Below are positions 1 to 64,000 of a stretch of 64,000 nt of DNA, piece after piece; positions within the stretch are counted from its first letter, which is position 1, and the number at the start of each line of letters is the position of its first letter. This DNA comes from Candidatus Omnitrophota bacterium (GTDB taxonomy: Bacteria > Omnitrophota > Gorgyraeia > JAHIPI01), in contig JADHVZ010000001.1 of NCBI GenBank assembly GCA_016783745.1, positions 9,447-73,446 on the forward strand. The letters run 5' to 3'. The notes under the pieces are model-generated. The model saw nothing but the letters and a program-made list of their open reading frames with translations, was not told the origin of the DNA and searched no databases. A program made the translations under genes and the position numbers.

Positions 1-590
1 CCGCTTCTCGACAAACTGAGTCTCTTCTTTTTTTTTCCGCGGCTTAAACTTGCGAGAGTTGATGCCGGGCGCGTATCCGGTGTCTTTTGCCGGCTGGGGC
101 GCTGTCGCGCCCGTCTCATCATAGGTATATTCGGGCAAGGGCCTCGTGGGTTTGTCAAGCGGTGTATCGTGCGTATGGCGAGATTCATCTCCCGATATCG
201 GAGGCGGAGATTCATGCGAAGAGTTGCTAAGCGCGACGGTAAAATATTGCGGGGAGGCACTATCCCTTACCACAATCGTTTTTGTGGCGCTTGAGTATCC
301 GGCCGCGCTGCAGGTTACTGTAATATTACGGTATGCGCCGCCCGGAACGGGGATATCATTTACAAGCGCCTCTCCGGACTGGTTTGTGCCGGCCGCGGAC
401 GAGTATCCTTGTGCGCTCAGCGATACCGAAGCCCCGGCGATACCCTGATTATTGGCCGCGTTTACTACTCTGATGACCACTTTTGCGAGGGTATATTTTA
501 GAGTGGGCGTAAATTCCGTCGCGCGGGCTTCATTCGGAAAGATAAACAAAATCACAAGAATAATAAAAAATAAGAGGGGACGTTTCACCT
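1..590 (-). CDS. Secreted hypothetical protein, 5'-partial at the window edge. Start is GTG at 590-588 preceded by AAGGAG.
   Basis: Reverse-strand translation gives VKRPLLFFIILVILFIFPNEARA..., a signal-peptide-like N-terminus with an RBS 9 nt upstream. The ORF runs off the left edge, so it is absent from the ORF track. Confidence 0.4.
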
Positions 591-642
591 TAACACAACT
601 CCTTTCCGCATAAAGACTTGCGTCAGTCACCTGTGCATCTTT

Positions 643-2475
643 TTAGTCGCCGCTGGGGTGGCCGCCGTCGCCGCTGGGGTGGTATGACGGTGAGCCGGAT
701 CCCGACTGGTTTATGGCGTTGGAGATGGCGCCCGCGGCTTGTCCTATGGCCCGCCAGGTAGCCTCGTTCGCTCTCTGCTGGGCTATCCTTCTGGCCTCTT
801 CCTGGCGGATCTGCTCGGGCGTTGGAATGCTTACAAAGGCGGCCCCGCCGTCGAATGTGGGAATAATGCCGCCCGAATAGAATTGTCCCATCATGGCATG
901 CATCTTATCCTGATAGCGCTCGAGCGCTATCTTCTTTTCTTCAGGTGTCGCCTGCGGGTTATCAAGAACTTCCTTTAATTCGTCCGGGTTGGACCTCTCC
1001 TTCTCACGATGTTCCCGTTCCAGCCCGCGAATCTCAAGCACCAGGTTGAATGCTTCGTGCTCAAGCATCCTGCGTTTATTCCTAATCTTGTTAATCTTAT
1101 CGGTTAGTGCCTTGCGCGCTGCCCTAGTGGCTTTGTCTGTTCCTTTTCCAAGAGCTTTCTTACTTTTTTCCAGGCGCTCTTCTTCAATATAAAGCTCCTC
1201 TACCTGTTTATCTAATTCTATGACTCTGTCGCCCCGTTCATCGTGCTCTCCCTTGCCTTCTTCGCCTGATACTTTTACTTCGCCTTCCGCTTTTGCTTTA
1301 GCCGCTTCCTGACGCGCCTTTTCTTCAGCCTGCCTGCGTGCCTCTTCGTCCCTTTTGCGGGCCCTTCTTTCACGGTCCTTTCGCCTTGCACGATCCTGAG
1401 CCCATTCAGTGATGGCATTGAGGCCTTGAGCGATATTGCTCAAGGCCGTTTCATCGGTCAGCGTGCGCCCCTCTTGCTGATATGCGTTGTCCCCCGTAAG
1501 CACAGGCACAGAATCGATAGCGTAGTCGATATTAACTTCGGGAAGAGGTATTCCGGGAACAGACTCGCCTTCAGGGGCATCAGAGATGCCATATTCTGTC
1601 TCAAGCTCAAGCCACTCTCCGTCAAACATCTCGTTCAGCAGACCAACGGAGCTGTTCAGTAATCCCGCCGCTGTGCTGAGCACATCGGCGGCCGCATCCA
1701 GAGATTCTTCGTTGACGATATACTCGCCGTGCTTGAAACGCCCGCTTACGCCTATGGGCACGTTACGTAAGTATATCTTTGCGGCACTACTTACCGCCTT
1801 GTCAAAGACATAACCCTTTACTTCGCTCTCTAAGTAATTGATGGTGTCATCTATCATCTCTTCGCCGGTCTCATCAAGTATATGCTCATATACCTTTTCG
1901 TTATTACTAAGGCGCCCGGCTAAGATCTGCCTCTTTCTCCGGAGCTCCTTTATACCTTCCTCTGTCTTCATCTTCTCCTTGTCTTTATCATATTTTTCCC
2001 ATGCATCTTCAATGCGCGCGAGCTTATGCCTGGCCATCCTGTCCTCATTGGTAAGCTTCATAAGGTCGCTGTCAATTTTCGCCACTGCTTCACGTTTAGG
2101 CTCAGGGCCCAATGAGTGTCTTTGCAGCTCAAGCTTTTCCTTCTCGTGCGATATCTCTTTTGTCCTCCGCTCCAATTCACCACGCTGAAAGACAGGCCCG
2201 CCGAATTCACCCTTTAATACAGAGTTGTAATAATGGTATCTGAATGCCAGCTCGTCTGTTGAGGCCCTCAGTTCGGCGGCCGCCATATCGTAGTTCACAA
2301 AACGCTCAAAGAGCGTTGCCCCATAAAAAGTTCCGCTGACGGCTGCTCCGGCATAGCCGATGGCGGCTATAAGGGTGACTACCGCATCCGCGTTTGGATT
2401 GCCGAGAAGGACGGTTGAGATAAGGATAAATGATATAATTTTCGATAATCTATTTCTCATGTTTTTAGCGCGCAT
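643..2475 (-). CDS. Membrane-anchored coiled-coil protein, K/E/R-rich, function unknown
   Basis: 610-aa ORF with an N-terminal hydrophobic segment, long charged heptad-like stretches and a Gly/Ser/Pro/His C-terminal tail. No recognisable catalytic motif. Confidence 0.5.
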   Translation of the reverse strand: MRAKNMRNRLSKIISFILISTVLLGNPNADAVVTLIAAIGYAGAAVSGTFYGATLFERFVNYDMAAAELRASTDELAFRYHYYNSVLKGEFGGPVFQRGELERRTKEISHEKEKLELQRHSLGPEPKREAVAKIDSDLMKLTNEDRMARHKLARIEDAWEKYDKDKEKMKTEEGIKELRRKRQILAGRLSNNEKVYEHILDETGEEMIDDTINYLESEVKGYVFDKAVSSAAKIYLRNVPIGVSGRFKHGEYIVNEESLDAAADVLSTAAGLLNSSVGLLNEMFDGEWLELETEYGISDAPEGESVPGIPLPEVNIDYAIDSVPVLTGDNAYQQEGRTLTDETALSNIAQGLNAITEWAQDRARRKDRERRARKRDEEARRQAEEKARQEAAKAKAEGEVKVSGEEGKGEHDERGDRVIELDKQVEELYIEEERLEKSKKALGKGTDKATRAARKALTDKINKIRNKRRMLEHEAFNLVLEIRGLEREHREKERSNPDELKEVLDNPQATPEEKKIALERYQDKMHAMMGQFYSGGIIPTFDGGAAFVSIPTPEQIRQEEARRIAQQRANEATWRAIGQAAGAISNAINQSGSGSPSYHPSGDGGHPSGD

Positions 2476-2959
2476 CTTCCGCCTCTTCTATGGGAACCGG
2501 GAGTGTCTGGACGAAGACGACCTTTTCGCCTTGCAATGCCACTTTAACCTGATCGAAGTAGTCGTACATCGTTACGCCTTCCATCAGGTCGGAATTGATC
2601 TTTCCGCTCGCGGCCGGCTTACCGAGTATCTTTTCCATATCTTTCATCGTCATGCCGTATTTGAACTCTGTCGGCCTGAAGTCCGGCCACTGGAAGTAGT
2701 CCGGGAGCCTTTTTTGCGGCACAAATCGCAAAAACCTGCCGTTTGAGAAGGAAAAGCTTCTCTCGCAGCTAAAATATGTCCAGACCTCAACACGCTTTTC
2801 TGCGTCCATCAAAAGGGCAAAGATATCGGGATAGCCGAAGGCATCTACAAGTTTCTGCTGATCTTTTGACAGGCGGTCTTTTGTAAGGACGCCGCATCCC
2901 AGCACAATAAGCGCTATTACGACGGAAATGCAGATTGTGAAAATCAAAAATTTCTTCAT
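2465..2959 (-). CDS. Putative lipoprotein
   Basis: N-terminus MKKFLIFTICISVVIALIVLGCG has a lipobox-like LGC. It overlaps the downstream gene by 11 nt, so it is probably in the same operon. Confidence 0.45.
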   Translation of the reverse strand: MKKFLIFTICISVVIALIVLGCGVLTKDRLSKDQQKLVDAFGYPDIFALLMDAEKRVEVWTYFSCERSFSFSNGRFLRFVPQKRLPDYFQWPDFRPTEFKYGMTMKDMEKILGKPAASGKINSDLMEGVTMYDYFDQVKVALQGEKVVFVQTLPVPIEEAEDAR

Positions 2960-4161
2960 AAACTATTCTCTAATGTCTCTACGTAATTCATCAGATTGTC
3001 GCAGAGATTGGCGTATGAGGCGGTTCCAAACTCGAAGCGGGCGCGCTTAAGGTCGCTTGAACAGAGCCCCAGCTGTTCTGTCCAGACAGCCTTCTGCTCG
3101 TCTGTCCACTCCTTGTCCGGTGAATAATGGGGGAGGAGGCCGGCCAGCCTGGCATACGCCAAATTGAGAAATAGAAATCCATTTCTATTGCCGGTCCGGC
3201 CCTCTTTCATTTTATTAAGGGTGTTCTCGAACTTTGTCATCATCTCGATCGCTTCTTCGTACTCCCCTGAGACCAGCGCTTCATTTATTCTGTCTATGGT
3301 GACGGCGCATTGGACATCTTTTTTTACGTTTTTCATGAAAGCGGCGGCCCAATAGTCTATCTGCGGCAGGAATCTCTTGACCGATACTTTGTAATCGTTA
3401 TCATTGAGCTTCTGATAGCCCTTCACAAAGTCTATAAGCTCGGGATTTGTAAAGTATTCACGGGCGAGTTTATAATATTCACCGGCGTATGTGAAAGGAT
3501 AACACGCCCTTCTCAGATATGCCATTGCAGTGTAGTTAGTATCGGAGGGTTTTATCGATTTCGTATTTTCTATCGCGCATATGTAGTAGTAGAAGCCCTT
3601 AGATATATATAAAAAACCGTGCGCCTGGCGGTTACCCGGATCGATCATTCTGGATGAAGCGAATATTTGAATGGCCAACTCCAGATATTGCTTTGCTTCT
3701 GTGTAGTTGGCCGTGTTATAGGAAGCGCCGGCTTTGTCAAAATGGGCGACGCCCGAGGAGAAGACCTCCTGCGACCAATCAGCCGGCTGTGACTCTACGG
3801 CCTCTCTTAAGCCTTTAGCTAAATTTTCAAGATTTTCGTAGGCTAATAAAGCCCCCTCTGAGCCTGGATCGAGCTCTATAGCCTTCTGATAATACTCGGC
3901 GGCAGAGCCATATCTCCCCGCCTTCTGATATTCGGCGCCGCGGTCATTATACTCAGCCGCGGTTTCAGGCTCATTTTTACGTCTGGCGACATATTCGGAC
4001 CCGGCATCATCACCCGCGTCATTCCATTCGGCCATGAAGCCCTCAATAGCAGATCCGATAAAATCAAGGTTTAACAAAAGGGTCCATGAGACATATAATA
4101 CGAGGATAATAGATAGGGTTAAGACGATTTTTTTCATATAGATACGCGGCTTGGGCTTCAT
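2956..4161 (-). CDS. Membrane-anchored TPR-like repeat protein
   Basis: N-terminal TM helix followed by repeated A-x-Y / Y-x-x-A motifs (AEYNDRGAEYQKAGRYGSAAEYYQKAIELDP). It is the third gene of a minus-strand operon spanning 643-4161. Confidence 0.45.
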   Translation of the reverse strand: MKPKPRIYMKKIVLTLSIILVLYVSWTLLLNLDFIGSAIEGFMAEWNDAGDDAGSEYVARRKNEPETAAEYNDRGAEYQKAGRYGSAAEYYQKAIELDPGSEGALLAYENLENLAKGLREAVESQPADWSQEVFSSGVAHFDKAGASYNTANYTEAKQYLELAIQIFASSRMIDPGNRQAHGFLYISKGFYYYICAIENTKSIKPSDTNYTAMAYLRRACYPFTYAGEYYKLAREYFTNPELIDFVKGYQKLNDNDYKVSVKRFLPQIDYWAAAFMKNVKKDVQCAVTIDRINEALVSGEYEEAIEMMTKFENTLNKMKEGRTGNRNGFLFLNLAYARLAGLLPHYSPDKEWTDEQKAVWTEQLGLCSSDLKRARFEFGTASYANLCDNLMNYVETLENSL

Positions 4162-4250
4162 TCCCTTCTAATTAAGAAGTGTACCACATATTCCGCTTGC
4201 CGTCCAATTTTTAGGTTGTTTTCTTTGTAAATTAGGGTAAACTTTAAGGT

Positions 4251-5342
4251 ATGAGGGCGCTAAAGATATTACTTAAAACTTTTGCCGCGCTTATAATCGT
4301 CAGCGCGCTTTTCGCGGCCGGCGCGGCGGTGCTGGTAAAAATGCGCTGGAAGCCCACAGTAGAGCGATTCTTGAGCGATGCCCTGGGCGTCGGCATAAAG
4401 TTTGAGGGAGCGGCCTTGAACCCGAAGGAATACGCGCTTACGATACGCGGCCTGAAGATTTTGAGCGGCGGAGAATTTGAAAGAAATACCTTTTACGGCG
4501 AAAGATGCACGCTCATGCTGGATAAGGACCTGTATGATGAAGAGGAGAGGCTGTTCGTAAAAGAGGTGGTTATTGAAGGCGGAGAGCTGAGCCTGGAGAG
4601 GAATGAAAAGGGGAGATGGAATATCGAACGCGCCGAATTGCCGGAGGCTGATTTTGGGCCCGGGGCGGCATACGCGGCGGAATCAGAAGGCGGGGCGCCG
4701 CTTTACACTTTTGTAAAAAGCATAAAAAAGGTCAGCATACGGGACTCCGGCATTCTTTTTAAGGATAAATATGTCCCGGGAGGGCCGTTCGAGATGGCCT
4801 TCTATGATTTCGATTTCAAGCTTGACTCCGAAGAGGAATTTGAATCCGTATACGGCTATATACCGATAAAAGTTGAGGCGGATTTCAACATTGAGAATAG
4901 CCTTAACAGGGACAGTAAGATTAGCGTAAAGGGAAAGATCGCGGCATACCCGGGCAGCGCAGCCATGGACATGACCGTCATTGCCTCTTATGTGGACCTG
5001 ATGCAGTTTCTGCCCTATTTTGAGAGTTATACGCCGTTCTCCTTCAATAGCGGCCTTTTCAGCTCCACGACAGAGCTTTCAATAAGGGACAATATGATAG
5101 ATTGCTCTACGACGATGTTATTTCATAAGCTGAATCTGCTCATAGACAAGGGAATGGAAAACGCGCAGTTTCTGGAGACGAGCGTGAATAACCTGGCCCC
5201 GTATCTTATGTCGCGCGGCGAGATACTTTTCGATTTTGTCGTTAAGGGGCCCGTAGATAACCCTAAAGCGAACGTAGGGCCCAAGGTGAAGTCGGCCATG
5301 ACCGCCCTTTTCATGGATGGGATCGGCAAGGCCTTACAGTAG
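4251..5342 (+). CDS. AsmA-like N-terminal domain membrane protein
   Basis: An N-terminal TM helix followed by TVERFLSDALGVGIKFEGAALNP resembles the AsmA/DUF748 N-terminal region. The size is a short 363 aa. Confidence 0.4.
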   Translation: MRALKILLKTFAALIIVSALFAAGAAVLVKMRWKPTVERFLSDALGVGIKFEGAALNPKEYALTIRGLKILSGGEFERNTFYGERCTLMLDKDLYDEEERLFVKEVVIEGGELSLERNEKGRWNIERAELPEADFGPGAAYAAESEGGAPLYTFVKSIKKVSIRDSGILFKDKYVPGGPFEMAFYDFDFKLDSEEEFESVYGYIPIKVEADFNIENSLNRDSKISVKGKIAAYPGSAAMDMTVIASYVDLMQFLPYFESYTPFSFNSGLFSSTTELSIRDNMIDCSTTMLFHKLNLLIDKGMENAQFLETSVNNLAPYLMSRGEILFDFVVKGPVDNPKANVGPKVKSAMTALFMDGIGKALQ

Positions 5343-5466
5343 TTACAAATACTCTCATAACCGGCTCAAATTGGGACGTTTAACCCGCTCCCGGCACCTT
5401 CCGCATGTGCGGCAGCCTCAGGCACATTCCGCTTGGTTTTATTCTCTATTGTGATATAATCTAAAC

Positions 5467-5577
5467 ATGAAAAAGCTTCTGCACATAATCGCGACGCCGA
5501 GAGGGGAGGAGTCCCGGACGCTCAAGGTCTCCGGGGCATTTCTGGGGCAGTTTAAGAAAAAATATCCGGATAAATAG
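5467..5577 (+). pseudogene. Truncated N-terminal remnant of an FMN-dependent NADH-azoreductase-like gene (36 codons, then stop)
   Basis: MKKLLHIIATPRGEESRTLKVSGAFLGQFKKKYPDK* matches the characteristic AzoR N-terminus (MKKLLhI.sSPRGe.S.sr.L...F). A TATAAT sits at 5453-5458. It is followed by about 470 bp of AT-rich non-coding DNA. Confidence 0.3.
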
Positions 5578-6054
5578 TCAGACGGCAACTTCAATGATTG
5601 TAATAGGTTACAAAAGAAATGCACACACCGTATTTTATTTGTAACCCCATGCGCAACAAATAGGCGCGCAACACGTCTGATTGATTGTTAAAGTTAGAAC
5701 CATTAATGTTATTATGATTTTTTTCATCTTTATTTATGTCTCCATATCGGCATGAATTAAATACAACAATTTTGCTTGCTTCTATTATAACATGATAGAA
5801 TGCTGGATAACATTGCTATTTCTCATTTAATAAAGGCTTATAGTGCAATGTCTGGTTTTATCAGCTTCTTCGGTCAGACAATAGACCTTAAGCTCCTCTT
5901 TTAATATCTACTTTAATCTTGTCAAATATTTCCCCGCGGAGTATAATTTATACACAATACGTTTTAAGCGATAAGTGGAGCCTCCCAAAGTGGACCGTCT
6001 CCATTTACTCAGTGGCAAAATGGGCAAAGATGACCATCCAAGAAAAGGAGCACA

Positions 6055-6540
6055 ATGAAAAAACGCATGAAGACTAAAAGTTCCTCAACCTCTGCGGTTG
6101 CCGATCAGGATATCGTGGGACTTCTTACTGCATTGGTCCAGAAGCTTACCTCTTTCGAAGCGAAGATAGACACAGTCCTCAGCCGGATCCCATCACAACC
6201 TTTTGTGGCACCCCCGCAGCAGCCGACGTCGGTCTCTTCATCCGAGCGGCGCAGGGAACCCAGGACCATGCACAAAGTGATCTGCGCAGATTGTGGCAGG
6301 GGTAGTGAAGTCCCGTTCAAACCGAGTGGCGGCCGTCCGGTCTACTGCAAGGAGTGCTTCACAGCACGCAAGAATAACGGCACCTTCAAGCCGCGAGGGG
6401 ATGGCAGGCCAAAAGAAGGGTCGCCAGTACATGTTAGTCCGCCCGAAAAGCCAGAGGCGGTCAAGCCCGCGAGGCCAGTCAAAAAAGAGAAGCCGGCGAC
6501 AAAGGAGAAAAAGAAAAATAGGCGAAAAAAAAGTAGATAG
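6055..6540 (+). CDS. Lysine-rich C4 zinc-ribbon protein, paralog 1
   Basis: AAGGAG RBS. CxxC-x15-CxxC core VICADCGRGSEVPFKPSGGRPVYCKECF, a basic K/R-rich tail and an N-terminal amphipathic segment. Paralogous to 7330-7821. Confidence 0.6.
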   Translation: MKKRMKTKSSSTSAVADQDIVGLLTALVQKLTSFEAKIDTVLSRIPSQPFVAPPQQPTSVSSSERRREPRTMHKVICADCGRGSEVPFKPSGGRPVYCKECFTARKNNGTFKPRGDGRPKEGSPVHVSPPEKPEAVKPARPVKKEKPATKEKKKNRRKKSR

Positions 6541-6599
6541 TAGACGATCTACGTCGCCTATTGTGACAATACCAGACGCTTTACGTCCCAATCGGGAAA

Positions 6600-7238
6600 G
6601 TGTTACTGGCCCAAGACAGAAAGTGTACCCTTAAAAAAGTGTCGCGTCTAATTTTTGAAAAACATAGACATTCTATATCAAAAAAAGAGATCAGCGCTCT
6701 GCCTATCAAACATTACACCGGCCCTATCCATGTGATAGATTCGGACGAGAAAATGAGAGCGGCCGTGCGGTCTCTCGGCAGAGAGAAGGTCTTAGGTTTT
6801 GATACGGAGACGAGGCCCGCTTTTTATAAGGGCATATCCTATCTGCCGTCCCTGCTCCAGCTTGCTGCCGGCGACGGGGTATACATATTCCAGATAGGGC
6901 GTATCGATTCTCATAAACCGCTTGCCGGTATTCTGGCCGATCATAATGTGGTGAAAGCGGGCATTAGCGTCTCGGAGGATATAAAGAAACTGAAAGATGC
7001 ATTGCCCTTCGAGCCCTCACGTTTCATCGAACTGGCGGGCATGGCGGCCAAGGCCGGAATAAAGAACGCAGGCATACGCGGCCTGGCGGCGCTGCTATTC
7101 GGTTTCAGGATATCCAAATCGACGCAGTGCTCCCGCTGGGATGCGCCGACGCTTGCGCACGCGCAGATAGTTTACGCGGCTACCGACGCATGGATATGCA
7201 GAGAGATATATTTCGCGCTGAAAAAATGGGTCGGGTAA
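6600..7238 (+). CDS. 3'-5' exonuclease domain protein (DEDDy, RNase D / WRN-exo-like)
   Basis: Exo I motif GFDTETRP, central acidic motif and YAATDAW (Y-x3-D exo III), typical of PF01612-type exonucleases. The exact start is uncertain, with alternative starts downstream of 6600. Confidence 0.65.
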   Translation: MLLAQDRKCTLKKVSRLIFEKHRHSISKKEISALPIKHYTGPIHVIDSDEKMRAAVRSLGREKVLGFDTETRPAFYKGISYLPSLLQLAAGDGVYIFQIGRIDSHKPLAGILADHNVVKAGISVSEDIKKLKDALPFEPSRFIELAGMAAKAGIKNAGIRGLAALLFGFRISKSTQCSRWDAPTLAHAQIVYAATDAWICREIYFALKKWVG

Positions 7239-7329
7239 ACGTCTATTTCCACATTTTAGCCACTCGTGATTATATAGGTTGCAAGGGGAGTGTCATTTGT
7301 GATACATTACACTAAAAGAGAGGCCTGAT

Positions 7330-7821
7330 GTGAAGAAGCATTTAAAGCGTAACAGAACACCAGCCGCGCGGAAGGATGAGCCGGGTATAGCCGGCCTCAT
7401 CAATGATATGCAGCAGCAGTTGAACGCCATAGAGAAGAAGCTGGATAACTTGATCAGCCAGTCTTCAAGCAGGCCTTTTGAGAAAAGCTATTCACAGAAG
7501 CCTGCCCGGCACTTCGATCACGTTCCTCGCCATGATAGAGGAAGAGAAGGCAACAGGGACGGCGAAAGGACTCTTACCCGGGTCATTTGCTCGGGCTGTA
7601 ACAAAGAATGCGAGATACCGTTCAAGCCCAGCGGGGACCGTCCGGTATATTGCAAGGAATGCTTTGTAAAGCGAAAGAAATCTAAACCGTTTAACGCAAA
7701 CAGGGATAATAGGTCCGAAGACAGAGATTTTCCCCGTAAATATCATTCCGATAAGCAGCAGGGTAAAAAATGGCAAAAGCCCTTCAAGAAGAAAGAGCCA
7801 TTTTACACGCGTATAAAGTAA
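7330..7821 (+). CDS. Lysine-rich C4 zinc-ribbon protein, paralog 2 (GTG start)
   Basis: VICSGCNKECEIPFKPSGDRPVYCKECF is near-identical to the paralog-1 core. N-terminal GIAGLINDMQQQLNAIEKKLDNLISQSSSRPF parallels DIVGLLTALVQKLTSFEAKIDTVLSRIPSQPF. Candidate TTGCAA-18-TACATT promoter upstream. Confidence 0.6.
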   Translation: MKKHLKRNRTPAARKDEPGIAGLINDMQQQLNAIEKKLDNLISQSSSRPFEKSYSQKPARHFDHVPRHDRGREGNRDGERTLTRVICSGCNKECEIPFKPSGDRPVYCKECFVKRKKSKPFNANRDNRSEDRDFPRKYHSDKQQGKKWQKPFKKKEPFYTRIK

Positions 7822-7952
7822 CACGCTGAAGCATTTGACATAAAATCAGGCGCTTTACATAACTTGTTGCGTAATAAAAAATTATAAATAAATCATTCAT
7901 TCAATATTTTGTCTGTAATCTATTGTAAGTACAATAGTCGCGCAACAGTCTA

Positions 7953-8474
7953 ATGTTACCCAGCCAAGAAATTATGAAGAAAACATTTATAATAGACGGA
8001 TACAACGTAATACATAAAATTCCGGAGCTGTGCGCTAAACTCGAAGAAAGCCTCGAAAGCGCTCGAGATGCTTTGGTAATAGAAATACAAAGTTGGAAAA
8101 GACGGTACGCTGACTCAAAGGCATATATTGTATTCGACGGAAAAAACGAAGACATTTTTGATGATCTGCCTACTCGGATATTAGGAATCGATTGTGTCTT
8201 TACCAGGTCCAAAGAATCCGCTGACGACCGAATAATAAGCATGGTGCGAAACGCGGAAGCCCCATCTCTTATAACTGTTATCTCAGATGACAACCAGGTG
8301 AGGAATGGCTGCAGGATGCAAGGGGCTCAAGTACAATATTCGTCTTTTATCAGCATAAATAAGAAAAAGCCCCACAGGCCGGTTAACCGCATCAACAATA
8401 TTGATAATAACATGCAAGAGCAGGAAATAACCGACTATTACAAGAAACATTTGATCAATAAAGGAATCCTATAG
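7953..8474 (+). CDS. YacP/Rae1-like NYN-domain (PIN-like) predicted ribonuclease
   Basis: FIIDGYNVIHKIPEL... is the conserved YacP-family start. An alternative start lies at MKKTF (7974). AT-rich gene. Confidence 0.6.
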   Translation: MLPSQEIMKKTFIIDGYNVIHKIPELCAKLEESLESARDALVIEIQSWKRRYADSKAYIVFDGKNEDIFDDLPTRILGIDCVFTRSKESADDRIISMVRNAEAPSLITVISDDNQVRNGCRMQGAQVQYSSFISINKKKPHRPVNRINNIDNNMQEQEITDYYKKHLINKGIL

Positions 8475-8665
8475 CAAAATATCGTAGGGTTTCCAGCTCT
8501 CCGCCACTCCCTATTCAATCTCATCGGAATTGTTGTAACCTATATATTCTCCAGCAACATATAACTGCGAAAAGAAACACCTACCGTCAGTTATCATCTG
8601 TCTCAGAATCCCTGTTTTTACCGCTATTGTTGGTAAACTGTTGGTAGAAATAGGAGGTGGTAGTT

Positions 8666-8833
8666 GTGAAAGCGATTATTTACGCCAGATGCAGAACAGA
8701 TGAAAGCAGGCAGGATGTGGAAGTCCAGTTAGGCCAGCTGAGACGAGAGTACGAGCAAGAATTTGAGTACGGTTCCGGGTATAAGGGTGATCAGCCTAAG
8801 CTAAAAGGCTGTATAGGGCAGATAAAAATGGGG
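8666..8833 (+). pseudogene. N-terminal fragment of a serine recombinase (resolvase/invertase); catalytic Ser replaced, then truncated
   Basis: VKAIIYARCRTDESRQDVEVQLGQLRREYEQEFEYGSGYKGDQPKLKG aligns to the resolvase N-terminus (AIGYARVSTDEQ...IFEDKASGKSTDRPGLK), with Arg where the nucleophilic Ser belongs. AGGAGG RBS and GTG start. The reading frame then runs into the convergent TPR gene. Confidence 0.45.
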
Positions 8834-8847
8834 CTATATATAATTTA

Positions 8848-10677
8848 TTATTTTACCCCCAATATTTTCTTTAATTCTTCGAGTAACTTAGGATTAATTT
8901 TACACCCCAGCGCTTTTGCTTGTAGTATATCTCTTAGACTTTTATCATATTCTTTTTTGATATAATAGGCAATCCCTCGGTTGTTATAGGCTAAAGCATG
9001 GTTGGGGTCGATTTCTATTACCTTATTGTAATCTAATAACGCCTGGTTGATGTTGCCTTGTTTTCGATAAAGCAGGCCTCGATTAAGGTAGGCTAAATCA
9101 CAATTGGGGTCGATTTCTATTGTCTTGTTGTAATCTAAGAACGCCTGGTTGATGTTGCCCTTACTTCGATAGGTATTACCTCGATTATAGTAGGCTAAAG
9201 CATAGTTGGGGTCGATTTCTATTCCCTTGTTATAGTCTAAGAGTGCCTGGTCGAGGTTGCCTCGGTCTTGATAAAGCAGGCCTCGATTATAGTAGGCTAA
9301 AGCATAGTTGGGGTCGACTTCTATTGCCTTGCTGTAATCTAAGAATGCCTGGTCGAAGTTGCCTTTCTTTTTATAGGCATTCCCTCTGTTGTTGTATGGT
9401 CTGGCTTTATGGGGAGATTTACAAGTTACATCATTCCATAGAGTAAGCTCATCTTTCCAGACAAAATTTCTATAATAAGTTAATATTGAATAAGAAGTAA
9501 CTATCATAAGTAGAATTATAACCACCTGCTTTAGGGCATTCTTTCCGAAAAGATAATACATGCCACTTACTATAAAAAGGCTATAACCAACGATGGGTAA
9601 ATAAAGCCTGTGTTCAAATATTACATCATCAAGAGGCACAATGCTTGATTCCGGCAATAAAGTTATAAAAAACCAGAAAATACCAAATGACAGTAGTCTA
9701 TATCTAGGGAATATACGGATTGCGCCCATTATAATTGCGGCCAGGATAAATAAACTGCCTAATGTATTTATATCCATTAAGTTCTTAGCTATTGGGTAGT
9801 CATAGTCCAGATTCTGGTTTAACGGCGCAAAAAGAAGCCTTATGTAAGTTAATATAACGCGAAATTGAGTTAAAAAATACGCCCCCCCTTTATTGAGAGG
9901 CTTGTCTATTAACCGCTGTATGCACATAAAGTTTTCAGACCTGGTAGAAAATAATAATAAAGGAATAATTAATATTGTAATCAGGAAATATAAGGCGTAT
10001 TTCCAGTTAGCATATCTTTCTATATTAAAGAAACAAAATTCACATAATAGTACTATTAAAGGTAAGGTCGCCGCGTTTTCCTTAGTAAACATGCTGAGTA
10101 TGCAGAAAACGTAGGAAAAAGCGTAAAAAAAAGGCCATTTTGAGGTAGCTTTATTATCTATCTGTAATAGCCTTGTCTTAATATAGAAACATAGTGAAAA
10201 AAGATAAAAGAATCCTACTAAAGAACTACTCCTTTGCCATATGTAAGTGACAGATTGTGTCTGAACAGGGTGGGTTACGAATATTAAGCCTACAAATAAA
10301 GCTATAGAATCAGCGTATTTAGAAATAGCGTTCTTCTTCATTGTAGGCGTAGAAAGGATAAGTATAGTCAGCCAGAATACTAGAATAGCCGAAGCTAAAT
10401 GGATAGCTGTATTAAAGACATGATAGGAAAATACATTAACTTTGGAGAAATGATAGTTTAAAGCAAAGGTAAGAATAGTGATAAACCTGGCGGGCCAGGC
10501 ATTCCAAATATTTCGCAGATTCCAAATGTCTCTTATGGCAAAATTATTAACTATACCAGATCCGTCATCAAAATGAAATGAGTTAAAAAAAGTATTGGAG
10601 TAGACTATAAACCCGAATAAAAGCAGTATGATGATACTCAGTAATTTATAATTTCGATTAAAAAATCTTGTTAACAT
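8848..10677 (-). CDS. GT-C fold membrane glycosyltransferase (PMT/TMTC-like, DUF1736-type) with C-terminal TPR repeats
   Basis: Multi-TM N-terminal region with FHFDDGSGIVNN in the first loop (the DD/DE motif of GT39-like GT-C enzymes). The C-terminus has more than six TPR units (AYYNRG.LY...G....A..DYNK.IEIDPN). Very AT-rich. Confidence 0.6.
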   Translation of the reverse strand: MLTRFFNRNYKLLSIIILLLFGFIVYSNTFFNSFHFDDGSGIVNNFAIRDIWNLRNIWNAWPARFITILTFALNYHFSKVNVFSYHVFNTAIHLASAILVFWLTILILSTPTMKKNAISKYADSIALFVGLIFVTHPVQTQSVTYIWQRSSSLVGFFYLFSLCFYIKTRLLQIDNKATSKWPFFYAFSYVFCILSMFTKENAATLPLIVLLCEFCFFNIERYANWKYALYFLITILIIPLLLFSTRSENFMCIQRLIDKPLNKGGAYFLTQFRVILTYIRLLFAPLNQNLDYDYPIAKNLMDINTLGSLFILAAIIMGAIRIFPRYRLLSFGIFWFFITLLPESSIVPLDDVIFEHRLYLPIVGYSLFIVSGMYYLFGKNALKQVVIILLMIVTSYSILTYYRNFVWKDELTLWNDVTCKSPHKARPYNNRGNAYKKKGNFDQAFLDYSKAIEVDPNYALAYYNRGLLYQDRGNLDQALLDYNKGIEIDPNYALAYYNRGNTYRSKGNINQAFLDYNKTIEIDPNCDLAYLNRGLLYRKQGNINQALLDYNKVIEIDPNHALAYNNRGIAYYIKKEYDKSLRDILQAKALGCKINPKLLEELKKILGVK

Positions 10678-10788
10678 AATAATCCATTATCAATAGTTAA
10701 AAGCGACAGTTCTATTCTTTTGCGATATTTATATATTATACCAAATTGCGCTTACTGTAAATATTTTTTTATCATTGCATAGCAAAAT

Positions 10789-10860
10789 GGGGACAGACAC
10801 TTTTTACATAATTAGGGACGAAGCCTAATTACTAAAGTGTCTGTCCCTATTTTATCGTAG
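10789..10860. repeat. Nested palindromic element copy 1. The outer stem GGGGACAGACACTTT pairs with AAAGTGTCTGTCCC. The inner stem is AATTAGG with CCTAATT.
   Basis: Read directly. Right flank is ATTTTATCGTAGAG. It lies in the divergent intergenic region between the TPR-GT gene and the beta-CASP gene. Confidence 0.8.
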
Positions 10861-11025
10861 AGTTAGATACTTTCTACTTACTTGAATTTCACCCCTTTCC
10901 ACCTTGCCAAAACCAGCCCGCAGGAGTAAAATAATTACTTGCCACAAACAGATCAGGGTGTTGCAACAGTATCTTGAGCCTAAGGTCTGATATAGCTAAC
11001 CAAAACAAACGGATTTTTCCAATAT

Positions 11026-12318
11026 ATGAAACTAACCATTCATCGCGGGACTCAAGAAATCGGTGGTAGCTGTGTAGAGCTAAACACAGGAAAGTCTCGA
11101 ATACTTATAGATCTCGGAATGCCGCTTGTAAATGATAAAAAAGAGTCTTTTGATTCAAAAACACTTACCAATAAATCTCCGGATGATCTTAAAAAACTAA
11201 AAATCCTTCCTGACATAAAGGGTCTGTATAGAGGTGAAGAAAAAGCCATAGACGGCATTCTTATTTCTCATTCCCATATGGATCATTATGGGTTTCTCAA
11301 GTTTGTGAATCCTGATATACCGATCTATATGAGTGAAGGCGCTAAGATGTTGGTCGAGATATCGGATATTTTTATTCCTCATAAAACGGGGAATCTTAAT
11401 GTAAAGACTATTGATAAAATAAAGAGTTTTGCTATAGGAGAATTTAAGGTCGATTCGTATCTGGCAGATCATTCAGCTTTTGACGCGCGTGCGTTCTTGA
11501 TCGAAGCTGATGGTAAGAGAATATTCTATTCAGGTGATTTCAGGGCCCATGGGAGGAAAAGCGTTCTATTCAAGCGTATGATCTCGCATCCACCGGAAGC
11601 TATTGATGCCCTGCTTATGGAAGGATCAATGATCGGAAGGAGTAATCAGGCCTATAAAGATGAAAATGCCATACAGTCCCGGATCGAAAAGATCTTAAAA
11701 TCCAGCAATAACGTAACTTTCCTGTTTACCTCATCGCAAAATATTGATAGGCTCGTCTCAGCGTACAAGGCATGTATTAAAACCGGACATATCTTCGTAA
11801 TAGACATTTATACAGCTTATATTCTGGACAAGCTTAGAAAAGTATCAAAGGGCATTCCGCAATTCAACTGGCGAAACATCAAGGTAAAGTTTTTGAAAAA
11901 CCAGGCCGACACACTGGCAAAGAAGGTATCAACAAAACTTCTTTATCATTACAATACACAAAAGATAGACATATTCGAGATAAACAGAAAGAAAAACAAG
12001 ATCCTTATGCTTGCGCGTGATAATTCGATTTTTCCCAAGATCATAAAAGGCATAGACGATCCCAGAGGCGCAACAGTCATCTATTCAATGTGGGGAGGCT
12101 ATTTAAACGACAGATTCCGCGACTTCTGCGCAAATAAAGGCCTTACAATCGAACAAGTCCACACAAGCGGCCATGCTACAGTTGAGGATCTGGAAGCATT
12201 TGCGAAGGCCATAAGCCCAAAAACGTTAATACCGATCCATACTTTTGAAGGACAGAAATACCCGGAGATGTTTGAAAACGTTAGAATCTTAAAAGACGGC
12301 GAGCTTTTTGAGATTTAA
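11026..12318 (+). CDS. beta-CASP family metallo-beta-lactamase-fold nuclease (RNase J / CPSF-like core, no KH domain)
   Basis: N-terminal GTQEIGGSCVEL (compare CPSF73 GQEVGRSC), MBL motif HSHMDHYG, ADHSAF...SGDF, and the C-terminal beta-CASP motif-C HTSGHA. Confidence 0.7.
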   Translation: MKLTIHRGTQEIGGSCVELNTGKSRILIDLGMPLVNDKKESFDSKTLTNKSPDDLKKLKILPDIKGLYRGEEKAIDGILISHSHMDHYGFLKFVNPDIPIYMSEGAKMLVEISDIFIPHKTGNLNVKTIDKIKSFAIGEFKVDSYLADHSAFDARAFLIEADGKRIFYSGDFRAHGRKSVLFKRMISHPPEAIDALLMEGSMIGRSNQAYKDENAIQSRIEKILKSSNNVTFLFTSSQNIDRLVSAYKACIKTGHIFVIDIYTAYILDKLRKVSKGIPQFNWRNIKVKFLKNQADTLAKKVSTKLLYHYNTQKIDIFEINRKKNKILMLARDNSIFPKIIKGIDDPRGATVIYSMWGGYLNDRFRDFCANKGLTIEQVHTSGHATVEDLEAFAKAISPKTLIPIHTFEGQKYPEMFENVRILKDGELFEI

Positions 12319-12353
12319 ATGTTAGATACGCGCCATAAATAGGAGGATTTACT

Positions 12354-12755
12354 ATGCAGATAGAAGTGTTTTCTTTGTGTGACGCAGCTACGGTTAACGC
12401 CGGTAAGTTAAATATATTGGGAGCCTTTGATACGATTTGGGCAAGAAAAATACCGATTGTGCATCCCCAATGTTCCGTTGCTCTCAGAATCAGATTTGAT
12501 CGTATTGAAAAGGGCGACCATAGTATATCAGTAAATTTTGTTGATGAAGATGGTAAGCATATTATGCCGGCAGCCAACGGCACTATAAGAATAAATATCC
12601 AGAATGGGCAGCGTTCCGCATCCGCGCATTTAGTCCTGAATATACAGGGCCTTAATCTTAAGAGGTGCGGGGAATATTCAGTGGATCTGGCTATAGATGG
12701 CAGAAGGGATTTATCTTTACCTCTTTATGTGAGAGAACATAAAGAGCGAAAATAA
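12354..12755 (+). CDS. Hypothetical protein (133 aa) between two nuclease genes
   Basis: GGAG RBS and a compact same-strand arrangement. No motif recognised. Confidence 0.4.
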   Translation: MQIEVFSLCDAATVNAGKLNILGAFDTIWARKIPIVHPQCSVALRIRFDRIEKGDHSISVNFVDEDGKHIMPAANGTIRINIQNGQRSASAHLVLNIQGLNLKRCGEYSVDLAIDGRRDLSLPLYVREHKERK

Positions 12756-12812
12756 TCTCATTACACTTAACAGCGTAAAAACTAATAAAGCTTATTTAAG
12801 GAAGATGAGCCG

Positions 12813-13595
12813 ATGAAATTATTGCGGACTATAATTATATTCGATCTTGAGACAACCGGCACATGGGTTGAAAAGGATAAGATCGTTGAGATCGGCATGG
12901 TTAAATTGATGCCGGACGGGACAAGGCAGACTTATGTAAAGCGTGTCAATCCGGGTATGCCGATCCCAAGGAATGTCAGCCGCCTTATTAATATTAACGA
13001 TGATGACGTTAAAGACGCGCCGCCTTTTAAGGATATAGCTAAAGAAGTGACGGAGTTTATAGGCGATTCCGACCTGGGCGGGTTTAATATCCTGAGGTTT
13101 GATCTGCCTATTCTTGAGCGCGAGCTTTATGGTGCCGGCTTTAGCTTTTATTGGCGCGAACGGGACATTTACGATGCTCAAAAGGTTTATCACATACATG
13201 AAAAGAGAGATCTGACAGCCGCTTATAAACTATACTGCGATAAAGAGCTTGAGAATGCTCATTCCGCCCTTGGTGACGCTGAGGCGACAGTTGAGATATT
13301 TGATTCCCAGATCAAAAGGTATGGGGCTCCGGAACAGGGTATAGAGTCTTTGAAAGATTTTGATTACGAGCGCTCCAGCGCATATTTTGATAAAGAGCGT
13401 AAGTTTTTCTGGTGGAACGGGCATCTGTATCCCGTATTCGGAAAGTACGGAAGGAAAAAACATATACAAGATATACTTAAGATAGATCGTCGGTATTTAG
13501 AGTGGATGCTTAGCTCTGATTTTAGTGAAGAAGTTAAAATGATGATTAAAAATGTTCTCAGCGGCAAATTTCCGCAAGCACCCGAGAACTTATAA
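12813..13595 (+). CDS. DnaQ-like DEDDh 3'-5' exonuclease with a C-terminal extension
   Basis: Exo I motif IIFDLETTG, exo II, and exo III HSALGDAEAT (H-x4-D, DEDDh type). About 90 extra C-terminal residues of unknown function. Confidence 0.7.
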   Translation: MKLLRTIIIFDLETTGTWVEKDKIVEIGMVKLMPDGTRQTYVKRVNPGMPIPRNVSRLININDDDVKDAPPFKDIAKEVTEFIGDSDLGGFNILRFDLPILERELYGAGFSFYWRERDIYDAQKVYHIHEKRDLTAAYKLYCDKELENAHSALGDAEATVEIFDSQIKRYGAPEQGIESLKDFDYERSSAYFDKERKFFWWNGHLYPVFGKYGRKKHIQDILKIDRRYLEWMLSSDFSEEVKMMIKNVLSGKFPQAPENL

Positions 13596-13600
13596 TTTTT

Positions 13601-14779
13601 TTATCCCGTATGGTAATCCCAGACGGCTTTTATATCCGAAAGAGGAACCACAGAAAGCTTTTTCCCCAATTTATAATTTGTTTTTCCCGGGTATATAACC
13701 CATAAATGCGCAAGCTCGAGATCTTTTAAAGCTATTTCCATGGATCTCGTTTTTCTCGGGGCATCGGAGTATTTAAATTCTACGCCCCAGTTTTTTCCTT
13801 TATGCTGCCAAAAAAGATCTAGCTCAGCCCCCGCATGCGTTTGCCAAAAGTAAAGTTCCTCATCGCGTTTATTCAGGCTTCTGGCGATACACTCAAGAGC
13901 AAGGCCTTCCCATGAGGCGCCAAGCTTATTATGCGAGAAGAGTTGTTTTTTATTACCTATAGATATGAGAGAGTGAAAAATACCCGAATCTCGTATATAT
14001 ATTTTCGGGCGTTTTATAAGACGCTTTTTTGTATTGGTGTACCATGGTTGCAAAACTCTGAGCATAAAAGTTCCTTCAAGGATATTTATGTATTTTTTTA
14101 CAGTCATGTCTGAGATACCGAAAGAGCGGCCTATTTCCGAGTGATTTACCACCTGCGAATGATAATGGCTTATCATGATCCAGAATTTTCTAAGAGTGCG
14201 GGCAGGTATGAATATTCCCAGTTGCGGAATATCTCTCTCAAGAAAAGTGCTTATGTAATTTTCAAGCCATAAAAAAGATTCATCATATGATTTTGCCAGA
14301 TAAGATCTTGGGAAGCCTCCTCGCAGCCATAATTTTTGCAGGTTCTTTTTTCCTATGTCTGAAAGAGTAAACCCGCCCAGGCGATGATAGGCTATTCTTC
14401 CCGCAAGCGATTCCGAGCTTTGCTGTATTAAATCCTTTGAAGCGCTCCCCAGTATTAGGTATTTCTGTTTTGGGTTTGAATCTACGAGATAGCGGATAAG
14501 CTGGAAGATGTCGGGTGCGCGTTGTATTTCGTCTATTACTATAAGCCCCTTGAGGTCCTCAAGCGCTAGCTGGGGGTTTTCAAGCCCGACCGAATCGCGC
14601 GGGTTTTCAAGGTCAAAATAATACTCGAATCTAATTTGATTGGCGATAACAGTTTTTCCGCATTGCCTGGGTCCCAGGATTGCCGTAACCGGAAAAGAAG
14701 AAGTTAGGTTATTAATATTTTCAGTCTCGGTTTTTCTTTTGATCAGTTTTTTCATGCTATAAGTATACGCTATATTCAT
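13601..14779 (-). CDS. AAA+ ATPase, AAA_14/DUF4143 family
   Basis: Walker A ILGPRQCGKT, Walker B LIVIDEIQ, and a C-terminal DUF4143-like region. Architecture typical of this widespread family. Confidence 0.7.
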   Translation of the reverse strand: MNIAYTYSMKKLIKRKTETENINNLTSSFPVTAILGPRQCGKTVIANQIRFEYYFDLENPRDSVGLENPQLALEDLKGLIVIDEIQRAPDIFQLIRYLVDSNPKQKYLILGSASKDLIQQSSESLAGRIAYHRLGGFTLSDIGKKNLQKLWLRGGFPRSYLAKSYDESFLWLENYISTFLERDIPQLGIFIPARTLRKFWIMISHYHSQVVNHSEIGRSFGISDMTVKKYINILEGTFMLRVLQPWYTNTKKRLIKRPKIYIRDSGIFHSLISIGNKKQLFSHNKLGASWEGLALECIARSLNKRDEELYFWQTHAGAELDLFWQHKGKNWGVEFKYSDAPRKTRSMEIALKDLELAHLWVIYPGKTNYKLGKKLSVVPLSDIKAVWDYHTG

Positions 14780-14837
14780 TGAAAAGTCAAACTATAACCT
14801 TGAGATTTCAAGGCAAAATATAGCCATGTATTTATGT

Positions 14838-14876
14838 AATTAGGCTCCGCCCCTAATTACTAAAGTGTCTGTCCCC
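14838..14876. repeat. Partial copy of the palindromic element (inner AATTAGG/CCTAATT hairpin plus AAAGTGTCTGTCCCC arm only)
   Basis: Read directly. The left outer arm is absent and the loop sequence differs from copy 1. Confidence 0.7.
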
Positions 14877-14994
14877 ATTTTTCCCAAGCATATTTCGCTT
14901 GGGATTTATTGTTATTGGGGGTATAATTTATATAGCTTATTTACAAATAACACACTCCTTGTGAATAAACCGAAATAGGAACATTGGAGTACTT

Positions 14995-15795
14995 ATGCGA
15001 AAAATAGGACTACAAATTTTTATAACTTTAATATTCTTGTTATCCGTAGTCAGTGCCAGGGTTTACTGCGATGAAATAAATCTTAAGAATGGTAATTCTA
15101 TAAAAGGTATTATTATAAAAGAATCCGAAGGATCGTTGACTCTTGAGATCGGGATAGGATCCATTACTGTCTTGAAAGAAGATATGGAGAGCATAAACAG
15201 GACTACAGAAGAAGAAAACGATCTTTTGAGGTCAGAATGGACAAGAAATAAGGCGGATAGGCAAAAGGAGTATCAGCGCATGAAGGAAAATGCATCAGAG
15301 GCTAATGCGCAAGAGATCGATTTAGAAGCGTTAGATGGATCAAGAAAAGACAACGTCGCAAAAAAAGAGAGTGAAAAGGCCTCGTCGGAAAAACCCTGGT
15401 ATGATTTTACAAGCCCTGAATCGACTTTTAATAGTCATATGTATGCTTGCAAAGCCTTGGACTTTGAAAAAAGCGATCTGTGCTATACAAAAGAATTTCA
15501 GAGTTTCACTAAAACTAATAAAGAATATAGATCCCATCGCAATACCGGGCAGCTGCGAAACGCATATGACTATTGGCATAATAAACCCTATAAACTTGAA
15601 ATGCACAGAAACAAGGCCATAATGCGCTTTTCGCCCCCATTTAAAAGGCCGGAACCCTTCTATTTTGTTAAAGAGGCGGATGGCTGGAAAATAGACGGGA
15701 TGTTTTCGTTCAATAATTTAATAATCGAGAATAGCGGTGGCTGGTTTTGGCGTAATTCCAAAATCGACAACGAAAAGGTATGGTTAAGCAAATAG
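14995..15795 (+). CDS. Secreted hypothetical protein
   Basis: Signal peptide MRKIGLQIFITLIFLLSVVSA, 266 aa, no recognised domain. AT-rich. Confidence 0.45.
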   Translation: MRKIGLQIFITLIFLLSVVSARVYCDEINLKNGNSIKGIIIKESEGSLTLEIGIGSITVLKEDMESINRTTEEENDLLRSEWTRNKADRQKEYQRMKENASEANAQEIDLEALDGSRKDNVAKKESEKASSEKPWYDFTSPESTFNSHMYACKALDFEKSDLCYTKEFQSFTKTNKEYRSHRNTGQLRNAYDYWHNKPYKLEMHRNKAIMRFSPPFKRPEPFYFVKEADGWKIDGMFSFNNLIIENSGGWFWRNSKIDNEKVWLSK

Positions 15796-15846
15796 GTCGA
15801 ATATCACTATTCGCGCTTTAGCTGAATAGTCAGTCTGATTTTGGCA

Positions 15847-15879
15847 AAATGGGGCAGCTGTCCCCATTTTATCGTAGAG
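15847..15879. repeat. Reduced copy of the palindromic element (AAAATGGGG-CAGCTG-TCCCCATTTT followed by ATCGTAGAG)
   Basis: It shares both flanks (GCAAAATGGGG and CCCCATTTTATCGTAGAG) with copy 1, but the centre collapses to CAGCTG. Confidence 0.7.
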
Positions 15880-15958
15880 TTTTCGGCTCGTCGCCATCCC
15901 ATTGCCTTGCCAATTCCCCTCATTGCTGGTATACTTGAAGGAAACGAGGAGGCGTTGA

Positions 15959-16204
15959 ATGACAATTGAAATGATACGATCAGCGCTAGGCTGGTGTTCT
16001 ATAATCAATATAGGATTACTCCTGTGGTGGGTTTTTGTTATTACGTTGGCACACGATCGGGTCTATAAATTTCACGGGAAATGGTTTAAGTTGTCGGTAG
16101 AAAAGTTTGACGAGGTCCATTATACGGGCATGGCGTTCTTTAAGATAGCCATATTTCTTTTCAATATTGTCCCATATTTCGCATTACGCATTATTGGTTC
16201 ATAG
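15959..16204 (+). CDS. Small membrane protein
   Basis: 81 aa with two hydrophobic helices. It is the first of four consecutive small TM ORFs. Confidence 0.35.
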   Translation: MTIEMIRSALGWCSIINIGLLLWWVFVITLAHDRVYKFHGKWFKLSVEKFDEVHYTGMAFFKIAIFLFNIVPYFALRIIGS

Positions 16205-16218
16205 GAAAAGGGGGTAAC

Positions 16219-16452
16219 ATGCTGGTGGTATTATCGGTAAGCATTTTTGCGGTATGCCTGGCTGTGGGGTTTTTCCTGCTCTTACGGCCGGAGCTGGTGA
16301 TAGAGATGCAGAGGCGGTTCTATGCATTGATAAACTGGCGGATGGAGCCTATCTCTATGGAGAAGGAGATACGCAATACCAGGATAATGGGCGGTGCCTT
16401 GATCGTTCCGACCTTGGTAGTGATAGTCTTATTTATCGTAGCTAATGTATGA
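16219..16452 (+). CDS. Small membrane protein
   Basis: 77 aa with two TM helices. GGGG RBS-like sequence upstream. Confidence 0.35.
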   Translation: MLVVLSVSIFAVCLAVGFFLLLRPELVIEMQRRFYALINWRMEPISMEKEIRNTRIMGGALIVPTLVVIVLFIVANV

Positions 16453-16708
16453 ATTAGAAGACATGGACACGCAAAAACAACAAGCCCAAAAATGGTATTA
16501 TAAGACATCTGTCCTTGTAATAGCCTTTCTTTGCGTAGGGCCCCTGGCATTGCCGCTGGCGTGGCTCAATCCCACTTACACCAAGCTCAATAAGATAGTG
16601 ATAACTCTTATTATGCTAGTCGTTGCCTACTTTCTTTGGAATATCTGTGAGGATTCATTGAGGGCCATAGGAGATTATTACAAAATGTTCAAGGAATTGA
16701 ATTATTAA
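16445..16708 (+). CDS. Small membrane protein
   Basis: 87 aa with two TM helices. It overlaps the previous ORF by 8 nt. Confidence 0.35.
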   Translation: MYELEDMDTQKQQAQKWYYKTSVLVIAFLCVGPLALPLAWLNPTYTKLNKIVITLIMLVVAYFLWNICEDSLRAIGDYYKMFKELNY

Positions 16709-16772
16709 CGCGCAAAGATTGTCAGGCGCTTTGGTATACCAAGAAAGGATTATGCGCAATAGGTGAGGGAAA

Positions 16773-17039
16773 ATGATGCAGAAAGTAGCGTTTATAGCCG
16801 CAATTGTATTACCTTTGTGGAATATACCGCTTATCCTGAGAGTCATAAGTAGAAGATCCTCGGAAGATATAAGTATATACTGGGTGCTGGGGGTATGGAC
16901 ATGTTTTTTGCTGATGGCTCCGGAGGCCTTCCGATCCCCTGACCCTGTCTGGCGCGCGTTTAATATCATGAATCTTATACTTTTTTCCGCGGTTGTGATC
17001 GTTGTATTGATGTATCGAAAGCCCCAAAGGAGAGATTGA
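16773..17039 (+). CDS. SemiSWEET/PQ-loop-like small transporter (3 TM)
   Basis: LPLWNIPLILRVISRRSSEDISIYWVLG parallels the SemiSWEET PQ-loop signature (LPQIIKIIRTKSTEGIS). 88 aa. Confidence 0.45.
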   Translation: MMQKVAFIAAIVLPLWNIPLILRVISRRSSEDISIYWVLGVWTCFLLMAPEAFRSPDPVWRAFNIMNLILFSAVVIVVLMYRKPQRRD

Positions 17040-17165
17040 GCGATGATCCGTATTGATTATGATAAGTGCTGTTGGAAAGACGGCAAGTGTGTCAGCGGCT
17101 CTTGCGTACCGGCATGTAAATACGGCGCGATAATATCAGAAACATAAGAGGCAATAGGGGGCAGC

Positions 17166-17576
17166 ATGAGATTCGCGGTAAGCGGCCATAAAGAGGAAGC
17201 CTTAAAAGCGAAAATGGCTTTTTTGGGTATCAAAGAAGCGGATATTGAGGAAAAGTTCATACGCTCAGGCGGAAGGGGTGGGCAAAATGTCAACAAGACC
17301 TCCACGTGTGTCTATCTTAAGCACAAGCCTTCAGGGATAGAGGTCAAGTGCCAAAAGGAGCGCTCCCAGGCGTTAAATCGCTTCCTGGCTAGAAGGATCC
17401 TTACCAATAAGATCGAATCACTTATACTGGGTAAAAAGGCGGAAAAACAGAAGAGAATAGAGAAGATAAGGCGCCAGAAGCGAAAACGCTCCAAGAAAGC
17501 CAAAGAGAAGATCCTCAGATATAAAAAGATGCGCTCGGAAAAGAAGAAACTGCGAAGGCCTCCCGACGTAGAATAA
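17166..17576 (+). CDS. arfB: Peptidyl-tRNA hydrolase ArfB (YaeJ-type alternative ribosome-rescue factor)
   Basis: GGQ motif in [16 protein letters not shown] and the characteristic basic C-terminal tail. 136 aa. Confidence 0.75.
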
Positions 17577-17725
17577 GGAGAGAGCGGATGTTGCCAAAAA
17601 TAAAAAAAGCCCACAAACTACATGGACTTTTTATTATAGGTTGTAGGCCTATTTAGCTTTCGCTACTTACTAACCACCTCCTAACCTATAACAAGTATAC
17701 CTGACAGACAAGGCTAATTCAAGTA

Positions 17726-17754
17726 TTGCAATTTCCTAACTTTTACGATATAAT
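17726..17754 (+). promoter_or_regulatory. Sigma-70-like promoter TTGCAA-17-TATAAT upstream of the lipoprotein gene
   Basis: Near-consensus hexamers with a 17-nt spacer, about 40 nt upstream of the 17797 start. Confidence 0.45.
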
Positions 17755-17796
17755 CCCAATTAGACGCGCAATAGAGCGTGTTAGAAGGAGACAAAC

Positions 17797-18147
17797 ATGC
17801 AAAGAATAGTAAAAATGCTTATACCGGTTATCCTGATGAGTTTTTTTGCAGTCGGATGCGGCGGCAGAGTAAGCGAGACCAGGCCCATACCTGAAATAAA
17901 GACAGAGGCCCAGGCGATGTCAGTGAATCAGCTTAAAGCCATAATAGCTAAATATGAACAGGCGATCCAGCTCAAAAAAGCCGAGATCGCCAAATTGACT
18001 GAAAGGATCAAGCAGATCCCAATAGCTGATATGCTTGGAGAAGAGTCAAATAAGATCAAGGTCGATATCAAGAGTATGTCAACTTCCATAAGAGCGCTTA
18101 TGGATAGGCTTAATGTCTATTCACAGGAACTAAGCAAGAAGCTCTAA
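17797..18147 (+). CDS. Lipoprotein with coiled-coil region
   Basis: Signal peptide plus lipobox (FFAVGCGG), then a heptad-rich sequence. Confidence 0.45.
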   Translation: MQRIVKMLIPVILMSFFAVGCGGRVSETRPIPEIKTEAQAMSVNQLKAIIAKYEQAIQLKKAEIAKLTERIKQIPIADMLGEESNKIKVDIKSMSTSIRALMDRLNVYSQELSKKL

Positions 18148-18150
18148 GGC

Positions 18151-19107
18151 TCAATCCGCCAGATATTTCGCCGCGGAAAAAGCAGCAATCGCTCCATCCC
18201 CTACAGCCGTAGCGATCTGCCTTAAGTTTTTTGAGCGGATATCGCCCGCGGCAAATACACCTTCTACATTCGTTCCCATTTCTTCATCAGTAACGATAAA
18301 ACCGTATTTCAATTTTAGTGTATCGCCGAATATCCCGCTATGCGGCTCAATGCCGACAAAAATAAATATCCCGTCTACATCAAGGGTTCTTTCCTCGCCC
18401 TTTACGCTGACCAGGATATGTTTATTGCTTTCATGGCTGAAGTCTATCTTCCGGACTGTAGCATTATGAAGAAATTCTATCTTGGGAACCGCTTTTACTT
18501 TATTCCGGATTAATTTGTCCGCGCGGAATTCTTCCCGCCTGTGGATGAGGAATATTTTCTTCGCAAATTTTGACAAAGTCACCGTCTCTTCGAGAGCCGT
18601 ATTTCCGCCGCCGACAACGGCAATAGTTTTATCTAAATATAGATGGCCGTCGCATGTAGCGCAGTAGGATACACCCTTACTCATATGTTCTTTCTCTCCC
18701 GGAACATCAAGCATGCGGGGTTGGGCGCCTGTACAAATAATAACAGTCCGCGCCCTTATGAGGCCTTTGGGGGTATTCAGCTCTTTTATTTCATCGGCGA
18801 AATTTACGGAAGTCACCTGGCCGTGCAGGATCTTTACATCCATCTTTACAGCCTGGCTTTCCATTTCCCCGGCGAGATGGCTGCCTGATACGGGCTTATC
18901 AAGGCCTGGATAGTTTTCAATGCTGCTGATCGTTGCCATTTGCCCGCCGCATACGACCTTCTTTTCGATCAGCAACGTCTTCAGGCTGTATCTTCCGGCA
19001 TACATAGCGGCGGAAAGTCCGCCGGGACCTCCGCCTATGACAACAACATCAAATACCTGGGAGATGTCCGCATTTGCGCGGCCGCTGCCCAGAGTAAAAT
19101 TAAACAT
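18151..19107 (-). CDS. trxB: Thioredoxin-disulfide reductase
   Basis: FAD motif VVVIGGGPGG, redox-active CATCDG, NAD(P)H motif AVVGGGNTA. Confidence 0.85.
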   Translation of the reverse strand: MFNFTLGSGRANADISQVFDVVVIGGGPGGLSAAMYAGRYSLKTLLIEKKVVCGGQMATISSIENYPGLDKPVSGSHLAGEMESQAVKMDVKILHGQVTSVNFADEIKELNTPKGLIRARTVIICTGAQPRMLDVPGEKEHMSKGVSYCATCDGHLYLDKTIAVVGGGNTALEETVTLSKFAKKIFLIHRREEFRADKLIRNKVKAVPKIEFLHNATVRKIDFSHESNKHILVSVKGEERTLDVDGIFIFVGIEPHSGIFGDTLKLKYGFIVTDEEMGTNVEGVFAAGDIRSKNLRQIATAVGDGAIAAFSAAKYLAD

Positions 19108-19115
19108 GGTGATCC

Positions 19116-19754
19116 TTATCCTGCGGACTCGTTTATTTTTTTGATGATAACAGGAGCCGGAACTGCGCCTAGCTGACTCGATGTTTCATTGATAACAGTA
19201 TGAGGGACTCCGCTTACCTTGTACTTGCTTGCCAGTTGAGGAAATTGCGAGGAATCTATCATGTCCGATCTTACTTTGCCGCTTACCCTCGCCATCTGAT
19301 GAGCTACTATTGTGGCGGCCGGGCAGTGCGGGCAGCCGGGGGAGACAAAGACCTGCAGATGAGCATCTTTTTTAAGGCCCTTCAGGTATTTGTTTTCTTC
19401 ATCGGTAAACTGGGTCTCGCCGGTCGAGACTAAGTGGATGCTTTCGATTAATGACACGAAATCATATCCGGTAGGCATGCCGTATAGGCGTATACCATAA
19501 TCTTCCCGGCCAACGACAGCAGTAGCGGGGACCTTATCGATACCATACTTATCAACCTGTTCCTTATCCGCTTGGATATCAAAGACCTCCACGGAGATCT
19601 TACCGGATAGATCCGCGATCTCTTCCATAAGTTTTTGATTGTCCCCGCAGTGCCGGCAATCGTCTTTTTTAGTGAAGATCACAAGCTTCACATCATCCTT
19701 TAAGTCCCGGAACCTTTCTTTTAGTTGCCCCCTTACTTCTTCGTTTAACAGCAT
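19116..19754 (-). CDS. Two-domain thioredoxin-fold protein disulfide oxidoreductase (PDO/glutaredoxin-like), two CxxC sites
   Basis: CRHC and CPHC motifs sit in two tandem thioredoxin-like halves. It lies immediately downstream of trxB on the same strand. Confidence 0.6.
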   Translation of the reverse strand: MLLNEEVRGQLKERFRDLKDDVKLVIFTKKDDCRHCGDNQKLMEEIADLSGKISVEVFDIQADKEQVDKYGIDKVPATAVVGREDYGIRLYGMPTGYDFVSLIESIHLVSTGETQFTDEENKYLKGLKKDAHLQVFVSPGCPHCPAATIVAHQMARVSGKVRSDMIDSSQFPQLASKYKVSGVPHTVINETSSQLGAVPAPVIIKKINESAG

Positions 19755-19968
19755 TTATCCTCCTTTTATTTCGTAGTGATATATTATACAGCAGAAATGA
19801 TAAAAGTCAACGTTCTATCGACAAAACTTTAAATTTTGTAAAAAAGTCTCTTAAAAAATTTGCATATCCGAAAAAATTCAGGTAATATTGTTACAATCAT
19901 CTTAAATAGCTTGTTTGAGCACCCCACTACGTATTGTGTAGCGGGGTGTATATCATTTAGGAGCGGAT

Positions 19969-20289
19969 ATGGAGAATATCACAGGACGGGCAGAGAGTAT
20001 ATTAGATCTAGTCCAATATCAGGATAGCTCAGTCGTTAGCAGGGAGATCATAAGAAAAGGCACTGGTACTATAACTTTATTCGCATTTGATAAAGGTCAG
20101 GGGTTAAGTGAGCACACCGCGCCTTTTGACGCTATGGTATATATTTTTGACGGTAAAGCCGATGTGATTATATCCGGGACGTCTAATAGTCTAAAAGCAG
20201 GTGACATTATAATAATGCCGGCAAATAAACCGCACGCCCTTAAGGCGGTAGAGCGCTTTAAGATGCTTTTAGTGATGATCAAGTCCTGA
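19969..20289 (+). CDS. Cupin-domain protein
   Basis: Small beta-barrel cupin signature (G...H..P.D..VY...G) in 106 aa. Imperfect palindrome at 19920-19948 just upstream. Confidence 0.5.
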   Translation: MENITGRAESILDLVQYQDSSVVSREIIRKGTGTITLFAFDKGQGLSEHTAPFDAMVYIFDGKADVIISGTSNSLKAGDIIIMPANKPHALKAVERFKMLLVMIKS

Positions 20290-20335
20290 TGGGCGCGTAA
20301 GGCAAACCAATGGCCGGGCATAAAAAATCATAGTA

Positions 20336-21892
20336 ATGAAAAAGAATTTTGTAATAACCATACTTTCACTTATCTTTGTATTTCATCTACTGAACAATGT
20401 TATATACCACAAGATCGACACCCAGCCGTTTTCCTGGGATGAGTCGTGGCACGCGGGTACAAGCCTTTATCACTATAACAACTTTGCCAAAAACATCCAA
20501 CCTGACCTAAAAGAAATATCCCCGCTTATCCACGAAAGATCTACGAAATATCCCCACTTGTTCCATATGTCATCAATACCGTTATACCTCTTGTTCGGCT
20601 TCAGCGAAGATGCTGCGGTTCTGACAAATCTGATATTTCTGGCTATCCTGCTTTTTTTTACATACCTGACAGGAAAAGAACTTTATGACGAAAAAACAGG
20701 GGTCATGGCTTCAGCCATGATCTCCATGTATCCTGTGATGTTCGGTTTGTCCAGGTTTTATCTTATAGATTTTTCGCTTGTGGCTTTTTCCATGGTGTCT
20801 TTTTTCTTTTTGATCAAGTTTAAAAATTCCGCCCGGAAGATCTATCCGGTATTTTTTATCATGGCCTCGATACTGGGGTTATTCACAAAGCAGATCTTCG
20901 GGATATTCATCATTACGCCTTTTCTATTCGTAGCTTTCTATAAAATGTACGGGCAGGTGAGGTACCCGCGAATGAATAAAGCACACCTTATATCCGCGTC
21001 GATCCTCATAACAGCCGCGGCATGCTGGCTGGCCTATGTCTACGTCGATAGATTTGCGGGCAAGTTTTTATTGAACATATTATTTGAACGCGCGTCAATG
21101 GACCAGCTTGTAAAAAATCTGCCAAAGGCATTTTTCAGTATGATCAGAGTCCAGATGTCCTTTGTCTTCTTCGCGTTGTTTTTATGTACACTTATCTTTT
21201 GCCGGAGGATAAAGGAAAAGACTATATTTTTGCTATGGATACTTTTTCCGGTATTTTTCCTTGCGGCCACAGAGACATTATCATCCGGAAGATACTTGAT
21301 GCCCATCCTTCCGGCTTTCGCCATCATATCATCCGCGGGTGTTTTTTCGATCAAAGGCAAAAAGCCGAGAGTGATACTAATAGCGGCGTTGCTCGCCTAT
21401 TCACTGATACAATTTTTCGATGTTTCATATATGAAGGAAAAACATGAGCTGAAAATAAACGAATTGTATCTATATACGAACAAGATGTATATAATAAGAG
21501 AACCGAAGGCTCATGACTGGAAGATAGAGGAGATACTCGATTTTGTGCGCGATCACGCGCGCCGCTCCGGCGAAAAAAAGCGCGTAATTGTGGAAGTAGC
21601 GTGTGTCAAACAAAGGTTCAACGAATATAATTTCGCCTTTGCGGCCTATAAAAACAGGCTATATGATCTGCTCATCTTGAATATGGGCGTCTCGCCATTC
21701 CGGGCGGATTATATAATATTGAATTTAGACCCGAAACAGGAGGGTCCGGGTGATCACACAGCGGTAAAGAGAGTGCTGGAGGCTATAAAGAGTAATCCGG
21801 ACAGGTTTGAACTCTTAAGGACATACAGATTGCCAAATGCTACTGATGCCCAAGTGTATAGGACCATCCGCGCTCAGGTAGAAGATCACTAA
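20336..21892 (+). CDS. GT-C membrane glycosyltransferase (ArnT/PMT-like, GT39/83-type)
   Basis: 518 aa, about 11 predicted TM helices, and an early loop WDESWH with acidic residues in the position of the GT-C DE motif. AT-rich. Confidence 0.55.
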   Translation: MKKNFVITILSLIFVFHLLNNVIYHKIDTQPFSWDESWHAGTSLYHYNNFAKNIQPDLKEISPLIHERSTKYPHLFHMSSIPLYLLFGFSEDAAVLTNLIFLAILLFFTYLTGKELYDEKTGVMASAMISMYPVMFGLSRFYLIDFSLVAFSMVSFFFLIKFKNSARKIYPVFFIMASILGLFTKQIFGIFIITPFLFVAFYKMYGQVRYPRMNKAHLISASILITAAACWLAYVYVDRFAGKFLLNILFERASMDQLVKNLPKAFFSMIRVQMSFVFFALFLCTLIFCRRIKEKTIFLLWILFPVFFLAATETLSSGRYLMPILPAFAIISSAGVFSIKGKKPRVILIAALLAYSLIQFFDVSYMKEKHELKINELYLYTNKMYIIREPKAHDWKIEEILDFVRDHARRSGEKKRVIVEVACVKQRFNEYNFAFAAYKNRLYDLLILNMGVSPFRADYIILNLDPKQEGPGDHTAVKRVLEAIKSNPDRFELLRTYRLPNATDAQVYRTIRAQVEDH

Positions 21893-21925
21893 GAGGGGAC
21901 TAATTATAAGGAGCCGCGAAAAAAA

Positions 21926-22354
21926 ATGATCAGAAGCATCACAAGTGAAGATTTCAAGCCGTTCGGATGTGTAATAGAATATCCGGATAAGGATAAAGAA
22001 GATAAGGATAAGAACCTGTTCTGTGTTACGCTTAAAGAGACGGAAAAAGTGGGCTGGCGCATAGCATACCTTGTTTTAAGAGACAAGGCGATAGACTCCC
22101 TTGAGCAGCATCCACGCTCTTTTGAGAGTTTTGAGCCTGTAAGCGGGAAGGCCCTTCTTTATGTAGCGGCTGAAAAAAATGTTAAGGATATCAGATGCTA
22201 TTATCTGGATAAGCCCGTTATTTTGAATAAGGGCGTATGGCACGGAGTAGTGACAGTCGGCGGTGAGTCTGAGGTCAAAATAACCGAGAATGCCGATGTA
22301 GAATGTGTGTTCTGGCAATTAGAGTCCGGACTCGATTCCAGAGGGTTCAGGTAA
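21926..22354 (+). CDS. Ureidoglycolate lyase (AllA)-like cupin protein
   Basis: FKPFGCVIE, LEQHPRSFESFEPVSGK and GVWHGVV parallel the AllA motifs (F..YG.VIE, LERHPLGTQAFIP, NVWHHPL). Confidence 0.45.
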   Translation: MIRSITSEDFKPFGCVIEYPDKDKEDKDKNLFCVTLKETEKVGWRIAYLVLRDKAIDSLEQHPRSFESFEPVSGKALLYVAAEKNVKDIRCYYLDKPVILNKGVWHGVVTVGGESEVKITENADVECVFWQLESGLDSRGFR

Positions 22355-22431
22355 CGCCAATGGGTCCGGAAGAAATATTTCTTTAGTTTATCTTTTTTTT
22401 AATGTATAATCTAACACAAAGGAGCGGTCAT

Positions 22432-22812
22432 TTGGAACCGAGAGAATTGAAGGGCAAAATACTTTATATCGATGATGAGGTAGAATCCTGCGAGATGATA
22501 ATGAAGTTTCTTGACGCAAGGGACTTCGGGGTCATCGTAAGCTTTACAGGGGAAAGCGGCTATGATATGGTTAAGATGTGGGAGCCTGATCTTATCCTTA
22601 TCGATATAAAGCTTATAGGTATGAGCGGAATAGAGTTTATAGAAAAGATCCAGAAAGAAGGGATAAATACACCCTGCATCGTAATTACGGGATACCCGGA
22701 GAGGATAGCTGAAGTAGAGCTCAAGGAGCTGAATATATTCGGATACTACACAAAACCATACAGCGTGGCTGAACTTTACGGCAAGATAAAAGAGATCTTG
22801 GAGGTGACCTGA
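22432..22812 (+). CDS. Single-domain response regulator (CheY-like receiver). Probable TTG start at 22432 after AAGGAG; the ORF-track ATG at 22402 has no RBS.
   Basis: KILYIDDE (acidic pocket), DLILIDIKL (phospho-acceptor Asp region) and a conserved T/K pair downstream. Confidence 0.65.
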   Translation: MEPRELKGKILYIDDEVESCEMIMKFLDARDFGVIVSFTGESGYDMVKMWEPDLILIDIKLIGMSGIEFIEKIQKEGINTPCIVITGYPERIAEVELKELNIFGYYTKPYSVAELYGKIKEILEVT

Positions 22813-23168
22813 TGGCTGCCTATAGCGGACGTGAAAAGCGAAAACACAGAAGGATCTACAAGATCATCGGCACTAATATAATCCGCCATAATGCGAAAGA
22901 ATATGATCCAAAGCTTGATGAGGAAGTAGGCCTGAATATATCCGCAGGCGGGATTCTTATTGAGTGCGAAAAAAAATTAGAAAGGCAGGACAAGCTAAAG
23001 ATCAAGGTCATGCTCACTTTTGATACAGTGTATAAAATTATTGAGCTTAACACCGAGGTGGTCTGGATCAAAAAATCTTTCCGTAATACTTATTTTATAG
23101 GCTGTAAACTGACAAAACTCTCCCTGAAAGACAGGTTGATCCTCAAGAAATATACCGCTTCATTCTAA
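22812..23168 (+). CDS. PilZ-domain protein (c-di-GMP binding), translationally coupled to the receiver gene
   Basis: RxxxR motif (EKRKHRRIY) and D/NxSxGG motif (NISAGGILI). Its start overlaps the upstream stop. Confidence 0.6.
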   Translation: MAAYSGREKRKHRRIYKIIGTNIIRHNAKEYDPKLDEEVGLNISAGGILIECEKKLERQDKLKIKVMLTFDTVYKIIELNTEVVWIKKSFRNTYFIGCKLTKLSLKDRLILKKYTASF

Positions 23169-23257
23169 TCCTTGACAACCGCCGCAATTTATGTTATAAA
23201 ATTAAGCACTGTATTAGTATCTTTTTAACATATTTTAGCGTTTAATAGGAGGTATAT

Positions 23258-24418
23258 ATGGGGATGTGGGTAGGCCGCGGAAGGAAGGCCCGAAGGTGTT
23301 ACGGATTTGATGAGATATCTCTTGCCCCGGGAAGTTTGACAATAAATCCCAACGAAGTCGATACAACAGTTCAAATAGGAAATAATAAATTAAAGGTCCC
23401 TATATTAGCGGCAGCCATGGACGGTGTGGTAGATGTTAAATTTGCCATCGCTATAGGGAAGATAGGCGGCCTGGCCGTACTGAATCTTGAAGGAGTACAA
23501 ACGCGCTACGATAATCCGGGCGAAGTCCTGGATAAGATAGCAAAGGCAACACCGCAAAAAGCCACAGAACTTGTCCAGTCGATATATTTAAAGCCGATCA
23601 AAGAAAAGCTTATATCTAAAAGAATAGAGCAGATCAAGAAGGCGGGTGTGCCTGCGGCGGTAAGCGCAATACCCCAGAGGGCCGAAAGGTTCGGCAAAAT
23701 AGCTGAGGAAGCCGGCTGTGATATGTTTGTGGTGCAATCAACAGTGACAACGCCAAAGCACCTCGCCAGCGAATACAAGTCGCTTGATTTTAAGAAATTC
23801 TGCAAAAAAATGAAGATCCCGGTATTGATCGGTAATTGCGTTACATACAATACGGCGCTGGAGCTTATGGGCACCGGAGCGAGCGGATTGCTTATAGGCA
23901 TAGGCCCCGGAGCAGCCTGCACTACAAGAGGGGTCCTTGGCATTGGCGTTCCTCAGGTAACCGCTACCTGCGATTGCGCGGCCGCGAGGGATTTCTTCTA
24001 TAAGAGTCGCGGAAAATATATACCCATAATAACCGACGGTGGCATGAGCTCAGGCGGAGATATTTGTAAGGCCATTGCCTGCGGCGCTGACGCCGTGATG
24101 ATAGGCTCCGCATTCGCACGCGCCAATGAAGCGCCCGGCCGTGGTTTCCACTGGGGTATGGCGACACCTCACCCTAACCTTCCGCGCGGTACACGTATTG
24201 AAGTAGGGACGACCGGATCACTCAAGGAAATACTTTTTGGCCCTGCAAAATTAGACAACGGTTCCCAGAATCTAGTCGGTGCGTTGCAGACGTCCATGGG
24301 TAATGTCGGCGCGAAGAGCATTAAAGAAATGCAGCTTACCGAAATAATCATCGCCCCGTCTGTGCAGACAGAGGGGAAGGTGTTCCAGGTCGCCCAGCGC
24401 GTAGGAATGGGGAAATAG
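23258..24418 (+). CDS. IMP dehydrogenase/GMP reductase family protein lacking the CBS pair (GuaB3-like)
   Basis: N-terminal [14 protein letters not shown]-barrel catalytic loop [11 protein letters not shown], and [16 protein letters not shown]. There is no CBS insertion. Confidence 0.65.
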
Positions 24419-24446
24419 TTTTTTAAGTCTTTAGGCCCTTATCCAC

Positions 24447-27400
24447 ATGAAAAGACATTCCGATTTTGTCCATCTGCATACCCACACTCAGTTTAGCCTT
24501 CTCGACGGAGCCTGTCATATATCGCGTCTCTTTCAGCTGGCCGAGAAGGAGCGAATGCCTGCCGTAGCTATCACAGACCACGGCAACATGTTCGGAGCCA
24601 TTGAGTTTTACCGGAAGGCACTCGCCCACGGAATAAAACCCATAATAGGTTCTGAAGTCTACATCTCTCCCGAAAGCCGTTTTGAAAAATCCGCACAGGG
24701 CATCCAGGAAGCATCTTTTCACCTGATACTTTTGGCGAAAGACACAGAAGGTTATAAAAACCTCATGAAGCTGATAACCGCGGGTTACTTGGAGGGATTT
24801 TATTACCGGCCCAGAATAGATAAGGATATTCTAAAGAAGCACCATAAGGGGCTGGTATGCCTTTCCGCGTGCCTCAAAGGCGAAATACCGCATCTGATAA
24901 AGAACGGACAGGTGGAGCAGGCAAAAAATACGGCAGTGTTTTTTAAGGATCTTTTCGGGAAGGATTTTTATCTTGAGATACAGGATAATCTTATTCAGGA
25001 TCAGATAGATGTGAATCGCGTACTGATCGATATGGGTAAGCAGCTGGACATCCCTCTCGTAGCTACTAACGATGTCCATTATTTGAAGAAGGAAGACGCT
25101 TATGCCCATGAGGCCTTGATGGCGCTTCAGACACAGGCTACGCTGGATGATCCCAATCGGATGAGGCTGCAGACGGACGAGTTTTATTTGAAGAACGCAG
25201 AACAGATGAAGCGCAAATTTGGGACAGAATGCCCCGAGGCTATAAAAAATACAATAGCGATAACGGAAAAATGTAATCTTGAGCTTGATTTCAAAAAAAC
25301 CCACCTACCGCATTACAGGCCTCCGGCGGGAAAGACCAGGGAGGGATATTTCAGGGAGCTGGTGGATGAGGGACTGAAAAGGATTTACCCTGAAATAACC
25401 GATGAGATAAGAGACAGGGTCGAGCATGAACTGAAGATCATAGAGAAGAGCGGATTTATCAGCTATTTTCTTATAGCCTGGGATTTTGTACACTATGCCA
25501 AAGGGAAAGGGATACCGGTAGGTCCGGGCCGTGGGAGCGCGGCGGGAAGCGTGGTGAGTTACGCTTTAGGTATAACGGACATCGATCCGCTTAAATATGA
25601 TCTGCTCTTTGAAAGATTCCTGAATCCCGAGAGGATCAGCATGCCTGATATCGACATAGATTTTTGCTATGAGAGAAGAAGTGAAGTCATAGATTACGTT
25701 GTTCAAAAATACAGTAAGGATAATGTAGCGCAGATAATAACCTTCGGAACGCTAATGGCAAAGGGAGTCATCCGCGATGTAGGAAGGGTGATGAGTATGT
25801 CCTATAGCGAGGTAGACAGGATCGCCAAGATGGTCCCTAATGATCTGAATATGACTCTACAGCAAGCGCTCAAGTCCTCTCCGGAGCTAAAAAACCTTTA
25901 CGAGACCGACCAGCGTGTTACGCAGCTTATCGACACTTCAATGGTGTTAGAGGGGTTAAGCCGTCACGCATCCACTCACGCCGCCGGCGTAGTTATATGC
26001 GAAAAGCCTCTTACCGAATATATTCCGCTTATCAAAATGGGGGACGGCCAGATAACCACCGGTTATCCCATGGCTTCGCTTGAGAAGATAGGCCTTCTTA
26101 AGATGGATTTTCTGGGCCTGAGGACTCTTACGGTTATAAGCGAGACGCTAAAAATCATAAAAAAGACAATAGGAGTAGAGTTTGAGATCGACAAGATCCC
26201 GACGGACGATGAAAAAACGTTCCGGTTACTTTCCAACGCTGAATCAGTAGGCGTATTCCAGGTGGAAAGCTCCGGAATGCGTGACCTTCTAAAAAAATTT
26301 AAGCCTGAAAAATTTGAAGACCTGATAGCTATTCTGGCCCTCTTCAGGCCGGGCCCCATGGGAAGTGGTATGCTTGACGACTTTATCACAAGAAAACAAG
26401 GTAAAGTGAAGATACAATATGACCATGAGAGCTTAGAGCCTATATTGAAGGAGACATACGGCATCATCGTATTTCAGGAGCAGGTCATGAGGATAGCTTC
26501 CACCCTGGCCGGATTCTCACTCGCCCAAGCCGATTCGTTAAGGCGCGCGATGAGTAAAAAGACTCCGGAGGTCATGGTAGAGGCCAGAAAGCATTTTATT
26601 GAAGGTTGCCTGAAAAAAGATATCAGCAGAAGGATAGCGGATAAGGTCTTCAGTTTTATCGAATATTTCGCGGGTTATGGATTCAATAAATGTGTGGCCG
26701 GGTCTACGGAAATAATAAATGCGGATACAGGTGAGTATGTAAAGGTAGAAGAATTATTCACTAAAAAAGACATTATAAATACATTTAGTTGTCACGAAAA
26801 GACTTTAAAGATCATTCCTCAAAGGATGAAAGACATTGTCTGTAATGGCATCAAAAAAATATACCGTTTAAAAACACGCACCGGAAAGGAAATCGTAGTA
26901 ACGAATAACCATCCTTTTTTGACAGTCTCAGGCTGGAAAGAATTAAAAGACCTTAAGGACGGTGACATGATCGCTACTCCGAGAAAAATACCTCTATCTC
27001 CGGAATATGGCATGGAAGAATATAAGATCATATCTTTAGCCAAATTGCTGTCGGAGGGGAACCTATGCCATACCAGCGGCCTTTATTTCTATAGTAATAG
27101 CAGAGAAGAGGTGGATGAATTCACGGCAAATATCGAGCGCTTTGAAAAGACAAGGGCAAGGGCATATCAGAGGGACGATAAATATGAGGTATATGTCGGC
27201 ACGGGACAAGATACAAAATTCTTTAAAAATCAGGTTCCCTGGAATAAAAGGCCTTCAGGCCAGACCGCTACCGTCCAAAGCCGATTTTCAAGGTGCGGCG
27301 CCAGGATCTGGATAGAGGAATTGGGATTAAGCAATAAGAAGGCCTATGAGAAATTCATCCCGCAAGAAGTTTACTCTCTTTCTACGGAAAAGCTCGCATT

Positions 27401-29303
27401 ATTTTTTGGTAAGTTATGGTCAGGGGACGGATTTATTTTCGGCAAAAGTAATTCTATTCCATACTATGCTACGTCCTCAAAAAGGATGGCTAAAGATGTG
27501 CAAAACCTGTTATTGAGACTGGATATAATATCCTCTGTCACGAAGAAGGAATTTAAATATAAGTATAAAGGAATAACGCAAAAGAGGTATGGTTATACGG
27601 TTTATTTGTTAGGACGTGAGTCTGTAGAGAGATTTTCAGAGAAGATCTGTCAGCATGTCACAGGAAAAGCTGACCAAATATCCCGTCTAAGGGATTATTA
27701 TGCTCACCTTCCCAGAGACAAAGAGTCAAAGGATATAATTCCCCAGGAGATAAAAAATATTATTCGTAAAGAAAAGGAAAGGGTAGGAAAGGGCTGGAGA
27801 GAGATCGAAAGAGAGAGCGGTGTCTGCACAAAAGAGCTTTGCGGACGGCTAAGGCCGCATAAAAAAGGATTTAAGCGGAGCACCGTAAATAGACTAGCTT
27901 CCTACTTTGATTCCGGCGAACTTTTTAAATATGCGGCCTCTGACATTTATTGGGACCCGATAGTATCAATAGAATATGTCGGCATGGAGAATACATATGA
28001 TATTGAGATGGAGCAGACGCATAATTTTATTGCTGACGGAATAATAGTCCATAATTCACATAGCGCCGCGTACGCGATGATCTCATACAGGACCGCGTAT
28101 CTTAAAGCGAATTATCCCGTGGAGTTTATGACGGCGCTTCTGACCTCTGAAAAAGATAATACAGATAAGATCGCTCAATATATAGAAGAAGCAAACAGGA
28201 TGGGCATAAAGATACTTCCGCCTGATGTAAACGAAAGTTATTCAAGATTCACAATTATAAAGGATAAATCAGAAGAAAACAAATACGGGCAGTCGATAAG
28301 GTTCGGTTTATCCGCGGTGAAAAATGTGGGACACGGCGCTATTGATTCCATCATCGAAGCTAGAGAAAGTGAAGGTAAATTCAGCTCTCTTTACCAGTTT
28401 TGCGAACATGTCAATTCAAGGCTGGTTAATAGAAAGGTCATAGAGAGCCTGATAAAGTGCGGGGCATTCGATTCTACGGGTTTATTCCGGTCGCAGCTTA
28501 TGGCGATACTTGACAGGGCAATGGAAGTGGCCGGCGGGATCCAGAAGGACAGGATAGGCGGCCAGTTATCGTTTTTTGATACTTTTGAGGCAAGCGGTGA
28601 TTTTAAGAAAAGCTTTCAGGAGATACCCGACATCAAAGAGTGGCCGGAAAATCAGCTTCTTACTTTTGAAAAGACACTGCTGGGTTTTTATATAACAAAG
28701 CACCCTCTTACAAGCTTTGAGAAGATCTTAAGATTGTACGGATCCACCAGTATCATGGGCTTGAGCAACTTTAAAGACGGCGCCATCATCCATATGGGCG
28801 GTATCTTGAATAAGGTAAAGCTTACTACTACCAAGAAAACCGGTGAACGCATGGCTATAGCTCAACTTGAAGACTTAAGCGGTATGGTGGAAGTGCTGGT
28901 GTTCCCGAAAGCGTATAATAATATCGGTAGATTCTTTAAAGCCGACACAATGATCTTTTTAAAAGCCAGAGTCAGCTTAAGAGAGGAAGAGCCTAAGCTT
29001 ATAGCTGAAGACGCGTTTCCTCTTGAAGAAGTACAGGAGAAGATGACCAAATCCATTGGAATAAGCATAATTACCAGCGGATTGGATAAAAAGACGCTGG
29101 ATTCTCTTAAGTTTATTCTATCCAACCACAAAGGGAATATTCCCGCATACATATATTTTAATACCCCCGAAAAGAAGAGGGTCATGATGGCCCTAAGCCG
29201 CGACTATAGCATTAAGCCATCAACCGAGCTTATAGATGAACTGGAGGAGATCCTTGGCGAAGGTTCAGTTTCGGTAAAGGCTTCCCACTCCAACGGCAGA
29301 TAA
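24447..29303 (+). CDS. dnaE: DNA polymerase III alpha subunit DnaE, carrying an in-frame intein
   Basis: PHP motif HLHTHTQFSLLDGA, palm/fingers motifs, and the conserved FAGYGFNK|SHSAAYA block. In this gene that block is interrupted by 455 aa between FNK and SHSAAY. Confidence 0.9.
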   Translation: MKRHSDFVHLHTHTQFSLLDGACHISRLFQLAEKERMPAVAITDHGNMFGAIEFYRKALAHGIKPIIGSEVYISPESRFEKSAQGIQEASFHLILLAKDTEGYKNLMKLITAGYLEGFYYRPRIDKDILKKHHKGLVCLSACLKGEIPHLIKNGQVEQAKNTAVFFKDLFGKDFYLEIQDNLIQDQIDVNRVLIDMGKQLDIPLVATNDVHYLKKEDAYAHEALMALQTQATLDDPNRMRLQTDEFYLKNAEQMKRKFGTECPEAIKNTIAITEKCNLELDFKKTHLPHYRPPAGKTREGYFRELVDEGLKRIYPEITDEIRDRVEHELKIIEKSGFISYFLIAWDFVHYAKGKGIPVGPGRGSAAGSVVSYALGITDIDPLKYDLLFERFLNPERISMPDIDIDFCYERRSEVIDYVVQKYSKDNVAQIITFGTLMAKGVIRDVGRVMSMSYSEVDRIAKMVPNDLNMTLQQALKSSPELKNLYETDQRVTQLIDTSMVLEGLSRHASTHAAGVVICEKPLTEYIPLIKMGDGQITTGYPMASLEKIGLLKMDFLGLRTLTVISETLKIIKKTIGVEFEIDKIPTDDEKTFRLLSNAESVGVFQVESSGMRDLLKKFKPEKFEDLIAILALFRPGPMGSGMLDDFITRKQGKVKIQYDHESLEPILKETYGIIVFQEQVMRIASTLAGFSLAQADSLRRAMSKKTPEVMVEARKHFIEGCLKKDISRRIADKVFSFIEYFAGYGFNKCVAGSTEIINADTGEYVKVEELFTKKDIINTFSCHEKTLKIIPQRMKDIVCNGIKKIYRLKTRTGKEIVVTNNHPFLTVSGWKELKDLKDGDMIATPRKIPLSPEYGMEEYKIISLAKLLSEGNLCHTSGLYFYSNSREEVDEFTANIERFEKTRARAYQRDDKYEVYVGTGQDTKFFKNQVPWNKRPSGQTATVQSRFSRCGARIWIEELGLSNKKAYEKFIPQEVYSLSTEKLALFFGKLWSGDGFIFGKSNSIPYYATSSKRMAKDVQNLLLRLDIISSVTKKEFKYKYKGITQKRYGYTVYLLGRESVERFSEKICQHVTGKADQISRLRDYYAHLPRDKESKDIIPQEIKNIIRKEKERVGKGWREIERESGVCTKELCGRLRPHKKGFKRSTVNRLASYFDSGELFKYAASDIYWDPIVSIEYVGMENTYDIEMEQTHNFIADGIIVHNSHSAAYAMISYRTAYLKANYPVEFMTALLTSEKDNTDKIAQYIEEANRMGIKILPPDVNESYSRFTIIKDKSEENKYGQSIRFGLSAVKNVGHGAIDSIIEARESEGKFSSLYQFCEHVNSRLVNRKVIESLIKCGAFDSTGLFRSQLMAILDRAMEVAGGIQKDRIGGQLSFFDTFEASGDFKKSFQEIPDIKEWPENQLLTFEKTLLGFYITKHPLTSFEKILRLYGSTSIMGLSNFKDGAIIHMGGILNKVKLTTTKKTGERMAIAQLEDLSGMVEVLVFPKAYNNIGRFFKADTMIFLKARVSLREEEPKLIAEDAFPLEEVQEKMTKSIGISIITSGLDKKTLDSLKFILSNHKGNIPAYIYFNTPEKKRVMMALSRDYSIKPSTELIDELEEILGEGSVSVKASHSNGR
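26691..28055 (+). mobile_element. Class-1 intein (455 aa) with a LAGLIDADG homing-endonuclease domain, inserted in DnaE between FNK and SHSAAY
   Basis: Block A CVAGSTEII (Cys1), block B VVTNNHPFLT (TxxH), the C-terminal IIVHN and +1 Ser. Two LAGLIDADG-like motifs (LAKLLSEGNL and LALFFGKLWSGDGFI). The insert is more AT-rich than the flanking dnaE sequence. Confidence 0.8.
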
Positions 29304-29333
29304 CCAACCAGCCCCGTTTTCCGTGAGTTGATA

Positions 29334-29362
29334 TTGACAAACCTAATCTATTGTGGTATAAT
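29334..29362 (+). promoter_or_regulatory. Consensus sigma-70 promoter TTGACA-17-TGgTATAAT (extended -10)
   Basis: Exact TTGACA and TATAAT hexamers with a 17-nt spacer and a TGn element. The downstream ATG at 29374 is only 12 nt past the -10, which implies a leaderless or near-leaderless mRNA. Confidence 0.55.
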
Positions 29363-29373
29363 AACTTACAACT

Positions 29374-29916
29374 ATGATAGACAAGGACCTGGAATACAAA
29401 ATCAAGAAGATAAAGGTATTCATGGAATTATGGGTGAAGTTCCATGATATGTACAAAAACGCGCTGAGCCATGAGACCATCACGCCTGAGGAGGAGAAGA
29501 ACTTTCTTGAAACCAAGTCTCTGATCACGAGAAAATACCAGGCGCTTATAGATTATCTCGGGATCGACAGGCCCTATGATGATAAAACATTTGACGTGAT
29601 ATCGCAACTTCTTTCGCTGAAAAGTGTTGTAGCTATATCTGACCTGAGCCTTCATAAAATAGAGTACGACTGGCATAATTCTTATGTTCTTTTAAATAAA
29701 CTGCTGGGAGAACTCGATGCCCGGCAGGAGTCTTTGCGCAAGATCAGCAAGTTTGGCCTATTTATTAGAGAGCTTACCTCAAATCCGATAGCCAATTTAA
29801 TTATCGCGATAGTCTTGATAATAGCCCTATATATGTTGGTGACTTATGGAGAGCAAGCGTTAAAGCCTAAAGAAGATATAGAGAGCAAGATAGAGTTCAG
29901 ACAGCAGGGTAAATAA
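29374..29916 (+). CDS. Hypothetical protein with C-terminal TM helix
   Basis: 180 aa, no recognised motif, hydrophobic segment near the C-terminus. Confidence 0.4.
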   Translation: MIDKDLEYKIKKIKVFMELWVKFHDMYKNALSHETITPEEEKNFLETKSLITRKYQALIDYLGIDRPYDDKTFDVISQLLSLKSVVAISDLSLHKIEYDWHNSYVLLNKLLGELDARQESLRKISKFGLFIRELTSNPIANLIIAIVLIIALYMLVTYGEQALKPKEDIESKIEFRQQGK

Positions 29917-29929
29917 GAAGGAGGTTGCG

Positions 29930-30202
29930 ATGACCAAAAAGGACATAGTGATAAAGATAGCCGATGAGACAGGGGTTAAACAAATAGATGTCAAAAAGGT
30001 GGTCCAGAAGACACTTGACTATATAGTTGAAAGCTTAGCCCGCGGCGAGACAGTGGAGCTGCGTAATTTTGGAATATTTAAGACTAAGTCCAGGAAGGGG
30101 AGGATAGGCAGGAATCCCAGAACAGGGGAATCAGTGCCTATACCCGAGAAGAAGGTGGTGACCTTCAAGCCTGGCCTGGTCATGAAAGCCAGAGTCAAGT
30201 AA
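29930..30202 (+). CDS. hup: DNA-binding protein HU
   Basis: 90 aa with the HU/IHF signature (FGIFKTKSRKGRIGRNPRTGESVPIPEKKVVTFKPG). AGGAGG RBS. Confidence 0.85.
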   Translation: MTKKDIVIKIADETGVKQIDVKKVVQKTLDYIVESLARGETVELRNFGIFKTKSRKGRIGRNPRTGESVPIPEKKVVTFKPGLVMKARVK

Positions 30203-30214
30203 GATATTGTAGTA

Positions 30215-30332
30215 GAAAAGGGGACAGACACTTTTTAAGCGTTGTAAAAGGGGACAGACACTTTTTTGAGGCTACGTACAAAGCTTCAAAAAAGTGTCTG
30301 TCCCTATGCTAAAAAGTGTCTGTCCCCTTTTT
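30215..30332. repeat. Double-nested copy of the palindromic element: two forward AAAAGGGGACAGACACTTTTT arms and two reverse AAAAGTGTCTGTCCC arms
   Basis: Read directly. The outer pair (30218-30232 with 30313-30327) and inner pair (30248-30262 with 30290-30304) sit immediately after the HU stop with flanking A/T runs, consistent with a bidirectional terminator-like structure. Confidence 0.8.
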
Positions 30333-30416
30333 TGTCCGCTTTTTTGTTGACTTTTAGGGTGCCTATGATATTATAATGAGGTATTAATAACATATATGCA
30401 TAAATTTTGAGGTAAA

Positions 30417-31673
30417 ATGAATATACATTCTATAAAAGGGATGCGTGATATACTGCCGGCTGAAACACGCCTGTGGCAGTTTATCGAAAGCGCGGCGCGG
30501 GATATATTCGAAAAATTCGGATACAGAGAAATAAGGACCCCTATCCTGGAAGAAACGTCTCTTTTTCAAAAAGGAATAGGGGAGGGTACTGATATAGTGA
30601 ACAAGGAGATGTACACCTTTGTCGATAGAGGCAAGCGTTCACTTACCATGAGGCCTGAGGGGACAGCCCCTATTGCCAGGTCTTACTTAGAAAATAACCT
30701 CGCGCAGGATGGTTTTGTAAGTCTGTATTATATGGGGCCGATGTTCCGGAGCGAAAGGCCCCAAAAAGGAAGAAGCAGGCAATTTCACCAGATAGGTATC
30801 GAGGCAATCGGATCTTCCAGCCCGTATGTTGATACATCAGCTATCCAGATGATGGTCTACCTCTTTAGAAGGCTTAATCTAAAAGATTTCAAAATAAAAT
30901 TGTGCAGTTTAGGCTGCGCTGATGATAAGCAGAAGCTGGCGGCTGAACTGCGCAAGTATCTTTCGCCGGAAAAGAACAGGCTGTGTGATGATTGCAAAGT
31001 ACGGCTTGAGAAGAATATATTAAGGACCTTAGATTGCAAGGTCGACTCATGTAGAGCGCTCTTAAGAAATTCGCCGAAGGCCAGGGATTTCCTCTGTAAT
31101 TCCTGCAGAAGCCATTATAGTACGGTAAAGAAGATGCTTGGTGAGATGGGCACAGGCTATGTCGAAGACGTCAATATGGTCAGAGGCCTTGATTATTACA
31201 CCAATACGGTTTTCGAGGTCACTCATCCGGGGCTTGGAGCTCAAGACGCTATAGCGGCGGGAGGCCGGTACGACGATCTGATAAAGGATTTCGGAGGAAA
31301 GGCCGCCGGCGCGTTTGGTTTTGCTATTGGAGTGGAAAGATTATTAATGGCGATATCGGCTGAAGGTAATCTGGTAGTGCCGGATAACAAGACAGATGTG
31401 TATATCGCGACAACGAGTGAAAACGTCCGCCTTGAGGCCCTTAAAGCCTCTACCATGTTGATAGAAGAGGGGATCTGCTGCGAAATGAACTTTGAAGAAA
31501 GATCCCTGAAGTCACAGATGAGGCAGGCCGGCAAGAAAAACGTCTTATTTACCGTCATATTCGGAGATGAAGAGCTTAAACGCAATGAAGTAGTGCTGCG
31601 CGATATGAGGACCGGCGAGCAGGCAAATATAAAACTTGACGAACTAGCTCAAAAAATAAAGGGAGGAATCTGA
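30417..31673 (+). CDS. hisS: Histidyl-tRNA synthetase
   Basis: Class II motifs (MYTFVDRGKRSLTMRPEGT, FRSERPQKGRSRQFHQIG, GGRYDDL) and a C-terminal anticodon-binding domain. Confidence 0.9.
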   Translation: MNIHSIKGMRDILPAETRLWQFIESAARDIFEKFGYREIRTPILEETSLFQKGIGEGTDIVNKEMYTFVDRGKRSLTMRPEGTAPIARSYLENNLAQDGFVSLYYMGPMFRSERPQKGRSRQFHQIGIEAIGSSSPYVDTSAIQMMVYLFRRLNLKDFKIKLCSLGCADDKQKLAAELRKYLSPEKNRLCDDCKVRLEKNILRTLDCKVDSCRALLRNSPKARDFLCNSCRSHYSTVKKMLGEMGTGYVEDVNMVRGLDYYTNTVFEVTHPGLGAQDAIAAGGRYDDLIKDFGGKAAGAFGFAIGVERLLMAISAEGNLVVPDNKTDVYIATTSENVRLEALKASTMLIEEGICCEMNFEERSLKSQMRQAGKKNVLFTVIFGDEELKRNEVVLRDMRTGEQANIKLDELAQKIKGGI

Positions 31674-31678
31674 ACTTT

Positions 31679-33442
31679 ATGTTTAGACGGACACATAACT
31701 GTGGTGAGCTGACTGACAAAGATATAGGAAAAAATGTTTCCCTTGCCGGATGGGTGAATACCTGGCGGGACCACGGCGGCGTTGTTTTTATAGACCTGAG
31801 GGATAGAGAAGGCCTTACACAGATAGTATTTAATCCTGATAAAGACAAGAAGCTTCACTCCGAATCAAGGAAGTTGCGCACGGAATACGTGATATCAGTG
31901 AAGGGAAAGGTGGGAGCGAGGCCGGAAGGTACGGTAAACGCGAAGTTAAAAACGGGAAAGATCGAGATAGCGGTTGAAGAACTCGAAGTGCTAAATACCG
32001 CTAATCCGCCGCCGTTTGAGATAGCCGATGTAACTAAAATATCAGAAGAGGTAAAATTAAGCTATAGATACATAGATCTCAGGCGTCCGGCCATGCAAAA
32101 GAACCTGCGCATCAGACACAACACCGCGAAGGCGATAAGGGATTTTTTAAGCGACAGAGGCTTCCTGGAAGTTGAAACGCCGATTTTAACGAAGAGTACG
32201 CCTGAAGGCGCGCGGGATTATCTTGTGCCAAGCAGGGTAAATCCCGGCAAATTCTACGCGCTTCCCCAGTCCCCGCAGCTTTTCAAGCAGATACTCATGG
32301 TATCCGGATGCGAAAAGTATTTCCAGATAGCCAAGTGTTTCAGGGATGAAGACCTCAGAGCGGACCGTCAGCCTGAGTTCACCCAGCTTGATATGGAGAT
32401 GTCTTTTATTGATGAAGATGATATCTATAAGGTGTGTGAAGCTCTCATGAAAGATGTTTTTAAAAAGGCGGCAGGCGCTGAAATAGTGACACCGTTTCCC
32501 AGGCTGAAATACGATGAAGCTATGTCAAGATTTGGCAGCGATAAGCCCGATACCCGCTTCGGCATGGAGATCTCTGACGTAAAAGATATTTTTAAAGGCA
32601 CAGGCTTCAATGTATTTAAAACCGCTGTTGAGGGCGGAGGCAGTATATTGGGTATAAACGCAAAAGACATGGCAAAGGTATCGAGAAAAGATATAGATGA
32701 CCTTACCGCATATGCAAGAGAGTGCGGGGCAAAAGGCCTGGCTTATATCAAGTTTACGGATAAGGGTGCCGAATCGCCGATACTGAAGTTTTTCGATAAA
32801 CAAGTTGTCGAGGCACTGCAAAAGAGGCTAAATTGCGAAAAGGGTGACCTGGCGCTTATGGTGGCTGATACCGACCTGAAGTTGGCCCGGGAAGTCATGG
32901 GTTCTATGAGACTGCATGTCGCCAGGATATCAAATGTCAAGAAAAGTGACGGTTTTAATTTCCTATGGATCGTGGACTTTCCGCTATTTAAATATAACGC
33001 TGAGGAAAAACGCTGGGAAAGCGAGCACCATCCGTTCACCTCATGCAAGAATGAGGACATTGCATATCTTGAAAGTGATCACCAGAAGGCGCGAGCTAAA
33101 GCCTATGACCTGGTAGTCAACGGCGTAGAGCTGGGAAGCGGCTCCATAAGGATACACAACCAGGATATGCAGCAGAAGATATTCAAGATCATCGGTATTG
33201 CCAAAGAAGAAGCCGAGAAAAGATTCGGATTTTTACTGAAAGCCCTCTCATATGGGGCGCCTCCTCACGGAGGAGTGGCTTTCGGGCTGGACAGGTGGCT
33301 TACTCTGTTTACCGGAAGCGCCACCATAAGAGACGTTATTCCTTTTCCCAAGACTCAGAAAGCGATCTGTCCTATGACAGACGCTCCTTCAATCGCGGAC
33401 GAAAGACAGTTAAAGGAACTGAACATAAAAGTTATTAAGTAG
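31679..33442 (+). CDS. aspS: Aspartyl-tRNA synthetase
   Basis: N-terminal OB fold (GWVNTWRDHGGVVFIDLRD), class II motifs FRDEDLRADRQPEFTQLD and GSGSIRIH, and a GAD insertion domain. Confidence 0.9.
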   Translation: MFRRTHNCGELTDKDIGKNVSLAGWVNTWRDHGGVVFIDLRDREGLTQIVFNPDKDKKLHSESRKLRTEYVISVKGKVGARPEGTVNAKLKTGKIEIAVEELEVLNTANPPPFEIADVTKISEEVKLSYRYIDLRRPAMQKNLRIRHNTAKAIRDFLSDRGFLEVETPILTKSTPEGARDYLVPSRVNPGKFYALPQSPQLFKQILMVSGCEKYFQIAKCFRDEDLRADRQPEFTQLDMEMSFIDEDDIYKVCEALMKDVFKKAAGAEIVTPFPRLKYDEAMSRFGSDKPDTRFGMEISDVKDIFKGTGFNVFKTAVEGGGSILGINAKDMAKVSRKDIDDLTAYARECGAKGLAYIKFTDKGAESPILKFFDKQVVEALQKRLNCEKGDLALMVADTDLKLAREVMGSMRLHVARISNVKKSDGFNFLWIVDFPLFKYNAEEKRWESEHHPFTSCKNEDIAYLESDHQKARAKAYDLVVNGVELGSGSIRIHNQDMQQKIFKIIGIAKEEAEKRFGFLLKALSYGAPPHGGVAFGLDRWLTLFTGSATIRDVIPFPKTQKAICPMTDAPSIADERQLKELNIKVIK

Positions 33443-33451
33443 AGGGGGAGC

Positions 33452-35107
33452 ATGAAAAAAATATTTATATTTTTTATGATCGTGTCTTTATATTTTACTT
33501 TAGCCTATGCCCAGGAGGCGACACCTTCAAAAATCGAAGGGGTGACGCTATTTTCGGATCAGGCGTTGGTAAAGAGAGAAGCTACGGCTAAGGTCAGCGA
33601 AGGTGTGAATGAGATATTAATAGAGCTGGAGGCTTTCGACGTGGACAGGGACTCTGTTTCCGCTAAGGTCTTCGGAGGGGGAGAGCTCTTTAGCGTTCAG
33701 TTCAAAGACATATATCTTGAAGATGAACCGCAAGAGGAGATCAAGGCTCTTATAGATAAGATAAAAAAACTGGAAGACGATAAAAAGGCGCTTGTGAACC
33801 AGCAGGGCGTATTGGCTAAAAAAGAAAAGTTCCTGGATTCTCTGATAGATTTTTCCAAAGTGCAGGTGCCGCGGGAGATCAAGACAAACTTTCCGAGCAC
33901 CGAGGACCTGGAGCAGACTCTCTTGTTTCTGGATAAGAGCCAGAATGAGATAAACTCAGGATATGAGACGCTGGATCCCAAGATAGAAGATCTGAATAAG
34001 GAAATAAACGCGCTGGCCAGGGAATTGCAATCGCTGAAGGGATATAGTAAAAAATCGAAGAATCAGATCGAAATAGTATTCAATTCCGAAAAAGAACAGG
34101 AAGTGGGGATTGAAGCGGGCTATCTTGTGTACGGTGCCTCATGGAACCCGCTTTATAAAGTGAATGTCCCGCTTGACCTTAAAGAGGTGAACCTTACGAT
34201 GTTCTCGAAGATGGTGCAGAAGACCGGCGAGGACTGGGATGACATCAAATTAGCCGTATCGAACGTCATCCCCTTAAAAGGTGTAGGCGTGCCTGATCTG
34301 AATAGCTGGTATCTGGATATTGCGCGGAGGAGGTGGCTTGAGAGGAAGGAAAGTTTTGGCGCTATGCCTGTGCGGGAAGTAGCTATAACGAAGACGAGTC
34401 TTGATGGGGATGCGGGAGAAAAGGTTGATAATAAAACGGAGCAGGAAGCGGGATTTGCGCAGGCCCAGAAAAAGGAATTGCCGCTTTCATTCGAATATGA
34501 GCTGCCGCAGGCACTCTCTATCGAGTCAAAAGATAAAGAGACGATCCTGCCTCTCTTTTCAAGGGAGATCGAGGGCGAATTCTTTCATTATGTAGTACCG
34601 CAAGTCAATCCTTTGACTTTTTTAGTATGCAAAGCTTCTTCGGATAAGGAGCTCTTGAGCGGTTATCTGAACGTATATTTCGGAGGGCGCTTTGTGGGCA
34701 AGACCTATCTGGGTGAGAAGAAGCCCGGCGAAGATTTTAATATAAATCTTGGCGCGGACAGGGGAGTCAAGGTGAAAAGGGAGAAGATAAAAGATAAAGT
34801 CCAGGAGACCTTCTTCGGAAAGATAGAGAGGAAGACGATCGTGAGGGAGATGTCTTTCAAGATGACCATCGAAAATCTAAAGGAAGAGCAGGTGAAGATA
34901 AAGGTCCTGGACAGTATACCGGTCTCAAAAACAGATAAGATCGTTGTGAAGGATGTGAAGATCACGCCCGGCCCTAATGAGAAGGATTATGAGGATGAGG
35001 AAGGCGTCATGCTTTGGGAATTCGATATCAAGCCCAAGGAGAAGAAAGAGATCGAGATAGAATTTGTTGTGACTTATCCAAAGGATCTGCCGGTATTCGG
35101 TATGTAA
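33452..35107 (+). CDS. Secreted DUF4140/DUF4139-type protein (MuiA-like)
   Basis: Signal peptide, an N-terminal beta-rich segment (TAKVSEGVNEILIELEAFDVDRDSVSAKV), central coiled coil, and C-terminal YLVYGASWNPLYKVNVP resembling DUF4139. Confidence 0.45.
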   Translation: MKKIFIFFMIVSLYFTLAYAQEATPSKIEGVTLFSDQALVKREATAKVSEGVNEILIELEAFDVDRDSVSAKVFGGGELFSVQFKDIYLEDEPQEEIKALIDKIKKLEDDKKALVNQQGVLAKKEKFLDSLIDFSKVQVPREIKTNFPSTEDLEQTLLFLDKSQNEINSGYETLDPKIEDLNKEINALARELQSLKGYSKKSKNQIEIVFNSEKEQEVGIEAGYLVYGASWNPLYKVNVPLDLKEVNLTMFSKMVQKTGEDWDDIKLAVSNVIPLKGVGVPDLNSWYLDIARRRWLERKESFGAMPVREVAITKTSLDGDAGEKVDNKTEQEAGFAQAQKKELPLSFEYELPQALSIESKDKETILPLFSREIEGEFFHYVVPQVNPLTFLVCKASSDKELLSGYLNVYFGGRFVGKTYLGEKKPGEDFNINLGADRGVKVKREKIKDKVQETFFGKIERKTIVREMSFKMTIENLKEEQVKIKVLDSIPVSKTDKIVVKDVKITPGPNEKDYEDEEGVMLWEFDIKPKEKKEIEIEFVVTYPKDLPVFGM

Positions 35108-35129
35108 TGTAAACGAGGAGGTATGGAGC

Positions 35130-35948
35130 ATGAAAAAAGCGATTTGGATGATCATGTGTTTGTTCGTAGTCTTAAATATTTCCGGATGTATGAAGACCTA
35201 CACCTACCAGGTGGAGCGGCAGGATCAAGATCTTGTAGGTAATAGAGGTATTGTAAAGGGCGAAGTGCCCGCGCCTGAGACAGGCATAAAAAAGAGCAGG
35301 ACTATAGGAGGGGTGGATGTAGAGCTGCCGCCTTCAAAAGAATATAAAGAGCGCAAAAGCAACATAGATGACGGGCAGGTAAAGAGCCGGCAGGGGACTT
35401 CCCCCAAAAAAAGGCCTGTCGTCATCAAGGAAACAGTATCGGAAGGATTTGAGGAAGACAAGGAAGATGATCCCCTTGTTCAATTAGAAAAGCCTAAAAC
35501 AAGATCTGCGGAATCTGTTGACCAGCAGTGGGTGAAAAAATCTAAAGTCAGAGAAGATGCCGCATTGATCAAGGTAGTGGAAAAAGAAGAAGCAAAAGAA
35601 ACAGTAAAAGAAGCAGCGAAAGAAGCAGCGAAAGAAGCAGCGAAAGAAGCAGTAAAAAAAGCAGTAAAAGAAACAGCGAAAGAAGCGAAAAATGTAAATG
35701 AAGTGGAAGAAGAAATGTCACGCGCGGTTATATACACCATCCAGGAAGGCGATACACTCGGGAAAATAGCTAAGAAATTTTTAGGGGAAGCTTCCAGATG
35801 GCAGGATGTGTACGAGGCAAATAAAAATGTCATCGAAGCGCCCGGAAAGATATTCCCGGGTCAGGTCATAGTCATCCCTCAGAATTCAACAATGGCAGCA
35901 GTCGAAGCGGAAGAGGCGGCGGAAGCGCCTGATGAGTCATACAAATAA
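35130..35948 (+). CDS. Lipoprotein with AAKEA-type repeats and C-terminal LysM domain
   Basis: Lipobox (NISGC), AAKEAAKEAAKEAVKKAVKE repeats, and LysM signature YTIQEGDTLGKIAKKF...WQDVYEANKNVI..P..I.PGQVIVIP. Confidence 0.6.
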   Translation: MKKAIWMIMCLFVVLNISGCMKTYTYQVERQDQDLVGNRGIVKGEVPAPETGIKKSRTIGGVDVELPPSKEYKERKSNIDDGQVKSRQGTSPKKRPVVIKETVSEGFEEDKEDDPLVQLEKPKTRSAESVDQQWVKKSKVREDAALIKVVEKEEAKETVKEAAKEAAKEAAKEAVKKAVKETAKEAKNVNEVEEEMSRAVIYTIQEGDTLGKIAKKFLGEASRWQDVYEANKNVIEAPGKIFPGQVIVIPQNSTMAAVEAEEAAEAPDESYK

Positions 35949-36912
35949 CAGAGTATATATGTCAAAAAAGGAATTAAGATTAAAATCCGCCGACGAAGCT
36001 AAACTACTGTGCGGCCCCCACGATGAGAATCTCAGGCTTATAGAAAAAGAGTTAGGCGTTTCTATCTTTGGCAGAGGTCACGACGTCACCATAGAAGGAT
36101 CGAAGGAGAAGGTAGGAGACGCCCTGAAGCTTGTCGAAGAACTTCTTTTGACTATTCGTAAGGGCGGTCAGATAAAAAAGCATGAAGTCTTATATGCAGC
36201 CAGGTCTATCAAAGGCCATGTTACAGATGATGTTCATAGCATATATCTGGATAAAATAGAGGTCTCCTCAAAAAGATTGTTTGTAACGCCCAAAAGTAAG
36301 GGGCAAAAAGGATACATTGATGCCATAAGGCATAGCGATATTGTATTCGGCGTGGGGCCGGCCGGCACCGGCAAAACCTATCTTGCCATGGCTATGGCGG
36401 TAAATGCGTTAAAAAAACAGCTTGTCTCAAGGATTATTTTAGCAAGGCCCGCAGTCGAAGCCGGAGAGAGCCTTGGATATCTTCCCGGGGATCTGTACGA
36501 GAAAGTCTCACCGTATTTGAGGCCGCTTTATGACGCGCTTTACGATATGGTGGAAGTTAGTAAAATACAGGATTATATTAACAGGGGGATCATAGAGGTA
36601 GTGCCTCTGGCTTATATGCGCGGCCGTACGCTCAATAACGCGTTCATAATACTTGACGAGGCGCAAAATTCGACTCCGGAACAGATGAAGATGTTTCTTA
36701 CGCGGCTTGGCTTTGATTCAAAGACCGTAATAACAGGTGATATCACTCAAAGCGACCTACCAAGCCACAAAGAGTCAGGGCTTAAGCAGGTAATAAGTAT
36801 CTTGAAAGACATAAAAGGGATCGAATTTGTATTTTTATCAGGTGAAGACGTTGTAAGGCATGAACTTGTGCAGGATATAATAAAGGCATATGAAAAAATC
36901 GCAAAGGAATAA
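35932..36912 (+). CDS. phoH: PhoH-like ATPase (YbeZ) with N-terminal KH-like region. An alternative start at 35958 avoids overlap with the upstream gene.
   Basis: Walker A GPAGTGKTYLAMA and Walker B ILDEAQN, the canonical PhoH core. Confidence 0.8.
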   Translation: MSHTNNRVYMSKKELRLKSADEAKLLCGPHDENLRLIEKELGVSIFGRGHDVTIEGSKEKVGDALKLVEELLLTIRKGGQIKKHEVLYAARSIKGHVTDDVHSIYLDKIEVSSKRLFVTPKSKGQKGYIDAIRHSDIVFGVGPAGTGKTYLAMAMAVNALKKQLVSRIILARPAVEAGESLGYLPGDLYEKVSPYLRPLYDALYDMVEVSKIQDYINRGIIEVVPLAYMRGRTLNNAFIILDEAQNSTPEQMKMFLTRLGFDSKTVITGDITQSDLPSHKESGLKQVISILKDIKGIEFVFLSGEDVVRHELVQDIIKAYEKIAKE

Positions 36913-36918
36913 GGTGAA

Positions 36919-39123
36919 ATGACGGATTTGATCAAGAATGTAAAATCAGGCCTTAATAAATTCTCATCTTCATATTTCGCGAAGATCATGGTACTGGTAG
37001 TTCTATTTCTGCTTCTGGCGGTTTTGATCTTTACGGGCACCCGCTCGTATAAGGCGGAGCTTAACGAAGGCGATATATCGTTAAACGATATCTTCGCGCC
37101 TTATGATTTTACCTACCCCAGCGAGATAGATGAAGCGAAGACAGGGGCGCTGCGGGAAGGCGCCCTGAAGGATTTCCTGCCGGTCTATGACCTCAAGATA
37201 AACTACTGGGAAGGCAGGCGAAAATTATTAACACAATTCAGCAATGAGATAGCTAAAGTGAATGAGCTGAAAGATGTTGAAGACACATGGCTTGTAGAGA
37301 AGCTCAAAAAAGATACCGCTATAAATATGGATAGCACTTTATTATTGCCGTTTTTACAGGAAGACGCGGCCCTTATCGAAACAACGAGCTTAAACGCGCT
37401 CAATATCCTGTCTTCTAAAATGATCACTACTTCTGAGACCATTGAAGAGCTGCAGAATGGCGGAAAAGAAGAAATAATAGTACGCGATAAGCAGTTGAAC
37501 GTCGAAGCCAGGATACCGCGGTCTGATCTATATACAACACTCAAGCTTGAGTCATCCATCGATGGAGTGCTTATAGACCAGGGAGTCAAAAAAATAGAAC
37601 TTCGCGAGGCCTTTAAGGGGCTATTACTCAACGTACTTACTTTCAATCTTGTCTATAACCAGGCAGAGACCGAATCAAGGCGAAAGGCTATACTTGACAG
37701 CGTGATCCCTGTTTTTAAGCAGGTGCCCGTAAAGGAAAACGAACTTATAATAGGTAAAGGCCAGAAGGCTGCGAGGACGCACCTTAGACAACTTGAGCGG
37801 ATCGCGAAAAAAGATACCGGACGCGCCAAGATCACGTATCTCGGTGGAATAATCATACTTTTAGCAGTTTTCGTAATAATGATGCCTGTTTATTTGAATA
37901 CGTACAGGAAAAAAATATTTAACGAGATCAGCAATCTCTATCTGATAAGCATCATTGTCTTTCTGACGGTGTTTATGGCAAAGGTCATCACCGTATCGCC
38001 GCTTCCGAGTTATTTTATCCCTATCGCCGCGGCAACAATGCTTACGACCATTCTTCTTGACGCGGGTGTGTCTTTTATGCTTTCAATAATGTTGAGCGTA
38101 TTCGCGGGTGTCATAGCCGGTAACAAATTTGATGTGATGGCAGTCTTACTGATGGGCAGCATGGCGGGAGTATATTTAATAAGAGGGGTAAGGCACCGCT
38201 CCCAAATATTAAAGGCGGGCCTTTTTGTGGGGTTCTTGAAATTTGTGATAATATGCGGCATAGGGCTACTTAATGAATTGAAGCCCGAAGTCTTTTTGAA
38301 AGAAGGATGTCTAGGTATAGCAAGCGGTATAGTGGCCTCCGGCATTACGATGTTTATGCTGCCTATTTTTGAATATATATTTAAGATATCAACGGATGTG
38401 ACGCTGCTTGAGCTATCGGACTTAAATCATCCGCTTCTGAAGAAGATGGTACTCAGCGCGCCCGGCACCTATCATCACAGTCTTGTGGTCGGTAATCTGG
38501 CTGAAGCGGCGAGTGATGTGGTAAAAGCCAATTCTCTGCTCGCGAGAGTGGGGGCTTATTACCATGATATCGGCAAGATCGAAAAGGCCGAGTATTTTAG
38601 TGAGAATGAAGCAAGCCATATAAGTACTCACCAGAAGCTTACGCCGTCTATGAGCGCACTTATTATACAAAGCCATGTAAAGGACGGGTTAGAGCTTGCC
38701 AGGAAGCACAGCCTGAATAAGACTATCAGAGATTTTATCGCCCAGCACCACGGCACAAGCCTGATCTATTATTTTTATCAGCGCGCCCTTGAGAAGATAG
38801 GCGATGAGAATACTCTGAAGGAAGAAGCCTTCAGGTATCCCGGACCTAAGCCGCAGACAAAAGAGACCGCAATAGTACTTTTAGCGGACGCAGTCGAGGC
38901 GTCAAGCCGCACTCTCAATGATCCGACGCCGTCAAGGATCAAGGGGCTGGTCCAGAAAATAATCAATAATAAGTTCATAGATAATCAGCTTGACGAATGC
39001 GAACTTACTTTAAAGGACCTGAATAAGATAGCGACGGCTTTTGTAAGGGTACTTACGGGTATATTCCACACAAGGGTGGAATATCCCGGTGAGAATAAGA
39101 ATAAGGGCAAAAAGAAAAAGTAA
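36919..39123 (+). CDS. 7TM receptor with intracellular HD hydrolase domain (PgpH/YqfF-like, c-di-AMP phosphodiesterase family)
   Basis: N-terminal extracellular region, 7 TM helices, and C-terminal HD/HDIG motifs (HHSLVVGNLAE..., YYHDIGK, AQHHGT). It sits between phoH and ybeY, as in Bacillus yqfF. Confidence 0.7.
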   Translation: MTDLIKNVKSGLNKFSSSYFAKIMVLVVLFLLLAVLIFTGTRSYKAELNEGDISLNDIFAPYDFTYPSEIDEAKTGALREGALKDFLPVYDLKINYWEGRRKLLTQFSNEIAKVNELKDVEDTWLVEKLKKDTAINMDSTLLLPFLQEDAALIETTSLNALNILSSKMITTSETIEELQNGGKEEIIVRDKQLNVEARIPRSDLYTTLKLESSIDGVLIDQGVKKIELREAFKGLLLNVLTFNLVYNQAETESRRKAILDSVIPVFKQVPVKENELIIGKGQKAARTHLRQLERIAKKDTGRAKITYLGGIIILLAVFVIMMPVYLNTYRKKIFNEISNLYLISIIVFLTVFMAKVITVSPLPSYFIPIAAATMLTTILLDAGVSFMLSIMLSVFAGVIAGNKFDVMAVLLMGSMAGVYLIRGVRHRSQILKAGLFVGFLKFVIICGIGLLNELKPEVFLKEGCLGIASGIVASGITMFMLPIFEYIFKISTDVTLLELSDLNHPLLKKMVLSAPGTYHHSLVVGNLAEAASDVVKANSLLARVGAYYHDIGKIEKAEYFSENEASHISTHQKLTPSMSALIIQSHVKDGLELARKHSLNKTIRDFIAQHHGTSLIYYFYQRALEKIGDENTLKEEAFRYPGPKPQTKETAIVLLADAVEASSRTLNDPTPSRIKGLVQKIINNKFIDNQLDECELTLKDLNKIATAFVRVLTGIFHTRVEYPGENKNKGKKKK

Positions 39124-39572
39124 TGATCTCTCTGAGCGCGGCTAACATCTCGCGATGTTACTTTTTAAACAGCAGTAAGCTAGAAAGGGTAGTAAGGTTT
39201 ACTCTTAAGTCCCTAGGGATAAAAGACGCGAGTTTATCCATTATTTTTGTAAGCGACAGCCGGATAAAACGGCTTAATAACCTCTACCGCGGTTCTGACA
39301 GGCCTACCGACGTACTGGCGTTTTCAATGCGGGAAGGTAAGCGTCTTTTGGGGAAGCGGCCGGTCATGGGCGATATCGTTATATCCGTTGACCGGGCCAG
39401 AAAGCAGGCGAAAAGATTCGAATCCACCTTTAAAAGAGAAATATATCTTTACATAATTCACGGGATCCTTCATCTTGCCGGATATAATGATGAAAGGCCC
39501 GGAGATAAAAGAGTGATGCGCCGGAAAGAGGATGAGATATTAAATAGATTATGCCGAAAAATAAACTTGTAG
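39123..39572 (+). CDS. ybeY: Endoribonuclease YbeY
   Basis: HGILHLAGYNDE zinc-binding H-x-x-x-H...H motif. 149 aa. Confidence 0.8.
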   Translation: MISLSAANISRCYFLNSSKLERVVRFTLKSLGIKDASLSIIFVSDSRIKRLNNLYRGSDRPTDVLAFSMREGKRLLGKRPVMGDIVISVDRARKQAKRFESTFKREIYLYIIHGILHLAGYNDERPGDKRVMRRKEDEILNRLCRKINL

Positions 39573-40249
39573 ATTCTTTTAATTACGCCATAGAAGGCCT
39601 CCTTTATGTTTTAAGAACTCAGAGAAACATGCGCGTTCATTTTCTTTTCTCCGTATTCATAATACTTCTCGGGATCTATATGGATCTGAAAGCGCTTGAG
39701 ATCATAGCGCTGGTTATGATCATCACCTTTGTGCTGTGCGCTGAAATATTCAACACGGCTATCGAATATACGATAGACCTTATAAGTGAGACAAAGAGCC
39801 CGCTCGCGCGCATTGTAAAGGATATAGGCGCGGGTGCCGTACTTTTATCGACTATCAGCGCGGTAATAGTGGGGTACATAATATTTTCCCGGCACCTGAA
39901 TATTCCATTCGAAAGCGGCGTGTTAAAGATCGCGCAATCACCGTGGCATATGACTTTTATAGCTTTAATAGTGGTCTTAAGCCTTGTGATCGCGGGAAAG
40001 GTGATGTTGCATAGCGGTACACCCTTCAGGGGAGGCATGCCAAGCGGGCACGCGGCCATGGCATTTTCTTTATGGACCGCCATACTTTTTTTAACGTCAA
40101 ACGACGTAGTTGTGATACTGGCTTTTATACTGGCATTTTTTGTAGCGCGAAGCAGAATAGTAAACGCGATACACAATTTTTGGGAGGCATTGAGCGGCGC
40201 GATCATCGGTACACTTACAACGACGCTGATATTTCAGGTATTAAAGTAG
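39551..40249 (+). CDS. Fusion of DgkA-type (diacylglycerol/undecaprenol) kinase with a C-terminal PAP2-like phosphatase domain
   Basis: Residues 1-117 align to DgkA (EIFNTAIEYTIDLIS...ARIVKDIGAGAVLLSTISAVIVGYIIFSRH). The C-terminal ~110 aa carry PAP2 motifs PSGHAAMAF and SRIVNAIHNFWE. Confidence 0.55.
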   Translation: MPKNKLVDSFNYAIEGLLYVLRTQRNMRVHFLFSVFIILLGIYMDLKALEIIALVMIITFVLCAEIFNTAIEYTIDLISETKSPLARIVKDIGAGAVLLSTISAVIVGYIIFSRHLNIPFESGVLKIAQSPWHMTFIALIVVLSLVIAGKVMLHSGTPFRGGMPSGHAAMAFSLWTAILFLTSNDVVVILAFILAFFVARSRIVNAIHNFWEALSGAIIGTLTTTLIFQVLK

Positions 40250-40271
40250 CGTTTTTAAAGGGAGAATAAAC

Positions 40272-40901
40272 ATGATAGCCAAGTTGAGAGATAATTTTTT
40301 AGCCGGGATAGTGGTAATACTGCCTATAGCCATAACACTGTGGCTATTCACCTTGATCTATGATGCCGTAAACATCAAGATCCTCCTCCCACTTACAAAA
40401 TTCTTCAAGCCTCACATTGCTAGTGTATATGCGGAGTACGGTGTCCGGAGCGTCATATTTTTACTGTTGATAGCTTTAGTGGTCCTCATAGGATTCGCGA
40501 CGAGGATAATTTTCATACGAAAGTTATTTTCAATCGGAGAAAGATTATTTTTCAAGATACCGATGATAGGCAAGGCCTATGTCACCATAAGGCAGATGAG
40601 CAGGGCGTTTCTCGGTGACCGCAAGGGTATTTTTAAGTCCGCGGTGCTTGTGGAATATCCCAGAAAAGGGGTTTACTCGATAGGCCTCCTAACCTCCGAG
40701 ACTAAAGGCGAGATCCAGAAGAAGATCGATAAAAAGCTGGTGAATATATTTATTCCGACTACTCCTAATCCGACAAGCGGAATATTGCTGATGGTGCCGG
40801 AAGATGAACTTGTCAATCTTGATATGAGCGTGGAAGAGGCTATGAAGCTGATAGTTTCCGGCGGCATGGTGGCGCCCGGAGACCTGATGGAGAACAGGTA
40901 G
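40272..40901 (+). CDS. DUF502-family membrane protein
   Basis: N-terminus MIAKLRDNFLAGIVVILPIAITLWLF is typical of DUF502. Confidence 0.5.
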   Translation: MIAKLRDNFLAGIVVILPIAITLWLFTLIYDAVNIKILLPLTKFFKPHIASVYAEYGVRSVIFLLLIALVVLIGFATRIIFIRKLFSIGERLFFKIPMIGKAYVTIRQMSRAFLGDRKGIFKSAVLVEYPRKGVYSIGLLTSETKGEIQKKIDKKLVNIFIPTTPNPTSGILLMVPEDELVNLDMSVEEAMKLIVSGGMVAPGDLMENR

Positions 40902-41668
40902 TGGCCATACACAAGACAGACGCCATAGTACTTAGAAAACAGGACATCCGCGAAACAAGCCTTGCTGTGGTTTTTTACACCCGTGATTTTGGGAAAATAC
41001 GCGGGCTGATAAAAGGCGCCAGGGGCCCGAGGGGCTATCTGGGGTACCAGGTACAGTTGTTCACGCTGAATAAAGTTGTTTTTTACGATTCAAGAAAATC
41101 CGGCGTACACACAATCTCTTATTGCGATCTTTCTAATTTTTTTGAGCATATACGAACCGATATTGTTAAAACCGGTTACGCCTGTTACTTTGTGGAGCTG
41201 GTGGACGCACTTACCGCGGAGAAGGACAAGAACGAGGATATCTTCGAGCTTTTAATAAATAGCCTCCGGCTCCTTGAGAGCGGGGCGAGCCCGAAGAGGA
41301 TCTCGAGGATGCTTGAGATAAAGCTTCTGAAATTTTCCGGGATCATGCCGAGGCTTGAAAGCTGTGCTGTTTGCGGAGATAAGATAAGCGTCAAGGACGC
41401 CTCTTTTGGTAGATCAAGGTTTAGCTGCAGGCTAGGGGGGTTGACCTGTGAGCAATGCTCAAAGGAAAGAGGTATCTCCCGCAAGATAATGCCCGGTACG
41501 GCTAATTTTATCGAACATGTGGAAAGGGCGCCTTACGAAAAGCTTAGCAGGATAAAGGCCTCCAGGGACGTGGGTGAGGAACTGGAAGAGGTAATGAAAG
41601 AGGTCCTGGAGTACCAGCTGGATACGAAGATCAAGTCGCTCGAGTTTCTGGAGAAGATAGAAAAATAG
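40901..41668 (+). CDS. recO: DNA repair protein RecO
   Basis: N-terminal OB-fold region (AIVLRKQDIRETSLAVVFYT..GKIRGLIKGARG) and C-terminal Cys4 zinc site (CAVCGDK...CEQC). Confidence 0.7.
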   Translation: MAIHKTDAIVLRKQDIRETSLAVVFYTRDFGKIRGLIKGARGPRGYLGYQVQLFTLNKVVFYDSRKSGVHTISYCDLSNFFEHIRTDIVKTGYACYFVELVDALTAEKDKNEDIFELLINSLRLLESGASPKRISRMLEIKLLKFSGIMPRLESCAVCGDKISVKDASFGRSRFSCRLGGLTCEQCSKERGISRKIMPGTANFIEHVERAPYEKLSRIKASRDVGEELEEVMKEVLEYQLDTKIKSLEFLEKIEK

Positions 41669-41782
41669 GTAGTAGGGTGTAGGTAGTAGGTAGTAGGGAA
41701 AAATCCCTTGATATAAAAAAGATTATATGCTAATATATCAAAATATTTTACATAAAACCCATTTTTCTTATAAGGAACTTTT

Positions 41783-43084
41783 ATGGAACAAGATCTAATG
41801 CAGAAGATCGTATCGCTTTGTAAGCGGCGCGGTTTTATTTTTCAATCAAGCGAGATCTATGGCGGGCTTGCCAGTACGTGGGATTACGGCCCGCTCGGCG
41901 CTGAATTAAAAAAGAACCTGAAAGAAGCATGGTGGAGCTCCAACGTCTATGATCGCGGCGACATAGAAGGGCTGGATGCGTCTATACTTATGCATCCGGC
42001 AACATGGAAGGCGTCGGGACACGTTGCGGGTTTTACTGATACGCTTGTAGATTGCAGGAAATGCAAGAAAAGATACAAGGCGGAGAATACTGACGGCAAA
42101 AAATGTCCGGAATGCGGAGGAGAGCTTACCGAGGCCCGCCAGTTCAATCTGATGTTAAAAACTCACCTGGGATCTGTTGAAAATGAAAGCAATCTTATAT
42201 ATATGCGGCCTGAGACAGCGCAGGGCATATTTGTAAATTTTCAGAATGTGGCTACCGCTATGCGCCGCAAGATACCTTTTGGCATAGCTCAGATAGGCAA
42301 GGCCTTCAGAAATGAGATAACTACCGGGAATTTTACATTTCGCTCCCGTGAATTCGAGCAAATGGAGATCGAGTATTTTGTTAAACCGGGCACGGAGGAT
42401 GAGTGGTATAAGAAGTGGATAGATGAAAGGTTCAACTGGTATATAAAATTCGGGATAAAGAAAGAAAATCTCAGGAAAAGAGAACATGCCAAGGATGAGG
42501 TGGCCCATTACGCTAAGGCCTGCACTGATATAGAATACCAGTTTCCGTTCGGCTGGTCAGAACTTGAAGGCATAGCCAACAGGACTGATTTTGACCTGAA
42601 GCAGCATATGGAGTTGAGTTCTAAAGATATGCAGTATTTTGACGATGAGGCAAAAGAGAGATATGTGCCCTATGTGATAGAACCTTCAGGCGGCATTGAC
42701 CGCTCCATTCTGGCGTTTCTTGTGGACTCTTACAGAGAGGAGCAGGTAAGGGGGGAGAAACGTGTTTCGCTGAGTATCCACAGTAGTCTTGCGCCCATCA
42801 AGGCGGCGGTTCTACCGCTACTGAAGAAAAAGCCTGAGATCACAAAGTTGGCGAAAGAGATCACTGCGGATCTCAGAGGCTCTATCAAGGTGGTGTATGA
42901 TGACACTGCCTCGATAGGCAGGCTATATAGGCGGCAGGATGAGATCGGCACGCCTTTCTGCATCACAGTTGACGTTGACACATTGACCGATAAAAAGGTC
43001 ACTGTGCGCGACAGAGATACGATGCGGCAGGAAAGAATAGAGATAACGAATTTAAAAGAATATTTATCCCGCAAGTTAACGTGA
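41783..43084 (+). CDS. glyQS: Glycyl-tRNA synthetase (alpha2, single-chain type)
   Basis: N-terminus [26 protein letters not shown], class II motifs, and a C-terminal anticodon-binding domain. Confidence 0.85.
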
Positions 43085-43094
43085 AAGGAGCGGC

Positions 43095-45866
43095 ATGGAG
43101 ATTAAGGTGGCTACAAAAAAGGGAAAGACTAATACTGTAAAGGGAAGTAAAAACGTATATAGTTTTGGGAAAGGCAAGGCGCAGGGCAGCGCTCAGATGA
43201 AGAACCTTCTCGGTGGAAAAGGGGCTAATCTTGCGGAGATGACAAATCTCGGCATACCTGTTCCGGCGGGATTTACCATATCCACGGATGTCTGCACCTA
43301 TTACTATGGCAATAACAACAACTATCCCAAGACGTTGGAAGGCGAAGTAGAAAAGGCGCTTCAGCACGTGGAAAGCATAATGGGCGCCAAGTTTGGGGAT
43401 AAGGACAACCCTCTTTTAGTTTCCGTAAGATCCGGCGCGAGAGTCTCCATGCCGGGCATGATGGACACAGTACTAAACCTGGGCCTCAATGATACTACTG
43501 TGCAGGGGCTCATAAAGCAGACTAATAATGAGCGCTTCGCTTACGACGCTTACAGAAGGTTTGTACAGATGTACGGCGACGTTGTCCTGGGGCTTAAGCC
43601 GCAGAACAAAGACGAGCATGATCCTTTTGAAGTTCTCATGGATAAAATAAAAGAAGAAAAGGGTATAAAACTTGATGTGGATCTCACGGCAGAGGACCTT
43701 AAGAAGCTGGTATCGCTTTTTAAGAAAGAGATCAAGTTAAAGACCGGTAATGATTTCCCGGAAGATGCTATGCAGCAGTTGTGGGGCGCGATAGGGGCCG
43801 TCTTCGGTTCATGGAATAACGAGCGGGCCATCGCGTACCGTCAGATCAATAACATCCCGGGCGCATGGGGAACAGCCGTAAACGTACAATCTATGGTATT
43901 TGGAAATATGGGAGAAAACAGCGGAACAGGCGTCGCGTTTACAAGAGACCCTTCGACCGGAGAGAAGAAATTCTACGGTGAATATCTGCTTGACGCTCAA
44001 GGTGAGGACGTTGTGGCCGGTACAAGGACGCCTCAGCCGATAGAAAAATTAGAAAATGATATGAAGGGCCCGTACGAGAAGCTCTTAAAGATATGCAAAA
44101 AACTTGAAGACCATTACAAAGATATGCAGGATATGGAATTCACCATACAAAAAGGCAAGCTGTGGATGCTGCAAACGCGGACAGGGAAAAGGACAGGCAT
44201 GGCAGCCATAAAGATAGCCGTTGATATGGTGAACGAAGGGTTCATCTCTGAAGATGTTGCTCTCTCCAGGGTAGACCCCGAGCAGTTGAACCAGCTCCTG
44301 AGGCCTATCTTTGATCTGGCGGAGAAGAAAAACGCCATAAAAGAAGGCAGACTTCTCGCAAAAGGCCTCAACGCCGGTCCCGGAGCCGCTTGCGGCAAAG
44401 TGGTGTTTAACGCTGTAGACGCCGAGGAATGGGCAGGCCGCGGTGAAAACGTGATCCTGACAAGGATAGAGACCAGCCCGGAAGACATAAAAGGCATGAA
44501 TGCGGCAGTCGGCATCTTAACACAGCGCGGCGGCATGACGTCTCATGCCGCTCTCGTAGCAAGGCAAATGGGTAAGGTCTGCGTCGCGGGATGCGGCGCG
44601 TTAGATATAGATTATGTCGGCCGGAAGATGACCGTAAAGGACAAAGAGATCAAGGAGGGCGACTATATATCCATCGACGGAAGCACAGGAGAAGTTATAC
44701 AGGGTGAAGTCCAGACAAAGCCGTCAGAGGTATTGCAGGTATTGTTTGAAAAAAGCCTTGATCCTGACAAGTCAGAGACATATCAGCTTTTTGACAAGCT
44801 GATGAAATGGGCTGACAAAAGGCGAAAACTCGGCGTAAGAACAAATGCTGACCAGCCTGATCAGGCGGCTAAAGCTATAGCTTTTGGGGCCGAAGGTATC
44901 GGGCTCTGCAGAACTGAGCATATGTTTTTCGGTGAGAATAAAATAAGCGCCATGAGGGAGATGATCCTGGCTGATGATGAGAGCGGCAGAAGAAAAGCGC
45001 TGGAAAAACTTCTTCCTATGCAAAAGGAAGACTTTGTCGGGATATTCAAGGTGATGAACGGATTCCCCGTAACGATAAGGACGCTGGATCCGCCATTACA
45101 CGAATTCCTGCCTCACGGCGAAAAAGAGATAGATAGGCTGGCGTCAATAATGAACGTCAGCACGGAAAAGCTTCATTCAAAGATCAGCAGTCTGAAGGAG
45201 ATGAATCCGATGCTGGGTCACAGGGGCTGCCGGCTTGGGATAGTATATCCGGAGATAACAGAGATGCAGGCAAAGGCCATATTCGAGGCGGCTTGTGAAG
45301 TGAGTAAGGCGGGCATTGATGTAAAGACGGAGATCATGATACCGCTTGTCAGTCATGTCAACGAACTTAGATCTCAGGCGACTCTGGTGAGGAATGTGGC
45401 CGAAGAAGTCATAAGCAAAAATAAGGCGAAGGTCGATTATCTGATAGGGACGATGATAGAACTGCCGCGCGCCTGTATTACAGCTGATGAAATAGCGGAA
45501 GTCGCCGAGTTCTTTTCATTCGGGACGAATGACCTTACGCAGACTACATATGGCTTCTCAAGGGATGACGCGGCCAATTTTCTGGTCCACTACTACGATA
45601 AGGACATACTAAAAGACGATCCTTTCCAGACTATCGACCAGTCCGGAGTGGGAGAGCTTGTCAAGATGGGAGTCAATAAGGGCCGCAGCGTGCGGAAGGG
45701 GCTAAAAATAGGCATATGCGGTGAACACGGCGGAGAGCCGCGCTCAGTGGAATTCTGCCATCGTATAGGGCTGAACTATGTCAGCTGTTCTCCTTTCCGC
45801 GTGCCCATAGCGCGATTGGCAGCTGCCCAGGCAGCGCTTAAAGATAAGAAGAAAACAAAAAAGTGA
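43095..45866 (+). CDS. ppdK: Pyruvate, phosphate dikinase
   Basis: N-terminal ATP-grasp ([10 protein letters not shown]), phosphohistidine domain ([15 protein letters not shown]), and C-terminal PEP-utilising TIM barrel ([22 protein letters not shown]). Confidence 0.9.
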
Positions 45867-45872
45867 GCATAA

Positions 45873-46697
45873 ATGGATGCGATAAAACTGTATCTTAAAG
45901 ACATAAAAAATATCCCGCTTCTTACCGCTAAAGAAGAGTTGGAATTAGCAAATAAGATCAAGAAGGGCAGCAAGGCTGCGAGGGCGAAGATGATCCGCTC
46001 AAACCTTCGTCTCGTGATCAATATTGCCAAGCGTTACAGCTATCTGGGTGTTCCCATGATGGACCTCATCGAGGAAGGTAATCTGGGGCTCATGAAGGCG
46101 GTAGAGAAGTATAACCCGAAACGCGGATATAGGTTTTCGACGTATGCTGCCTGGTGGATACGGCAGTATATCACCCGTGCCATCGCGAATCAGGGGAAAA
46201 CTATCCGCGTACCTGTATATATGGTGGAAACCGCCATGCGCTTTAAAAAGGTATCGGAACAGCTTCTAATGGAACTTAAAAGAAAAGCCTCGCTAAGGGA
46301 AGTAGCCAAAAGGATGAGACTGTCCATGAAGAAGATGAGGCAGCTCAATAAGATGGCGGCAAAGATATCATCGCTGAACGCGCCTATAGGCAGTGAGGGG
46401 ACAGCCGAGTTTATGGATCTTATAGAGGATGAGAATGTATCTACCTCCGCTGATGAGCTCATGGAGTTTTTCAAGAAAGAGCATGTAGAGGAATTGCTTG
46501 AGCGTATGTCGCCGCGGGAGAAGAAGATACTAACGCTTCGTTTTGGGCTGAAGGACGGCATTCCCCGCACTTTAGGCTCTACTGCTAAACGTTTTGGGAT
46601 AACAAGAGAGCGTGTGCGCCAGATCGAGAACGCGGCCATGAGAAAACTTAGAGAATATTTGAAACAGCAGGGAATAATGTCGGCTAAGGAGGAGTAG
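45873..46697 (+). CDS. RNA polymerase sigma-70 family factor (short, 274 aa, regions 2-4)
   Basis: Region 2 (RYSYLGVPMMDLIEEGNLGLMKAVEKYNP...FSTYAAWWIRQYI), region 3, and region 4 HTH (TLGSTAKRFGITRERVRQIENAAMRKL). Confidence 0.75.
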   Translation: MDAIKLYLKDIKNIPLLTAKEELELANKIKKGSKAARAKMIRSNLRLVINIAKRYSYLGVPMMDLIEEGNLGLMKAVEKYNPKRGYRFSTYAAWWIRQYITRAIANQGKTIRVPVYMVETAMRFKKVSEQLLMELKRKASLREVAKRMRLSMKKMRQLNKMAAKISSLNAPIGSEGTAEFMDLIEDENVSTSADELMEFFKKEHVEELLERMSPREKKILTLRFGLKDGIPRTLGSTAKRFGITRERVRQIENAAMRKLREYLKQQGIMSAKEE

Positions 46698-46703
46698 GCG
46701 AGC

Positions 46704-47219
46704 ATGGAAGACCTGAAAAAAATCATACGCGATGTACCCGATTTTCCTAAAGCAGGGATAATTTTTAAAGATATCACGCCGCTTTTACAGGATCAAGGCT
46801 TTTTTAAAAAAGCCGTGGACAGTATTTGCGGGCAGTACAAGGATAAAAAGATAGATGCGGTTGTGAGCATTGAATCAAGAGGTTTCATTTTTGGTTCCGC
46901 TATTGCTTATAAGCTTGGAGCGGGACTTGTGCCTGTCCGGAAGAAGGGAAAGCTTCCCTATAAAACATATTCCGCTACTTATGATCTTGAATACGGGCAG
47001 GATACACTTGAGATACATCAGGACGCGGTGAGTAAAGGTACCCGGGTTTTGATAGTGGATGACCTTCTGGCCACAGGCGGCACGCTTGGCGCGACCATCG
47101 ATCTTGTGAAAAAGATGGGCGCGGACATAGCGGGCATTGCTTTTTTAATAGAATTGACTTTTTTGAAAGGAAGAGAGAAGCACAAGGATCAAGAGATCTT
47201 TTCTTTGATAAAATATTAA
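46704..47219 (+). CDS. apt: Adenine phosphoribosyltransferase
   Basis: PRPP-binding loop VLIVDDLLATGGT and N-terminal DFPKAGIIFKDITPLL. Confidence 0.85.
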   Translation: MEDLKKIIRDVPDFPKAGIIFKDITPLLQDQGFFKKAVDSICGQYKDKKIDAVVSIESRGFIFGSAIAYKLGAGLVPVRKKGKLPYKTYSATYDLEYGQDTLEIHQDAVSKGTRVLIVDDLLATGGTLGATIDLVKKMGADIAGIAFLIELTFLKGREKHKDQEIFSLIKY

Positions 47220-47314
47220 AGATAGATGCGCCTGCCCGCCTGCGCTATTGTGTAAGTGTTTCTTACGAAGTAAGCTTCGGCGGACACGGCTTCTCATAGA
47301 AGAGTTTCATAGAT

Positions 47315-47393
47315 GCGCCTGTAGCTCATCAGGATAGAGCGGAAGTTTCCTAAACTTCGTCAGCAGGGGGTTCGAGTCCCTCCAGGCGCACCA
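47315..47393 (+). tRNA. tRNA-Arg (anticodon CCT), CCA-encoded, with an atypically long (7-nt) variable loop
   Basis: Hand-folded: acceptor GCGCCTG with CAGGCGC, D stem GCTC with GAGC, anticodon stem GAAGT with ACTTC, loop TTCCTAA (U33, A37), T arm GGGGG-TTCGAGT-CCCTC, discriminator A plus CCA. Confidence 0.65.
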
Positions 47394-47483
47394 CTATAGC
47401 GGTCGGGCTCCGGGGCCAAAAAGTGAGGAATGGGCTTTTTGCCCCTTCGTCCTGCAGCAATGGAATAAGCGGGCAGGACTAGC

Positions 47484-47593
47484 GACCGAGCGCGAAATGC
47501 GCGAGGAAGTGCAGTGTTCAACTGAACGCTGCCGACCGAGCGCGAAATGCGCGAGGAAGTGCAGTGTTCAACTGAACGCTGCCGACCGAGCGC
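47484..47593. repeat. 50-bp tandem direct repeat x2.2 (GACCGAGCGCGAAATGCGCGAGGAAGTGCAGTGTTCAACTGAACGCTGCC)
   Basis: Two exact 50-bp units plus a 10-bp third start. Together with the 47596-47632 palindrome they lie inside 26-bp direct repeats at 47403-47428 and 47663-47689. Confidence 0.8.
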
Positions 47594-47721
47594 TTTTAAA
47601 GAGAAAACTTTTTAGAAAAGTTTTCTCTTTAAGGATCTCTTTCAAAATTCAGCTATGCCGAGTCAAGGCACACTACGACGTTCGGGCTCCGGGGCTAAAA
47701 AGTGAGGGATTATAATTTATT

Positions 47722-48375
47722 ATGATAGATCTGCATACTCATACCATACTTAGTGACGGGGAGCTCCTGCCGAGCGAGCTTGCCAGGAGAGCCGAGGTCA
47801 AAGGCTACCGCGCCATCGGCATCACTGACCACTGCGACTGGTCGAATATAGATTTTGTGGTACCGCATATAGCGAAGGCCGCGGCCAGCCTGAACCGGCA
47901 CTGGAAAATAAAAGTTATCCCCGGAGTCGAACTTACCCATGCCCCTATTGAAGAAATTGAATCACTTACCAGGTTTGCCAGGGAAAACGGCGCCAAGATA
48001 GTAGTAGCTCACGGAGAGACTCTAAGTGAACCCGTCATAAAAGGAACAAATAGGAGAGCCATAGAGTGCGGAGTCAACATACTGGCGCACCCGGGAAATA
48101 TCTCTGAAGAGGATGCCCGGCTCGCTAAAGAAAAAGGTGTCATGCTTGAGATCACGGCACGCAAGAGCCATAACGCGACCAATAAGCATGTAGCGGATAT
48201 TGCGCGTAAAACAGGCGCCAAATTAGTATTTAATACGGATGCTCATAAAGCAGAGAATATTATAACCAAGGATAACGCCATAGAAGTCATGAGCAGCGCC
48301 GGACTGTCAAAAGAAGAGATGGAAAAAGTTTTTCAAAACTCAGAAAACTTTATTGCTTCACTTTTAATTTCTTAA
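47722..48375 (+). CDS. PHP-domain phosphoesterase (histidinol-phosphatase/YcdX-like)
   Basis: N-terminal IDLHTHTILSDG and ITDHCD metal-binding motifs. Confidence 0.6.
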   Translation: MIDLHTHTILSDGELLPSELARRAEVKGYRAIGITDHCDWSNIDFVVPHIAKAAASLNRHWKIKVIPGVELTHAPIEEIESLTRFARENGAKIVVAHGETLSEPVIKGTNRRAIECGVNILAHPGNISEEDARLAKEKGVMLEITARKSHNATNKHVADIARKTGAKLVFNTDAHKAENIITKDNAIEVMSSAGLSKEEMEKVFQNSENFIASLLIS

Positions 48376-48707
48376 CAGAATAGATTTTTTGTTATATTAA
48401 TAGTATTATATAGTTGTGATTTTTTTTGTTCTGAGACCTTGACAAAAGTGAGCTTTGTGGTATACTCTTTACCAAAGTGAAGGTATCTTTTAGTTACGCC
48501 TATACCACGGTAGGTAGCTTTAATCCGGCAAGAAAGGGGGTGAAATCCTTAAGGCTCAAGTTACCTATTAAAGCGTGATATAGATATAGATGTAGACAAA
48601 TTCGGGTCAAGTAACACGCATCTAAGGAATTCATCACAGGCCTGAATTCGAATGATATATTTTAAAATAAATTTAACGTATTAAATCGTAACATGAGGAG
48701 GTATAGT

Positions 48708-50195
48708 ATGAAGTTATTAAGGGGGCTATTTGTATTAGCTCTTGCAATAGCATTCACCATACCTGCACTCGCTGAAACGCAAAGCATCAAGCTAAGCGGC
48801 GATGTTATCGTCAGGCACATTATGCGTGACGATTATGACTTCAATAAGCATGATGATGATGTAGCTGACACAGACGCAAGCTATTTCATGCATAACGCCG
48901 AGATCCAGCTGGATGCCGATCTTACAGACAATGTTTCAGCGACTATCAGGGTGATGAATCAGACAGATTGGAACGTAAGCTATATTACAGAAGGAGCCAA
49001 TACCCACACAGACTATGATCCGCATGCCGTAGTCGGCGCCGGCGGCCTTGACGGCCCGCAGGATAACTACGGTGAGTTCGATGTCATAGTCGACCTCGCG
49101 TATGTGACTTTAAAGGAATTCTTTTTCACTCCTTTGACAGTCAGGATCGGTAAGCAGGATATATGGTTTGGTAAGGGTTTCATCATCGGCGGATTATTCG
49201 ATGACCCGAACGGCCAGATATCAGGTGATGAATGGTCAACCAATAATTCTTTCAAAGCCATAAGAGCGACTTGGGATTATGAGCCTTGGACAATTGACGG
49301 TGTGTTCGCGATGATAGAGGAAAACGAAGTCCAGGCAGATGACGACCAGCAGCTCTACGGTGTAAACGTTGGTATTGACCTGTCAGAATATAAAAATGCG
49401 GAAGTAGAAATGTACTACTGGTACATGATAGACGATGAAATACCGAACTTCATCACCAGCAAGGAAGACCGCATCCACGTCCTTGGTACGCGAGGCAGCT
49501 TTGATCCTCACGAAGACATCACTCTCTTTGGTGAACTCGCGTTACAGGGTGGCACGTACATAGCAAACGCAGTGCAGCCTGAGCCCAAGAAGAGAAATGC
49601 ATGGGCTTGTGATCTTGGCGCTGACCTCAGACTCTGGGAAGATGATTATGCCTGGAGGCCTGTATTCGGAGCCGAGTATATATTCTATTCCGGTAATAAT
49701 GAGCATAACACGACATTAGCCGGTGAGGACTTTAAGGGTTGGAACAGAATGTTCCGCGGAAAGTTAGACAGCGCGATCCACGATCATTATAACGTGTTCT
49801 ATACCGCTGGAATGCCCACAACGGAGAGAGCTGATACAAACCTGCATCAGTTTATCCTGAAGTGGGGTCTTCAGCCAATGGATAACCTTTCGGTTGACGG
49901 GAGATATATACATTTCCGTCTGCATGAAAACGCATGGGGGCCTTCAAACGCTGCCGGTACGATGGGCTATGGCGTACAGGAGAAAGGTGTCGGAAACGAA
50001 GTCGACATAGAGTGGACGTATGAATATACAGAAGACGTCACATTCGGTCTCTTAAGCGCGTGGTTCTGGTCCGGAGATTACTACTGGACTCCTGAAGATA
50101 CAGACAGCACAGCGGCTGTAGTTGCCGGAGCGAACTCTGGTAGTTCAAAGAGCGTTGCAAGAGAAGTTGTTGCTACTTGCAAAGTCTCGTTCTAG
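48708..50195 (+). CDS. Secreted putative outer-membrane beta-barrel protein (start at MKLLRG after GGAGG; the ORF track begins at 48693)
   Basis: Signal peptide (LAIAFTIPALA), an alternating hydrophobic pattern, an aromatic-rich sequence, and a terminal ...CKVSF with C-terminal Phe typical of OM beta-barrels. Confidence 0.45.
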   Translation: MKLLRGLFVLALAIAFTIPALAETQSIKLSGDVIVRHIMRDDYDFNKHDDDVADTDASYFMHNAEIQLDADLTDNVSATIRVMNQTDWNVSYITEGANTHTDYDPHAVVGAGGLDGPQDNYGEFDVIVDLAYVTLKEFFFTPLTVRIGKQDIWFGKGFIIGGLFDDPNGQISGDEWSTNNSFKAIRATWDYEPWTIDGVFAMIEENEVQADDDQQLYGVNVGIDLSEYKNAEVEMYYWYMIDDEIPNFITSKEDRIHVLGTRGSFDPHEDITLFGELALQGGTYIANAVQPEPKKRNAWACDLGADLRLWEDDYAWRPVFGAEYIFYSGNNEHNTTLAGEDFKGWNRMFRGKLDSAIHDHYNVFYTAGMPTTERADTNLHQFILKWGLQPMDNLSVDGRYIHFRLHENAWGPSNAAGTMGYGVQEKGVGNEVDIEWTYEYTEDVTFGLLSAWFWSGDYYWTPEDTDSTAAVVAGANSGSSKSVAREVVATCKVSF

Positions 50196-50213
50196 TTTAG
50201 TTTGATCTGAACG

Positions 50214-50260
50214 CAAAAAAGCCCGGCATTTCTAACGAAGTGCCGGGTTTTTTTGTTTTT
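50214..50260 (+). terminator. Rho-independent terminator (GCCCGGCA ... TGCCGGGC stem with T-run)
   Basis: AAAAAAGCCCGGCATTTCTAACGAAGTGCCGGGTTTTTTTGTTTTT sits directly after the OMP stop, with an A-run upstream and a T-run downstream. Confidence 0.75.
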
Positions 50261-50261
50261 C

Positions 50262-50290
50262 TTGACAACCATTTAGTAATTATGTATACT
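50262..50290 (+). promoter_or_regulatory. Sigma-70-like promoter TTGACA-17-TATACT
   Basis: Exact -35 hexamer and a near-consensus -10, about 40 nt upstream of the 50330 start. Confidence 0.45.
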
Positions 50291-50329
50291 TTACTAAAAT
50301 AAATCGATCAATAAAACCGGAGGTGAGGC

Positions 50330-50647
50330 ATGGCGGAGGATAAAGTAGTACAGGAAGGCAAGATATTCGCGGTAATCGGATACCTTGGTATCTTATGCCT
50401 TATACCTTTATTATTCAAGAAGGAGAACAAATTCGCCCTGTTCCACGGCAAACAAGGGCTGGTTATCTTTATAGGTGAGGTAGCCCTGGGCATTATAAGC
50501 GTAGTGCCGTTCCTGGGCTGGCTGGTGGGATTTTTCGGTGTTTTGATCTTCGGCATCCTTTCGCTAGTAGGTATTGTGCAGGTTTTAATGGGCAATTACT
50601 GGAGAGTGCCTTTAGTCGCTGATTTAGCCGATAAGTTTAATATATAG
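50330..50647 (+). CDS. DUF4870-like small membrane protein
   Basis: KFALFHGKQGL followed by two or three TM helices resembles the DUF4870 family. Confidence 0.45.
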   Translation: MAEDKVVQEGKIFAVIGYLGILCLIPLLFKKENKFALFHGKQGLVIFIGEVALGIISVVPFLGWLVGFFGVLIFGILSLVGIVQVLMGNYWRVPLVADLADKFNI

Positions 50648-50663
50648 TTTTGAGTATCTAACA

Positions 50664-50708
50664 ATAGGGGACAGACACTTTTAGACATAAAAGTGTCTGT
50701 CCCCTATT
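50664..50708. repeat. Simple hairpin copy of the palindromic element (AATAGGGGACAGACACTTTTAGACATAAAAGTGTCTGTCCCCTATT)
   Basis: Read directly: 19-bp perfect arms with a 7-nt loop, between the DUF4870 gene and the radical SAM gene. Confidence 0.8.
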
Positions 50709-50710
50709 CC

Positions 50711-51643
50711 ATGAAAATGAAAAAATCCAAAATAGACATTTACAAATCGATGAAGTTCTGTACTATTTGCCCCAGGAAGTGCGGGGTGGATAGGACTGCG
50801 GGTAAAAGCGGATTTTGTAAGGCCGGCAGCAAAATAGAGGTCTACTCTGCCGATCTCCATTTTGGGGAAGAGCCGCCGATCTCCGGCACCAATGGTTCCG
50901 GGGCCATCTTTTTTAATCACTGTAACCTGTCCTGCGCGTATTGCCAGAATTATAGATTCAGTCAATTGAAGGATGGTAAAGAGTTCGAAATAAGCTCATT
51001 TGTCGATCTGATGCTATCCCTTGAGAAGAAGGGAGCGCATAACATCAATCTCGTTACACCTACGCATTACGCTGTCCAGATCGCAAATGCCGTGATCGAG
51101 GCAAGACGTAACGGCCTGAAAGTGCCTATTGTATATAATTCAAGCGGCTATGAGAAGGTAGATGCCCTTAAGATGCTTGATGGGCTGGTTGATATATATT
51201 TAGTTGATATGCGCTATGCTGATGACGGACATGCGATGAAATACTCTTCCTGCGGTAACTACGTTGAATCAAATGAACAAGCCGTAAAGGAAATGTACAG
51301 GCAGGTCGGCACGCTAAAGCTATCCGGATCCGGCATAGCTGAGAAGGGCATAATAATAAGGCATCTTATATTGCCGAATGATATCAGCGGTTCCGAAAAG
51401 ATCTTCAGATTCATAGCGAATCAAGTCGATACCAACACCTATATATCACTCATGAGCCAATACTATCCTGCCAACAGGGCATCCACACACAGAGAGCTTA
51501 AGCGCGGCATAAATAAATCGGAATACGATAATGCAGTGCGCCTCCTATATAAGTATAACCTTAATCAAGGCTGGGTGCAGGAGTTCACGGGAGGCTTTGT
51601 TGATTCAGGCTTTGCAGGCACCAATATTGAACCCGATCTCTAA
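50711..51643 (+). CDS. Radical SAM enzyme, PflX/YjjW-like (pyruvate formate-lyase-activating-enzyme-related). Start placed after the hairpin.
   Basis: N-terminal CTICPRKCGVDRTAGKSGFCKAG, the radical SAM CNLSCAYCQN (CxxxCxxC), and a glycine-rich SAM-binding segment. The ORF-track start at 50693 would lie inside the hairpin. Confidence 0.65.
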   Translation: MKMKKSKIDIYKSMKFCTICPRKCGVDRTAGKSGFCKAGSKIEVYSADLHFGEEPPISGTNGSGAIFFNHCNLSCAYCQNYRFSQLKDGKEFEISSFVDLMLSLEKKGAHNINLVTPTHYAVQIANAVIEARRNGLKVPIVYNSSGYEKVDALKMLDGLVDIYLVDMRYADDGHAMKYSSCGNYVESNEQAVKEMYRQVGTLKLSGSGIAEKGIIIRHLILPNDISGSEKIFRFIANQVDTNTYISLMSQYYPANRASTHRELKRGINKSEYDNAVRLLYKYNLNQGWVQEFTGGFVDSGFAGTNIEPDL

Positions 51644-51669
51644 TCCCTTACGTATAAAATAAAATCCCA

Positions 51670-51878
51670 AATTCGCGCGAAGCACGAATTTGTCCTGAGA
51701 ATACGACAAAGAGGAGTATTCGAAGGGCCACAATTCGCGCGAAGCACGAATTTGTCCTGAGAATACGACAAAGAGGAGTATTCGAAGGGCCACAATTCGC
51801 GCGAAGCACGAATTTGTCCTGAGAATACGACAAAGAGGAGTATTCGAAGGGCCACAAATTTTTGCACGCTCGAATTTG
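51670..51878. repeat. 62-bp tandem repeat x3.3, each unit containing two short hairpins, degenerate last unit
   Basis: Units begin at about 51670, 51732 and 51794 and are identical. The fourth unit is diverged (CACAAATTTTTGCACGCTCGAATTTG). Each unit contains AATTCG..CGAATT and GAATAC..GTATTC inverted repeats. Confidence 0.85.
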
Positions 51879-52008
51879 ACTTTTTTTAAAATTGCAGGTA
51901 TACTTCATATTACCTTGTCATATCTTGTATTAATATATATAAAATATAACAATTCGTAGAAAACTATACTTGATTTATTTGAATCTTTGATAATATGGAG
52001 GTATAACG

Positions 52009-52212
52009 GTGAAGAATAGTGTGATGACTGTCCGCGAAGTTGCCAGGTACCTCAGGATGAAGCCGGTCACTATATATAAACATGCCCAGGAGGGCAAGTT
52101 GCCGGCTTTTAAGGTAGGTTCGTCATGGCGCTTCAAGAAAAAGACCATAGACGGATGGATCGCCGGACAGGAAAAGGAAGAACTCGAGAAATTGGATCTC
52201 GCGGTAAAATAA
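52009..52212 (+). CDS. Excisionase-family (Xis/AlpA-like, MerR-superfamily) HTH DNA-binding protein
   Basis: VREVARYLRMKPVTIYKHAQEGKLPAFKVGSSWRFKKKTIDGWI matches the excisionase-family DNA-binding domain signature (TIGR01764-like). Confidence 0.6.
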   Translation: MKNSVMTVREVARYLRMKPVTIYKHAQEGKLPAFKVGSSWRFKKKTIDGWIAGQEKEELEKLDLAVK

Positions 52213-52263
52213 TGCTGAGCTAAACAACTGCTCAGCTTTTTTACTTTCATACAAAGGTTTAAC

Positions 52264-53511
52264 ATGAGTAAACGTATAGTTATAACCGGGATAGGTGTAC
52301 TAGCCCCGAACGGAATAGGTAAGGATGAATTCTGGAACGCGTTGGAGCAGGCGAGATCCGGAATAAAGCCGGTTACATTATTCGATACATCCACTACAAG
52401 GTCAAAACTGGCCGGGGAGATATCAGATTTTGATCCTGTTCAGATCCTGGGAAAGAAAGGCCTGCGTACTCAGGATAGGAGTACAAAGCTGGTCAATTCC
52501 GCCGCGAAACTCGCGCTGGACGATGCCGGATTCGAATATCCGATACCTGAAGATGAAGCGGCTAAATTTGGCGTGGCCCTGGGCTCCACGATGGGAAGCG
52601 TATGGTCAATAAGTGAATTTGACAAAGTAGCGCTTCGTGAAGGACCGGGGGCGGTAAATCCGGCGCTGTTTTCCAATACAGTCATGAATTCTCCGGCAAG
52701 CCAGATCTCGATCAGATTTAACATAAAGGGCTTTAACGCGACCATCTCCACAGGTTTTACTTCCAGTGCAGACGCGATAAGCTACGCTTATAATCTTATG
52801 AGATTCTACGACTATAAAGTTGTTTTAGCGGGCGGAGTTGAGGAGCTATGTGAACAAACATTTAAGGGATTTCATAAAATAGGCCATTTAGCCGGTTCAA
52901 GAGGATCCAAACCGGAATTGAATTGCCCTTTTGACAAGAGGCGAAACGGTATTGTTGTTGGTGAAGGTTCTGCTATTTTTATTTTGGAGGATCTGGAACA
53001 TGCCCGATCAAGAGGAGCCAGAATATATGCTGAAATTTTAGGCTATGGTACATCTTTTGACGTGAAAAGCAGGAATATATATAACCCTAAAGCGGAGGGC
53101 GCGGCGGAAGCTATTAAATTTGCTTTAGAGGACTCAAAGACAAAACCGGAAGACATTGACTACATATCCGCAAGCGCGAATTCCACACTAGATTGCGATG
53201 TTATGGAGACAAGGGCCGTAAAAAAAGCGTGCGGCGAGCATGCGAAAGAGATACCGATAAGCAGCATTAAGAGTATGATAGGAGAGACTTTTTCGGCATC
53301 AGGCGCTATGAATGTTGCCGCAAGCCTTGGTGTATTTGAAAAACACTTTTTACCGCCGACGATAAATTATGAGAAGCCAGACAAGCGCTGTGACCTGGAT
53401 TTTGTGCCCAATAAGGCGCGAAGGAAAAATATTAATATAGCACTTGTTAATGCGTTTAGCCCTACGGGAAATAATACAACTTTAGTATTAGCAAGAAGCA
53501 AGGAGAATTAA
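52264..53511 (+). CDS. Ketosynthase-fold protein lacking the Cys-His-His catalytic triad (chain-length-factor / KS-beta-like)
   Basis: Thiolase/KAS fold throughout, but the active-site TACATG position reads STGFTSS, HGTGT reads SANSTL, and GHS/GHT reads GET. Confidence 0.7.
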   Translation: MSKRIVITGIGVLAPNGIGKDEFWNALEQARSGIKPVTLFDTSTTRSKLAGEISDFDPVQILGKKGLRTQDRSTKLVNSAAKLALDDAGFEYPIPEDEAAKFGVALGSTMGSVWSISEFDKVALREGPGAVNPALFSNTVMNSPASQISIRFNIKGFNATISTGFTSSADAISYAYNLMRFYDYKVVLAGGVEELCEQTFKGFHKIGHLAGSRGSKPELNCPFDKRRNGIVVGEGSAIFILEDLEHARSRGARIYAEILGYGTSFDVKSRNIYNPKAEGAAEAIKFALEDSKTKPEDIDYISASANSTLDCDVMETRAVKKACGEHAKEIPISSIKSMIGETFSASGAMNVAASLGVFEKHFLPPTINYEKPDKRCDLDFVPNKARRKNINIALVNAFSPTGNNTTLVLARSKEN

Positions 53512-53512
53512 T

Positions 53513-54256
53513 ATGCTGTTAAAAGATAAGGTAGCGATAATAAGCGGCGGATCAAGGGGCATAGGCAGGGCCGTGGCGCTGGAACTGGCAAATGAGGGAG
53601 CCGATATAGCTTTCAATTATCTAAAGAGCGAAGACAGGGCTCTTGAAGTTAAGAAGGAAATAGAATCAAAGGGAAGAAAAGCGCTTATCTTTAAGTCTGA
53701 CGTGAAGAACTTAGCTCAAATGAAGAATATGGTGAACGAGACGAAAGAGAAATTTGGTAGACTGGATATTATTGTGAACAACGCGGGGATATTACGGGAT
53801 AAAGCATTAATGCTGATGGGGGTAGAGGACTGGGAGGATGTTATTTCAACCAATTTATCCGGCGCTTTTAACCTTATAAAAGCCGCAATAGTCACGTTAA
53901 TGAAGGAAAAACAGGGTAATATCATTAATATAACATCAGTAGCCGGAATAAAAGGCATGCCGAGACAGGTAAATTATTCTGCCAGTAAAGCGGGACTGGT
54001 GGGCATGACCAAGGCTTTAGCTAAGGAAGTTGCCTCGTATAATATAAGGGTGAATGCCATAGCGCCGGGTTATATAGATACCGACATGGTAGGCGGATTG
54101 AAGGAAAACCATAAAACAGAGTTAATGAAAAGGATCCCCTTAAATAGATTTGGGACCCCTGATGAGGTAGCAAAGGTAGTGACTTTTTTAGCATCAGAAC
54201 GATCTAAATATATAACAGGGCAAGTAATATCAATTGATGGCGGATTGGCCATATAA
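53513..54256 (+). CDS. fabG: 3-oxoacyl-ACP reductase (FabG-type SDR ketoreductase)
   Basis: Cofactor motif GGSRGIGRA, NNAG, and catalytic S...YSASKAG (YxxxK). Confidence 0.8.
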   Translation: MLLKDKVAIISGGSRGIGRAVALELANEGADIAFNYLKSEDRALEVKKEIESKGRKALIFKSDVKNLAQMKNMVNETKEKFGRLDIIVNNAGILRDKALMLMGVEDWEDVISTNLSGAFNLIKAAIVTLMKEKQGNIINITSVAGIKGMPRQVNYSASKAGLVGMTKALAKEVASYNIRVNAIAPGYIDTDMVGGLKENHKTELMKRIPLNRFGTPDEVAKVVTFLASERSKYITGQVISIDGGLAI

Positions 54257-54269
54257 ACGGAGGTATAGT

Positions 54270-54521
54270 ATGCCTGAAATCTACTCCGAAACTTTAGAAA
54301 AAGATCTGCGGGCTATAGTTGCCGATATTGTCGAGATCGACGAGGGGAATATTACATCTGAGGCTAACTTCGTGGAAGATCTGGGGATGGATTCTATGAT
54401 GGCCCTGGAGATCCTGGCTACTGTGGAGAAAAAGTATAAGCTTAAGATCCCCGAAGAAAATCTTACAAAGATGACAAGCTTAAAGCAAGTAGTCGAGCTT
54501 GTTAACGGTTTGTTAAAATAA
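54270..54521 (+). CDS. Acyl carrier protein (start at MPEIY after GGAGG; the ORF track starts at 54234, overlapping fabG)
   Basis: Phosphopantetheine attachment motif DLGMDSMMALEI (the DSL/DSM Ser). Confidence 0.75.
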   Translation: MPEIYSETLEKDLRAIVADIVEIDEGNITSEANFVEDLGMDSMMALEILATVEKKYKLKIPEENLTKMTSLKQVVELVNGLLK

Positions 54522-54535
54522 AAAGTTAAAATATT

Positions 54536-55756
54536 ATGAATAAGCGTGTAGTAATAACCGGATTGGGAGTTATATCATCGATTGGAATCGGCAAAGAGGA
54601 TTTCTGGAATAATCTTATTGCCGGGAAATCCGGCATAAGCGATGTGACGACTTTCGATACCTCTAAATATGATAACCACAAAGGCGGCGAAGTAAAAGAT
54701 TTTAATCCATCAGATTTTATTTCTCGTAAGCATATAGCTGAGATGGGAAGGGCATCACAATTTGCAGTTGCAGCTTCGCAATTAGCACTTGATGATGCCA
54801 AGATGCACACCTTAGAAGCAAAAAAGGCTCGAGCCGGGGTGATAGTTGGCACAACCATGGCAGATGCTCAGGCCATAGAACAAATAGACAAGTATTGGAT
54901 TGATAAAAGTGAAGATGAAGTATGGGCAACAAATATTGTTAAATATCCAAGCAATGTTATAGCCGATAATGTAGGATACTATTTGGGGACACAGGGACCA
55001 AATTATGTGCTTCCTAATGCTTGTGCTGCAGGTAATTATTCTATAGGTTATTCTTTTGATCTTATAAGAGCTGGAAAGACTACCATTATGCTGGCTGGTG
55101 GTTCTGAGCAATTTTCAAGAATTACTTTTACTGGATTTAGCCGTCTATTTGCGATGTCTCCTGATCGGTGTCAACCCTTTGACAAGAATCGAAAGGGCAT
55201 GATTGTAGGCGAGGGAGCTGGCATATTGGTTTTAGAGGAATTAGAGCATGCAAAGAGAAGGGGTGCTACAATGCATGCCGAAGTACTGGGATACGGGTTA
55301 AGCTGCGATGCCCACCATATGACTGCGCCAAGTGTAAAAGGCATAACTTCGGTTTTGGAAAATGCTATGAAATTTTCAGATATAAGAAAAAATGATGTTG
55401 AATTTATCTGTACACATGGTACTGGGACTCCCGCCAATGATAGGGCTGAATGCCATGCCATGAAAAATGTTTTTGGAGAAAAATTCAAAGAGATTCCTGT
55501 AAATTCAATAAAGTCTATGCTTGGCCATACCATGGGAGCAGCAAGTGCGATAGAGTCAATAAGTACAATTTTGGCAATAAAAAATGGTATCATTCCACCA
55601 ACGATAAATTATGAGATATCCGATCCTGAGTGTGAGTCAGTCGACTGCGTAGCAAATGAAGCTCGTGTGAAAAAAATAAAAATAGCGCTAAATAATGCTT
55701 TAGCTTTCGGCGGCAATAACGCATGCATAGTTTTTAAAAAAATACAAAATTTATAA
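54536..55756 (+). CDS. Beta-ketoacyl-ACP synthase (active KS, FabF/KS-alpha-like)
   Basis: Catalytic Cys in PNACAAGN, His in THGTGTPANDRAE, and Lys/His in NSIKSMLGHTMGAAS. Confidence 0.8.
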   Translation: MNKRVVITGLGVISSIGIGKEDFWNNLIAGKSGISDVTTFDTSKYDNHKGGEVKDFNPSDFISRKHIAEMGRASQFAVAASQLALDDAKMHTLEAKKARAGVIVGTTMADAQAIEQIDKYWIDKSEDEVWATNIVKYPSNVIADNVGYYLGTQGPNYVLPNACAAGNYSIGYSFDLIRAGKTTIMLAGGSEQFSRITFTGFSRLFAMSPDRCQPFDKNRKGMIVGEGAGILVLEELEHAKRRGATMHAEVLGYGLSCDAHHMTAPSVKGITSVLENAMKFSDIRKNDVEFICTHGTGTPANDRAECHAMKNVFGEKFKEIPVNSIKSMLGHTMGAASAIESISTILAIKNGIIPPTINYEISDPECESVDCVANEARVKKIKIALNNALAFGGNNACIVFKKIQNL

Positions 55757-55757
55757 A

Positions 55758-56879
55758 ATGCCTAAATTTGCTTTTATAGCCCATCCCATAACGACAGAAC
55801 ATCTATATGAAATTTACAGCGGTTTTGCTGGTAAAATACTATCTTTTTTCCCGAAAAATATGCTTAAAGAATTATTGCTTAGACTTCCGCCTGTTAGTTT
55901 TGGAGTATGTAAAAATGTAAAATCATCAGAAGGAAAAACTATAGAAGGAGAAGGATTCCTTTTTCTTTTATTGCCAGAGCAGATAGCGATGCTCGACGAG
56001 AAATTTGTTCTAGACAAGATAGCCGCCACTATTAAAAAAGCCAAAGAGTCAGGTGCGCAGATTGCCGCGCTGGGCGGTTTCGCATCGGTAGTTGGTAATG
56101 AAGGAGAGAAGTTAGCCAAGCAAGTTAATGGTATAGCGATTACAAGCGGTAACACATGTACAGCAGCCTTGACTATACAAGGCATTCTTAAAGCAGCTTT
56201 AATTTTAGATGTGAAAATAGAAAATACTCATATGACAGTTATAGGAGCAACAGGTGATATAGGTAGTATTTGCTCAAAGATTTTTGCCAAAAAAGTAAAA
56301 AAATTAAATATAGTAGCAAGAAGGCAGGATCGATTATCCAATTTTGCTAACGCATTAAGAAGGAGTGGAAGCGCAGAAGTAGAGCTATTTAAACGTACAT
56401 CCGATGCCATAAAAGGCGTTGATATTATTCTGAGCACGACTAGTTCATTGACAACTTTGATCGAACCAGAATATTTAAAACCTGGAGCAATTGTTTGCGA
56501 TGTTTCTTTGCCTGCAAATATTCCCAAGGAAATAGTAAATATAAGGAAGGATATATTGGTATTTGAGGGTGGCCTGGCGAAATTGCCTTATTCAAAGGAG
56601 ATCAAAGGCAAAAATTGGAACAGATTACTGCCTGGTGATAGGACGTATGGTTGCTTGGCAGAGGCAATGCTTTTGTCGTTTGAGAATAGACTGGAGAACT
56701 ATTCGATTGCAAGGGGAAATATAACTGAAGAAAATATACAAGAAATATGTGGCTTATTAAAAAAACATTCTTTTGAAGTATCCGATTTTTTCTGTGGGTA
56801 TAAGTTTTTCACAGAAAAGGACTTGGAAGAGATAAAGAAATGTAAAGTGAAGGGAAATAATTATGCAGGGGTCCTTTAA
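55758..56879 (+). CDS. Acyl-ACP reductase (AAR) homolog, the fatty-aldehyde-forming long-chain acyl-[ACP] reductase family
   Basis: Collinear matches to cyanobacterial AAR from memory: FAFIAHP (FGLIGHL), AALGGFASVVG (SALGGFTSII), TSGNTCTA (TTGNTHTA), VIGATGDIGS (VVGATGDIGS), ARRQDRL (ARNQERL), and the catalytic-Cys region YGCLAEAMLLSFE (FACFAEAMLLEFE). Confidence 0.6.
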   Translation: MPKFAFIAHPITTEHLYEIYSGFAGKILSFFPKNMLKELLLRLPPVSFGVCKNVKSSEGKTIEGEGFLFLLLPEQIAMLDEKFVLDKIAATIKKAKESGAQIAALGGFASVVGNEGEKLAKQVNGIAITSGNTCTAALTIQGILKAALILDVKIENTHMTVIGATGDIGSICSKIFAKKVKKLNIVARRQDRLSNFANALRRSGSAEVELFKRTSDAIKGVDIILSTTSSLTTLIEPEYLKPGAIVCDVSLPANIPKEIVNIRKDILVFEGGLAKLPYSKEIKGKNWNRLLPGDRTYGCLAEAMLLSFENRLENYSIARGNITEENIQEICGLLKKHSFEVSDFFCGYKFFTEKDLEEIKKCKVKGNNYAGVL

Positions 56880-59004
56880 TCCATTTTTCATTCCATCCTT
56901 TATTGCATCGCTATTACTACTTTTTTTGGGAGTGTTTGTTTATTCGAGGAATAAAAAATCGTTAGTTAATGTTTTATTCTCGTTAGAATGTTTCGTGTCT
57001 TTTATATGGCAGTTTTGCTATGCTATGATGTATTTATTTTCCAATGATGAACAGCTAGCAGCATTTTGGATGAAAATAGGTTATGTGGGCGTAATCTACA
57101 TTTCAGTTTTTTATTACCATTTTATTATAGAATTTTTTGAAAGAAAGAAGGAAAGGATCATTGTCTATATTTCATACGGCATTGCTACCGTATTTGTTTT
57201 TTTTCATCTTACAACCAATTTGTTTACAAACGGAGTAATAAAATATTTTTGGGGGTACTATCCACGAGCATCTGTCATACATCCGTTTTTTTTGGTGTTT
57301 TTTATAGGTCTAATATGTTTAATCATAACTCATTCATTTATGGGGTTCTTGAATAGAGAGAAACTTTTTCACGATAGGAGAAAAGAGCAGGTCAAATATC
57401 TTTTTTGGGCATATTTTTTGTACGCACCAGCTTGTGTCGACTATATAGCAAATTATAATATTACGTTCTATCCGTTTGGCTACGTATTTTCAACAGCGTT
57501 TCTTGGTATTATCGCTTATGCTATTGTCAAACATCAACTTATGAATATTGAAGTCATTATACGCCGCGCGGTCGTGTTTACAGGATTATTTGCCGCGGCA
57601 TACGGAGTATTTGCTTTCTTTACATCACTGACTCAAGATGTGTTTCAGAATATTACCGGTGGAAATAGATGGGCGGTGTTTGTTCCTTCTATATTGCTAA
57701 TTGTGTTGGCATTGCGGCCACTGGAGAATTTTTTGGTCAGGATAACAGACAGGTTCCTATTTCAGAAAAAATATGATTATAGAGAATTACTACGCGCTCT
57801 TTCGCACGAAGTCATAACTATTATGGATCTCAACAAACTTACGAAGAGGATCGTTGATGATCTCGTAAATATAATGAGGGTTGAGAGCTGCGCTATCATG
57901 TTGTATGACAAGAATAAAGATGTTTATGATATTATTGCGGCCAGGGGGATAAAGGGCGGAAGTATATCATTCTCAAGGGATAACCAGACCATCACATTTC
58001 TTAAGACAGCTCATTTACCTATCAAGAAAAATGAGCACATTGACAAGATGGGTGAGAAGGGAACTATAAAGGAGGACATGAAGAAACTTGGCGCTGAATT
58101 TATCTTGCCTCTTATAGTGCATGATGAGCTCTTAGGCCTCATCAGCCTGGGCATGAAAAAGTCAGGAGAGGAATACAACCAGGACGATATTGCTATATTG
58201 GAATCTCTGACAGGGACAGCGTCGATCGCTATTAGTAACGCTCAGTATGTTGTCAATACTATGGAGCTTGAAGCGGAGGCGGCGCAAAGAGAGAAGATGG
58301 CCGTTGTCGGTACTCTGGCGGCAGGAATAAATCATGAGATATGTAATCCTTTAGGAATAGCGAGGGGGCAGTGCGAAGTCTACATATTAAATCAGAGAGA
58401 AGGGCTGTATGTCAATAAGCCCAAGGATGAGCAGATCGCCGAAGCCATGAAAGTCATGGAAAAAGTATTGCGTGAAACTGACAGGGCAACCGCGATCACT
58501 AAGAAGCTTTCAAGCTTTGCCAAACCGTCTAAAGGTGAGATATCGGAAAATGTTAAAATAGAGGAAGAGCTGGAAGAGGTCATAGCTTTGGTGGATCACG
58601 AGCTTAAACTGGGAAAGATAGATCTGAACTTGAATGTCCCGGATGATCTACCTCCTATAAGGTGTGACCGTAAACAATTACAGCAAGTATTATTTAACAT
58701 CATAAGAAACGCGGGCCAGGCCATAGGCGGCAAAGGAACGATTACTGTAGACATCAAGACCATTGAAGATAAGATCAGAATTCACATAAAGGACACAGGT
58801 CACGGTATATCTAAGGATAAGCTATCCGAGATCTTCAATCCATTCTATACTACTAAAGACCCGGGCAAGGGTACCGGCCTCGGGCTTTTTATAGTGCGTC
58901 AGCTTGTGGAAAGGAATAAGGGCAGGATCATAGTAGGCAGTGAAGTCGGAAAAGGCACCACATTTACATTGGAATTTCCGGCTACAGAGAGGGTGAAGTT
59001 ATGA
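56863..59004 (+). CDS. Membrane sensor histidine kinase (N-terminal 7TM sensor, GAF, HisKA, HATPase)
   Basis: Seven hydrophobic helices in the first ~230 aa, a GAF-like middle, H-box AAGINHEICNPLG, and N/G boxes (DTGHGISKD, GKGTGLGLFIV). It overlaps the AAR gene end by 17 nt. Confidence 0.75.
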   Translation: MQGSFNPFFIPSFIASLLLLFLGVFVYSRNKKSLVNVLFSLECFVSFIWQFCYAMMYLFSNDEQLAAFWMKIGYVGVIYISVFYYHFIIEFFERKKERIIVYISYGIATVFVFFHLTTNLFTNGVIKYFWGYYPRASVIHPFFLVFFIGLICLIITHSFMGFLNREKLFHDRRKEQVKYLFWAYFLYAPACVDYIANYNITFYPFGYVFSTAFLGIIAYAIVKHQLMNIEVIIRRAVVFTGLFAAAYGVFAFFTSLTQDVFQNITGGNRWAVFVPSILLIVLALRPLENFLVRITDRFLFQKKYDYRELLRALSHEVITIMDLNKLTKRIVDDLVNIMRVESCAIMLYDKNKDVYDIIAARGIKGGSISFSRDNQTITFLKTAHLPIKKNEHIDKMGEKGTIKEDMKKLGAEFILPLIVHDELLGLISLGMKKSGEEYNQDDIAILESLTGTASIAISNAQYVVNTMELEAEAAQREKMAVVGTLAAGINHEICNPLGIARGQCEVYILNQREGLYVNKPKDEQIAEAMKVMEKVLRETDRATAITKKLSSFAKPSKGEISENVKIEEELEEVIALVDHELKLGKIDLNLNVPDDLPPIRCDRKQLQQVLFNIIRNAGQAIGGKGTITVDIKTIEDKIRIHIKDTGHGISKDKLSEIFNPFYTTKDPGKGTGLGLFIVRQLVERNKGRIIVGSEVGKGTTFTLEFPATERVKL

Positions 59005-59375
59005 AGAGGCCGAAGATATTGACTATAGACGATGAGATGGGTTTTGTTGATATGATAAAAAACTATTTTTCTCTGCGCGGATATGACGTATTCACAGCTC
59101 TGAGAGGCGCTGCCGGATTGTATATCATCGAACAGGAAAAGCCTGATGTGGTTTTAATCGATTTCAAGATGCCGGAAATAGACGGGGATCAGATCTTCCG
59201 GCAGATGAAGAAGATCCACCCTGAAGGAAAGGCTATTATGATAACCGCGTTCAGGGATGAGGGGGGGACTGAAAAGAGATTATTAAATATGGGGGTTTAC
59301 GCTTATTTTGAAAAACCGATCACATCCATGAAGGATCTTGAGGCAACGATAAAAAATGCGGTTACACAAAAATAG
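59001..59375 (+). CDS. Stand-alone receiver-domain response regulator
   Basis: ILTIDDE, VVLIDFKMP (Asp phospho-acceptor) and IMITAF. No output domain. Start overlaps the kinase stop. Confidence 0.7.
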   Translation: MKRPKILTIDDEMGFVDMIKNYFSLRGYDVFTALRGAAGLYIIEQEKPDVVLIDFKMPEIDGDQIFRQMKKIHPEGKAIMITAFRDEGGTEKRLLNMGVYAYFEKPITSMKDLEATIKNAVTQK

Positions 59376-59380
59376 AGGCG

Positions 59381-59767
59381 GTGATTAAAATGATCAAAGT
59401 TTTAGTGGTAGATGATGAGCAGGAGATATGTAATTTTGTAAGGGATTTTTTCAAGGAAAGAGGCATTGAGGTCATAACCGCCTTAAACGGGGAAGAAGCT
59501 CTTGAGATGATAAAGAACGAGGAAGAGCTTACAGTGCTTCTTGATATCAGGATGCCTAAAATGGGCGGTATGGAGGCGTTACGCCGCATAAAAAAAGAAA
59601 AACCGCGCTTCAAGGTGATCATGGTCACATGCATCGATGACATTGAGAAGATGGAAGAGGCTAAGAGATGCGGCGCCGAGGCTTACTTAACAAAACCTTT
59701 AGTCCTTAAAGAGCTGCTTAAAGTTGTCATGAATAATGTGCCGGGTAATGACAAGAGCGGAAAATGA
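59381..59767 (+). CDS. Stand-alone receiver-domain response regulator
   Basis: VLVVDDE, VLLDIRMPKMGG and IMVT. No output domain. Confidence 0.7.
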   Translation: MIKMIKVLVVDDEQEICNFVRDFFKERGIEVITALNGEEALEMIKNEEELTVLLDIRMPKMGGMEALRRIKKEKPRFKVIMVTCIDDIEKMEEAKRCGAEAYLTKPLVLKELLKVVMNNVPGNDKSGK

Positions 59768-61101
59768 AGAAGGATAAGAAAAATAAAAATAATTGGAAAG
59801 AAATACAGAATCAGCTTATCAAAAAATGCCTGGATGTCAAGCCGCATTTTACGCCTTCCGGCCGCTTGAAGACCACAGATAAGCTCAATTACAGGGAGGT
59901 GATCGAGAAGGCGTCGCGAAGCATGATCCGCTTTAAGAAACCTACGCGCCTTATACGCATGATAGTGCGCATAATAGCTGAGCAGGTAAGGGTTCTTCAT
60001 ACAGGGGTCTTATTATATAGAGAAAAGAATAATTCCTATGTCCTTATAGACAGCAAAGGTGAGGAAGGGAAGAGGCTTCCCATCGGATATGTAAGACTAC
60101 CTTTAGATAGTCCGCTGATAACCGCATTTATGGAAAAAAAGTCATTTTTGATAGACTCACACGGCGCGCTTCTTCTCGAAAAGATAACGAAAACGCTTAA
60201 TGACGCGGATTTATTGAAAAAACAGATGGGGATGGAGCACAAGATCAAGAGATTAAAGTCTGAAATGGATATATTACGTTCTGAAGTCTGTATCCCGGCA
60301 TACTACAAAAGAAAGTTACTTGGAATATTAATTCTGGGGCCGAAGCTTTCCGGAGAAAAATATAATGATGATGAGATAGGCTTTTTCGCTACTTTAGCGA
60401 ATGACGTGGCGATGGCGATCACGAATTCCCAGCTTATAACAAGCCTTCAATCAAAAGTAAAAGAGATAGGTGTCCTTTATGAAAAGGAAAGACGGCTTTT
60501 TATCCACACCTCAATAGCCCTGGCCGCCGCAATCGACGCGAGAGACCCGTATACTCACGGTCATACGTCGCGTGTTACCCACTATTCTCTTAAAATAGCG
60601 GATGAGCTAAAGCAGGCTCCTGAAATAATGGATTATGAGAATTTCAGGGAGACGCTTCACATAGCGTCTCTTCTGCATGATATCGGTAAAATAGGGGTGC
60701 GGGACAATATACTGAATAAAGCCGATGCGCTTACCGGCGAGGAATACATAGAAGTCAAAAAGCACGCGGACATCGGCGCTGCCATATTAAGCCCGATAAA
60801 AGAACTGGGCGGTATCATAGAGATTGTCAGGGCCCATCATGAAAGATTTGACGGCACCGGATATCCTGGCGGCTTAGAGGCGGATGAGATCCCGTTTCCT
60901 TCGCGGATAATCTCCGTAGCGGATGTTTTTGACACGGTAACCACAGACCGTCCTTATAGAAAGAAAATACCGGACGCGGATGCCGTAAAAGAAATCGAGA
61001 AAAATTCAGGAACACAGTTTGATCCGCTGGTCGTACAGGCATTTGTCGATGCGTACAATAGGGGGAAGGAATTTTTAAACCCGACTTATTCCGGCTACTG
61101 A
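59764..61101 (+). CDS. GAF plus HD-GYP domain protein (putative c-di-GMP phosphodiesterase)
   Basis: HD motif LHDIGKIGV and HHERFDGTGYPGG (the GYP signature). The N-terminal half is GAF-like. Confidence 0.75.
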   Translation: MKKDKKNKNNWKEIQNQLIKKCLDVKPHFTPSGRLKTTDKLNYREVIEKASRSMIRFKKPTRLIRMIVRIIAEQVRVLHTGVLLYREKNNSYVLIDSKGEEGKRLPIGYVRLPLDSPLITAFMEKKSFLIDSHGALLLEKITKTLNDADLLKKQMGMEHKIKRLKSEMDILRSEVCIPAYYKRKLLGILILGPKLSGEKYNDDEIGFFATLANDVAMAITNSQLITSLQSKVKEIGVLYEKERRLFIHTSIALAAAIDARDPYTHGHTSRVTHYSLKIADELKQAPEIMDYENFRETLHIASLLHDIGKIGVRDNILNKADALTGEEYIEVKKHADIGAAILSPIKELGGIIEIVRAHHERFDGTGYPGGLEADEIPFPSRIISVADVFDTVTTDRPYRKKIPDADAVKEIEKNSGTQFDPLVVQAFVDAYNRGKEFLNPTYSGY

Positions 61102-61188
61102 CAATAATTAAAGATTGACTTAACCCGGCATTGGATGTATATTTATCGTAAAATCATCCTATTATAATAAAATACGGAGGAGATAATA

Positions 61189-61344
61189 ATGAATTTATTA
61201 TACAAAAGATCGTTAGCGGTTGTTTTTTTGATGATCATGCTGCTTCAGCTTTCCGGCTGCGGAGAGACCCTTCGGGGCGTAGGCAAGGATTGGGGCAGAG
61301 TAGGCAAAGGCGTTAAAACAATATTTGTCAGAGATAGCGAATAG
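61189..61344 (+). CDS. Entericidin-like small lipoprotein (51 aa; below the ORF-track length cutoff)
   Basis: GGAGG RBS 8 nt upstream. MNLLYKRSLAVVFLMIMLLQLSGCGETLRGVGKDWGRVGKGVKTIF matches the EcnA/EcnB pattern (lipobox C, then G.G.D....G). Confidence 0.45.
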   Translation: MNLLYKRSLAVVFLMIMLLQLSGCGETLRGVGKDWGRVGKGVKTIFVRDSE

Positions 61345-61369
61345 ACTTTTACTGTCGAAGAGGTGCTAG

Positions 61370-62152
61370 TTGTCAATACATCCCACCGCAGTAATAGATC
61401 CCGGAGCAGAGATAGCCAGCGACGTGGAAGTGGGGCCCTACACAGTTATCGAAGATAACGTAAAGATAGGACCGCGTGTCAAGATCTGGGCTAATGCCTA
61501 CATATGCAGATATACTGAGATAGGCGAAGACACCCAGGTACATATGGGCGCTGTTATAGGGCACTTGCCGCAGGATATTTCATTTAAAGATAAGAAAAGC
61601 GGGCTCCTCATAGGAAAGCGGAATGTGATCCGTGAATATTCGACCATCCACAGAGGTACGCATGAGGCCACTACTACACTGATCGGTGACGATAATTTTT
61701 TCATGGCGTTTGCTCACATTGGCCATAATTGTGTTCTGGGCAATAATATTGTGATGGTAAACGGCGCTACGCTGGGCGGGTATGTTCATGTGGGTGATAA
61801 AGCGTTTTTGTCCGCGTATGCTGTTGTGCAGCAATTTACCAGAATAGGAGGGCTTTGCATAATAGCGGCTAACTCGCGGGTCACTAAGGATGTACCGCCG
61901 TATATGCTGGCAAAAGGGGAGGATTGCAAAATATACGGCCTGAATGTCGTCGGACTAAGAAGGTCTGATTTCTCGCAGGAGACGCGGAATAAGATAAAGA
62001 AGGCGCATAAGATCCTCTATCTTTCCGGTTATAGATTAACCCAGGCGATAGAGGAAATTGAGAAAGCGGGCCTCGGTGAAGAGGTCCGGATTTTAATAGA
62101 TTTTCTGAAAGGTGATTCAAAAAGGGGTATTACGGCTAATATAAAAAGGTAA
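61370..62152 (+). CDS. lpxA: UDP-N-acetylglucosamine O-acyltransferase
   Basis: IHPTAVIDPGAEIASDVEVGPYTVIEDNVKIG hexapeptide repeats and C-terminal helical domain. Probable TTG start. Confidence 0.75.
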   Translation: MSIHPTAVIDPGAEIASDVEVGPYTVIEDNVKIGPRVKIWANAYICRYTEIGEDTQVHMGAVIGHLPQDISFKDKKSGLLIGKRNVIREYSTIHRGTHEATTTLIGDDNFFMAFAHIGHNCVLGNNIVMVNGATLGGYVHVGDKAFLSAYAVVQQFTRIGGLCIIAANSRVTKDVPPYMLAKGEDCKIYGLNVVGLRRSDFSQETRNKIKKAHKILYLSGYRLTQAIEEIEKAGLGEEVRILIDFLKGDSKRGITANIKR

Positions 62153-62737
62153 TTATTTTATTTCCAGCACAGCGTCATCAAAAAGCACTTTTCCTCTGGC
62201 CTTCTTTCCCCCTAATACTACAAAACTAAGTACAGCTTTCCTGGTTTGCCCGGGAATGATCCCCCTCGCGGTCAACTTAGTCCATTCTGTAGGCCGCGTG
62301 ATGCTGCTCGATTTTGTTTTTCTGATCTCAGCTTCGCTCTCATCCAGGAATTTAACTTCTATAAAGACTTTGGCGCCGTTTCCGAGCGCAACATCTGTTT
62401 TTCTATTCATTACCCAGCCGCTTGCTATAAACGTGCCGGTGGAGGTAATATCAATAGTCTGACTATAACCGCCCCACCTCTCGCCGGTCCCGTAGAATAT
62501 CTTACCTACAGCTTTATCGCCTGAATGCGCCAGCTCTACCGGCGTCGGAAATCCGGCTATGCCGTTATTTGGGTTTTCATCGCCGCTGCCGCTCCAGTCA
62601 GACCATTCCTCCGGCGGAAACTTACCCTGCTCGAAGCCTGGATTTTTTAGAAGGTTTGCCGCGTAACTGTTGTGGCCCAGAAGTAAGCACAGGCCGAGTA
62701 TGCCTATGACCAGGAAGAAGTTATTTTTCATTGTCAT
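62153..62737 (-). CDS. Secreted protein with CBM4/9-like carbohydrate-binding signature
   Basis: Signal peptide, then NLLKNPGFEQG...W, which is typical of the start of CBM_4_9 modules. Confidence 0.4.
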   Translation of the reverse strand: MTMKNNFFLVIGILGLCLLLGHNSYAANLLKNPGFEQGKFPPEEWSDWSGSGDENPNNGIAGFPTPVELAHSGDKAVGKIFYGTGERWGGYSQTIDITSTGTFIASGWVMNRKTDVALGNGAKVFIEVKFLDESEAEIRKTKSSSITRPTEWTKLTARGIIPGQTRKAVLSFVVLGGKKARGKVLFDDAVLEIK

Positions 62738-62887
62738 CTCCTTATTTCATATTTCATTAGTCTGATTTTGGTATATATTATATCATATAAATTTCATATT
62801 ACTGTTATTTCTCTTGAAAAAAACTCATTTACAGTATATATTATACTATGCTTTAATAGATGATATAAGTGACCCGAATGGAGATAT

Positions 62888-63553
62888 ATGAGGGACAAGG
62901 TGTTGCGTGATGATTTTACCTCTGAAGAGCCATGGCGCGTATTCAGGATAATGGGTGAATTTGTAGAGGGTTTTGAGGCTCTGTCTAAGATAGGGCCGGC
63001 TATATCCATATTTGGCTCGGCAAGGACAAAGAGGGGAACAAAATATTATAAGCTAACCGAAAAAATAGCTCAGCTTCTGGTGAAGGAGGGCTATACAATA
63101 ATAACAGGTGCCGGTCCGGGCATAATGGAGGCTGCTAATAAGGGCGCCAAAAAAGCAAAGGGCGGATCTATTGGGTTGAACATTGTAGTCCCGGAGATCC
63201 AGGAGCCCAATCCTTACATTAAGACGCTGATCGATTTCAGATACTTTTTCTGCAGGAAAGTGATGTTTGACAAATATAGTGATGCGTTTGTGGTCCTTCC
63301 GGGAGGGTTTGGTACTATGGATGAACTGTTCGAGGCGCTTACTTTAGTCCAGACCGAAAGGGTAAAGCCATTCCCTATTATTGTAGTGGGCACTGAATAC
63401 TGGAACGGTCTTTTAGAATGGCTTAAAAAGGCCATGTTAGCCAGCGGATGTATATCGAAACTCGACCTGAAGATATTTCATGTGGTCGATAAGCCGGAAG
63501 AGATCTCCGGGATATTGAAAAAATTTTACAAGAAGAAAAAAACCAGGAGGTAG
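62888..63553 (+). CDS. LOG-family protein (cytokinin riboside 5'-monophosphate phosphoribohydrolase-like, TIGR00730)
   Basis: Motifs SIFGSARTK, GAGPGIMEA and PGGFGTMDELFEALTLVQT (the PGGxGTxxE motif). Confidence 0.75.
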   Translation: MRDKVLRDDFTSEEPWRVFRIMGEFVEGFEALSKIGPAISIFGSARTKRGTKYYKLTEKIAQLLVKEGYTIITGAGPGIMEAANKGAKKAKGGSIGLNIVVPEIQEPNPYIKTLIDFRYFFCRKVMFDKYSDAFVVLPGGFGTMDELFEALTLVQTERVKPFPIIVVGTEYWNGLLEWLKKAMLASGCISKLDLKIFHVVDKPEEISGILKKFYKKKKTRR

Positions 63554-63555
63554 GT

Positions 63556-63930
63556 ATGGCTAAAAAGAACACTATCACGCAGGAAGATGTCAAAAAGCTT
63601 TTTGAAAGCACTAAGAAGAAGCTGCAGGAGCTCGGCAAGGAGACCGGTGTATGGCTAAAGAAGGGCGAAGTGGAGCTTTCGCGCATATCAAAGATCGGAA
63701 GGCTCGAGCTCGATATAATAAACCTTAATATGAAAAGAGAAAAATTATTCAAGGAAATCGGAAAAAGAGTGGTAGAGCAGAATATTGGCGAGAAGATAGA
63801 AGATACAGCTATCAAGAGTATGTCAGGAAAAGCCATAACTGCCGTAAATGACACCAATAAGAAAAAACGCGAAATTAGCAGGATCAAAAAGACGCTTTTG
63901 AAGGGCAACAAAAAGAAAAACAAAAATTAA
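63556..63930 (+). CDS. Lysine-rich coiled-coil hypothetical protein
   Basis: 124 aa with a highly charged heptad pattern. Start overlaps the LOG stop region. Confidence 0.35.
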   Translation: MAKKNTITQEDVKKLFESTKKKLQELGKETGVWLKKGEVELSRISKIGRLELDIINLNMKREKLFKEIGKRVVEQNIGEKIEDTAIKSMSGKAITAVNDTNKKKREISRIKKTLLKGNKKKNKN

Positions 63931-64000
63931 AAAATGCTGAAAAAATTATTTATTTTCATATTGATATGCGCGGTACTGGTCACAACCGGCCTGTTTTGCG

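Follow-up and report, generated by a model that had tools for sequence, protein, structure and literature searches.

An amxFabFmut-family ketosynthase without its catalytic triad, and the cassette that encodes it, in an Omnitrophota genome

The closest described relatives of the locus studied here come from ladderane-making anammox bacteria, in which a ketosynthase (KS) pair encoded in Cluster I was described in 2026 and called specific to these organisms (bioRxiv 10.64898/2026.05.19.726425). One half of the resulting heterodimer, amxFabFhet, is the inactive amxFabFmut (KustE3606 / Broful02170; chain C of 9S5H and 9S5I). The pairs of K. stuttgartiensis and B. fulgida co-purified and were active only as heterodimers, the tunnel residues of the dead subunit lined the tunnel of its partner, and mutation of a Phe and a Val changed the chain-length preference. 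In vitro, the pair formed acetoacetyl-ACP only, with no further elongation seen (same preprint). Papers up to August 2026 regarded amxACP, amxFabZ, amxFabF2 and amxFabFmut as peculiar to ladderane producers, and Kuste3606 and Kuste2805 had already been noted in 2009 as a family of inactive KSs (Rattray et al., PMC2649909).

Inactive KS homologs also occur in polyketide synthases (PKSs). The actinorhodin chain-length factor (CLF; 1TQY chain B) is an inactive KS homolog that heterodimerises and shapes the tunnel, and the highly reducing type II systems Iga11-Iga12 (ishigamide) and ApeO-ApeC (aryl polyenes) combine a CLF partner that lacks the triad with a discrete ketoreductase. The absence of the Cys-His-His triad from Iga12 is apparent in the alignment of the anammox preprint (bioRxiv 10.64898/2026.05.19.726425). 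Here we compare these systems with a locus in a 64-kb stretch of DNA (the window) from the MAG of an uncultured Omnitrophota bacterium.

A ketosynthase homolog without its catalytic triad

The initial annotation had described the product of the open reading frame at 52264-53511 as a KS paralog that aligns with FabF-type enzymes along its whole length. This was borne out, as the frame was real and intact and encoded 415 aa in which both KS domains were matched over their full profile lengths (PF00109, 1.8e-34, residues 3-247; PF02801, 4.5e-28, residues 255-370).

52264..53511, + strand: dead KS subunit, putatively CLF-like, amxFabFmut family, 415 aa (Pfam KS domains, site mapping, PDB match)
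52594..52713, + strand: residues 111-150 of the dead subunit, a helix-loop-helix with Phe136, Thr139 and Val140

Against the fabF equivalog model TIGR03150 the protein scored 372.5 bits, below the curated cut-off of 493.75, and the triad was absent as well. Its best PDB match was 9s5h_C (1.1e-112, 49% identity, spanning residues 3-413). An AlphaFold2 model of the protein alone, built with 33 close homologs, was poor (mean pLDDT 49.9, pTM 0.43) and was set aside.

The catalytic positions were mapped by HMMER alignment to B. subtilis FabF and by MAFFT alignment with FabF, Iga11, amxFabF2 and amxFabFmut, and the roughly 20 residues to either side of each were free of gaps throughout. The nucleophilic Cys was replaced by Phe165 (TTT, 52756-52758; motif ISTGFTSS), the first catalytic His by Ser304 (53173-53175), the second by Glu341 (53284-53286), and the gating Phe by Pro400, while Lys336 was kept. 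The substitutions of Cys by Phe and of the second His by Glu, both proposed by eye in the initial annotation, were thus recovered, but the Asn that it had placed at the first His is Asn306, which lies two residues past Ser304 and takes the place of the Thr conserved in the HGTGT motif. With no gap nearby, the alignments also dispelled the concern that a mis-registered indel had hidden a nucleophile-site Cys or Gln. With Phe165 in place of the Cys, the subunit is predicted to be unable to accept an acyl chain, and with Ser304 and Glu341 in place of both His residues, it should not decarboxylate malonyl-ACP by the known KS mechanism. An apparent insertion specific to the dead subunit (GSRGSKPE) was rejected, since the segment has FabF-like length and the partner KS and Iga11 share a deletion at this point.

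The window protein resembled amxFabFmut in its identity of 49% over the full length, its position in the same clade (see below), and in having Glu in place of the second His, an unchanged active-site Lys and the Phe/Thr/Val tunnel residues, with Phe136, Thr139 and Val140 corresponding to Phe135, Thr138 and Val139 of amxFabFmut. Family membership and the loss of the triad are therefore observed in the window protein itself. The two proteins differed at the nucleophile position (Phe versus Val/Thr), the first His position (Ser versus Asn) and the gate (Pro versus Arg). Kuste2805, listed as a 'non-canonical FabB' of K. stuttgartiensis, provides a published precedent for Phe at the Cys position and, compared by its published residues, further shares the Asn at the +2 Thr position, the Lys and the Glu at the second His, whereas it carries Asn rather than Ser at the first His and retains the gate Phe (PMC2649909, Table 2).

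The 60 best PDB matches of the dead KS were all active KS/FabF chains except 9s5h_C; they included the act KS-alpha (1.4e-63) and Iga11 (3e-61), and no solved CLF chain was among them. In classical CLFs, a Gln reported by Bisang et al. 1999 stands where the nucleophile would be and serves decarboxylative priming, whereas the alignments place Phe165 there, in keeping with the earlier remark that the window protein lacks even this Gln. The role that we propose below would nonetheless resemble that of the actinorhodin CLF. A classical CLF gene adjoins KS-alpha in an aromatic PKS cluster with cyclases and aromatases, while the window has neither arrangement: no cyclase or aromatase genes were found near the pair, the neighbours of which are housekeeping, reductase and signalling genes. 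Highly reducing type II PKSs additionally have a discrete dehydratase, which the window lacks, and yield polyenes, whereas the window's cluster ends in an acyl-ACP reductase and related loci add a PDH-like flavoenzyme.

The probable partner ketosynthase and the genes around the pair

Downstream of the dead KS lie the genes for a second KS, an acyl carrier protein (ACP) and two reductases, flanked by putative regulatory and signalling genes.

52009..52212, + strand: 67-aa helix-turn-helix protein that resembles an excisionase by eye; conserved immediately 5′ of the dead KS
53513..54256, + strand: 3-oxoacyl-ACP reductase, FabG-type, 247 aa (TIGR01830, 313.5 bits, above the cut-off of 297.75; adh_short_C2, 6e-72)
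54270..54521, + strand: acyl carrier protein, amxACP-like, 83 aa (PF00550, 1.5e-14; phosphopantetheine-attachment Ser42, motif GMDSM), start codon taken as called in locus L081
54536..55756, + strand: active KS partner, amxFabF2-like, 406 aa (Cys163, His294, His331 and gate Phe391 intact)
55758..56879, + strand: acyl-ACP reductase (AAR)-like protein, 373 aa (GATGDIGS nucleotide-binding motif; Cys299 aligns with Cys294 of cyanobacterial AAR)
56863..59004, + strand: 7TM-GAF histidine kinase, 713 aa (Pfam HisKA_7TM, GAF, HATPase_c)
59001-59375 and 59390-59767: two receiver proteins, 3′ of the histidine kinase
59764-61101: HD-GYP protein, after the receiver genes

The best PDB match of the second KS was 9s5h_B (1.1e-143, 54% identity), followed by Iga11 (6kxd_A; 1.6e-96, 43% identity), and the triad and gate Phe were invariant in all 69 partner KSs that were compared. 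The closest solved relatives of the two window KSs are thus two chains of one crystallised heterodimer. The three best PDB matches of the ACP were 7qv0_D, 7auf_A and 9s5i_E (2e-17 to 4e-16), with E. coli ACP matching at about 1e-10 only; we take all three to be anammox ACPs, because 9s5i is an entry of the amxFabFhet complex and the FabZ chain of 7qv0 best matches the cluster FabZ. As in the anammox bacteria, therefore, the dead KS is encoded with an amxFabF2-like KS and an amxACP-like ACP, although the gene order differs: in the window the dead KS comes first in the operon, with fabG and acp separating it from the partner, whereas the anammox dead KS directly follows the KS. Where a locus had 4 kb or more of flank on both sides, a partner KS almost always adjoined the dead KS (45 of 46 loci).

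Natural fusions of about 800 aa, in which an intact N-terminal KS precedes a C-terminal KS with a degenerate triad and the F..TV motif, were numerous among the 150 best cluster representatives. Such KS-CLF didomain proteins are covalently joined, unlike the window pair, and share about 30-37% identity with the window protein over the matched stretches, but they lend Rosetta-stone support to the pairing of a dead with a live KS. One of the fusions was labelled as coming from a Helarchaeota MAG.

Heterodimerisation, activity of the pair only and the contribution of the Phe and Val to the tunnel were established in homologs that are 49% and 54% identical to the window's two KSs. By analogy with these, we consider it highly probable that the product of 52264-53511 is a catalytically dead, CLF-like subunit that forms an obligate heterodimer with the KS encoded at 54536-55756. 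This fits the suggestion in the initial annotation of an inactive partner or gatekeeper for this KS. Its wording 'purely structural' appears too weak, as the homologous dead subunit lines the acyl tunnel of its partner and contacts the ACP; and its other proposal, a different kind of inactive KS, was superseded by a family already noted in 2009 (PMC2649909) and characterised in 2026 (bioRxiv 10.64898/2026.05.19.726425).

The position of the dead KS at the head of the operon, two genes away from the KS, might instead suggest that it acts alone, as a homodimeric or monomeric acyl-ACP-binding gatekeeper or regulator rather than as a KS subunit, and the S. brodae homolog, when expressed alone, indeed crystallised as a homodimer. 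In that homodimer, however, the helix-loop-helix was disordered, and neither activity nor crosslinking was observed for the subunit alone (bioRxiv 10.64898/2026.05.19.726425). The near-obligate presence of the partner KS, the existence of natural fusions and the finding that the most conserved block is the very segment contacting the partner's tunnel (see below) further make action as a stand-alone protein very unlikely. The preprint explains the specificity of the heterodimer by electrostatic asymmetry (bioRxiv 10.64898/2026.05.19.726425). As a sequence-only proxy for this we compared the net charge of dead and live subunits over two segments, the helix-loop-helix and the interacting helix, and found no consistent signal; the proxy was uninformative, because even the B. 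fulgida pair from which the idea derives gave none.

The fabG gene starts 2 nt past the stop codon of the dead KS. The AAR-like reductase matched the N-terminal part of PigE (NCBIfam, 1e-51) and AcACP_reductase (4.6e-36), both below their cut-offs, as well as PDB entries 4ppm (1.4e-28) and 6jzq (7.7e-24), and the equivalent of the catalytic Cys of AAR was kept in the alignment. Reductive release of the product as an aldehyde is probable. Related loci encode either this AAR-like family or a reductase of the NAD_binding_4 (FAR) type. The histidine kinase gene overlaps the reductase gene by 17 nt, and 26 of the 34 non-anammox loci had a HisKA_7TM kinase in their flanks; the kinase, receiver and HD-GYP genes are likely co-transcribed and serve here as context.

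The small helix-turn-helix protein had tblastn matches in the small upstream ORFs of loci L001 and L002 (72-85% identity), and its family was found upstream in 16 loci. The protein is a possible regulator, and its membership of the unit is uncertain; a 7-bp hairpin followed by a T-run lies 3′ of its gene, at about 52216-52250. A radical SAM gene at 50693-51643 was dismissed as a cluster member, having only weak Pfam matches and no counterpart beside the pair in any of 80 loci. Past the 3′ end, about 17 kb downstream, lie genes for a methyltransferase, an NAD_binding_4/epimerase protein and a nitroreductase, where the locus ends.

Conservation and descent of the dead subunits

Relatives of the dead KS were encoded at 538 confirmed loci in species-representative genomes of three phyla. 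From this genome scan, a set of 76 relatives from Omnitrophota, Nitrospirota and anammox Planctomycetota was examined by position. None of the 76 carried the Cys-His-His triad. The nucleophile position varied among F, Y, M, I, V and E and was never Gln, a residue seen there only in some distant representatives outside this set, and the first His position drifted among S, T, C, N, G and A within the family. Lys336 and Glu/Asp341 were each present in 76 of 76, and Asn306 in 63 of the 64 relatives from outside the Planctomycetota, with Tyr in the named anammox proteins.

Of the three residues at the partner's tunnel, Phe136 was kept in 76/76 relatives, Thr139 in 75/76 and Val140 in 73/76, across three phyla. 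Residues 136-150 formed the best conserved block of the dead subunits (mean conservation of 0.82, versus 0.50 in the KS partners), whereas conservation of the active-site blocks amounted to 0.85-0.92 in the partner KSs and 0.59-0.74 in the dead subunits. This pattern indicates at the sequence level that selection has shifted from the active site to the helix-loop-helix in the dead subunits. The constant features of the dead subunit thus appear to be the Glu at the second His, the kept Lys and the Phe-x-x-Thr-Val tunnel motif, and the residue that replaces the Cys is incidental. Family-wide, conservation was 51% for the dead subunit versus 57% for the partner KS. An apparently better conservation of the dead subunit among the closest relatives was discarded as a ranking artefact, because the loci had been picked by their similarity to the dead subunit.

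An unrooted, distance-based neighbour-joining tree was built from 161 sequences. All 78 dead subunits in it, the window protein and amxFabFmut among them, fell into one clade in 100/100 bootstraps, and the partner KSs formed a separate clade in 93/100. The dead subunits grouped with FabF rather than with the partner KSs, weakly, in 72/100.

The complete loss of the catalytic residues and the score below the fabF equivalog cut-off could also be expected of a decaying, functionless paralog on its way to loss. Such decay is effectively refuted by the conservation data: the frame is intact and followed after 2 nt by the next gene, Phe165 was invariant in 120/120 close homologs sharing 68-83% identity with the window protein, 38 positions were at least 97% conserved over the 78 dead-subunit sequences, most relatives were free of frameshifts and stop codons, and the family extends over the 538 loci mentioned above. 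In addition, antiSMASH 'ladderane' clusters in Omnitrophota MAGs, which may differ from the present cassette, were reported to be transcribed (bioRxiv 10.1101/2022.12.20.521206).

The constancy of Asn306, Lys336 and Glu341 might in turn point towards a remodelled pocket that is still active, whether as a non-canonical malonyl-ACP decarboxylase, as an acyl 'parking' site or as the coupling enzyme that Kuste3606 was once proposed to be by Rattray et al. The N..K....E pattern persisted in far more distant relatives, both standalone and fused, while the residue at the Cys position varied freely. Moreover, the second tunnel of the homolog bound a PEG molecule in the crystal, and the homologous heterodimer decarboxylates malonyl-ACP, an activity reported for the pair as a whole (bioRxiv 10.64898/2026.05.19.726425). 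Both His residues of KS-type decarboxylation are gone, however, the Gln of classical CLFs is absent as well, and the drift at the nucleophile position is as expected of a filler and is accompanied by drift at the first His. The homologous subunits were each inactive alone, and electrostatic docking placed the ACP elsewhere than at the tunnel of the dead subunit (bioRxiv 10.64898/2026.05.19.726425). As the Lys-Glu pair is also more simply explained as a structural salt bridge, we regard an active pocket as unlikely.

A putative pathway and the cassette beyond anammox bacteria

As the dead half of a heterodimer, the window protein would complete and shape the single working active site of its partner. 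Its helix-loop-helix (residues ~111-150, with Phe136, Thr139 and Val140) would contribute to the wall that encloses the acyl tunnel of the partner and would thereby set the chain lengths that are elongated, and the dedicated ACP encoded at 54270-54521 probably docks in part on this subunit. Where the nucleophile used to be, a bulky hydrophobic residue plausibly serves only, together with the Lys336-Glu341 pair, to occupy and stabilise a pocket no longer in use. In analogy to its anammox counterpart, the heterodimer may prime itself, converting malonyl-ACP to acetyl-ACP by decarboxylation and then forming acetoacetyl-ACP, so that FabH would not be needed. FabG (53513-54256) would then reduce the keto group, dehydration and enoyl reduction would be supplied by genes outside the 64-kb window, and the AAR-like reductase (55758-56879) would release the finished acyl-ACP as an aldehyde. 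What this cassette makes is in all respects something that we infer from its genes.

Compared with anammox Cluster I, the window has FabG and the AAR-like reductase and lacks the B12-dependent radical SAM enzyme, FabZ and the PDH-like flavoenzyme. [quoted passage not shown] Since most related Omnitrophota and Nitrospirota loci contain both FabZ (37-53% identical to amxFabZ) and the PDH-like gene, the pathway encoded here would be incomplete or split.

Outside the anammox bacteria, the dead KS, the KS, the ACP, FabZ and the PDH-like flavoenzyme make up a core cassette that was widespread in Omnitrophota and Nitrospirota and is accompanied there by FabG and an acyl-ACP reductase. Homologs of amxACP, amxFabZ, amxFabF2, amxFabFmut and the PDH-like protein occurred together in Omnitrophota, including the complete genome of Ca. 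Velamenicoccus archaeovorus, and in Nitrospirota. The Ca. Velamenicoccus locus (L028) is fuller than that of the window and encodes a dead KS, FabG, ACP, FabZ, KS and FAR. FabG was encoded in 30/34 non-anammox loci versus 0/12 anammox loci. The B12-radical-SAM enzyme, conversely, was present in 12/12 anammox loci and in only two non-anammox loci, at 28-29% identity, so that a close homolog was found in anammox loci only.

These distributions allow the tentative and rather doubtful suggestion that Cluster I was not invented by the anammox bacteria but derives from an older cassette. Elsewhere the cassette might make an unknown reduced lipid, for example a chain-length-defined, possibly unsaturated aldehyde or alcohol, and ladderane chemistry would by subtraction depend mainly on the B12-radical-SAM enzyme. 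On a second and weaker reading, the pocket that holds the conserved Asn, Lys and Glu of the dead subunit would have an independent function.

The dead KS is not a new kind of protein, but the anammox-type pair is now found in an unrelated phylum, Omnitrophota. At the protein level the gain is modest, in that a recently described type of CLF in fatty acid synthases is extended to another phylum. For the ladderane field, the cassette outside anammox bacteria offers a subtractive comparison, and its non-anammox versions may provide more tractable organisms or genes for reconstitution. More broadly, the cassette points to a lipid pathway, as yet uncharacterised, in Omnitrophota and Nitrospirota, both of them poorly known phyla.

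Active-site positions and conservation of the triad-less ketosynthase

The product of 52264-53511 (+, 415 aa) had been described in the initial annotation as a FabF-like ketosynthase (KS) paralog that lacks the nucleophilic Cys and both catalytic His residues. Both Pfam ketosynthase domains cover this dead KS over their full profile length, and its TIGR03150 (fabF equivalog) score of 372.5 bits fell under the cut-off of 493.75. Its active-site positions were mapped via HMMER alignment to B. subtilis FabF and via MAFFT alignment with FabF, Iga11 and two anammox proteins, all of which agreed:

Nucleophilic Cys: Phe165, in the motif ISTGFTSS
First catalytic His: Ser304
Thr of HGTGT: Asn306, two residues past Ser304
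Active-site Lys: Lys336, kept
Second catalytic His: Glu341
Gating Phe: Pro400

Because the alignments were free of gaps close to these sites and the codons were confirmed against the DNA, the original observation proved right, with one substitution out of register. Loss of the nucleophile was borne out by both methods, with neither Cys nor Gln at that position and no hidden indel. The second His is indeed replaced by Glu, while the first is replaced by Ser304 and not by the Asn originally proposed, which is Asn306. A monomer structure model of the dead KS was of poor quality (pLDDT 49.9).

A Candidatus Omnitrophica MAG carries an annotated protein of identical sequence, and Phe165 was invariant across 120 homologs of 68-83% identity, nearly all from Omnitrophota. 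Scanning one genome per species with two N-terminal peptide patterns revealed 538 confirmed loci with dead-KS relatives, the best 80 of which were kept, so that the resulting taxonomic range is a lower bound. These best 80 loci came from Omnitrophota (including the complete genome of Ca. Velamenicoccus archaeovorus), Nitrospirota/Thermodesulfovibrionales and anammox Brocadiales, with some MAGs automatically labelled "uncultured Planctomycetia". Among the 76 dead subunits counted from them, the Cys position held F, Y, M, I, V or E (Cys or Gln in 0/76) and the first-His position S, T, C, N, G or A, while the second-His position was Glu or Asp and the active-site Lys was present in all 76. Cys, both His and the gate Phe were present in 69/69 partner KSs. 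The active-site blocks scored 0.85-0.92 for conservation in the partners versus 0.59-0.74 in the dead subunits, the top conserved block of which was instead the second helix of a helix-loop-helix (residues 136-150; 0.82 versus 0.50 in the partners).

An unrooted neighbour-joining tree (161 sequences) recovered the dead subunits as monophyletic (100/100) and the partner KSs as nearly so (93/100). The dead clade leaned to FabF (72/100) and the partner clade to Iga11 (71/100), both weakly, in agreement with the structural neighbours reported for the anammox pair (bioRxiv 10.64898/2026.05.19.726425).

Kinship with the anammox ketosynthase pair

The closest solved relative of the dead KS was chain C of PDB 9S5H/9S5I (E = 1.1e-112, 49% identity), and that of the partner KS (54536-55756), encoded two genes downstream, was chain B of the same entries (1.1e-143, 54%). 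For the acyl carrier protein (ACP) encoded between them, the three best solved relatives were 9S5I chain E, 7qv0_D and 7auf_A, the latter two of which we take to be anammox ACPs. The 9S5H/9S5I structures stem from a May 2026 preprint on an anammox KS pair, reporting that two proteins of the putative ladderane "Cluster I", amxFabF2 and amxFabFmut (the latter without the triad), co-purify, and that each is inactive singly while the pair decarboxylates malonyl-ACP and yields acetoacetyl-ACP (bioRxiv 10.64898/2026.05.19.726425). Phe135, Thr138 and Val139 of amxFabFmut line the acyl tunnel of the live subunit, and mutations of Phe135 and Val139 alter chain-length preference (bioRxiv 10.64898/2026.05.19.726425). 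The tunnel residues were kept in the dead subunits of our loci (Phe136 in 76/76, Thr139 in 75/76 and Val140 in 73/76). Triad-less FabF paralogs of K. stuttgartiensis (Kuste3606 and Kuste2805, the latter with Phe at the Cys position) were already tabulated in 2009 (PMC2649909).

The dead KS is a chain-length-factor-like dead ketosynthase of the known amxFabFmut type, in keeping with the inactive KS partner initially suggested, and adds to that family a member from a new phylum with a different operon context. By analogy with homologs at ~50% identity, the window pair would form a heterodimer and control chain length. A sequence proxy for interface charge asymmetry between dead and live subunits was uninformative.

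Searching 1.84 billion cluster representatives showed the pattern x-x-N-x-K-E plus F..TV in a far broader range of standalone proteins, and many natural fusions of ~800 aa in which an intact KS is followed by a degenerate KS with F..TV (P0121, P0124, P0127 and ~50 others; P0270 was also noted). These fusions independently support the pairing of live and dead KS. The annotated source of one fusion-cluster member is an archaeal MAG (Candidatus Helarchaeota), which might reflect a binning artefact or gene transfer.

Operon, proposed pathway and possible regulatory surroundings

The dead KS gene is followed by closely packed cassette and signalling genes on the same strand:

53513-54256, +, FabG, starting 2 nt past the dead KS stop
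54270-54521, +, ACP, with Ser42 in GMDSM
54536-55756, +, partner KS, its stop followed by 2 nt to the next gene start
55758-56879, +, reductase like acyl-ACP reductase (AAR), overlapping the kinase gene by 17 nt
56863-59004, +, 7TM-GAF histidine kinase
59001-59375, +, receiver protein
59390-59767, +, receiver protein
59764-61101, +, HD-GYP protein

Matches to the reductase include PigE, over its N-terminal part, and cyanobacterial AAR; the protein keeps GATGDIGS and a Cys299 aligned to AAR Cys294, the acyl-enzyme nucleophile. From the gene order and these reductase features, we infer a pathway in which a self-priming KS/chain-length-factor pair would elongate on its own ACP, with FabG performing the reduction and the AAR-like enzyme releasing the product reductively as an aldehyde. 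No dehydratase or enoyl reductase is encoded within the 64-kb window.

Most non-anammox loci (within L002-L053) have a HisKA_7TM kinase in their flanks, usually just downstream of the cassette. The 17-nt kinase overlap, the downstream receivers and HD-GYP protein, and the kinase in 26/34 non-anammox flanks together suggest a hard-wired link of the lipid pathway to membrane or c-di-GMP signalling.

Directly 5′ of the dead KS lies a 67-aa helix-turn-helix (excisionase-like) ORF (52009-52212), its position kept in 16 related loci. Next, ~20 nt 5′ of the dead KS start codon, come a hairpin (7 bp, 9-nt loop) and a T-run (52216-52250); ORF and hairpin may be a regulator accompanied by a terminator or attenuator. 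Further upstream, a perfect tandem repeat (51670-51857; 62 bp, 3.0 copies, 100% identity), each unit holding the GC-rich hairpin AATTCGCGCGAAGCACGAATT, sits between a radical SAM gene and a promoter-like TTGACT-17-TATACT (51876-51904). This radical SAM protein (50693-51643; 316 aa, with weak matches in Pfam and to NrdG-like proteins) was considered as a cassette member, but is probably unrelated, since a counterpart adjoined the KS pair in 0/80 related loci. G+C content falls from 0.50 (1-4000) to 0.37 (8001-12000), most of the window being at 0.40-0.49.

The cassette across loci and anammox Cluster I

Neighbour-gene clustering over the best 80 loci revealed a common core of dead KS, KS and ACP together with FabZ and a PDH-like protein of the flavin amine-oxidase family. 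The cluster FabZ has amxFabZ (7qv0_A) as its closest solved relative and shares 37-53% identity with it. Around this core, non-anammox and anammox loci differed.

Genes accompanying the core (non-anammox loci; anammox loci)
FabG: 30/34; 0/12
Thioester reductase, AAR-like or non-homologous NAD_binding_4 type: 14/34; 0/12
HisKA_7TM kinase in flanks: 26/34; 2/12
B12-radical-SAM enzyme: 2 loci, copies only 28-29% identical; 12/12

The window's locus is a reduced version of this wider cassette: tblastn found FabZ, PDH-like and B12-radical-SAM genes all absent from its 64 kb. Beyond the 3′ end of the window, ~17 kb past the cluster, methyltransferase, NAD_binding_4/epimerase-family and nitroreductase-family genes lie in a row (L081:18980-20666, in the extended locus). 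Because the clusters of the closest relatives carry a nitroreductase-like ORF (read from sequence) between the KS and the PDH-like gene, the missing pathway part may be located there.

The two B12-binding radical SAM genes outside anammox bacteria adjoin the KS pair (L037:6508-7800 and L046:9813-11123; one Omnitrophota, one Nitrospirota) and match the Cluster I enzyme at E ~1e-48 to 1e-50, making these loci a possible intermediate form.

Loci with an NAD_binding_4 ("male sterility"/FAR-type) reductase contrast with AAR/PigE-N-like loci, a few having both; one side of this contrast comprises L006, L011, L012, L015, L018, L028, L033, L044, L050, L063 and L064, and the other the window, L002, L003, L009, L013 and L014. 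Such replacement by a non-homologous enzyme suggests that reductive release is the conserved last step. Nine loci (L008, L010, L039, L040, L045, L051, L056, L065 and L069) have a third KS-like gene, "KS3" (~430 aa), just 3′ of the pair, with 25-29% identity to the partner KS, an intact Cys-His-His triad and an additional ACP_syn_III Pfam match.

The literature searchable here treats Cluster I proteins as anammox-specific, a wider range being hinted at only twice, by "ladderane" clusters that antiSMASH called in MAGs of several phyla, Omnitrophota among them (bioRxiv 10.1101/2022.12.20.521206) and by Rattray's remark on Desulfotalea (PMC2649909). The main point of interest is that the "ladderane" core cassette extends beyond anammox bacteria.

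Follow-up and report, generated by a model that had tools for sequence, protein, structure and literature searches.

The described system closest in logic to the signalling genes presented here is the Rpf/DSF system of Xanthomonas, in which the RpfF/RpfB genes for the synthesis of a fatty-acid-derived molecule adjoin a multi-pass kinase without a large periplasmic domain (described in part in PMC5391125) and the signal, DSF, binds RpfC directly (PMC5391125). Both arrangements appear to end in an HD-GYP output under receiver control, in a module without a DNA-binding response regulator. The resemblance is, in any case, one of functional logic only: RpfF is a crotonase, whereas here there are a KS/CLF-KR-ACP set and a thioester reductase; RpfC is a hybrid kinase with REC and HPt domains, whereas the present one combines 7+2 helices with a GAF domain; and RpfG is a REC-HD-GYP fusion, whereas here two receivers are encoded apart from an HD-GYP protein with its own GAF. 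As the crotonase, the hybrid kinase and the fused regulator are all absent, the locus does not belong to the Rpf/DSF type.

A second point of comparison is DesK, from Bacillus subtilis, an intramembrane-sensing kinase with no extracellular domain, whose gene adjoins a lipid-modifying one and which reports the state of the membrane; it has five transmembrane helices, a HisKA_3 DHp and no GAF, and its output is the DNA-binding DesR. The kinase studied here also lies beside lipid genes and has no extracellular domain, but differs in its 7+2 helices, its GAF and a cyclic-dinucleotide enzyme as the predicted output. The PEP-CTERM/exosortase-associated kinase PrsK (TIGR02916; family described in PMC1569441) shares the multi-pass N-terminus, GAF, HisKA and HATPase, and the alignment covers positions 6-679 of the 679-position model. 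However, the score is 125 bits against a cut-off of 300, and no exosortase, PEP-CTERM or PrsR (sigma-54 regulator) gene was noticed among the annotated window ORFs or the inspected loci, so PrsK membership was rejected on both score and gene context.

On the biosynthetic side, the reductase is homologous over its full length to cyanobacterial AAR and to the PigE N-terminal domain, and retains the Cys. It differs from them in its surroundings, since no ADO-like gene was noticed among the annotated window ORFs or the inspected loci, nor an aminotransferase domain in the inspected part of the window or the loci, and some relatives carry an NAD_binding_4 reductase in place of the AAR-type one. Type II PKS and aryl-polyene systems share with the locus an active KS, a Cys-less KS, a discrete ACP and a KR (to which relatives of the cluster add an ApeI/ApeP-like dehydratase), but differ from it in that release here would be reductive, by the thioester reductase, and in the two-component/HD-GYP cassette embedded in the cluster, among whose genes none of the aryl-starter, cyclase or Lol-like export kinds was seen. 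A published catalogue already includes KS-CLF pairs of Candidatus Omnitrophica (PMC10132072), and nothing specific on such a cluster or cassette in Omnitrophota was found in the literature. The reading preferred below, to which we give an even chance, is that the cassette is the conserved downstream half of one Omnitrophota cluster and forms a product-linked circuit that reads the lipid made by the other half.

Gene order, overlaps and transcription signals

The window, i.e., the whole stretch of DNA analysed, comprises 64,000 nucleotides of contig JADHVZ010000001.1 from a Candidatus Omnitrophota bacterium. In it, ten genes (52009-61101) with intergenic gaps of at most 51 nt follow the order HTH_17, KS/CLF, KR, ACP, KS, thioester reductase, 7TM-GAF kinase, receiver(s) and GAF-HD-GYP, and the four signalling ORFs were all recovered on the forward strand. 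The features are as follows:

51876..51904, + strand: promoter-like site TTGACT-17-TATACT, 10/12 (consensus scan only)
52009..52212, + strand: HTH_17 DNA-binding protein, excisionase/MerR-like, 67 aa (Pfam HTH_17, 58.6 bits)
52214..52242, + strand: terminator-like hairpin, GCTGAGC, 9-nt loop, GCTCAGC, then T6 (from the sequence)
52264..53511, + strand: KS-like protein without catalytic residues, chain-length-factor-like (Pfam ketoacyl-synt N and C domains)
53513..54256, + strand: ketoreductase, FabG-type SDR (Pfam adh_short_C2, 242 bits; KR, 76 bits)
54270..54521, + strand: acyl carrier protein, 83 aa, with a DSM phosphopantetheine-attachment motif (Pfam PP-binding, 54 bits); start from gene calls on identical contigs
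54536..55756, + strand: catalytically complete ketosynthase, FabF-like (Pfam; NCBIfam PRK07314, 418 bits, cut-off 387)
55758..56879, + strand: acyl-ACP/thioester reductase, AAR/PigE N-terminal family (NCBIfam)
56863..59004, + strand: sensor histidine kinase, 7(+2)TM-GAF (Pfam, AF2 model)
59001..59375, + strand: stand-alone receiver REC1 (Pfam Response_reg, 73 bits, sole domain)
59390..59767, + strand: stand-alone receiver REC2 (Pfam Response_reg, 97 bits, sole domain); start from gene callers (ATG 59390), the ORF list giving GTG 59381
59764..61101, + strand: predicted GAF-HD-GYP phosphodiesterase (Pfam HD_5, 124 bits)

An earlier note on this DNA had claimed that the kinase start overlaps the reductase stop and that the signalling genes are stop/start-coupled, and the junction sequences bear out both points. 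The reductase stop (TAA, 56877-56879) lies beyond the kinase ATG at 56863, the sole in-frame start ahead of TM1, which gives a 17-nt overlap; the kinase/REC1 and REC2/HD-GYP junctions are ATGA overlaps of 4 nt each, and the gap between REC1 and REC2 is 5 nt if the latter starts at its GTG and 14 nt if it starts at ATG 59390. An SD-like purine-rich stretch precedes each start, within the preceding gene. Judged by these overlapping stop and start codons, the reductase and the genes of the cassette are translationally coupled. The same note had held that an independent promoter or terminator between 55758 and 56863 would speak against a common transcript. That interval contains one 10/12 promoter-like match by consensus scan (56448-56475) and one weak terminator-like hairpin (56402-56421), both inside coding sequence, while the region has not many more promoter-like matches than chance would give (47 observed vs 37.5 ± 5.6 expected by shuffle) and terminator-like matches region-wide are also near the shuffle expectation. 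The idea that a promoter or terminator separates the kinase from the reductase was rejected on these grounds, and the stop/start overlaps and the lack of signals above chance are both consistent with co-transcription of 55758-61101 as a single operon.

Predicted enzymes, sensor and output

In the first KS-like protein, the positions of the Cys/His/Lys/His of E. coli FabF are F/S/K/E, and 18/19 homologues have F, Y or M in place of the Cys; the FabF-like KS retains Cys-His-Lys-His here and in 24/24 homologues, and this pattern of C/H/K/H versus F/S/K/E is conserved across loci. An active KS, a Cys-less partner and a discrete ACP make up a pair of the type II PKS-like KS/CLF kind. The fabG-acpP-fabF-like order could also be that of a housekeeping fatty-acid synthase, but the Cys-less partner and the reductase argue against it and in favour of a specialised system. 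The cluster in the window contains neither a dehydratase nor an enoyl reductase, which counts against the preferred reading. The reductase scores 176 bits with the PigE N-terminal domain and 124.8 bits with AcACP_reductase (TIGR04058), whose equivalog cut-off is 449.7 bits, so that its earlier designation as an AAR stands at the family level (125 and 176 bits, Cys kept), but not as the cyanobacterial equivalog; its place is in the broader AAR/PigE-N family. Across 18 homologues neither C299 nor E302 varies, and C299 is what we take to be the catalytic Cys position of cyanobacterial AAR, by comparison with the S. elongatus sequence.

The kinase comprises a seven-helix bundle (residues 9-225), two long helices (227-299), a GAF domain (306-465), a DHp (470-553) and a CA domain (562-707), with an H-box phospho-acceptor His and N, G1, F and G2 boxes of the HisKA type. 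HisKA_7TM (PF16927) matches residues 13-229 with 44.2 bits (cut-off 28.6), and the AF2 model places seven helices in residues 9-225 with a pLDDT of ~90, which makes the membrane bundle the most confidently modelled part of the protein. The "7TM" label of the earlier note is thus right about the bundle, but missed the two further long hydrophobic helices seen in the model. Outside the membrane, the model has only a short beta-hairpin and no extracytoplasmic domain. The bundle resembles GPCR-type 7TM folds and, in 79 kinases, equals the GAF in conservation (mean column identity 0.395 vs 0.391), but the conserved membrane positions W49, Q176, P204, Y219 and D/N228 give no clue to a ligand, a point against the preferred reading. 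A rhodopsin-like arrangement, in which the 7TM domain would hold a polyene aldehyde as Schiff-base chromophore, was rejected, as residues 1-300 contain no Lys-specific conserved column in the 79 kinases; the basic positions there are mixed K/R and, by eye, mostly near helix ends as bounded in the model. The kinase also carries an HExxN motif, which marks bifunctional kinase/phosphatases.

Both receivers, as well as their homologues, have invariant equivalents of CheY D12, D13, D57, T87 and K109, and Pfam finds a DNA-binding domain in neither. REC1 is of a type confined to the clade of the window, and nearly every locus with an HD-GYP gene has a REC2-type gene directly in front of it. They had been called orphan receivers, wrongly: they are stand-alone receivers with a kinase gene adjacent. 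The CheY-PilZ pair that had been put forward as a c-di-GMP receptor is real (CheY 22402-22812, PilZ 22812-23168), but its link to the cassette was rejected, since it lies 34 kb away and synteny evidence was not found.

The last gene encodes an HD_5 domain with both LHDIGK and HHERFDGTGYP (encoded from 60835), the latter fitting HHExxDGxGYP, and H305, D306, H358, E360, D363, G366, Y367 and P368 are invariant in 33 homologues. Its GAF is below the Pfam threshold (25.3 vs 28.6), but residues ~60-220 of the AF2 model (pLDDT 78) match the GAF structures 3ci6 and 3oov in Foldseek with a TM-score of ~0.72, and PF01590 is present in many homologues. This GAF aligns with that of the kinase (BLASTP E 9e-17; hhalign probability 99%, E 6.6e-18), and on such sequence similarity the two modules are paralogues, which distinguishes the protein from the characterised enzymes PmGH (4mcw), PA4781 (4r8z), DvhD (9rbz) and V-cGAP3 (5z7c), with which it shares the catalytic domain and the HHExxDGxGYP motif. 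It has no receiver domain, so its control by REC2 is inferred from adjacency only.

The product of 59764-61101 probably degrades c-di-GMP, the substrate of most characterised HD-GYP proteins. Hydrolysis of 3'3'-cGAMP or another cyclic dinucleotide, which would place the cassette in a different second-messenger network, is quite improbable in our view: the best PDB sequence match is the 3'3'-cGAMP-specific V-cGAP3 (E 2.7e-36, vs 2.7e-29 for PmGH) and the GGDEF motif is absent from the window, but the top-ranked Foldseek matches are the c-di-GMP enzymes PmGH, PA4781 and c-di-GMP-bound DvhD, and the window contains a PilZ gene. PilZ genes and one REC-GGDEF gene are also found at clusters without the kinase: a PilZ gene is there instead in two of the three kinase-less loci, overlapping the reductase stop in L067 and accompanied by the REC-GGDEF gene in L009. 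No long ORF of the window has a GGDEF or EAL motif, and the 1033 ORFs of 150 aa or more from the retrieved loci include only one true GGDEF domain. The question of substrate concerns the output step only and is compatible with any model of the input. The earlier statement that the relay ends in c-di-GMP hydrolysis is plausible, but weakened by the missing receiver domain, by the protein's own GAF, a paralogue of the kinase GAF, and by a nearest PDB sequence match that is a 3'3'-cGAMP enzyme.

The head of the cluster adds a possible level of transcriptional control. The promoter-like site, ~105 nt 5' of the HTH_17 start, is a candidate promoter for the whole cluster. The HTH_17 ORF, the first gene of the cluster, is annotated as a gene in an identical contig and has homologues upstream of the cluster in 31/63 loci and in 5/6 reverse look-ups from the kinase side; it was overlooked in the earlier claim of "no DNA-binding output". 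The hairpin lies between its stop and the first KS start (52264), and a hairpin with a T-run is present at the equivalent site in L004, L006, L007, L010, L011, L013, L083 and L085, with stem sequences unrelated among loci. Such a conserved terminator-like element after HTH_17 suggests that transcription of the cluster may itself be gated, which counts against the preferred reading. A c-di-GMP riboswitch or other known RNA upstream of the cluster was rejected, since Rfam at gathering threshold gave one tRNA only in the whole window and a permissive scan of 50150-52300 gave chance-level matches only.

These elements bear on an unlikely account in which the lipid is not sensed at all, and some unrelated cue (e.g., a nucleotide, redox state or a metabolite), read by the GAF domains, prompts the cassette to control the cluster or the cell envelope, co-location merely securing co-expression of a regulator and its target pathway. 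HTH_17 and the conserved hairpin would offer the relay or the nucleotide a point of transcriptional control, the presence of one GAF module in both kinase and phosphodiesterase means that a cytoplasmic ligand could be the main input, and two-component systems commonly adjoin the pathways they regulate (e.g., DesK/DesR with des). Nevertheless, the cassette receivers lack DNA-binding domains, there is no known link from c-di-GMP to HTH_17, Rfam finds no riboswitch in the window, and the membrane bundle, conserved like the GAF and modelled with the most confidence, can be argued to carry a function.

Conservation of the kinase-cluster pairing

Synteny was assessed in 80 species-level loci found through the reductase, counting a kinase when the homologue included the membrane region and lay on the same strand, at most 5 kb downstream. 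By this measure, a full-length homologue of the kinase is downstream of the reductase in 53/56 loci with at least 3 kb of downstream sequence (40/43 with at least 5.5 kb), versus 3/44 in the upstream control, and it abuts or overlaps the reductase stop in 36 loci. All six reverse look-ups from kinase homologues fall in the same cluster. A receiver follows the kinase in 39/49 loci, and an HD-GYP homologue is found downstream in 17 of the 38 loci with at least 8 kb; that HD-GYP occurs within 10 kb in only ~45% of loci counts against the preferred reading. The reductase-kinase pairing holds down to 31% reductase identity, despite shuffled gene order; the cassette is retained in L083, L084 and L086, where a non-homologous NAD_binding_4 reductase has replaced the AAR-type one; and in L057, L060, L063, L064 and L074 the kinase and receiver sit among the biosynthetic genes. 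The frequency of the kinase compared with the upstream control indicates that its coupling to the cluster is not a local accident. For chance adjacency in one genome speaks the general density of bacterial genes and nothing further, and against it the downstream and upstream counts, the reverse look-ups and the survival of the pairing through sequence divergence, shuffled order and reductase exchange; we consider it barely credible and effectively refuted by the synteny data. The proposed coupling of signalling and biosynthesis is thus both physical and evolutionary, and homologous clusters, whose lack of the module would have told against it, carry the kinase in 53/56 loci.

In relatives, the accessory genes include PlsC-type acyltransferases, a FAAL-ACP-acyltransferase fusion, FabA/ApeI-like dehydratases, CrtI-like oxidases, thioesterases and a phospholipid/ICMT methyltransferase, and an SRPBCC lipid-binding domain is found fused to the reductase. 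This set suggests a lipid theme, in favour of the preferred reading. It also bears on Rpf/DSF-like signalling, in which a diffusible fatty aldehyde or alcohol would act as autoinducer, the 7TM kinase as its receptor and the HD-GYP protein as the enzyme lowering c-di-GMP at high signal. The layout is that of Rpf (lipid-signal synthesis genes beside a membrane kinase with an HD-GYP output), the bundle resembles 7TM folds that bind ligands, and the kinase paralogues and stand-alone 7TM proteins that accumulate at L087 could mean diversification of signals and receptors. We nonetheless hold this alternative to be improbable: PlsC, the FAAL-ACP-acyltransferase and the methyltransferase are of membrane-lipid type and favour a structural lipid over a small diffusible signal; there is no RpfF-type crotonase, HPt hybrid kinase or fused REC-HD-GYP; and near-universality across the phylum is more typical of a housekeeping trait.

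A proposed lipid-reading circuit

In the preferred, product-linked reading, the enzymes would build an ACP-bound acyl or polyketide-like chain, which would be released reductively as a fatty aldehyde or alcohol and end up in the membrane. The kinase bundle would read the abundance of the lipid, which the earlier note had also suggested as a possible cue, or the membrane state created by it, and the HExxN-type kinase would set the phosphorylation state of REC1 and REC2. REC2~P may then act on the GAF-HD-GYP protein, in a split version of fused REC-HD-GYP regulators, and change the hydrolysis of a cyclic dinucleotide, most likely c-di-GMP, while the GAF module common to kinase and phosphodiesterase would provide a second, shared cytoplasmic input. 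With the sensor and the enzymes made from one coupled message, the proposed circuit would be a product-linked feedback or reporting loop. A more specific version, which is tentative and rather doubtful, has HisKA_7TM as a GPCR-like receptor for the lipid aldehyde or alcohol and the shared GAF reading a cytoplasmic cue, in a lipid-to-cyclic-dinucleotide circuit that would be phylum-wide.

The phylum Omnitrophota is abundant, consists of very small bacteria and is for the most part uncultured; its envelope lipids and signalling are, to our knowledge, essentially unknown. One conserved cluster that joins an unusual, reductively released KS/CLF lipid (as predicted) to its own kinase, receivers and phosphodiesterase thus provides a testable hypothesis. 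The reductase-kinase pair is a good marker for such clusters in metagenomes, some of which may carry "ladderane-like" or type II PKS labels from genome-mining tools (PMC9902471, PMC10132072), and the shared GAF and the split receiver/HD-GYP are useful cases for the study of HD-GYP regulation. If the kinase does respond to the lipid or to the state of the membrane, it would represent a novel way of sensing membranes or lipid signals, and the HisKA_7TM sensor domain, so far poorly understood, would gain a function; if the GPCR-like receptor version were true, Omnitrophota would have its first defined signalling pathway, one that parallels Rpf/DSF outside the proteobacteria without being structurally related to it. 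The maintenance of the cluster-kinase pairing across the phylum suggests that these cells monitor or control the lipid via a second-messenger switch.

Gene layout and junctions

Ten plus-strand genes with intergenic gaps of at most 51 nt occupy 52009-61101, where the biosynthetic genes are followed by a cassette of four signalling genes. The analysis works by comparison and prediction and covers 64 kb of the genome, to which any tally of fab genes, diguanylate cyclases and kinase paralogues is confined. The features on which the analysis turns are:

52214-52242: terminator-like hairpin with a T-run, directly 3' of the HTH_17 stop and 22 nt before the first ketosynthase (KS) start
55758-56879, +: reductase ORF, 373 aa, directly preceding the cassette
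56863-59004, +: sensor kinase ORF, 713 aa; Pfam HisKA_7TM, GAF and HATPase_c
59001-59375, +: REC1 ORF, 124 aa; Pfam Response_reg only
59381-59767, +: REC2 ORF, 128 aa from a GTG; Pfam Response_reg only
59764-61101, +: HD-GYP ORF, 445 aa; Pfam HD_5/HD, with GAF sub-threshold

On identical contigs, gene callers start REC2 at the ATG at 59390 (125 aa). Read from the sequence, the reductase stop (56877-56879) falls within the kinase ORF, giving a 17-nt overlap, and a search for an alternative in-frame kinase start before the first membrane helix found none. At both the kinase/REC1 and the REC2/HD-GYP junction, stop and start overlap as ATGA, and 5-14 nt separate REC1 from REC2. The ORF list, the Pfam matches and this reading of the junctions agree with the earlier note, which had described four plus-strand ORFs stop/start-coupled to the reductase and to each other. 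Beyond the HD-GYP stop lie a promoter-like site (61115-61143; promoters and terminators were scanned for by consensus matching), a 51-aa lipoprotein-like ORF (61189-61344) and lpxA (61370-62152). Conservation of these two neighbouring genes (61189-62152) does not extend to more distant loci.

Conservation of the linkage and head of the cluster

Related loci (numbered with the prefix L) were fetched through an alignment of reductase homologues of 31-61% identity, one per GTDB species, and annotated by phmmer with the proteins of the window as queries, unrelated genes being labelled only where Pfam was run. They number 80, with 59 labelled Omnitrophota and most others under generic labels ("bacterium", "Planctomycetales" or "uncultured Planctomycetia"). 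Of the 56 loci in which the downstream sequence reaches 3 kb or more, 53 have a kinase homologue, with a match that takes in the membrane region, on the strand of the reductase and no more than 5 kb beyond it; where 5.5 kb or more is available, the figure is 40 of 43. An upstream flank of equal size contains such a kinase in only 3 of 44 loci. In 36 loci the kinase begins directly at the reductase stop or overlaps it, and in 39 of 49 the kinase is followed by a receiver. An HD-GYP homologue, nearly always immediately 3' of a REC2-type receiver, is found downstream in 17 of the 38 that extend for 8 kb or more. In L057, L060, L063, L064 and L074, the kinase and receiver are placed between biosynthetic genes.

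Six reverse look-ups, started from kinase homologues of 44-49% identity on long contigs (L083-L088), all led to a lipid cluster of the same KS/ACP kind. HTH_17, two receivers and an HD-GYP gene are likewise present in five (L083-L087), and L088 shows none of these in its available stretch. In L083, L084 and L086, a non-homologous NAD_binding_4/epimerase-type reductase replaces the AAR-type one, while the cassette stays and the clusters are otherwise syntenic. The coupling proposed in the earlier note would have been refuted by homologous clusters without the signalling module; nearly all of those scored keep the kinase. Chance adjacency of signalling and biosynthetic genes is excluded by the upstream control and the reverse look-ups. 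In a neighbour-joining tree, the kinases form several paralogue groups, all resident in this locus: reductase-adjacent with a receiver only, with REC2 and HD-GYP, and the clade of the window with REC1, REC2 and HD-GYP.

A GMC oxidoreductase is also present in L084 and L086. Downstream of the cassette in L087 (14492-17838), four consecutive HisKA_7TM-only proteins of about 260 aa, without kinase domains, precede another 7TM-GAF kinase. Beyond the HD-GYP gene of L084, L085 and L086 there is a convergent set of a shorter, GAF-less HisKA_7TM kinase (about 540 aa) and a receiver, to which L084 and L086 add an HTH_3-Cupin_2 regulator.

At the other end, HTH_17 heads the cluster in 31 of 63 loci and in five of the six reverse look-ups. 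This makes the earlier description of a relay with no DNA-binding output inaccurate, in that the conserved HTH_17 gene was overlooked, although its tie to the relay is only putative. Eight relatives (L004, L006, L007, L010, L011, L013, L083 and L085) have a hairpin with a T-run at the same position, between HTH_17 and the first KS, but with unrelated stems. Since the position is conserved, expression of both the biosynthetic and the signalling genes probably requires transcription to pass through a conserved terminator or attenuator.

Further upstream, 365 nt separate HTH_17 from the radical-SAM gene. Within this gap, just before the promoter-like site of the cluster, stands a 62-nt unit in three tandem, 100% identical copies (51670-51855), each with two short palindromes. 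No other copy was found in the window or in 85 loci, and a separate assembly of this sequence, L002, is interrupted within the third copy; the unit may form an operator array, encode a small RNA or be a repeat sensitive to assembly. The genes preceding the cluster (48693-51643) encode an outer-membrane porin of the Alginate_exp type, with a strong terminator behind it (50213-50256), a small membrane protein (DUF4870) and a radical-SAM protein resembling PflX. The latter two also adjoin the cluster in L004. In L057, L074 and L075 the porin and the small membrane protein recur, and so does a LOG-like gene. A second perfect tandem repeat (47483-47593; 50 nt x 2.2, 100% identity), with a GCGCG-type palindrome, is intergenic and lies 3' of a tRNA gene (47315-47390).

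Integrity of the signalling proteins

The phospho-acceptor of the kinase is H491 in HEICN, conserved together with the N, G1, F and G2 boxes at 94-100% among 79 homologues; the HExxN motif marks bifunctional kinase/phosphatases. Its AlphaFold2 model (pLDDT 79 overall, about 90 in the membrane part) comprises seven helices (residues 9-225) with a short beta-hairpin (122-136) as their sole extramembrane element, two further long helices (227-299), and then GAF, DHp and CA. REC1 and REC2 fall into two separate orthologous types, and both retain the equivalents of CheY D12, D13, D57, T87 and K109.

The HD-GYP protein has the motifs LHDIGK and HHERFDGTGYP, whose residues are invariant in 33 homologues. 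In its AlphaFold2 model (pLDDT 78), the C-terminal half matches PmGH, PA4781 and DvhD, and the N-terminal half matches the bona fide GAF domains 3ci6 and 3oov (TM-score about 0.72). Among solved structures, V-cGAP3, which is specific for 3'3'-cGAMP, is closest in sequence and the c-di-GMP enzyme PmGH comes next, for which reason c-di-GMP is only the probable substrate. A substrate other than c-di-GMP, to which the V-cGAP3 match would lend itself, appears quite unlikely. In two of the three loci that lack the kinase, a PilZ gene takes the place of the kinase, overlapping the reductase stop in L067 (6832-7215) and standing beside a REC-GGDEF gene in L009 (14607-15881), which, anecdotally, points again to cyclic-di-GMP.

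The earlier note, in which the relay ended in c-di-GMP hydrolysis, had missed that the HD-GYP protein carries no receiver domain of its own. A fused NosR-family model (NCBIfam) matches the receivers and then the HD-GYP protein in consecutive segments. Moreover, a pre-GAF helix, the GAF domain and a post-GAF helix are homologous between kinase (57778-58260) and HD-GYP protein (59881-60438), with 28% identity (BLASTP E 9e-17; hhalign probability 99%, E 6.6e-18). In make-up, the phosphodiesterase resembles the cytoplasmic sensor of the kinase joined to another output, and may share a ligand or pair with the kinase. That the cassette simply responds to a GAF ligand unrelated to the lipid genes seems unlikely. 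For each of the three proteins used as queries, the named homologues come from Omnitrophota, and an identical HD-GYP protein in NCBI belongs to a Candidatus Omnitrophica MAG, which places the organism in this phylum.

Probable product and proposed circuit

The first KS homologue reads F/S/K/E at the FabF catalytic positions and is on this basis classed as CLF-like; the second is complete (C/H/K/H). From the gene for the 67-aa HTH_17 protein onwards, the order is CLF-like KS, FabG-type KR, ACP (bearing a DSM motif), complete KS and reductase. The reductase falls in the AAR/PigE N-terminal family (125 and 176 bits respectively), far under the cyanobacterial equivalog cut-off, and retains a Cys that we take to be the catalytic one of cyanobacterial AAR. 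By these assignments, the biosynthetic part is a predicted type-II-PKS-like chain builder with reductive release.

The accessory genes of relatives are lipid-related: FabA/ApeI-like dehydratase, CrtI-like FAD oxidases, GMC oxidoreductase, nitroreductase, B12-radical-SAM enzyme, PlsC-type acyltransferases, a FAAL-ACP-acyltransferase fusion, 4HBT thioesterases and an ICMT/PEMT methyltransferase. A distant Omnitrophota clade has a reductase with an N-terminal SRPBCC (Polyketide_cyc/lipid-transport) domain (L026, 9506-11101; L053, 9422-10993), ahead of which lie an acyltransferase gene of the PlsC type and a second reductase-like gene that is divergent. The accessory genes and the SRPBCC fusion favour a membrane-associated lipid (a fatty or polyene aldehyde or alcohol, possibly in glycerolipids) over a small diffusible signal, and leave an Rpf/DSF-like autoinducer system a doubtful explanation.

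The components of the cassette are ordinary members of large families. PrsK resembles the kinase in architecture, but the kinase scores under the PrsK cut-off, and no PrsK gene context was noticed among the annotated genes of the window or in the loci inspected. Rpf/DSF (PMC5391125) and DesK/DesR are closest in logic to the whole arrangement, although it has the defining architecture of neither. Genome-mining surveys already list KS-CLF pairs from Omnitrophica and "ladderane-like" clusters from Omnitrophota (PMC10132072, PMC9902471). Our literature search turned up no account of a kinase-receiver-HD-GYP cassette embedded in such clusters, nor of a linkage between the two across the phylum.

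The best-supported reading, which we hold with evenly balanced confidence, is a product-linked lipid-sensing circuit, whose domain integrity, coupling and conservation are the established part. The cluster would make a reductively released lipid, and the kinase, which has no extracytoplasmic domain, may read that lipid or the membrane state inside the bilayer and set the phosphorylation of REC1 and REC2 as its presumed partners. REC2~P would then modulate the GAF-HD-GYP protein, as a split form of fused REC-HD-GYP regulators, while the GAF modules would give kinase and phosphodiesterase a shared cytoplasmic input.

Follow-up and report, generated by a model that had tools for sequence, protein, structure and literature searches.

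The gene at the centre of this analysis lies at positions 55758-56879 of the window, by which is meant the whole 64-kb stretch of DNA analysed, whose host is an uncultured bacterium of Omnitrophota type, and is the sixth of ten tightly packed genes that form an operon at 52009-61101 (Table 1). In order, these genes encode an HTH_17 protein, an inactive, CLF-like ketosynthase (KS), a 3-oxoacyl-ACP reductase (KR), an ACP, an active KS, the acyl-ACP reductase (AAR)-like enzyme, a sensor histidine kinase, two receivers and a GAF/HD-GYP protein, and neighbouring genes everywhere either overlap or lie 1-51 nt apart. The ATG-to-stop open reading frame of the reductase coincides exactly with 55758-56879 (+) and encodes a single-domain protein; it begins 1 nt past the stop codon of the active KS, and its 3' end is overlapped over 17 nt by the kinase gene, whose ATG is preceded by a Shine-Dalgarno-like AAGGGA. 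The promoter-like site upstream of the operon is a pattern match only; such sites are no more numerous in the region than expected from shuffling. An orthologue of the HTH_17 gene also precedes the cluster in relatives. The translated kinase contains a recognisable H-box (NHEICNPL) and G-box, and the HD-GYP protein displays the motifs LLHDIGK and HHERFDGTGYPGG. No dehydratase, enoyl reductase, malonyl transferase or aldehyde-using enzyme is encoded in the operon at 52009-61101.

Table 1. Features of the operon and its upstream region, in window coordinates.
Feature	Position	Strand	Basis and details
Promoter-like site TTGACT-17-TATACT	51876-51904	+	Consensus scan 10/12; ~100 nt upstream of first operon gene
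HTH_17 (excisionase/MerR-like) DNA-binding protein, first gene	52009-52212	+	67 aa; Pfam PF12728, 58.6 bits
Inactive ketosynthase, CLF-like, amxFabFmut-type	52264-53511	+	415 aa; Pfam KS domains; triad destroyed
3-oxoacyl-ACP reductase (FabG-type KR)	53513-54256	+	247 aa; TIGR01830, 313.5 bits vs cut-off 297.75
ACP, anammox amxACP type	54270-54521	+	83 aa; motif DLGMDSMM; Pfam PP-binding
Active ketosynthase, amxFabF2-type	54536-55756	+	406 aa; Cys-His-His intact (alignment A1)
AAR-like reductase, AAR superfamily, stand-alone, thioester reductase-like	55758-56879	+	373 aa; Cys299 (nucleophile), GATGDIGS 163-170, R188
Sensor histidine kinase, HisKA_7TM + GAF + HisKA + HATPase_c	56863-59004	+	713 aa; Pfam
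Receiver-only response regulator	59001-59375	+	124 aa; Pfam Response_reg, 73 bits; 4-nt overlap with kinase gene
Second receiver-only response regulator	59381-59767	+	128 aa; Pfam Response_reg, 96.6 bits
GAF + HD-GYP protein, predicted c-di-GMP phosphodiesterase, last gene	59764-61101	+	445 aa; Pfam HD_5 (124 bits), HD, GAF

Judged by its sequence, the product of 55758-56879 is very probably a Cys/NADPH enzyme of the AAR superfamily. Its top NCBIfam match is the PigE model (NF053554; E 1.1e-51), a match restricted to model positions 1-356, the N-terminal reductase, and scoring 176 bits against a cut-off of 850; the AAR equivalog (TIGR04058; E 4.6e-36) follows with 124.8 bits, its cut-off of 449.7 likewise not being reached. 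The next matches are to glutamyl-tRNA reductase (1e-11) and shikimate dehydrogenase (3e-5). Among PDB sequences, PigE (4PPM; 1.4e-28) and AAR (6JZQ; 7.7e-24) are matched, and an AF2 model (pLDDT 86) finds its best Foldseek partners in AAR structures (6JZY, 6JZU, 6JZZ and 6JZQ; E 6e-24 to 8e-21; TM 0.74-0.87, with 0.78-0.87 for the first three), so that model and search together reveal the three-domain AAR fold. Since YGCLAEAMLL of the enzyme aligns with FACFAEAMLL of AAR, Cys299 is the counterpart of AAR C294, and GATGDIGS at 163-170 aligns with AAR 162-GATGDIG-168; the roles of the AAR residues, C294 in catalysis and the GATGDIG loop in dinucleotide binding, have been described (PMC7089970). 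The motif matches on which the sequence-only reading had relied, including the catalytic Cys and GATGDIGS, are therefore sound. Indeed, Cys299 and the GxTGxIG loop are invariant, together with H9, T129/G131/N132, D248, P252 and E302, in a family alignment of 89 sequences that takes in proven cyanobacterial AAR enzymes. Arg188, the counterpart of the Arg in AAR TARNQER, is also retained, which fits NADPH as the cofactor.

A different identity is invited by the databases, where homologues are recorded under names such as shikimate dehydrogenase and predicted amino acid dehydrogenase and where Pfam returns just Shikimate_DH (42 bits) and other Rossmann families for the enzyme. The Shikimate_DH match, however, covers only residues 151-263, which make up the nucleotide-binding domain, the aroE model TIGR00507 yields 21.9 bits against a cut-off of 200.2, and the shikimate dehydrogenase fold is matched with TM <0.5 as opposed to 0.78-0.87 for AAR. 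A shikimate or amino-acid dehydrogenase is thus ruled out on both HMM scores and fold, with a residual likelihood that is negligible, in agreement with the earlier assignment to the AAR family.

The phylogeny of AAR-family proteins that had been proposed as a check on this assignment was computed by neighbour joining with 100 bootstraps. It places the enzyme in its own clade of Omnitrophota-type sequences, recovered with a moderate 71% of bootstraps, and outside the clade of 14 cyanobacterial AAR sequences (100/100), to which its identity is 29-32%; an SRPBCC-fused clade is recovered with 97%. With this placement, the low identity and a higher score for the PigE reductase model, the enzyme is not an orthologue of cyanobacterial AAR. 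The sequence-only reading had also noted that no aldehyde-deformylating oxygenase (ADO) is encoded nearby, and this holds for the entire 64-kb window, in which phmmer returned no match to an ADO query sequence; as a positive control, the same query matched the gene adjoining AAR in 13/13 cyanobacterial loci. Two features of AAR that are associated with ADO are altered as well. Tyr247 of AAR, a residue of the acyl-tunnel wall that ADO binding requires, is replaced by Leu251 here and by Ile, Leu or Met across the clade, and the positions aligned with the basic ADO-docking helix of AAR are mostly acidic or neutral.

The genes upstream of the reductase bear a close resemblance to a set known from anammox bacteria. 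The inactive KS has lost its entire catalytic triad (Cys to Phe, His to Ser and His to Glu; alignment A1), a loss shared by its orthologues in two related loci (L001 and L002). The best PDB match of this protein is chain C of 9S5H (380 bits compared to 276 for canonical FabF), itself bearing a Cys to Val change, and that of the active KS is chain B of the same entry (482 bits, compared to 327 for the ishigamide KS 6KXD and 323 for Bacillus subtilis FabF). From its composition and a preprint, 9S5H is inferred to be the amxFabF heterodimer (bioRxiv 10.64898/2026.05.19.726425). The active KS scores 428.8 bits with the fabF equivalog, below the cut-off of 493.75, and passes that of the PRK07314 subfamily. 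The ACP, whose 83-aa gene call was taken from a related locus (L088), fails the AcpP equivalog TIGR00517 (57.5 bits; cut-off 70.45) and is best matched in the PDB by amxACP (7QV0_D, 66.8 bits; 7AUF, 62.9; 9S5I_E, 62.6), with canonical ACPs at no more than 49 bits; 7QV0 has been identified as the amxACP structure (PMC10139942). The margin over canonical proteins thus amounts to 100-160 bits for KS and CLF and to ~17 bits for the ACP. Identities to E. coli FabF, FabG and AcpP are intermediate (38.7, 41.6 and 30%, respectively).

Anammox Cluster I comprises amxACP, amxFabZ, amxFabF2, amxFabFmut, a phytoene-dehydrogenase homologue and a B12 radical SAM protein, and its ACP, KS and dead KS are, among solved structures, the best matches of the corresponding proteins here. 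The operon shares with it the pairing of an active FabF paralogue with one whose Cys-His-His triad is destroyed, and a carrier of the amxACP type that is distinct from canonical AcpP. It differs in that no amxFabZ, phytoene-dehydrogenase homologue or B12 radical SAM is encoded in 52009-61101, although relatives of the cluster do carry FabZ and a phytoene-desaturase-like (amine-oxidase-like) gene; conversely, the Cluster I genes given in the published texts consulted include no reductase of AAR type and neither a KR nor a histidine kinase or HD-GYP protein. A radical SAM gene at 50693-51643 was considered as a ladderane-like part of the cluster and rejected, as its product is activase-like and devoid of a B12 domain and a repeat-filled spacer lies between; nor is it among the genes listed upstream of the cluster in relatives. 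The anammox paralogues are known as a dedicated system beside canonical fatty acid synthesis (PMC10139942; bioRxiv 10.64898/2026.05.19.726425), in which amxFabZ accepts amxACP and not canonical ACP (PMC10139942) and the amxFabF pair is a functional KS/CLF-like heterodimer with a preference for C6-C8 chains (bioRxiv 10.64898/2026.05.19.726425). This preference hints, by homology, at a short acyl chain in the present system. A KS or CLF is found within 6.5 kb in 14 of the 16 loci of the reductase's clade.

The sequence-only reading had named KS, ACP and KR genes as the partners of the reductase and had drawn from them a dedicated elongation system. All three kinds of gene are present, but the upstream KS is without its Cys-His-His triad. 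The dedicated system itself stands in part: it is supported by the KS, CLF and ACP being best matched by anammox-specific paralogues, while in relatives the cluster directly follows or lies near rpmF-plsX-fabH-fabD genes, an arrangement that is weighed below.

Downstream of the reductase, the kinase/receiver/HD-GYP module, which the sequence-only reading had overlooked, is its most widely conserved partner. In a search of related loci built on a 16-sequence family alignment, 7/16 clade A loci have an orthologous 7TM kinase directly after the reductase and 13/16 have one within 6.5 kb; the corresponding counts for clade B are 14/23 and 19/23, whereas none was found in 27 loci of other clades (0/27) or in 13 cyanobacterial loci (0/13). 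The pairing spans Omnitrophota and Planctomycetota, and in 17 of 21 pairs the reductase stop and kinase start overlap (-1 to -35 nt). Relatives also display domain fusions of the HTH_17-PilZ-SRPBCC-AAR (P0161), PilZ-SRPBCC-AAR and AAR-GAF types. From this observed synteny and these fusions we infer a functional meaning, and coupling of some kind between the reductase and the kinase module is likely. No such arrangement is described in the literature searched on HisKA_7TM, COG5322 and kinase/HD-GYP/fatty-acid cassettes.

The reciprocal search, seeded with the kinase, returned acyl or lipid genes upstream in 47 of 55 non-redundant loci, and within the kinase-seeded set a receiver (30/35) and an HD-GYP protein (24/35) are conserved downstream. 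The gene directly upstream of the kinase in the 55 loci varies: an amine-oxidase/phytoene-desaturase-like gene in 14, AAR in 5, a 4HBT thioesterase after an ACP in 4, a nitroreductase in 4, ALDH, KS and methyltransferase in 3 each, an AMP-ligase in 2, a PilZ-HMG-CoA-reductase-like gene, a FAR-like SDR and a GMC oxidoreductase in 1 each, and others or unknown genes in 14. AAR occurs within 6 kb in 12/55 loci and is missing from most, which makes it one option for the cassette rather than an obligatory partner.

These features are combined here in a tentative proposal, to which a little less than an even chance is given, namely that the enzyme performs an NADPH-dependent release of aldehyde from the operon's own ACP and is linked in function with c-di-GMP signalling. 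An acyl chain would be assembled on this ACP by the KS/CLF heterodimer and the KR, as orthology with the Cluster I proteins of anammox bacteria suggests, with FabD, dehydratase and enoyl reductase supplied in trans. Cys299 of the reductase would then accept the acyl group from the ACP, NADPH would reduce the acyl-enzyme and a free fatty aldehyde would be released, a ping-pong mechanism suggested by the AAR precedent and the conserved residues. Considered on their own, the acyl group on the operon's ACP is the probable substrate and an aldehyde the probable product, as far as gene content and residues can indicate. Neither ADO nor an aminotransferase would receive the aldehyde or a derivative such as an alcohol, whose function would be linked with the c-di-GMP module and with the 7TM kinase that is translated along with the reductase. 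The favoured role is that of a cue sensed by the kinase, in the manner of a signal-synthase/receptor cassette; less specifically, c-di-GMP may control the output of the pathway. Taken by itself, that the product is the ligand of the kinase is rather unlikely. Overall, the operon context suggests a fatty aldehyde destined for signalling or special lipids and not for alkanes.

A broader reading, offered with greater reserve and regarded as doubtful, would have the AAR-like gene supply the release step, one at which enzymes can replace each other, in a class of cassettes that is widespread among Omnitrophota, Planctomycetota and relatives. Each cassette would combine a small HTH_17 regulator with an ACP of its own, accompanied or not by a KS/CLF set of the anammox type, and with an off-loading or modifying enzyme yielding an aldehyde, acid, alcohol or methyl ester, and this product would be sensed by the 7TM/GAF kinase and relayed through two receivers to the HD-GYP c-di-GMP phosphodiesterase. 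Such a class would be without earlier description.

The aldehyde or alcohol may instead be a building block of ether-type or other unusual membrane lipids, likened to the function of the reductase in myxobacterial ElbD or to the source of the anammox ladderane alcohols, with the kinase/HD-GYP module merely regulating envelope lipid remodelling. This possibility, though on the unlikely side, draws on several observations. The KS, CLF and ACP are orthologues of the Cluster I set, thought to make membrane-lipid precursors, and the phytoene-desaturase-like enzyme and FabZ of relatives also recall that cluster; plsX-fabH-fabD genes adjoin or lie near the cluster in four loci (L001, L007, L052 and L066). 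A PlsC-type acyltransferase lies upstream of the reductase in 11/26 clade B loci, and in one locus (L039) the AAR-like gene is followed by an ElbD-like AMP-ligase-ACP-acyltransferase protein without a reductase domain, both of which point to lipid synthesis rather than signalling; ElbD-like proteins without the FAR domain have been reported from anaerobes (PMC9131029). Against this, no acyltransferase is found nearby in any of the 16 loci of the reductase's own clade, the window holds no ether-forming enzyme, and the C6-C8 preference of the anammox KS/CLF cited above also counts against it. From locus to locus, enzymes as chemically different as a thioesterase, a methyltransferase and ALDH precede the same kinase, which is hard to square with one bulk lipid, and fusions to PilZ, GAF and HTH domains are unusual among housekeeping lipid enzymes.

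The supply of acyl groups and the chemistry of the enzyme each have an alternative explanation as well. It is improbable, yet arguable, that the KR, ACP and KS are the organism's only FabG, AcpP and FabF and that the reductase, in the manner of cyanobacterial AAR, diverts ordinary long-chain acyl-ACP towards aldehyde, without a dedicated elongation system. The evidence counting for this and against the aldehyde-release proposal is the gene order of L007 (rpmF-plsX-fabH-fabD-HTH_17-CLF-KR-ACP-KS-AAR), which is that of a canonical fab operon, and that of L066, where plsX-fabH-fabZ-KS precedes the reductase and kinase; both imply that the reductase may draw on primary fatty acid synthesis. Moreover, the KR lies above the FabG equivalog cut-off and the KS above that of PRK07314, the 64-kb window contains no second fab set, and in L001 a plsX-fabH-fabD group without fabG-acpP-fabF lies 7 kb from the cluster. 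The L001 cluster, however, lacks an active KS, which must therefore be encoded elsewhere in that genome, and a catalytically dead KS partner is foreign to canonical FAS II; the failure of the ACP with AcpP models and the better matches of ACP, KS and CLF to anammox-specific paralogues likewise disfavour a tap on primary synthesis. A far less likely proposition is that the enzyme is not a reductase in vivo, its Cys serving only acyl transfer or chemistry like that of a terminal amidation domain (TAD), or that it is a sensor subunit reporting acyl-ACP or NADPH status to the kinase. The HTH_17, PilZ and GAF fusions and the translational coupling to the kinase would suit a sensory role, and in TAD, with NAD bound beside the same Cys, reduction could not be shown. 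Together with the detection of PigE reductase activity in lysates only (PMC8341465), the perhaps non-reducing TAD indicates that chemistry is not uniform across the superfamily. Still, the catalytic and NADPH-loop residues are invariant among the 89 sequences with the proven cyanobacterial enzymes included, and AAR and PigE are nearer than TAD in both fold and sequence. TAD-like chemistry as such is ruled out by the lack of its defining Asp and NAD-specificity features: the invariant Asp2170 by the nicotinamide of TAD is replaced by Val249 in the D-V-S-L-P loop, and the NADPH-type Arg188 is retained.

Aldehyde release linked to c-di-GMP signalling thus provides a framework in which the operon gains wider significance. 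The tie between reductase and kinase and the chemical variety of the acyl-releasing or acyl-modifying enzymes upstream constitute a testable lipid-signalling hypothesis in phyla with scant experimental biology, and offer a way towards the ligand bound by HisKA_7TM, an uncharacterised sensor domain. Should the cassette reading be true, bacteria that are ultra-small and for the most part uncultured would signal, to other cells or to themselves, through a new family of lipid-derived systems, and this domain would gain its first ligand class. The anammox-type KS/CLF/ACP trio occurs here outside anammox bacteria and is accompanied by a defined release enzyme; discussion of such genes is usually confined to ladderanes, and 'ladderane' clusters are flagged in Omnitrophota by genome-mining tools, which makes the operon a tractable route to learning the product of the trio. 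A stand-alone reductase would also be useful for the production of aldehydes and alcohols if active on short or medium acyl-ACPs.

Among known systems, the cyanobacterial AAR (Synechococcus elongatus, 6JZQ/6JZY; TIGR04058; EC 1.2.1.80) shares with the enzyme its three-domain fold, catalytic Cys and GATGDIG NADPH loop, as well as the H7, T-x-G-N, D-x-x-x-P and E positions, a likeness from which ping-pong thioester reduction is predicted. The two differ in that their identity is only 26-30% and in that the partners here are KS/CLF/KR/ACP and a kinase, without ADO. As a reductase that off-loads carrier proteins, the AAR fold is of general use, and cyanobacterial alkane synthesis is only one derived application of it. 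With AAR-like domains outside cyanobacteria already described in PigE, KecF and TAD and a family of 1776 clusters (50% identity; E<=1e-10), the occurrence of the enzyme in a non-cyanobacterial genome is unsurprising in itself, and it extends a known theme; the claim that the fold has been recruited as a release step outside cyanobacteria, as made in the sequence-only reading, holds but is preceded by PigE (PMC8341465) and KecF (PMC6498172).

In these two systems, the N-terminal part of PigE (prodigiosin) and the C-terminal COG5322 domain of KecF (koreenceine) have been proposed or shown to conduct an AAR-like reduction of thioester to aldehyde (PMC8341465; PMC6498172), and in a type II system the partners of KecF are KS/CLF pairs, an ACP and KRs (PMC6498172). 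Their domains are, however, fused to a class III aminotransferase that converts aldehyde to amine, whereas the enzyme here is stand-alone; a PigE/KecF-type partner was sought and rejected, as phmmer with a query from L046 found no class III aminotransferase in the window. A split version, with aminotransferase and AAR-like protein encoded by adjoining genes, occurs in Alkaliphilus and Natronincola. The TAD of CarI (9E4S) is the second-best structural match (TM ~0.74) and shares the central Cys, to which a carrier-protein thioester gains access, but it is only 17-18% identical, is specific for NAD and forms the last domain of NRPS modules. Myxobacterial ElbD of ether-lipid synthesis (ligase-ACP-reductase-acyltransferase) is a functional analogy, and with the relatives only: its carrier-bound acyl group, reduction to aldehyde and PlsC-type acyltransferase find comparable genes combined in clade B loci, while its reductase is of an unrelated fold (FAR/SDR) and the present operon contains no acyltransferase.

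A further comparison concerns the arrangement of the genes. In both PhcB-PhcS and CqsA-CqsS, the gene for the synthase of an acyl-derived signal adjoins that for a membrane sensor kinase. What the operon has in common with these and with the Rpf system is architecture only, an analogy and not membership, as the enzymes and sensor domains are unrelated; the HD-GYP protein here carries a GAF rather than a receiver domain. The likeness is to the Rpf system of DSF (RpfF/RpfB-RpfC-RpfG), where the gene for the acyl-signal synthase adjoins that of a membrane sensor kinase with an HD-GYP output (PMC4159695).

Family, fold, conserved residues and clade all place the window's reductase among the acyl-ACP reductase (AAR)-like proteins. 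Pfam detects only its Rossmann part, residues 151-263 (Shikimate_DH, 42 bits; OCD_Mu_crystall; Semialdhyde_dh), which is why homologues are publicly named "shikimate dehydrogenase" or "predicted amino acid dehydrogenase". The best full-length model is that of NCBIfam PigE (NF053554; its N-terminal 356 positions, E 1.1e-51, 176 bits), followed by the AAR equivalog TIGR04058 (E 4.6e-36, 125 bits), with weaker matches to glutamyl-tRNA reductase (1e-11) and shikimate dehydrogenase (3e-5). The top PDB sequence matches are likewise PigE (4PPM; 1.4e-28) and AAR (6JZQ; 7.7e-24). An AlphaFold model built on 16 homologues (pLDDT 86, pTM 0.88) matches the AAR structures 6JZY, 6JZU, 6JZZ and 6JZQ with TM scores of 0.74-0.87 (E 6e-24 to 8e-21), the next structural match being the terminal amidation domain (TAD) of carmabin. 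Shikimate dehydrogenase and all other Rossmann proteins fell below a TM score of 0.5. The AAR-family assignment made in the sequence-only reading is thereby upheld, and no clustering with another Rossmann family emerged, because the full-length models and the fold point to PigE/AAR.

In the reductase, C299 and G163-S170 occupy the places of the AAR nucleophile, C294, and of the loop 162-GATGDIG-168 (PMC7089970). Across an alignment of 89 family members drawn from five contexts, Cys299, His9, Thr129/Gly131/Asn132, the G-x-T-G-x-I-G loop, Asp248, Pro252 and Glu302 are invariant or nearly so, and Arg188 is present in most. Tyr247 of AAR, which lines the acyl tunnel and is required for binding of aldehyde-deformylating oxygenase (ADO) (PMC7089970), is replaced by Leu in the reductase and by Ile, Leu or Met across its clade, while Val249 occupies the position of the invariant Asp2170 of TAD. 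By homology, these residues would fit an NADPH-dependent, Cys-mediated ping-pong thioester reductase and, on balance, the enzyme probably converts an acyl chain held on the operon's acyl carrier protein (ACP) to an aldehyde.

The family comprises 2540 clusters at 50% identity for E<=1e-3, 1776 for E<=1e-10 and 300 for E<=1e-30. Among the minority of closest relatives (45-65% identity) that bear a source name, nearly all are Candidatus Omnitrophota MAGs, and the window itself very probably derives from this phylum; relatives in species-representative genomes belong to Omnitrophota, Planctomycetota, Bacillota (including cultured Alkaliphilus and Natronincola), Actinomycetota, Armatimonadota, Eremiobacterota, Gemmatimonadota, Cyanobacteria and Pseudomonas. 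A neighbour-joining tree (100 bootstraps) contains four main groups: the cyanobacterial AARs (100%), where an ADO gene adjoins every member; the window's clade of stand-alone Omnitrophota proteins (71%); proteins with an N-terminal SRPBCC/polyketide-cyclase-like extension of ~160 aa (97%); and a mixed Firmicutes/Actinobacteria/Armatimonadota group. The reductase shares 29-32% identity with the cyanobacterial AARs; it is neither an AAR orthologue nor a rare outlier. [quoted passage not shown]

Some individual loci merit mention. The AAR-like gene of a Chitinophagaceae MAG (L073) branches beside the cyanobacterial clade (82% bootstrap); the ORF before it matches ADO weakly (35 bits), which makes the two a possible AAR-ADO-like pair in Bacteroidota. 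Some Omnitrophota and Planctomycetota loci have two AAR-like genes, the additional one being a divergent paralogue placed close to the first or in tandem with it, and in one of these loci (L021) a B12-binding radical SAM gene immediately follows the reductase. A contig binned as Rhodocyclaceae (L014; VIKE01000106.1) carries a full Omnitrophota-type cluster, its reductase 44% identical to that of the window, through either misbinning or horizontal transfer.

Coordinates of features in the window and, where an L-handle is given, in related loci from other genomes or metagenome contigs
Feature	Position	Strand	Remarks
DNA polymerase III alpha (DnaE)	24447-29303	+	1618 aa, intein-interrupted
Diacylglycerol kinase + PAP2 phosphatase	39551-40249	+	single ORF, prokaryotic kinase type
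Alginate-export/porin-like outer-membrane protein	48693-50195		upstream of operon
Small membrane protein	50330-50647		upstream of operon
Activase-like radical SAM protein	50693-51643		upstream of operon
Repeat array	51670-51855		62-bp unit
HTH_17 protein	52009-52212	+	67 aa
KS homologue (dead)	52264-53511	+	415 aa
FabG-type ketoreductase (KR)	53513-54256	+	
ACP	54270-54521	+	83 aa
KS (intact)	54536-55756	+	406 aa
Reductase	55758-56879	+	373 aa, ATG to stop
Aminotransferase + AAR-like pair	L046 543-3054		also L037, L038, L049, L069, L033
AAR-like gene, Chitinophagaceae MAG	L073 9249-11059		
Second AAR-like paralogue	L021 7860-8903		
Second AAR-like paralogue	L063 7619-8695		
Second AAR-like paralogue	L053 8962-11002		
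Second AAR-like paralogue	L060 9365-12046		
CBASS-like defence set	L006 60-3500		
Genes directly upstream of 7TM kinase	L117 4340-5992		
Genes directly upstream of 7TM kinase	L123 4613-5974		
Genes directly upstream of 7TM kinase	L127 4082-5146		
Genes directly upstream of 7TM kinase	L092 5226-5998		

The earlier remark that no ADO lies nearby is borne out: an ADO query in phmmer, which in 13/13 cyanobacterial loci picked out the gene immediately before AAR, had no match within the 64-kb window or in any Omnitrophota locus searched. A class III aminotransferase query also lacked a match in the window, and Pfam scans covering most of its other ORFs of at least 120 aa revealed only housekeeping and unrelated genes. 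Such an aminotransferase is encoded directly upstream of the AAR-like gene in Alkaliphilus, Natronincola and related cultured Firmicutes, so that the reductase and aminotransferase fused in PigE are there split into two genes. In one sub-clade of the SRPBCC-fused proteins the reductase gene comes after one for a PlsC-type acyltransferase (11/26), and at one Planctomycetia locus the reductase is followed by an AMP-ligase-ACP-acyltransferase protein that is ElbD-like without a reductase domain, a type known in anaerobes (PMC9131029). Members of the family appear to share one logic, in which an acyl group on a carrier is turned into an aldehyde that then goes to a partner specific to the lineage. 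Beside the reductase, the window's clade encodes a kinase and no aldehyde-consuming enzyme.

The KS, ACP and KR genes named earlier as genomic partners are all present directly upstream, the intact KS gene ending 1 nt before the reductase start. The other KS homologue has lost its catalytic triad (Cys to Phe, His to Ser, His to Glu), as have its orthologues, and the two therefore form a KS/CLF-like pair. The best PDB match of the dead KS is 9S5H chain C (380 bits, versus 276 for canonical FabF), which itself bears a Cys to Val replacement; that of the active KS is 9S5H chain B (482 bits; ishigamide KS 327, B. subtilis FabF 323), and the ACP is best matched by the amxACP entries 7QV0_D, 7AUF and 9S5I_E (63-67 bits; canonical ACPs at most 49). 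The entry 7QV0 is the Scalindua amxFabZ-amxACP complex (PMC10139942), and we infer that 9S5H and 9S5I are the reported Brocadia amxFabF2/amxFabFmut heterodimer (bioRxiv 10.64898/2026.05.19.726425), without and with amxACP, respectively. Anammox bacteria carry this KS/CLF/ACP trio alongside canonical fatty acid synthesis (bioRxiv 10.64898/2026.05.19.726425; PMC10139942); the dehydratase of the set accepts amxACP and refuses canonical ACP (PMC10139942), and the KS/CLF pair prefers C6-C8 (bioRxiv 10.64898/2026.05.19.726425). The KS, CLF and ACP of the window are orthologous to these anammox proteins. Relatives of the cluster also hold FabZ, a phytoene-desaturase/amine-oxidase-like gene and nitroreductases, and this is probably the reason that mining tools report "ladderane" clusters in Omnitrophota (PMC9902471).

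The proposal of a dedicated elongation system stands as far as these anammox-type matches carry it, and is contested by gene order in relatives, which would tie the genes to primary fatty acid synthesis. At one related locus (L007) they stand straight after rpmF-plsX-fabH-fabD, at two more (L001, L066) beside plsX-fabH-type primary genes, and the KR scores above the FabG equivalog cut-off; against this, the KS, CLF and ACP are best matched by anammox paralogues rather than canonical proteins. The G+C content is 0.36-0.39 over 54000-58000 (the KS and reductase genes and half-way through that of the kinase) and 0.42-0.49 in most other 2-kb bins of the window; foreign origin or simply AT-rich genes are possible.

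Ahead of the operon, in the spacer that separates the radical SAM gene from a promoter-like site, are three perfect head-to-tail copies of a 62-bp unit, unique within the window and each containing a short inverted repeat (AATTCGCGCGAAGCACGAATT). Two other assemblies of the region (L088, L090) have their ends ~200 nt before the HTH_17 gene, consistent with a break in assembly at this repeat. The three protein-coding genes before the array showed no tie to the operon in the relatives' gene lists. Elsewhere, the DnaE intein bears a LAGLIDADG homing-endonuclease domain at about residues 759-1203.

The ATG of the next gene (56863) lies 17 nt inside the 3' end of the reductase gene and is preceded by a Shine-Dalgarno-like AAGGGA, an arrangement predicted to couple the two translationally. 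It encodes a 713-aa histidine kinase (HisKA_7TM membrane domain, GAF, HisKA, HATPase_c), followed by two receiver-only proteins and a GAF/HD-GYP protein with intact HD and HHERxDGxGYP motifs, these genes overlapping one another or lying within 5 nt. Among relatives' loci, found via the reductase, an orthologous kinase comes directly after the reductase in 7/16 from the window's clade and 14/23 from the SRPBCC clade, and lies within 6.5 kb in 13/16 and 19/23; none is near the reductase in other groups (0/27) or cyanobacteria (0/13). Of 21 reductase/kinase pairs, 17 have a stop/start overlap, 1-35 nt long. In some family members, the fusions HTH_17-PilZ-SRPBCC-AAR, PilZ-SRPBCC-AAR and AAR-GAF tie the enzyme to c-di-GMP-type signalling by domain fusion too. 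Gene order, conserved kinase pairing and domain fusions are matters of direct observation, and functional coupling of the reductase with the kinase/c-di-GMP module is likely. This coupling, the dead KS and the anammox-type identity of the partners had escaped the sequence-only reading. One relative (L006) has a reduced HTH_17-RR-ACP-AAR-kinase cassette, with a CBASS-like defence set (patatin, SMODS/DncV-like nucleotidyltransferase, E2-CBASS) just upstream.

A search of metagenome contigs with the 7TM+GAF region of the kinase yielded 55 non-redundant loci with sufficient upstream sequence, 47 of which carry same-strand acyl/lipid genes in the 6 kb before the kinase; downstream, 30/35 loci have receivers and 24/35 an HD-GYP gene. 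The gene immediately preceding the kinase is a phytoene-desaturase-like gene in 14/55 loci, the last in a common CLF-AAR-KR-ACP-KS-desaturase order, and otherwise an AAR-like gene (5), a 4HBT thioesterase preceded by an ACP (4), a nitroreductase (4), an aldehyde-dehydrogenase-family protein (3; in L121, the single locus inspected for this, a FAR-like SDR comes before it), a KS (3), a methyltransferase (3), an AMP-ligase (2), a PilZ-HMG-CoA-reductase-like protein, a FAR-like SDR or a GMC oxidoreductase (1 each), or other or unknown genes (14). The constant part is thus HTH_17 ... kinase-receiver-receiver-HD-GYP and the variable part an acyl-carrier-based cassette. In an appreciable minority of loci the last enzyme of that cassette is one for release or modification of an acyl thioester, and the AAR-like gene is one of several of this kind. 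Four of the tabulated loci (L117, L123, L127, L092) have a PilZ-HMG-CoA-reductase-like fusion, methyltransferases, or ACP and 4HBT thioesterase before the orthologous kinase, with an HTH_17 gene ahead of each.

Two physiological roles may be entertained, each tentatively. A signal-synthase/receptor cassette is conceivable given the translational coupling to the kinase, the variety of acyl-releasing enzymes that precede this kinase, the fusions to sensory domains, the presence of FadL in one relative and the preference of the anammox KS/CLF for short chains. A kinase-controlled route to unusual membrane lipids, of equal weight, draws on the acyltransferase and ElbD-like partners in the SRPBCC-fused clade, the proximity to plsX-fabH-fabD and the analogy with anammox. 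No description of this arrangement of reductase, anammox-type set and kinase/c-di-GMP module turned up in the searchable literature. It is a known theme in a new combination, in which a stand-alone AAR-superfamily reductase and an anammox-type KS/CLF/ACP operon are hard-wired to a two-component/c-di-GMP module.
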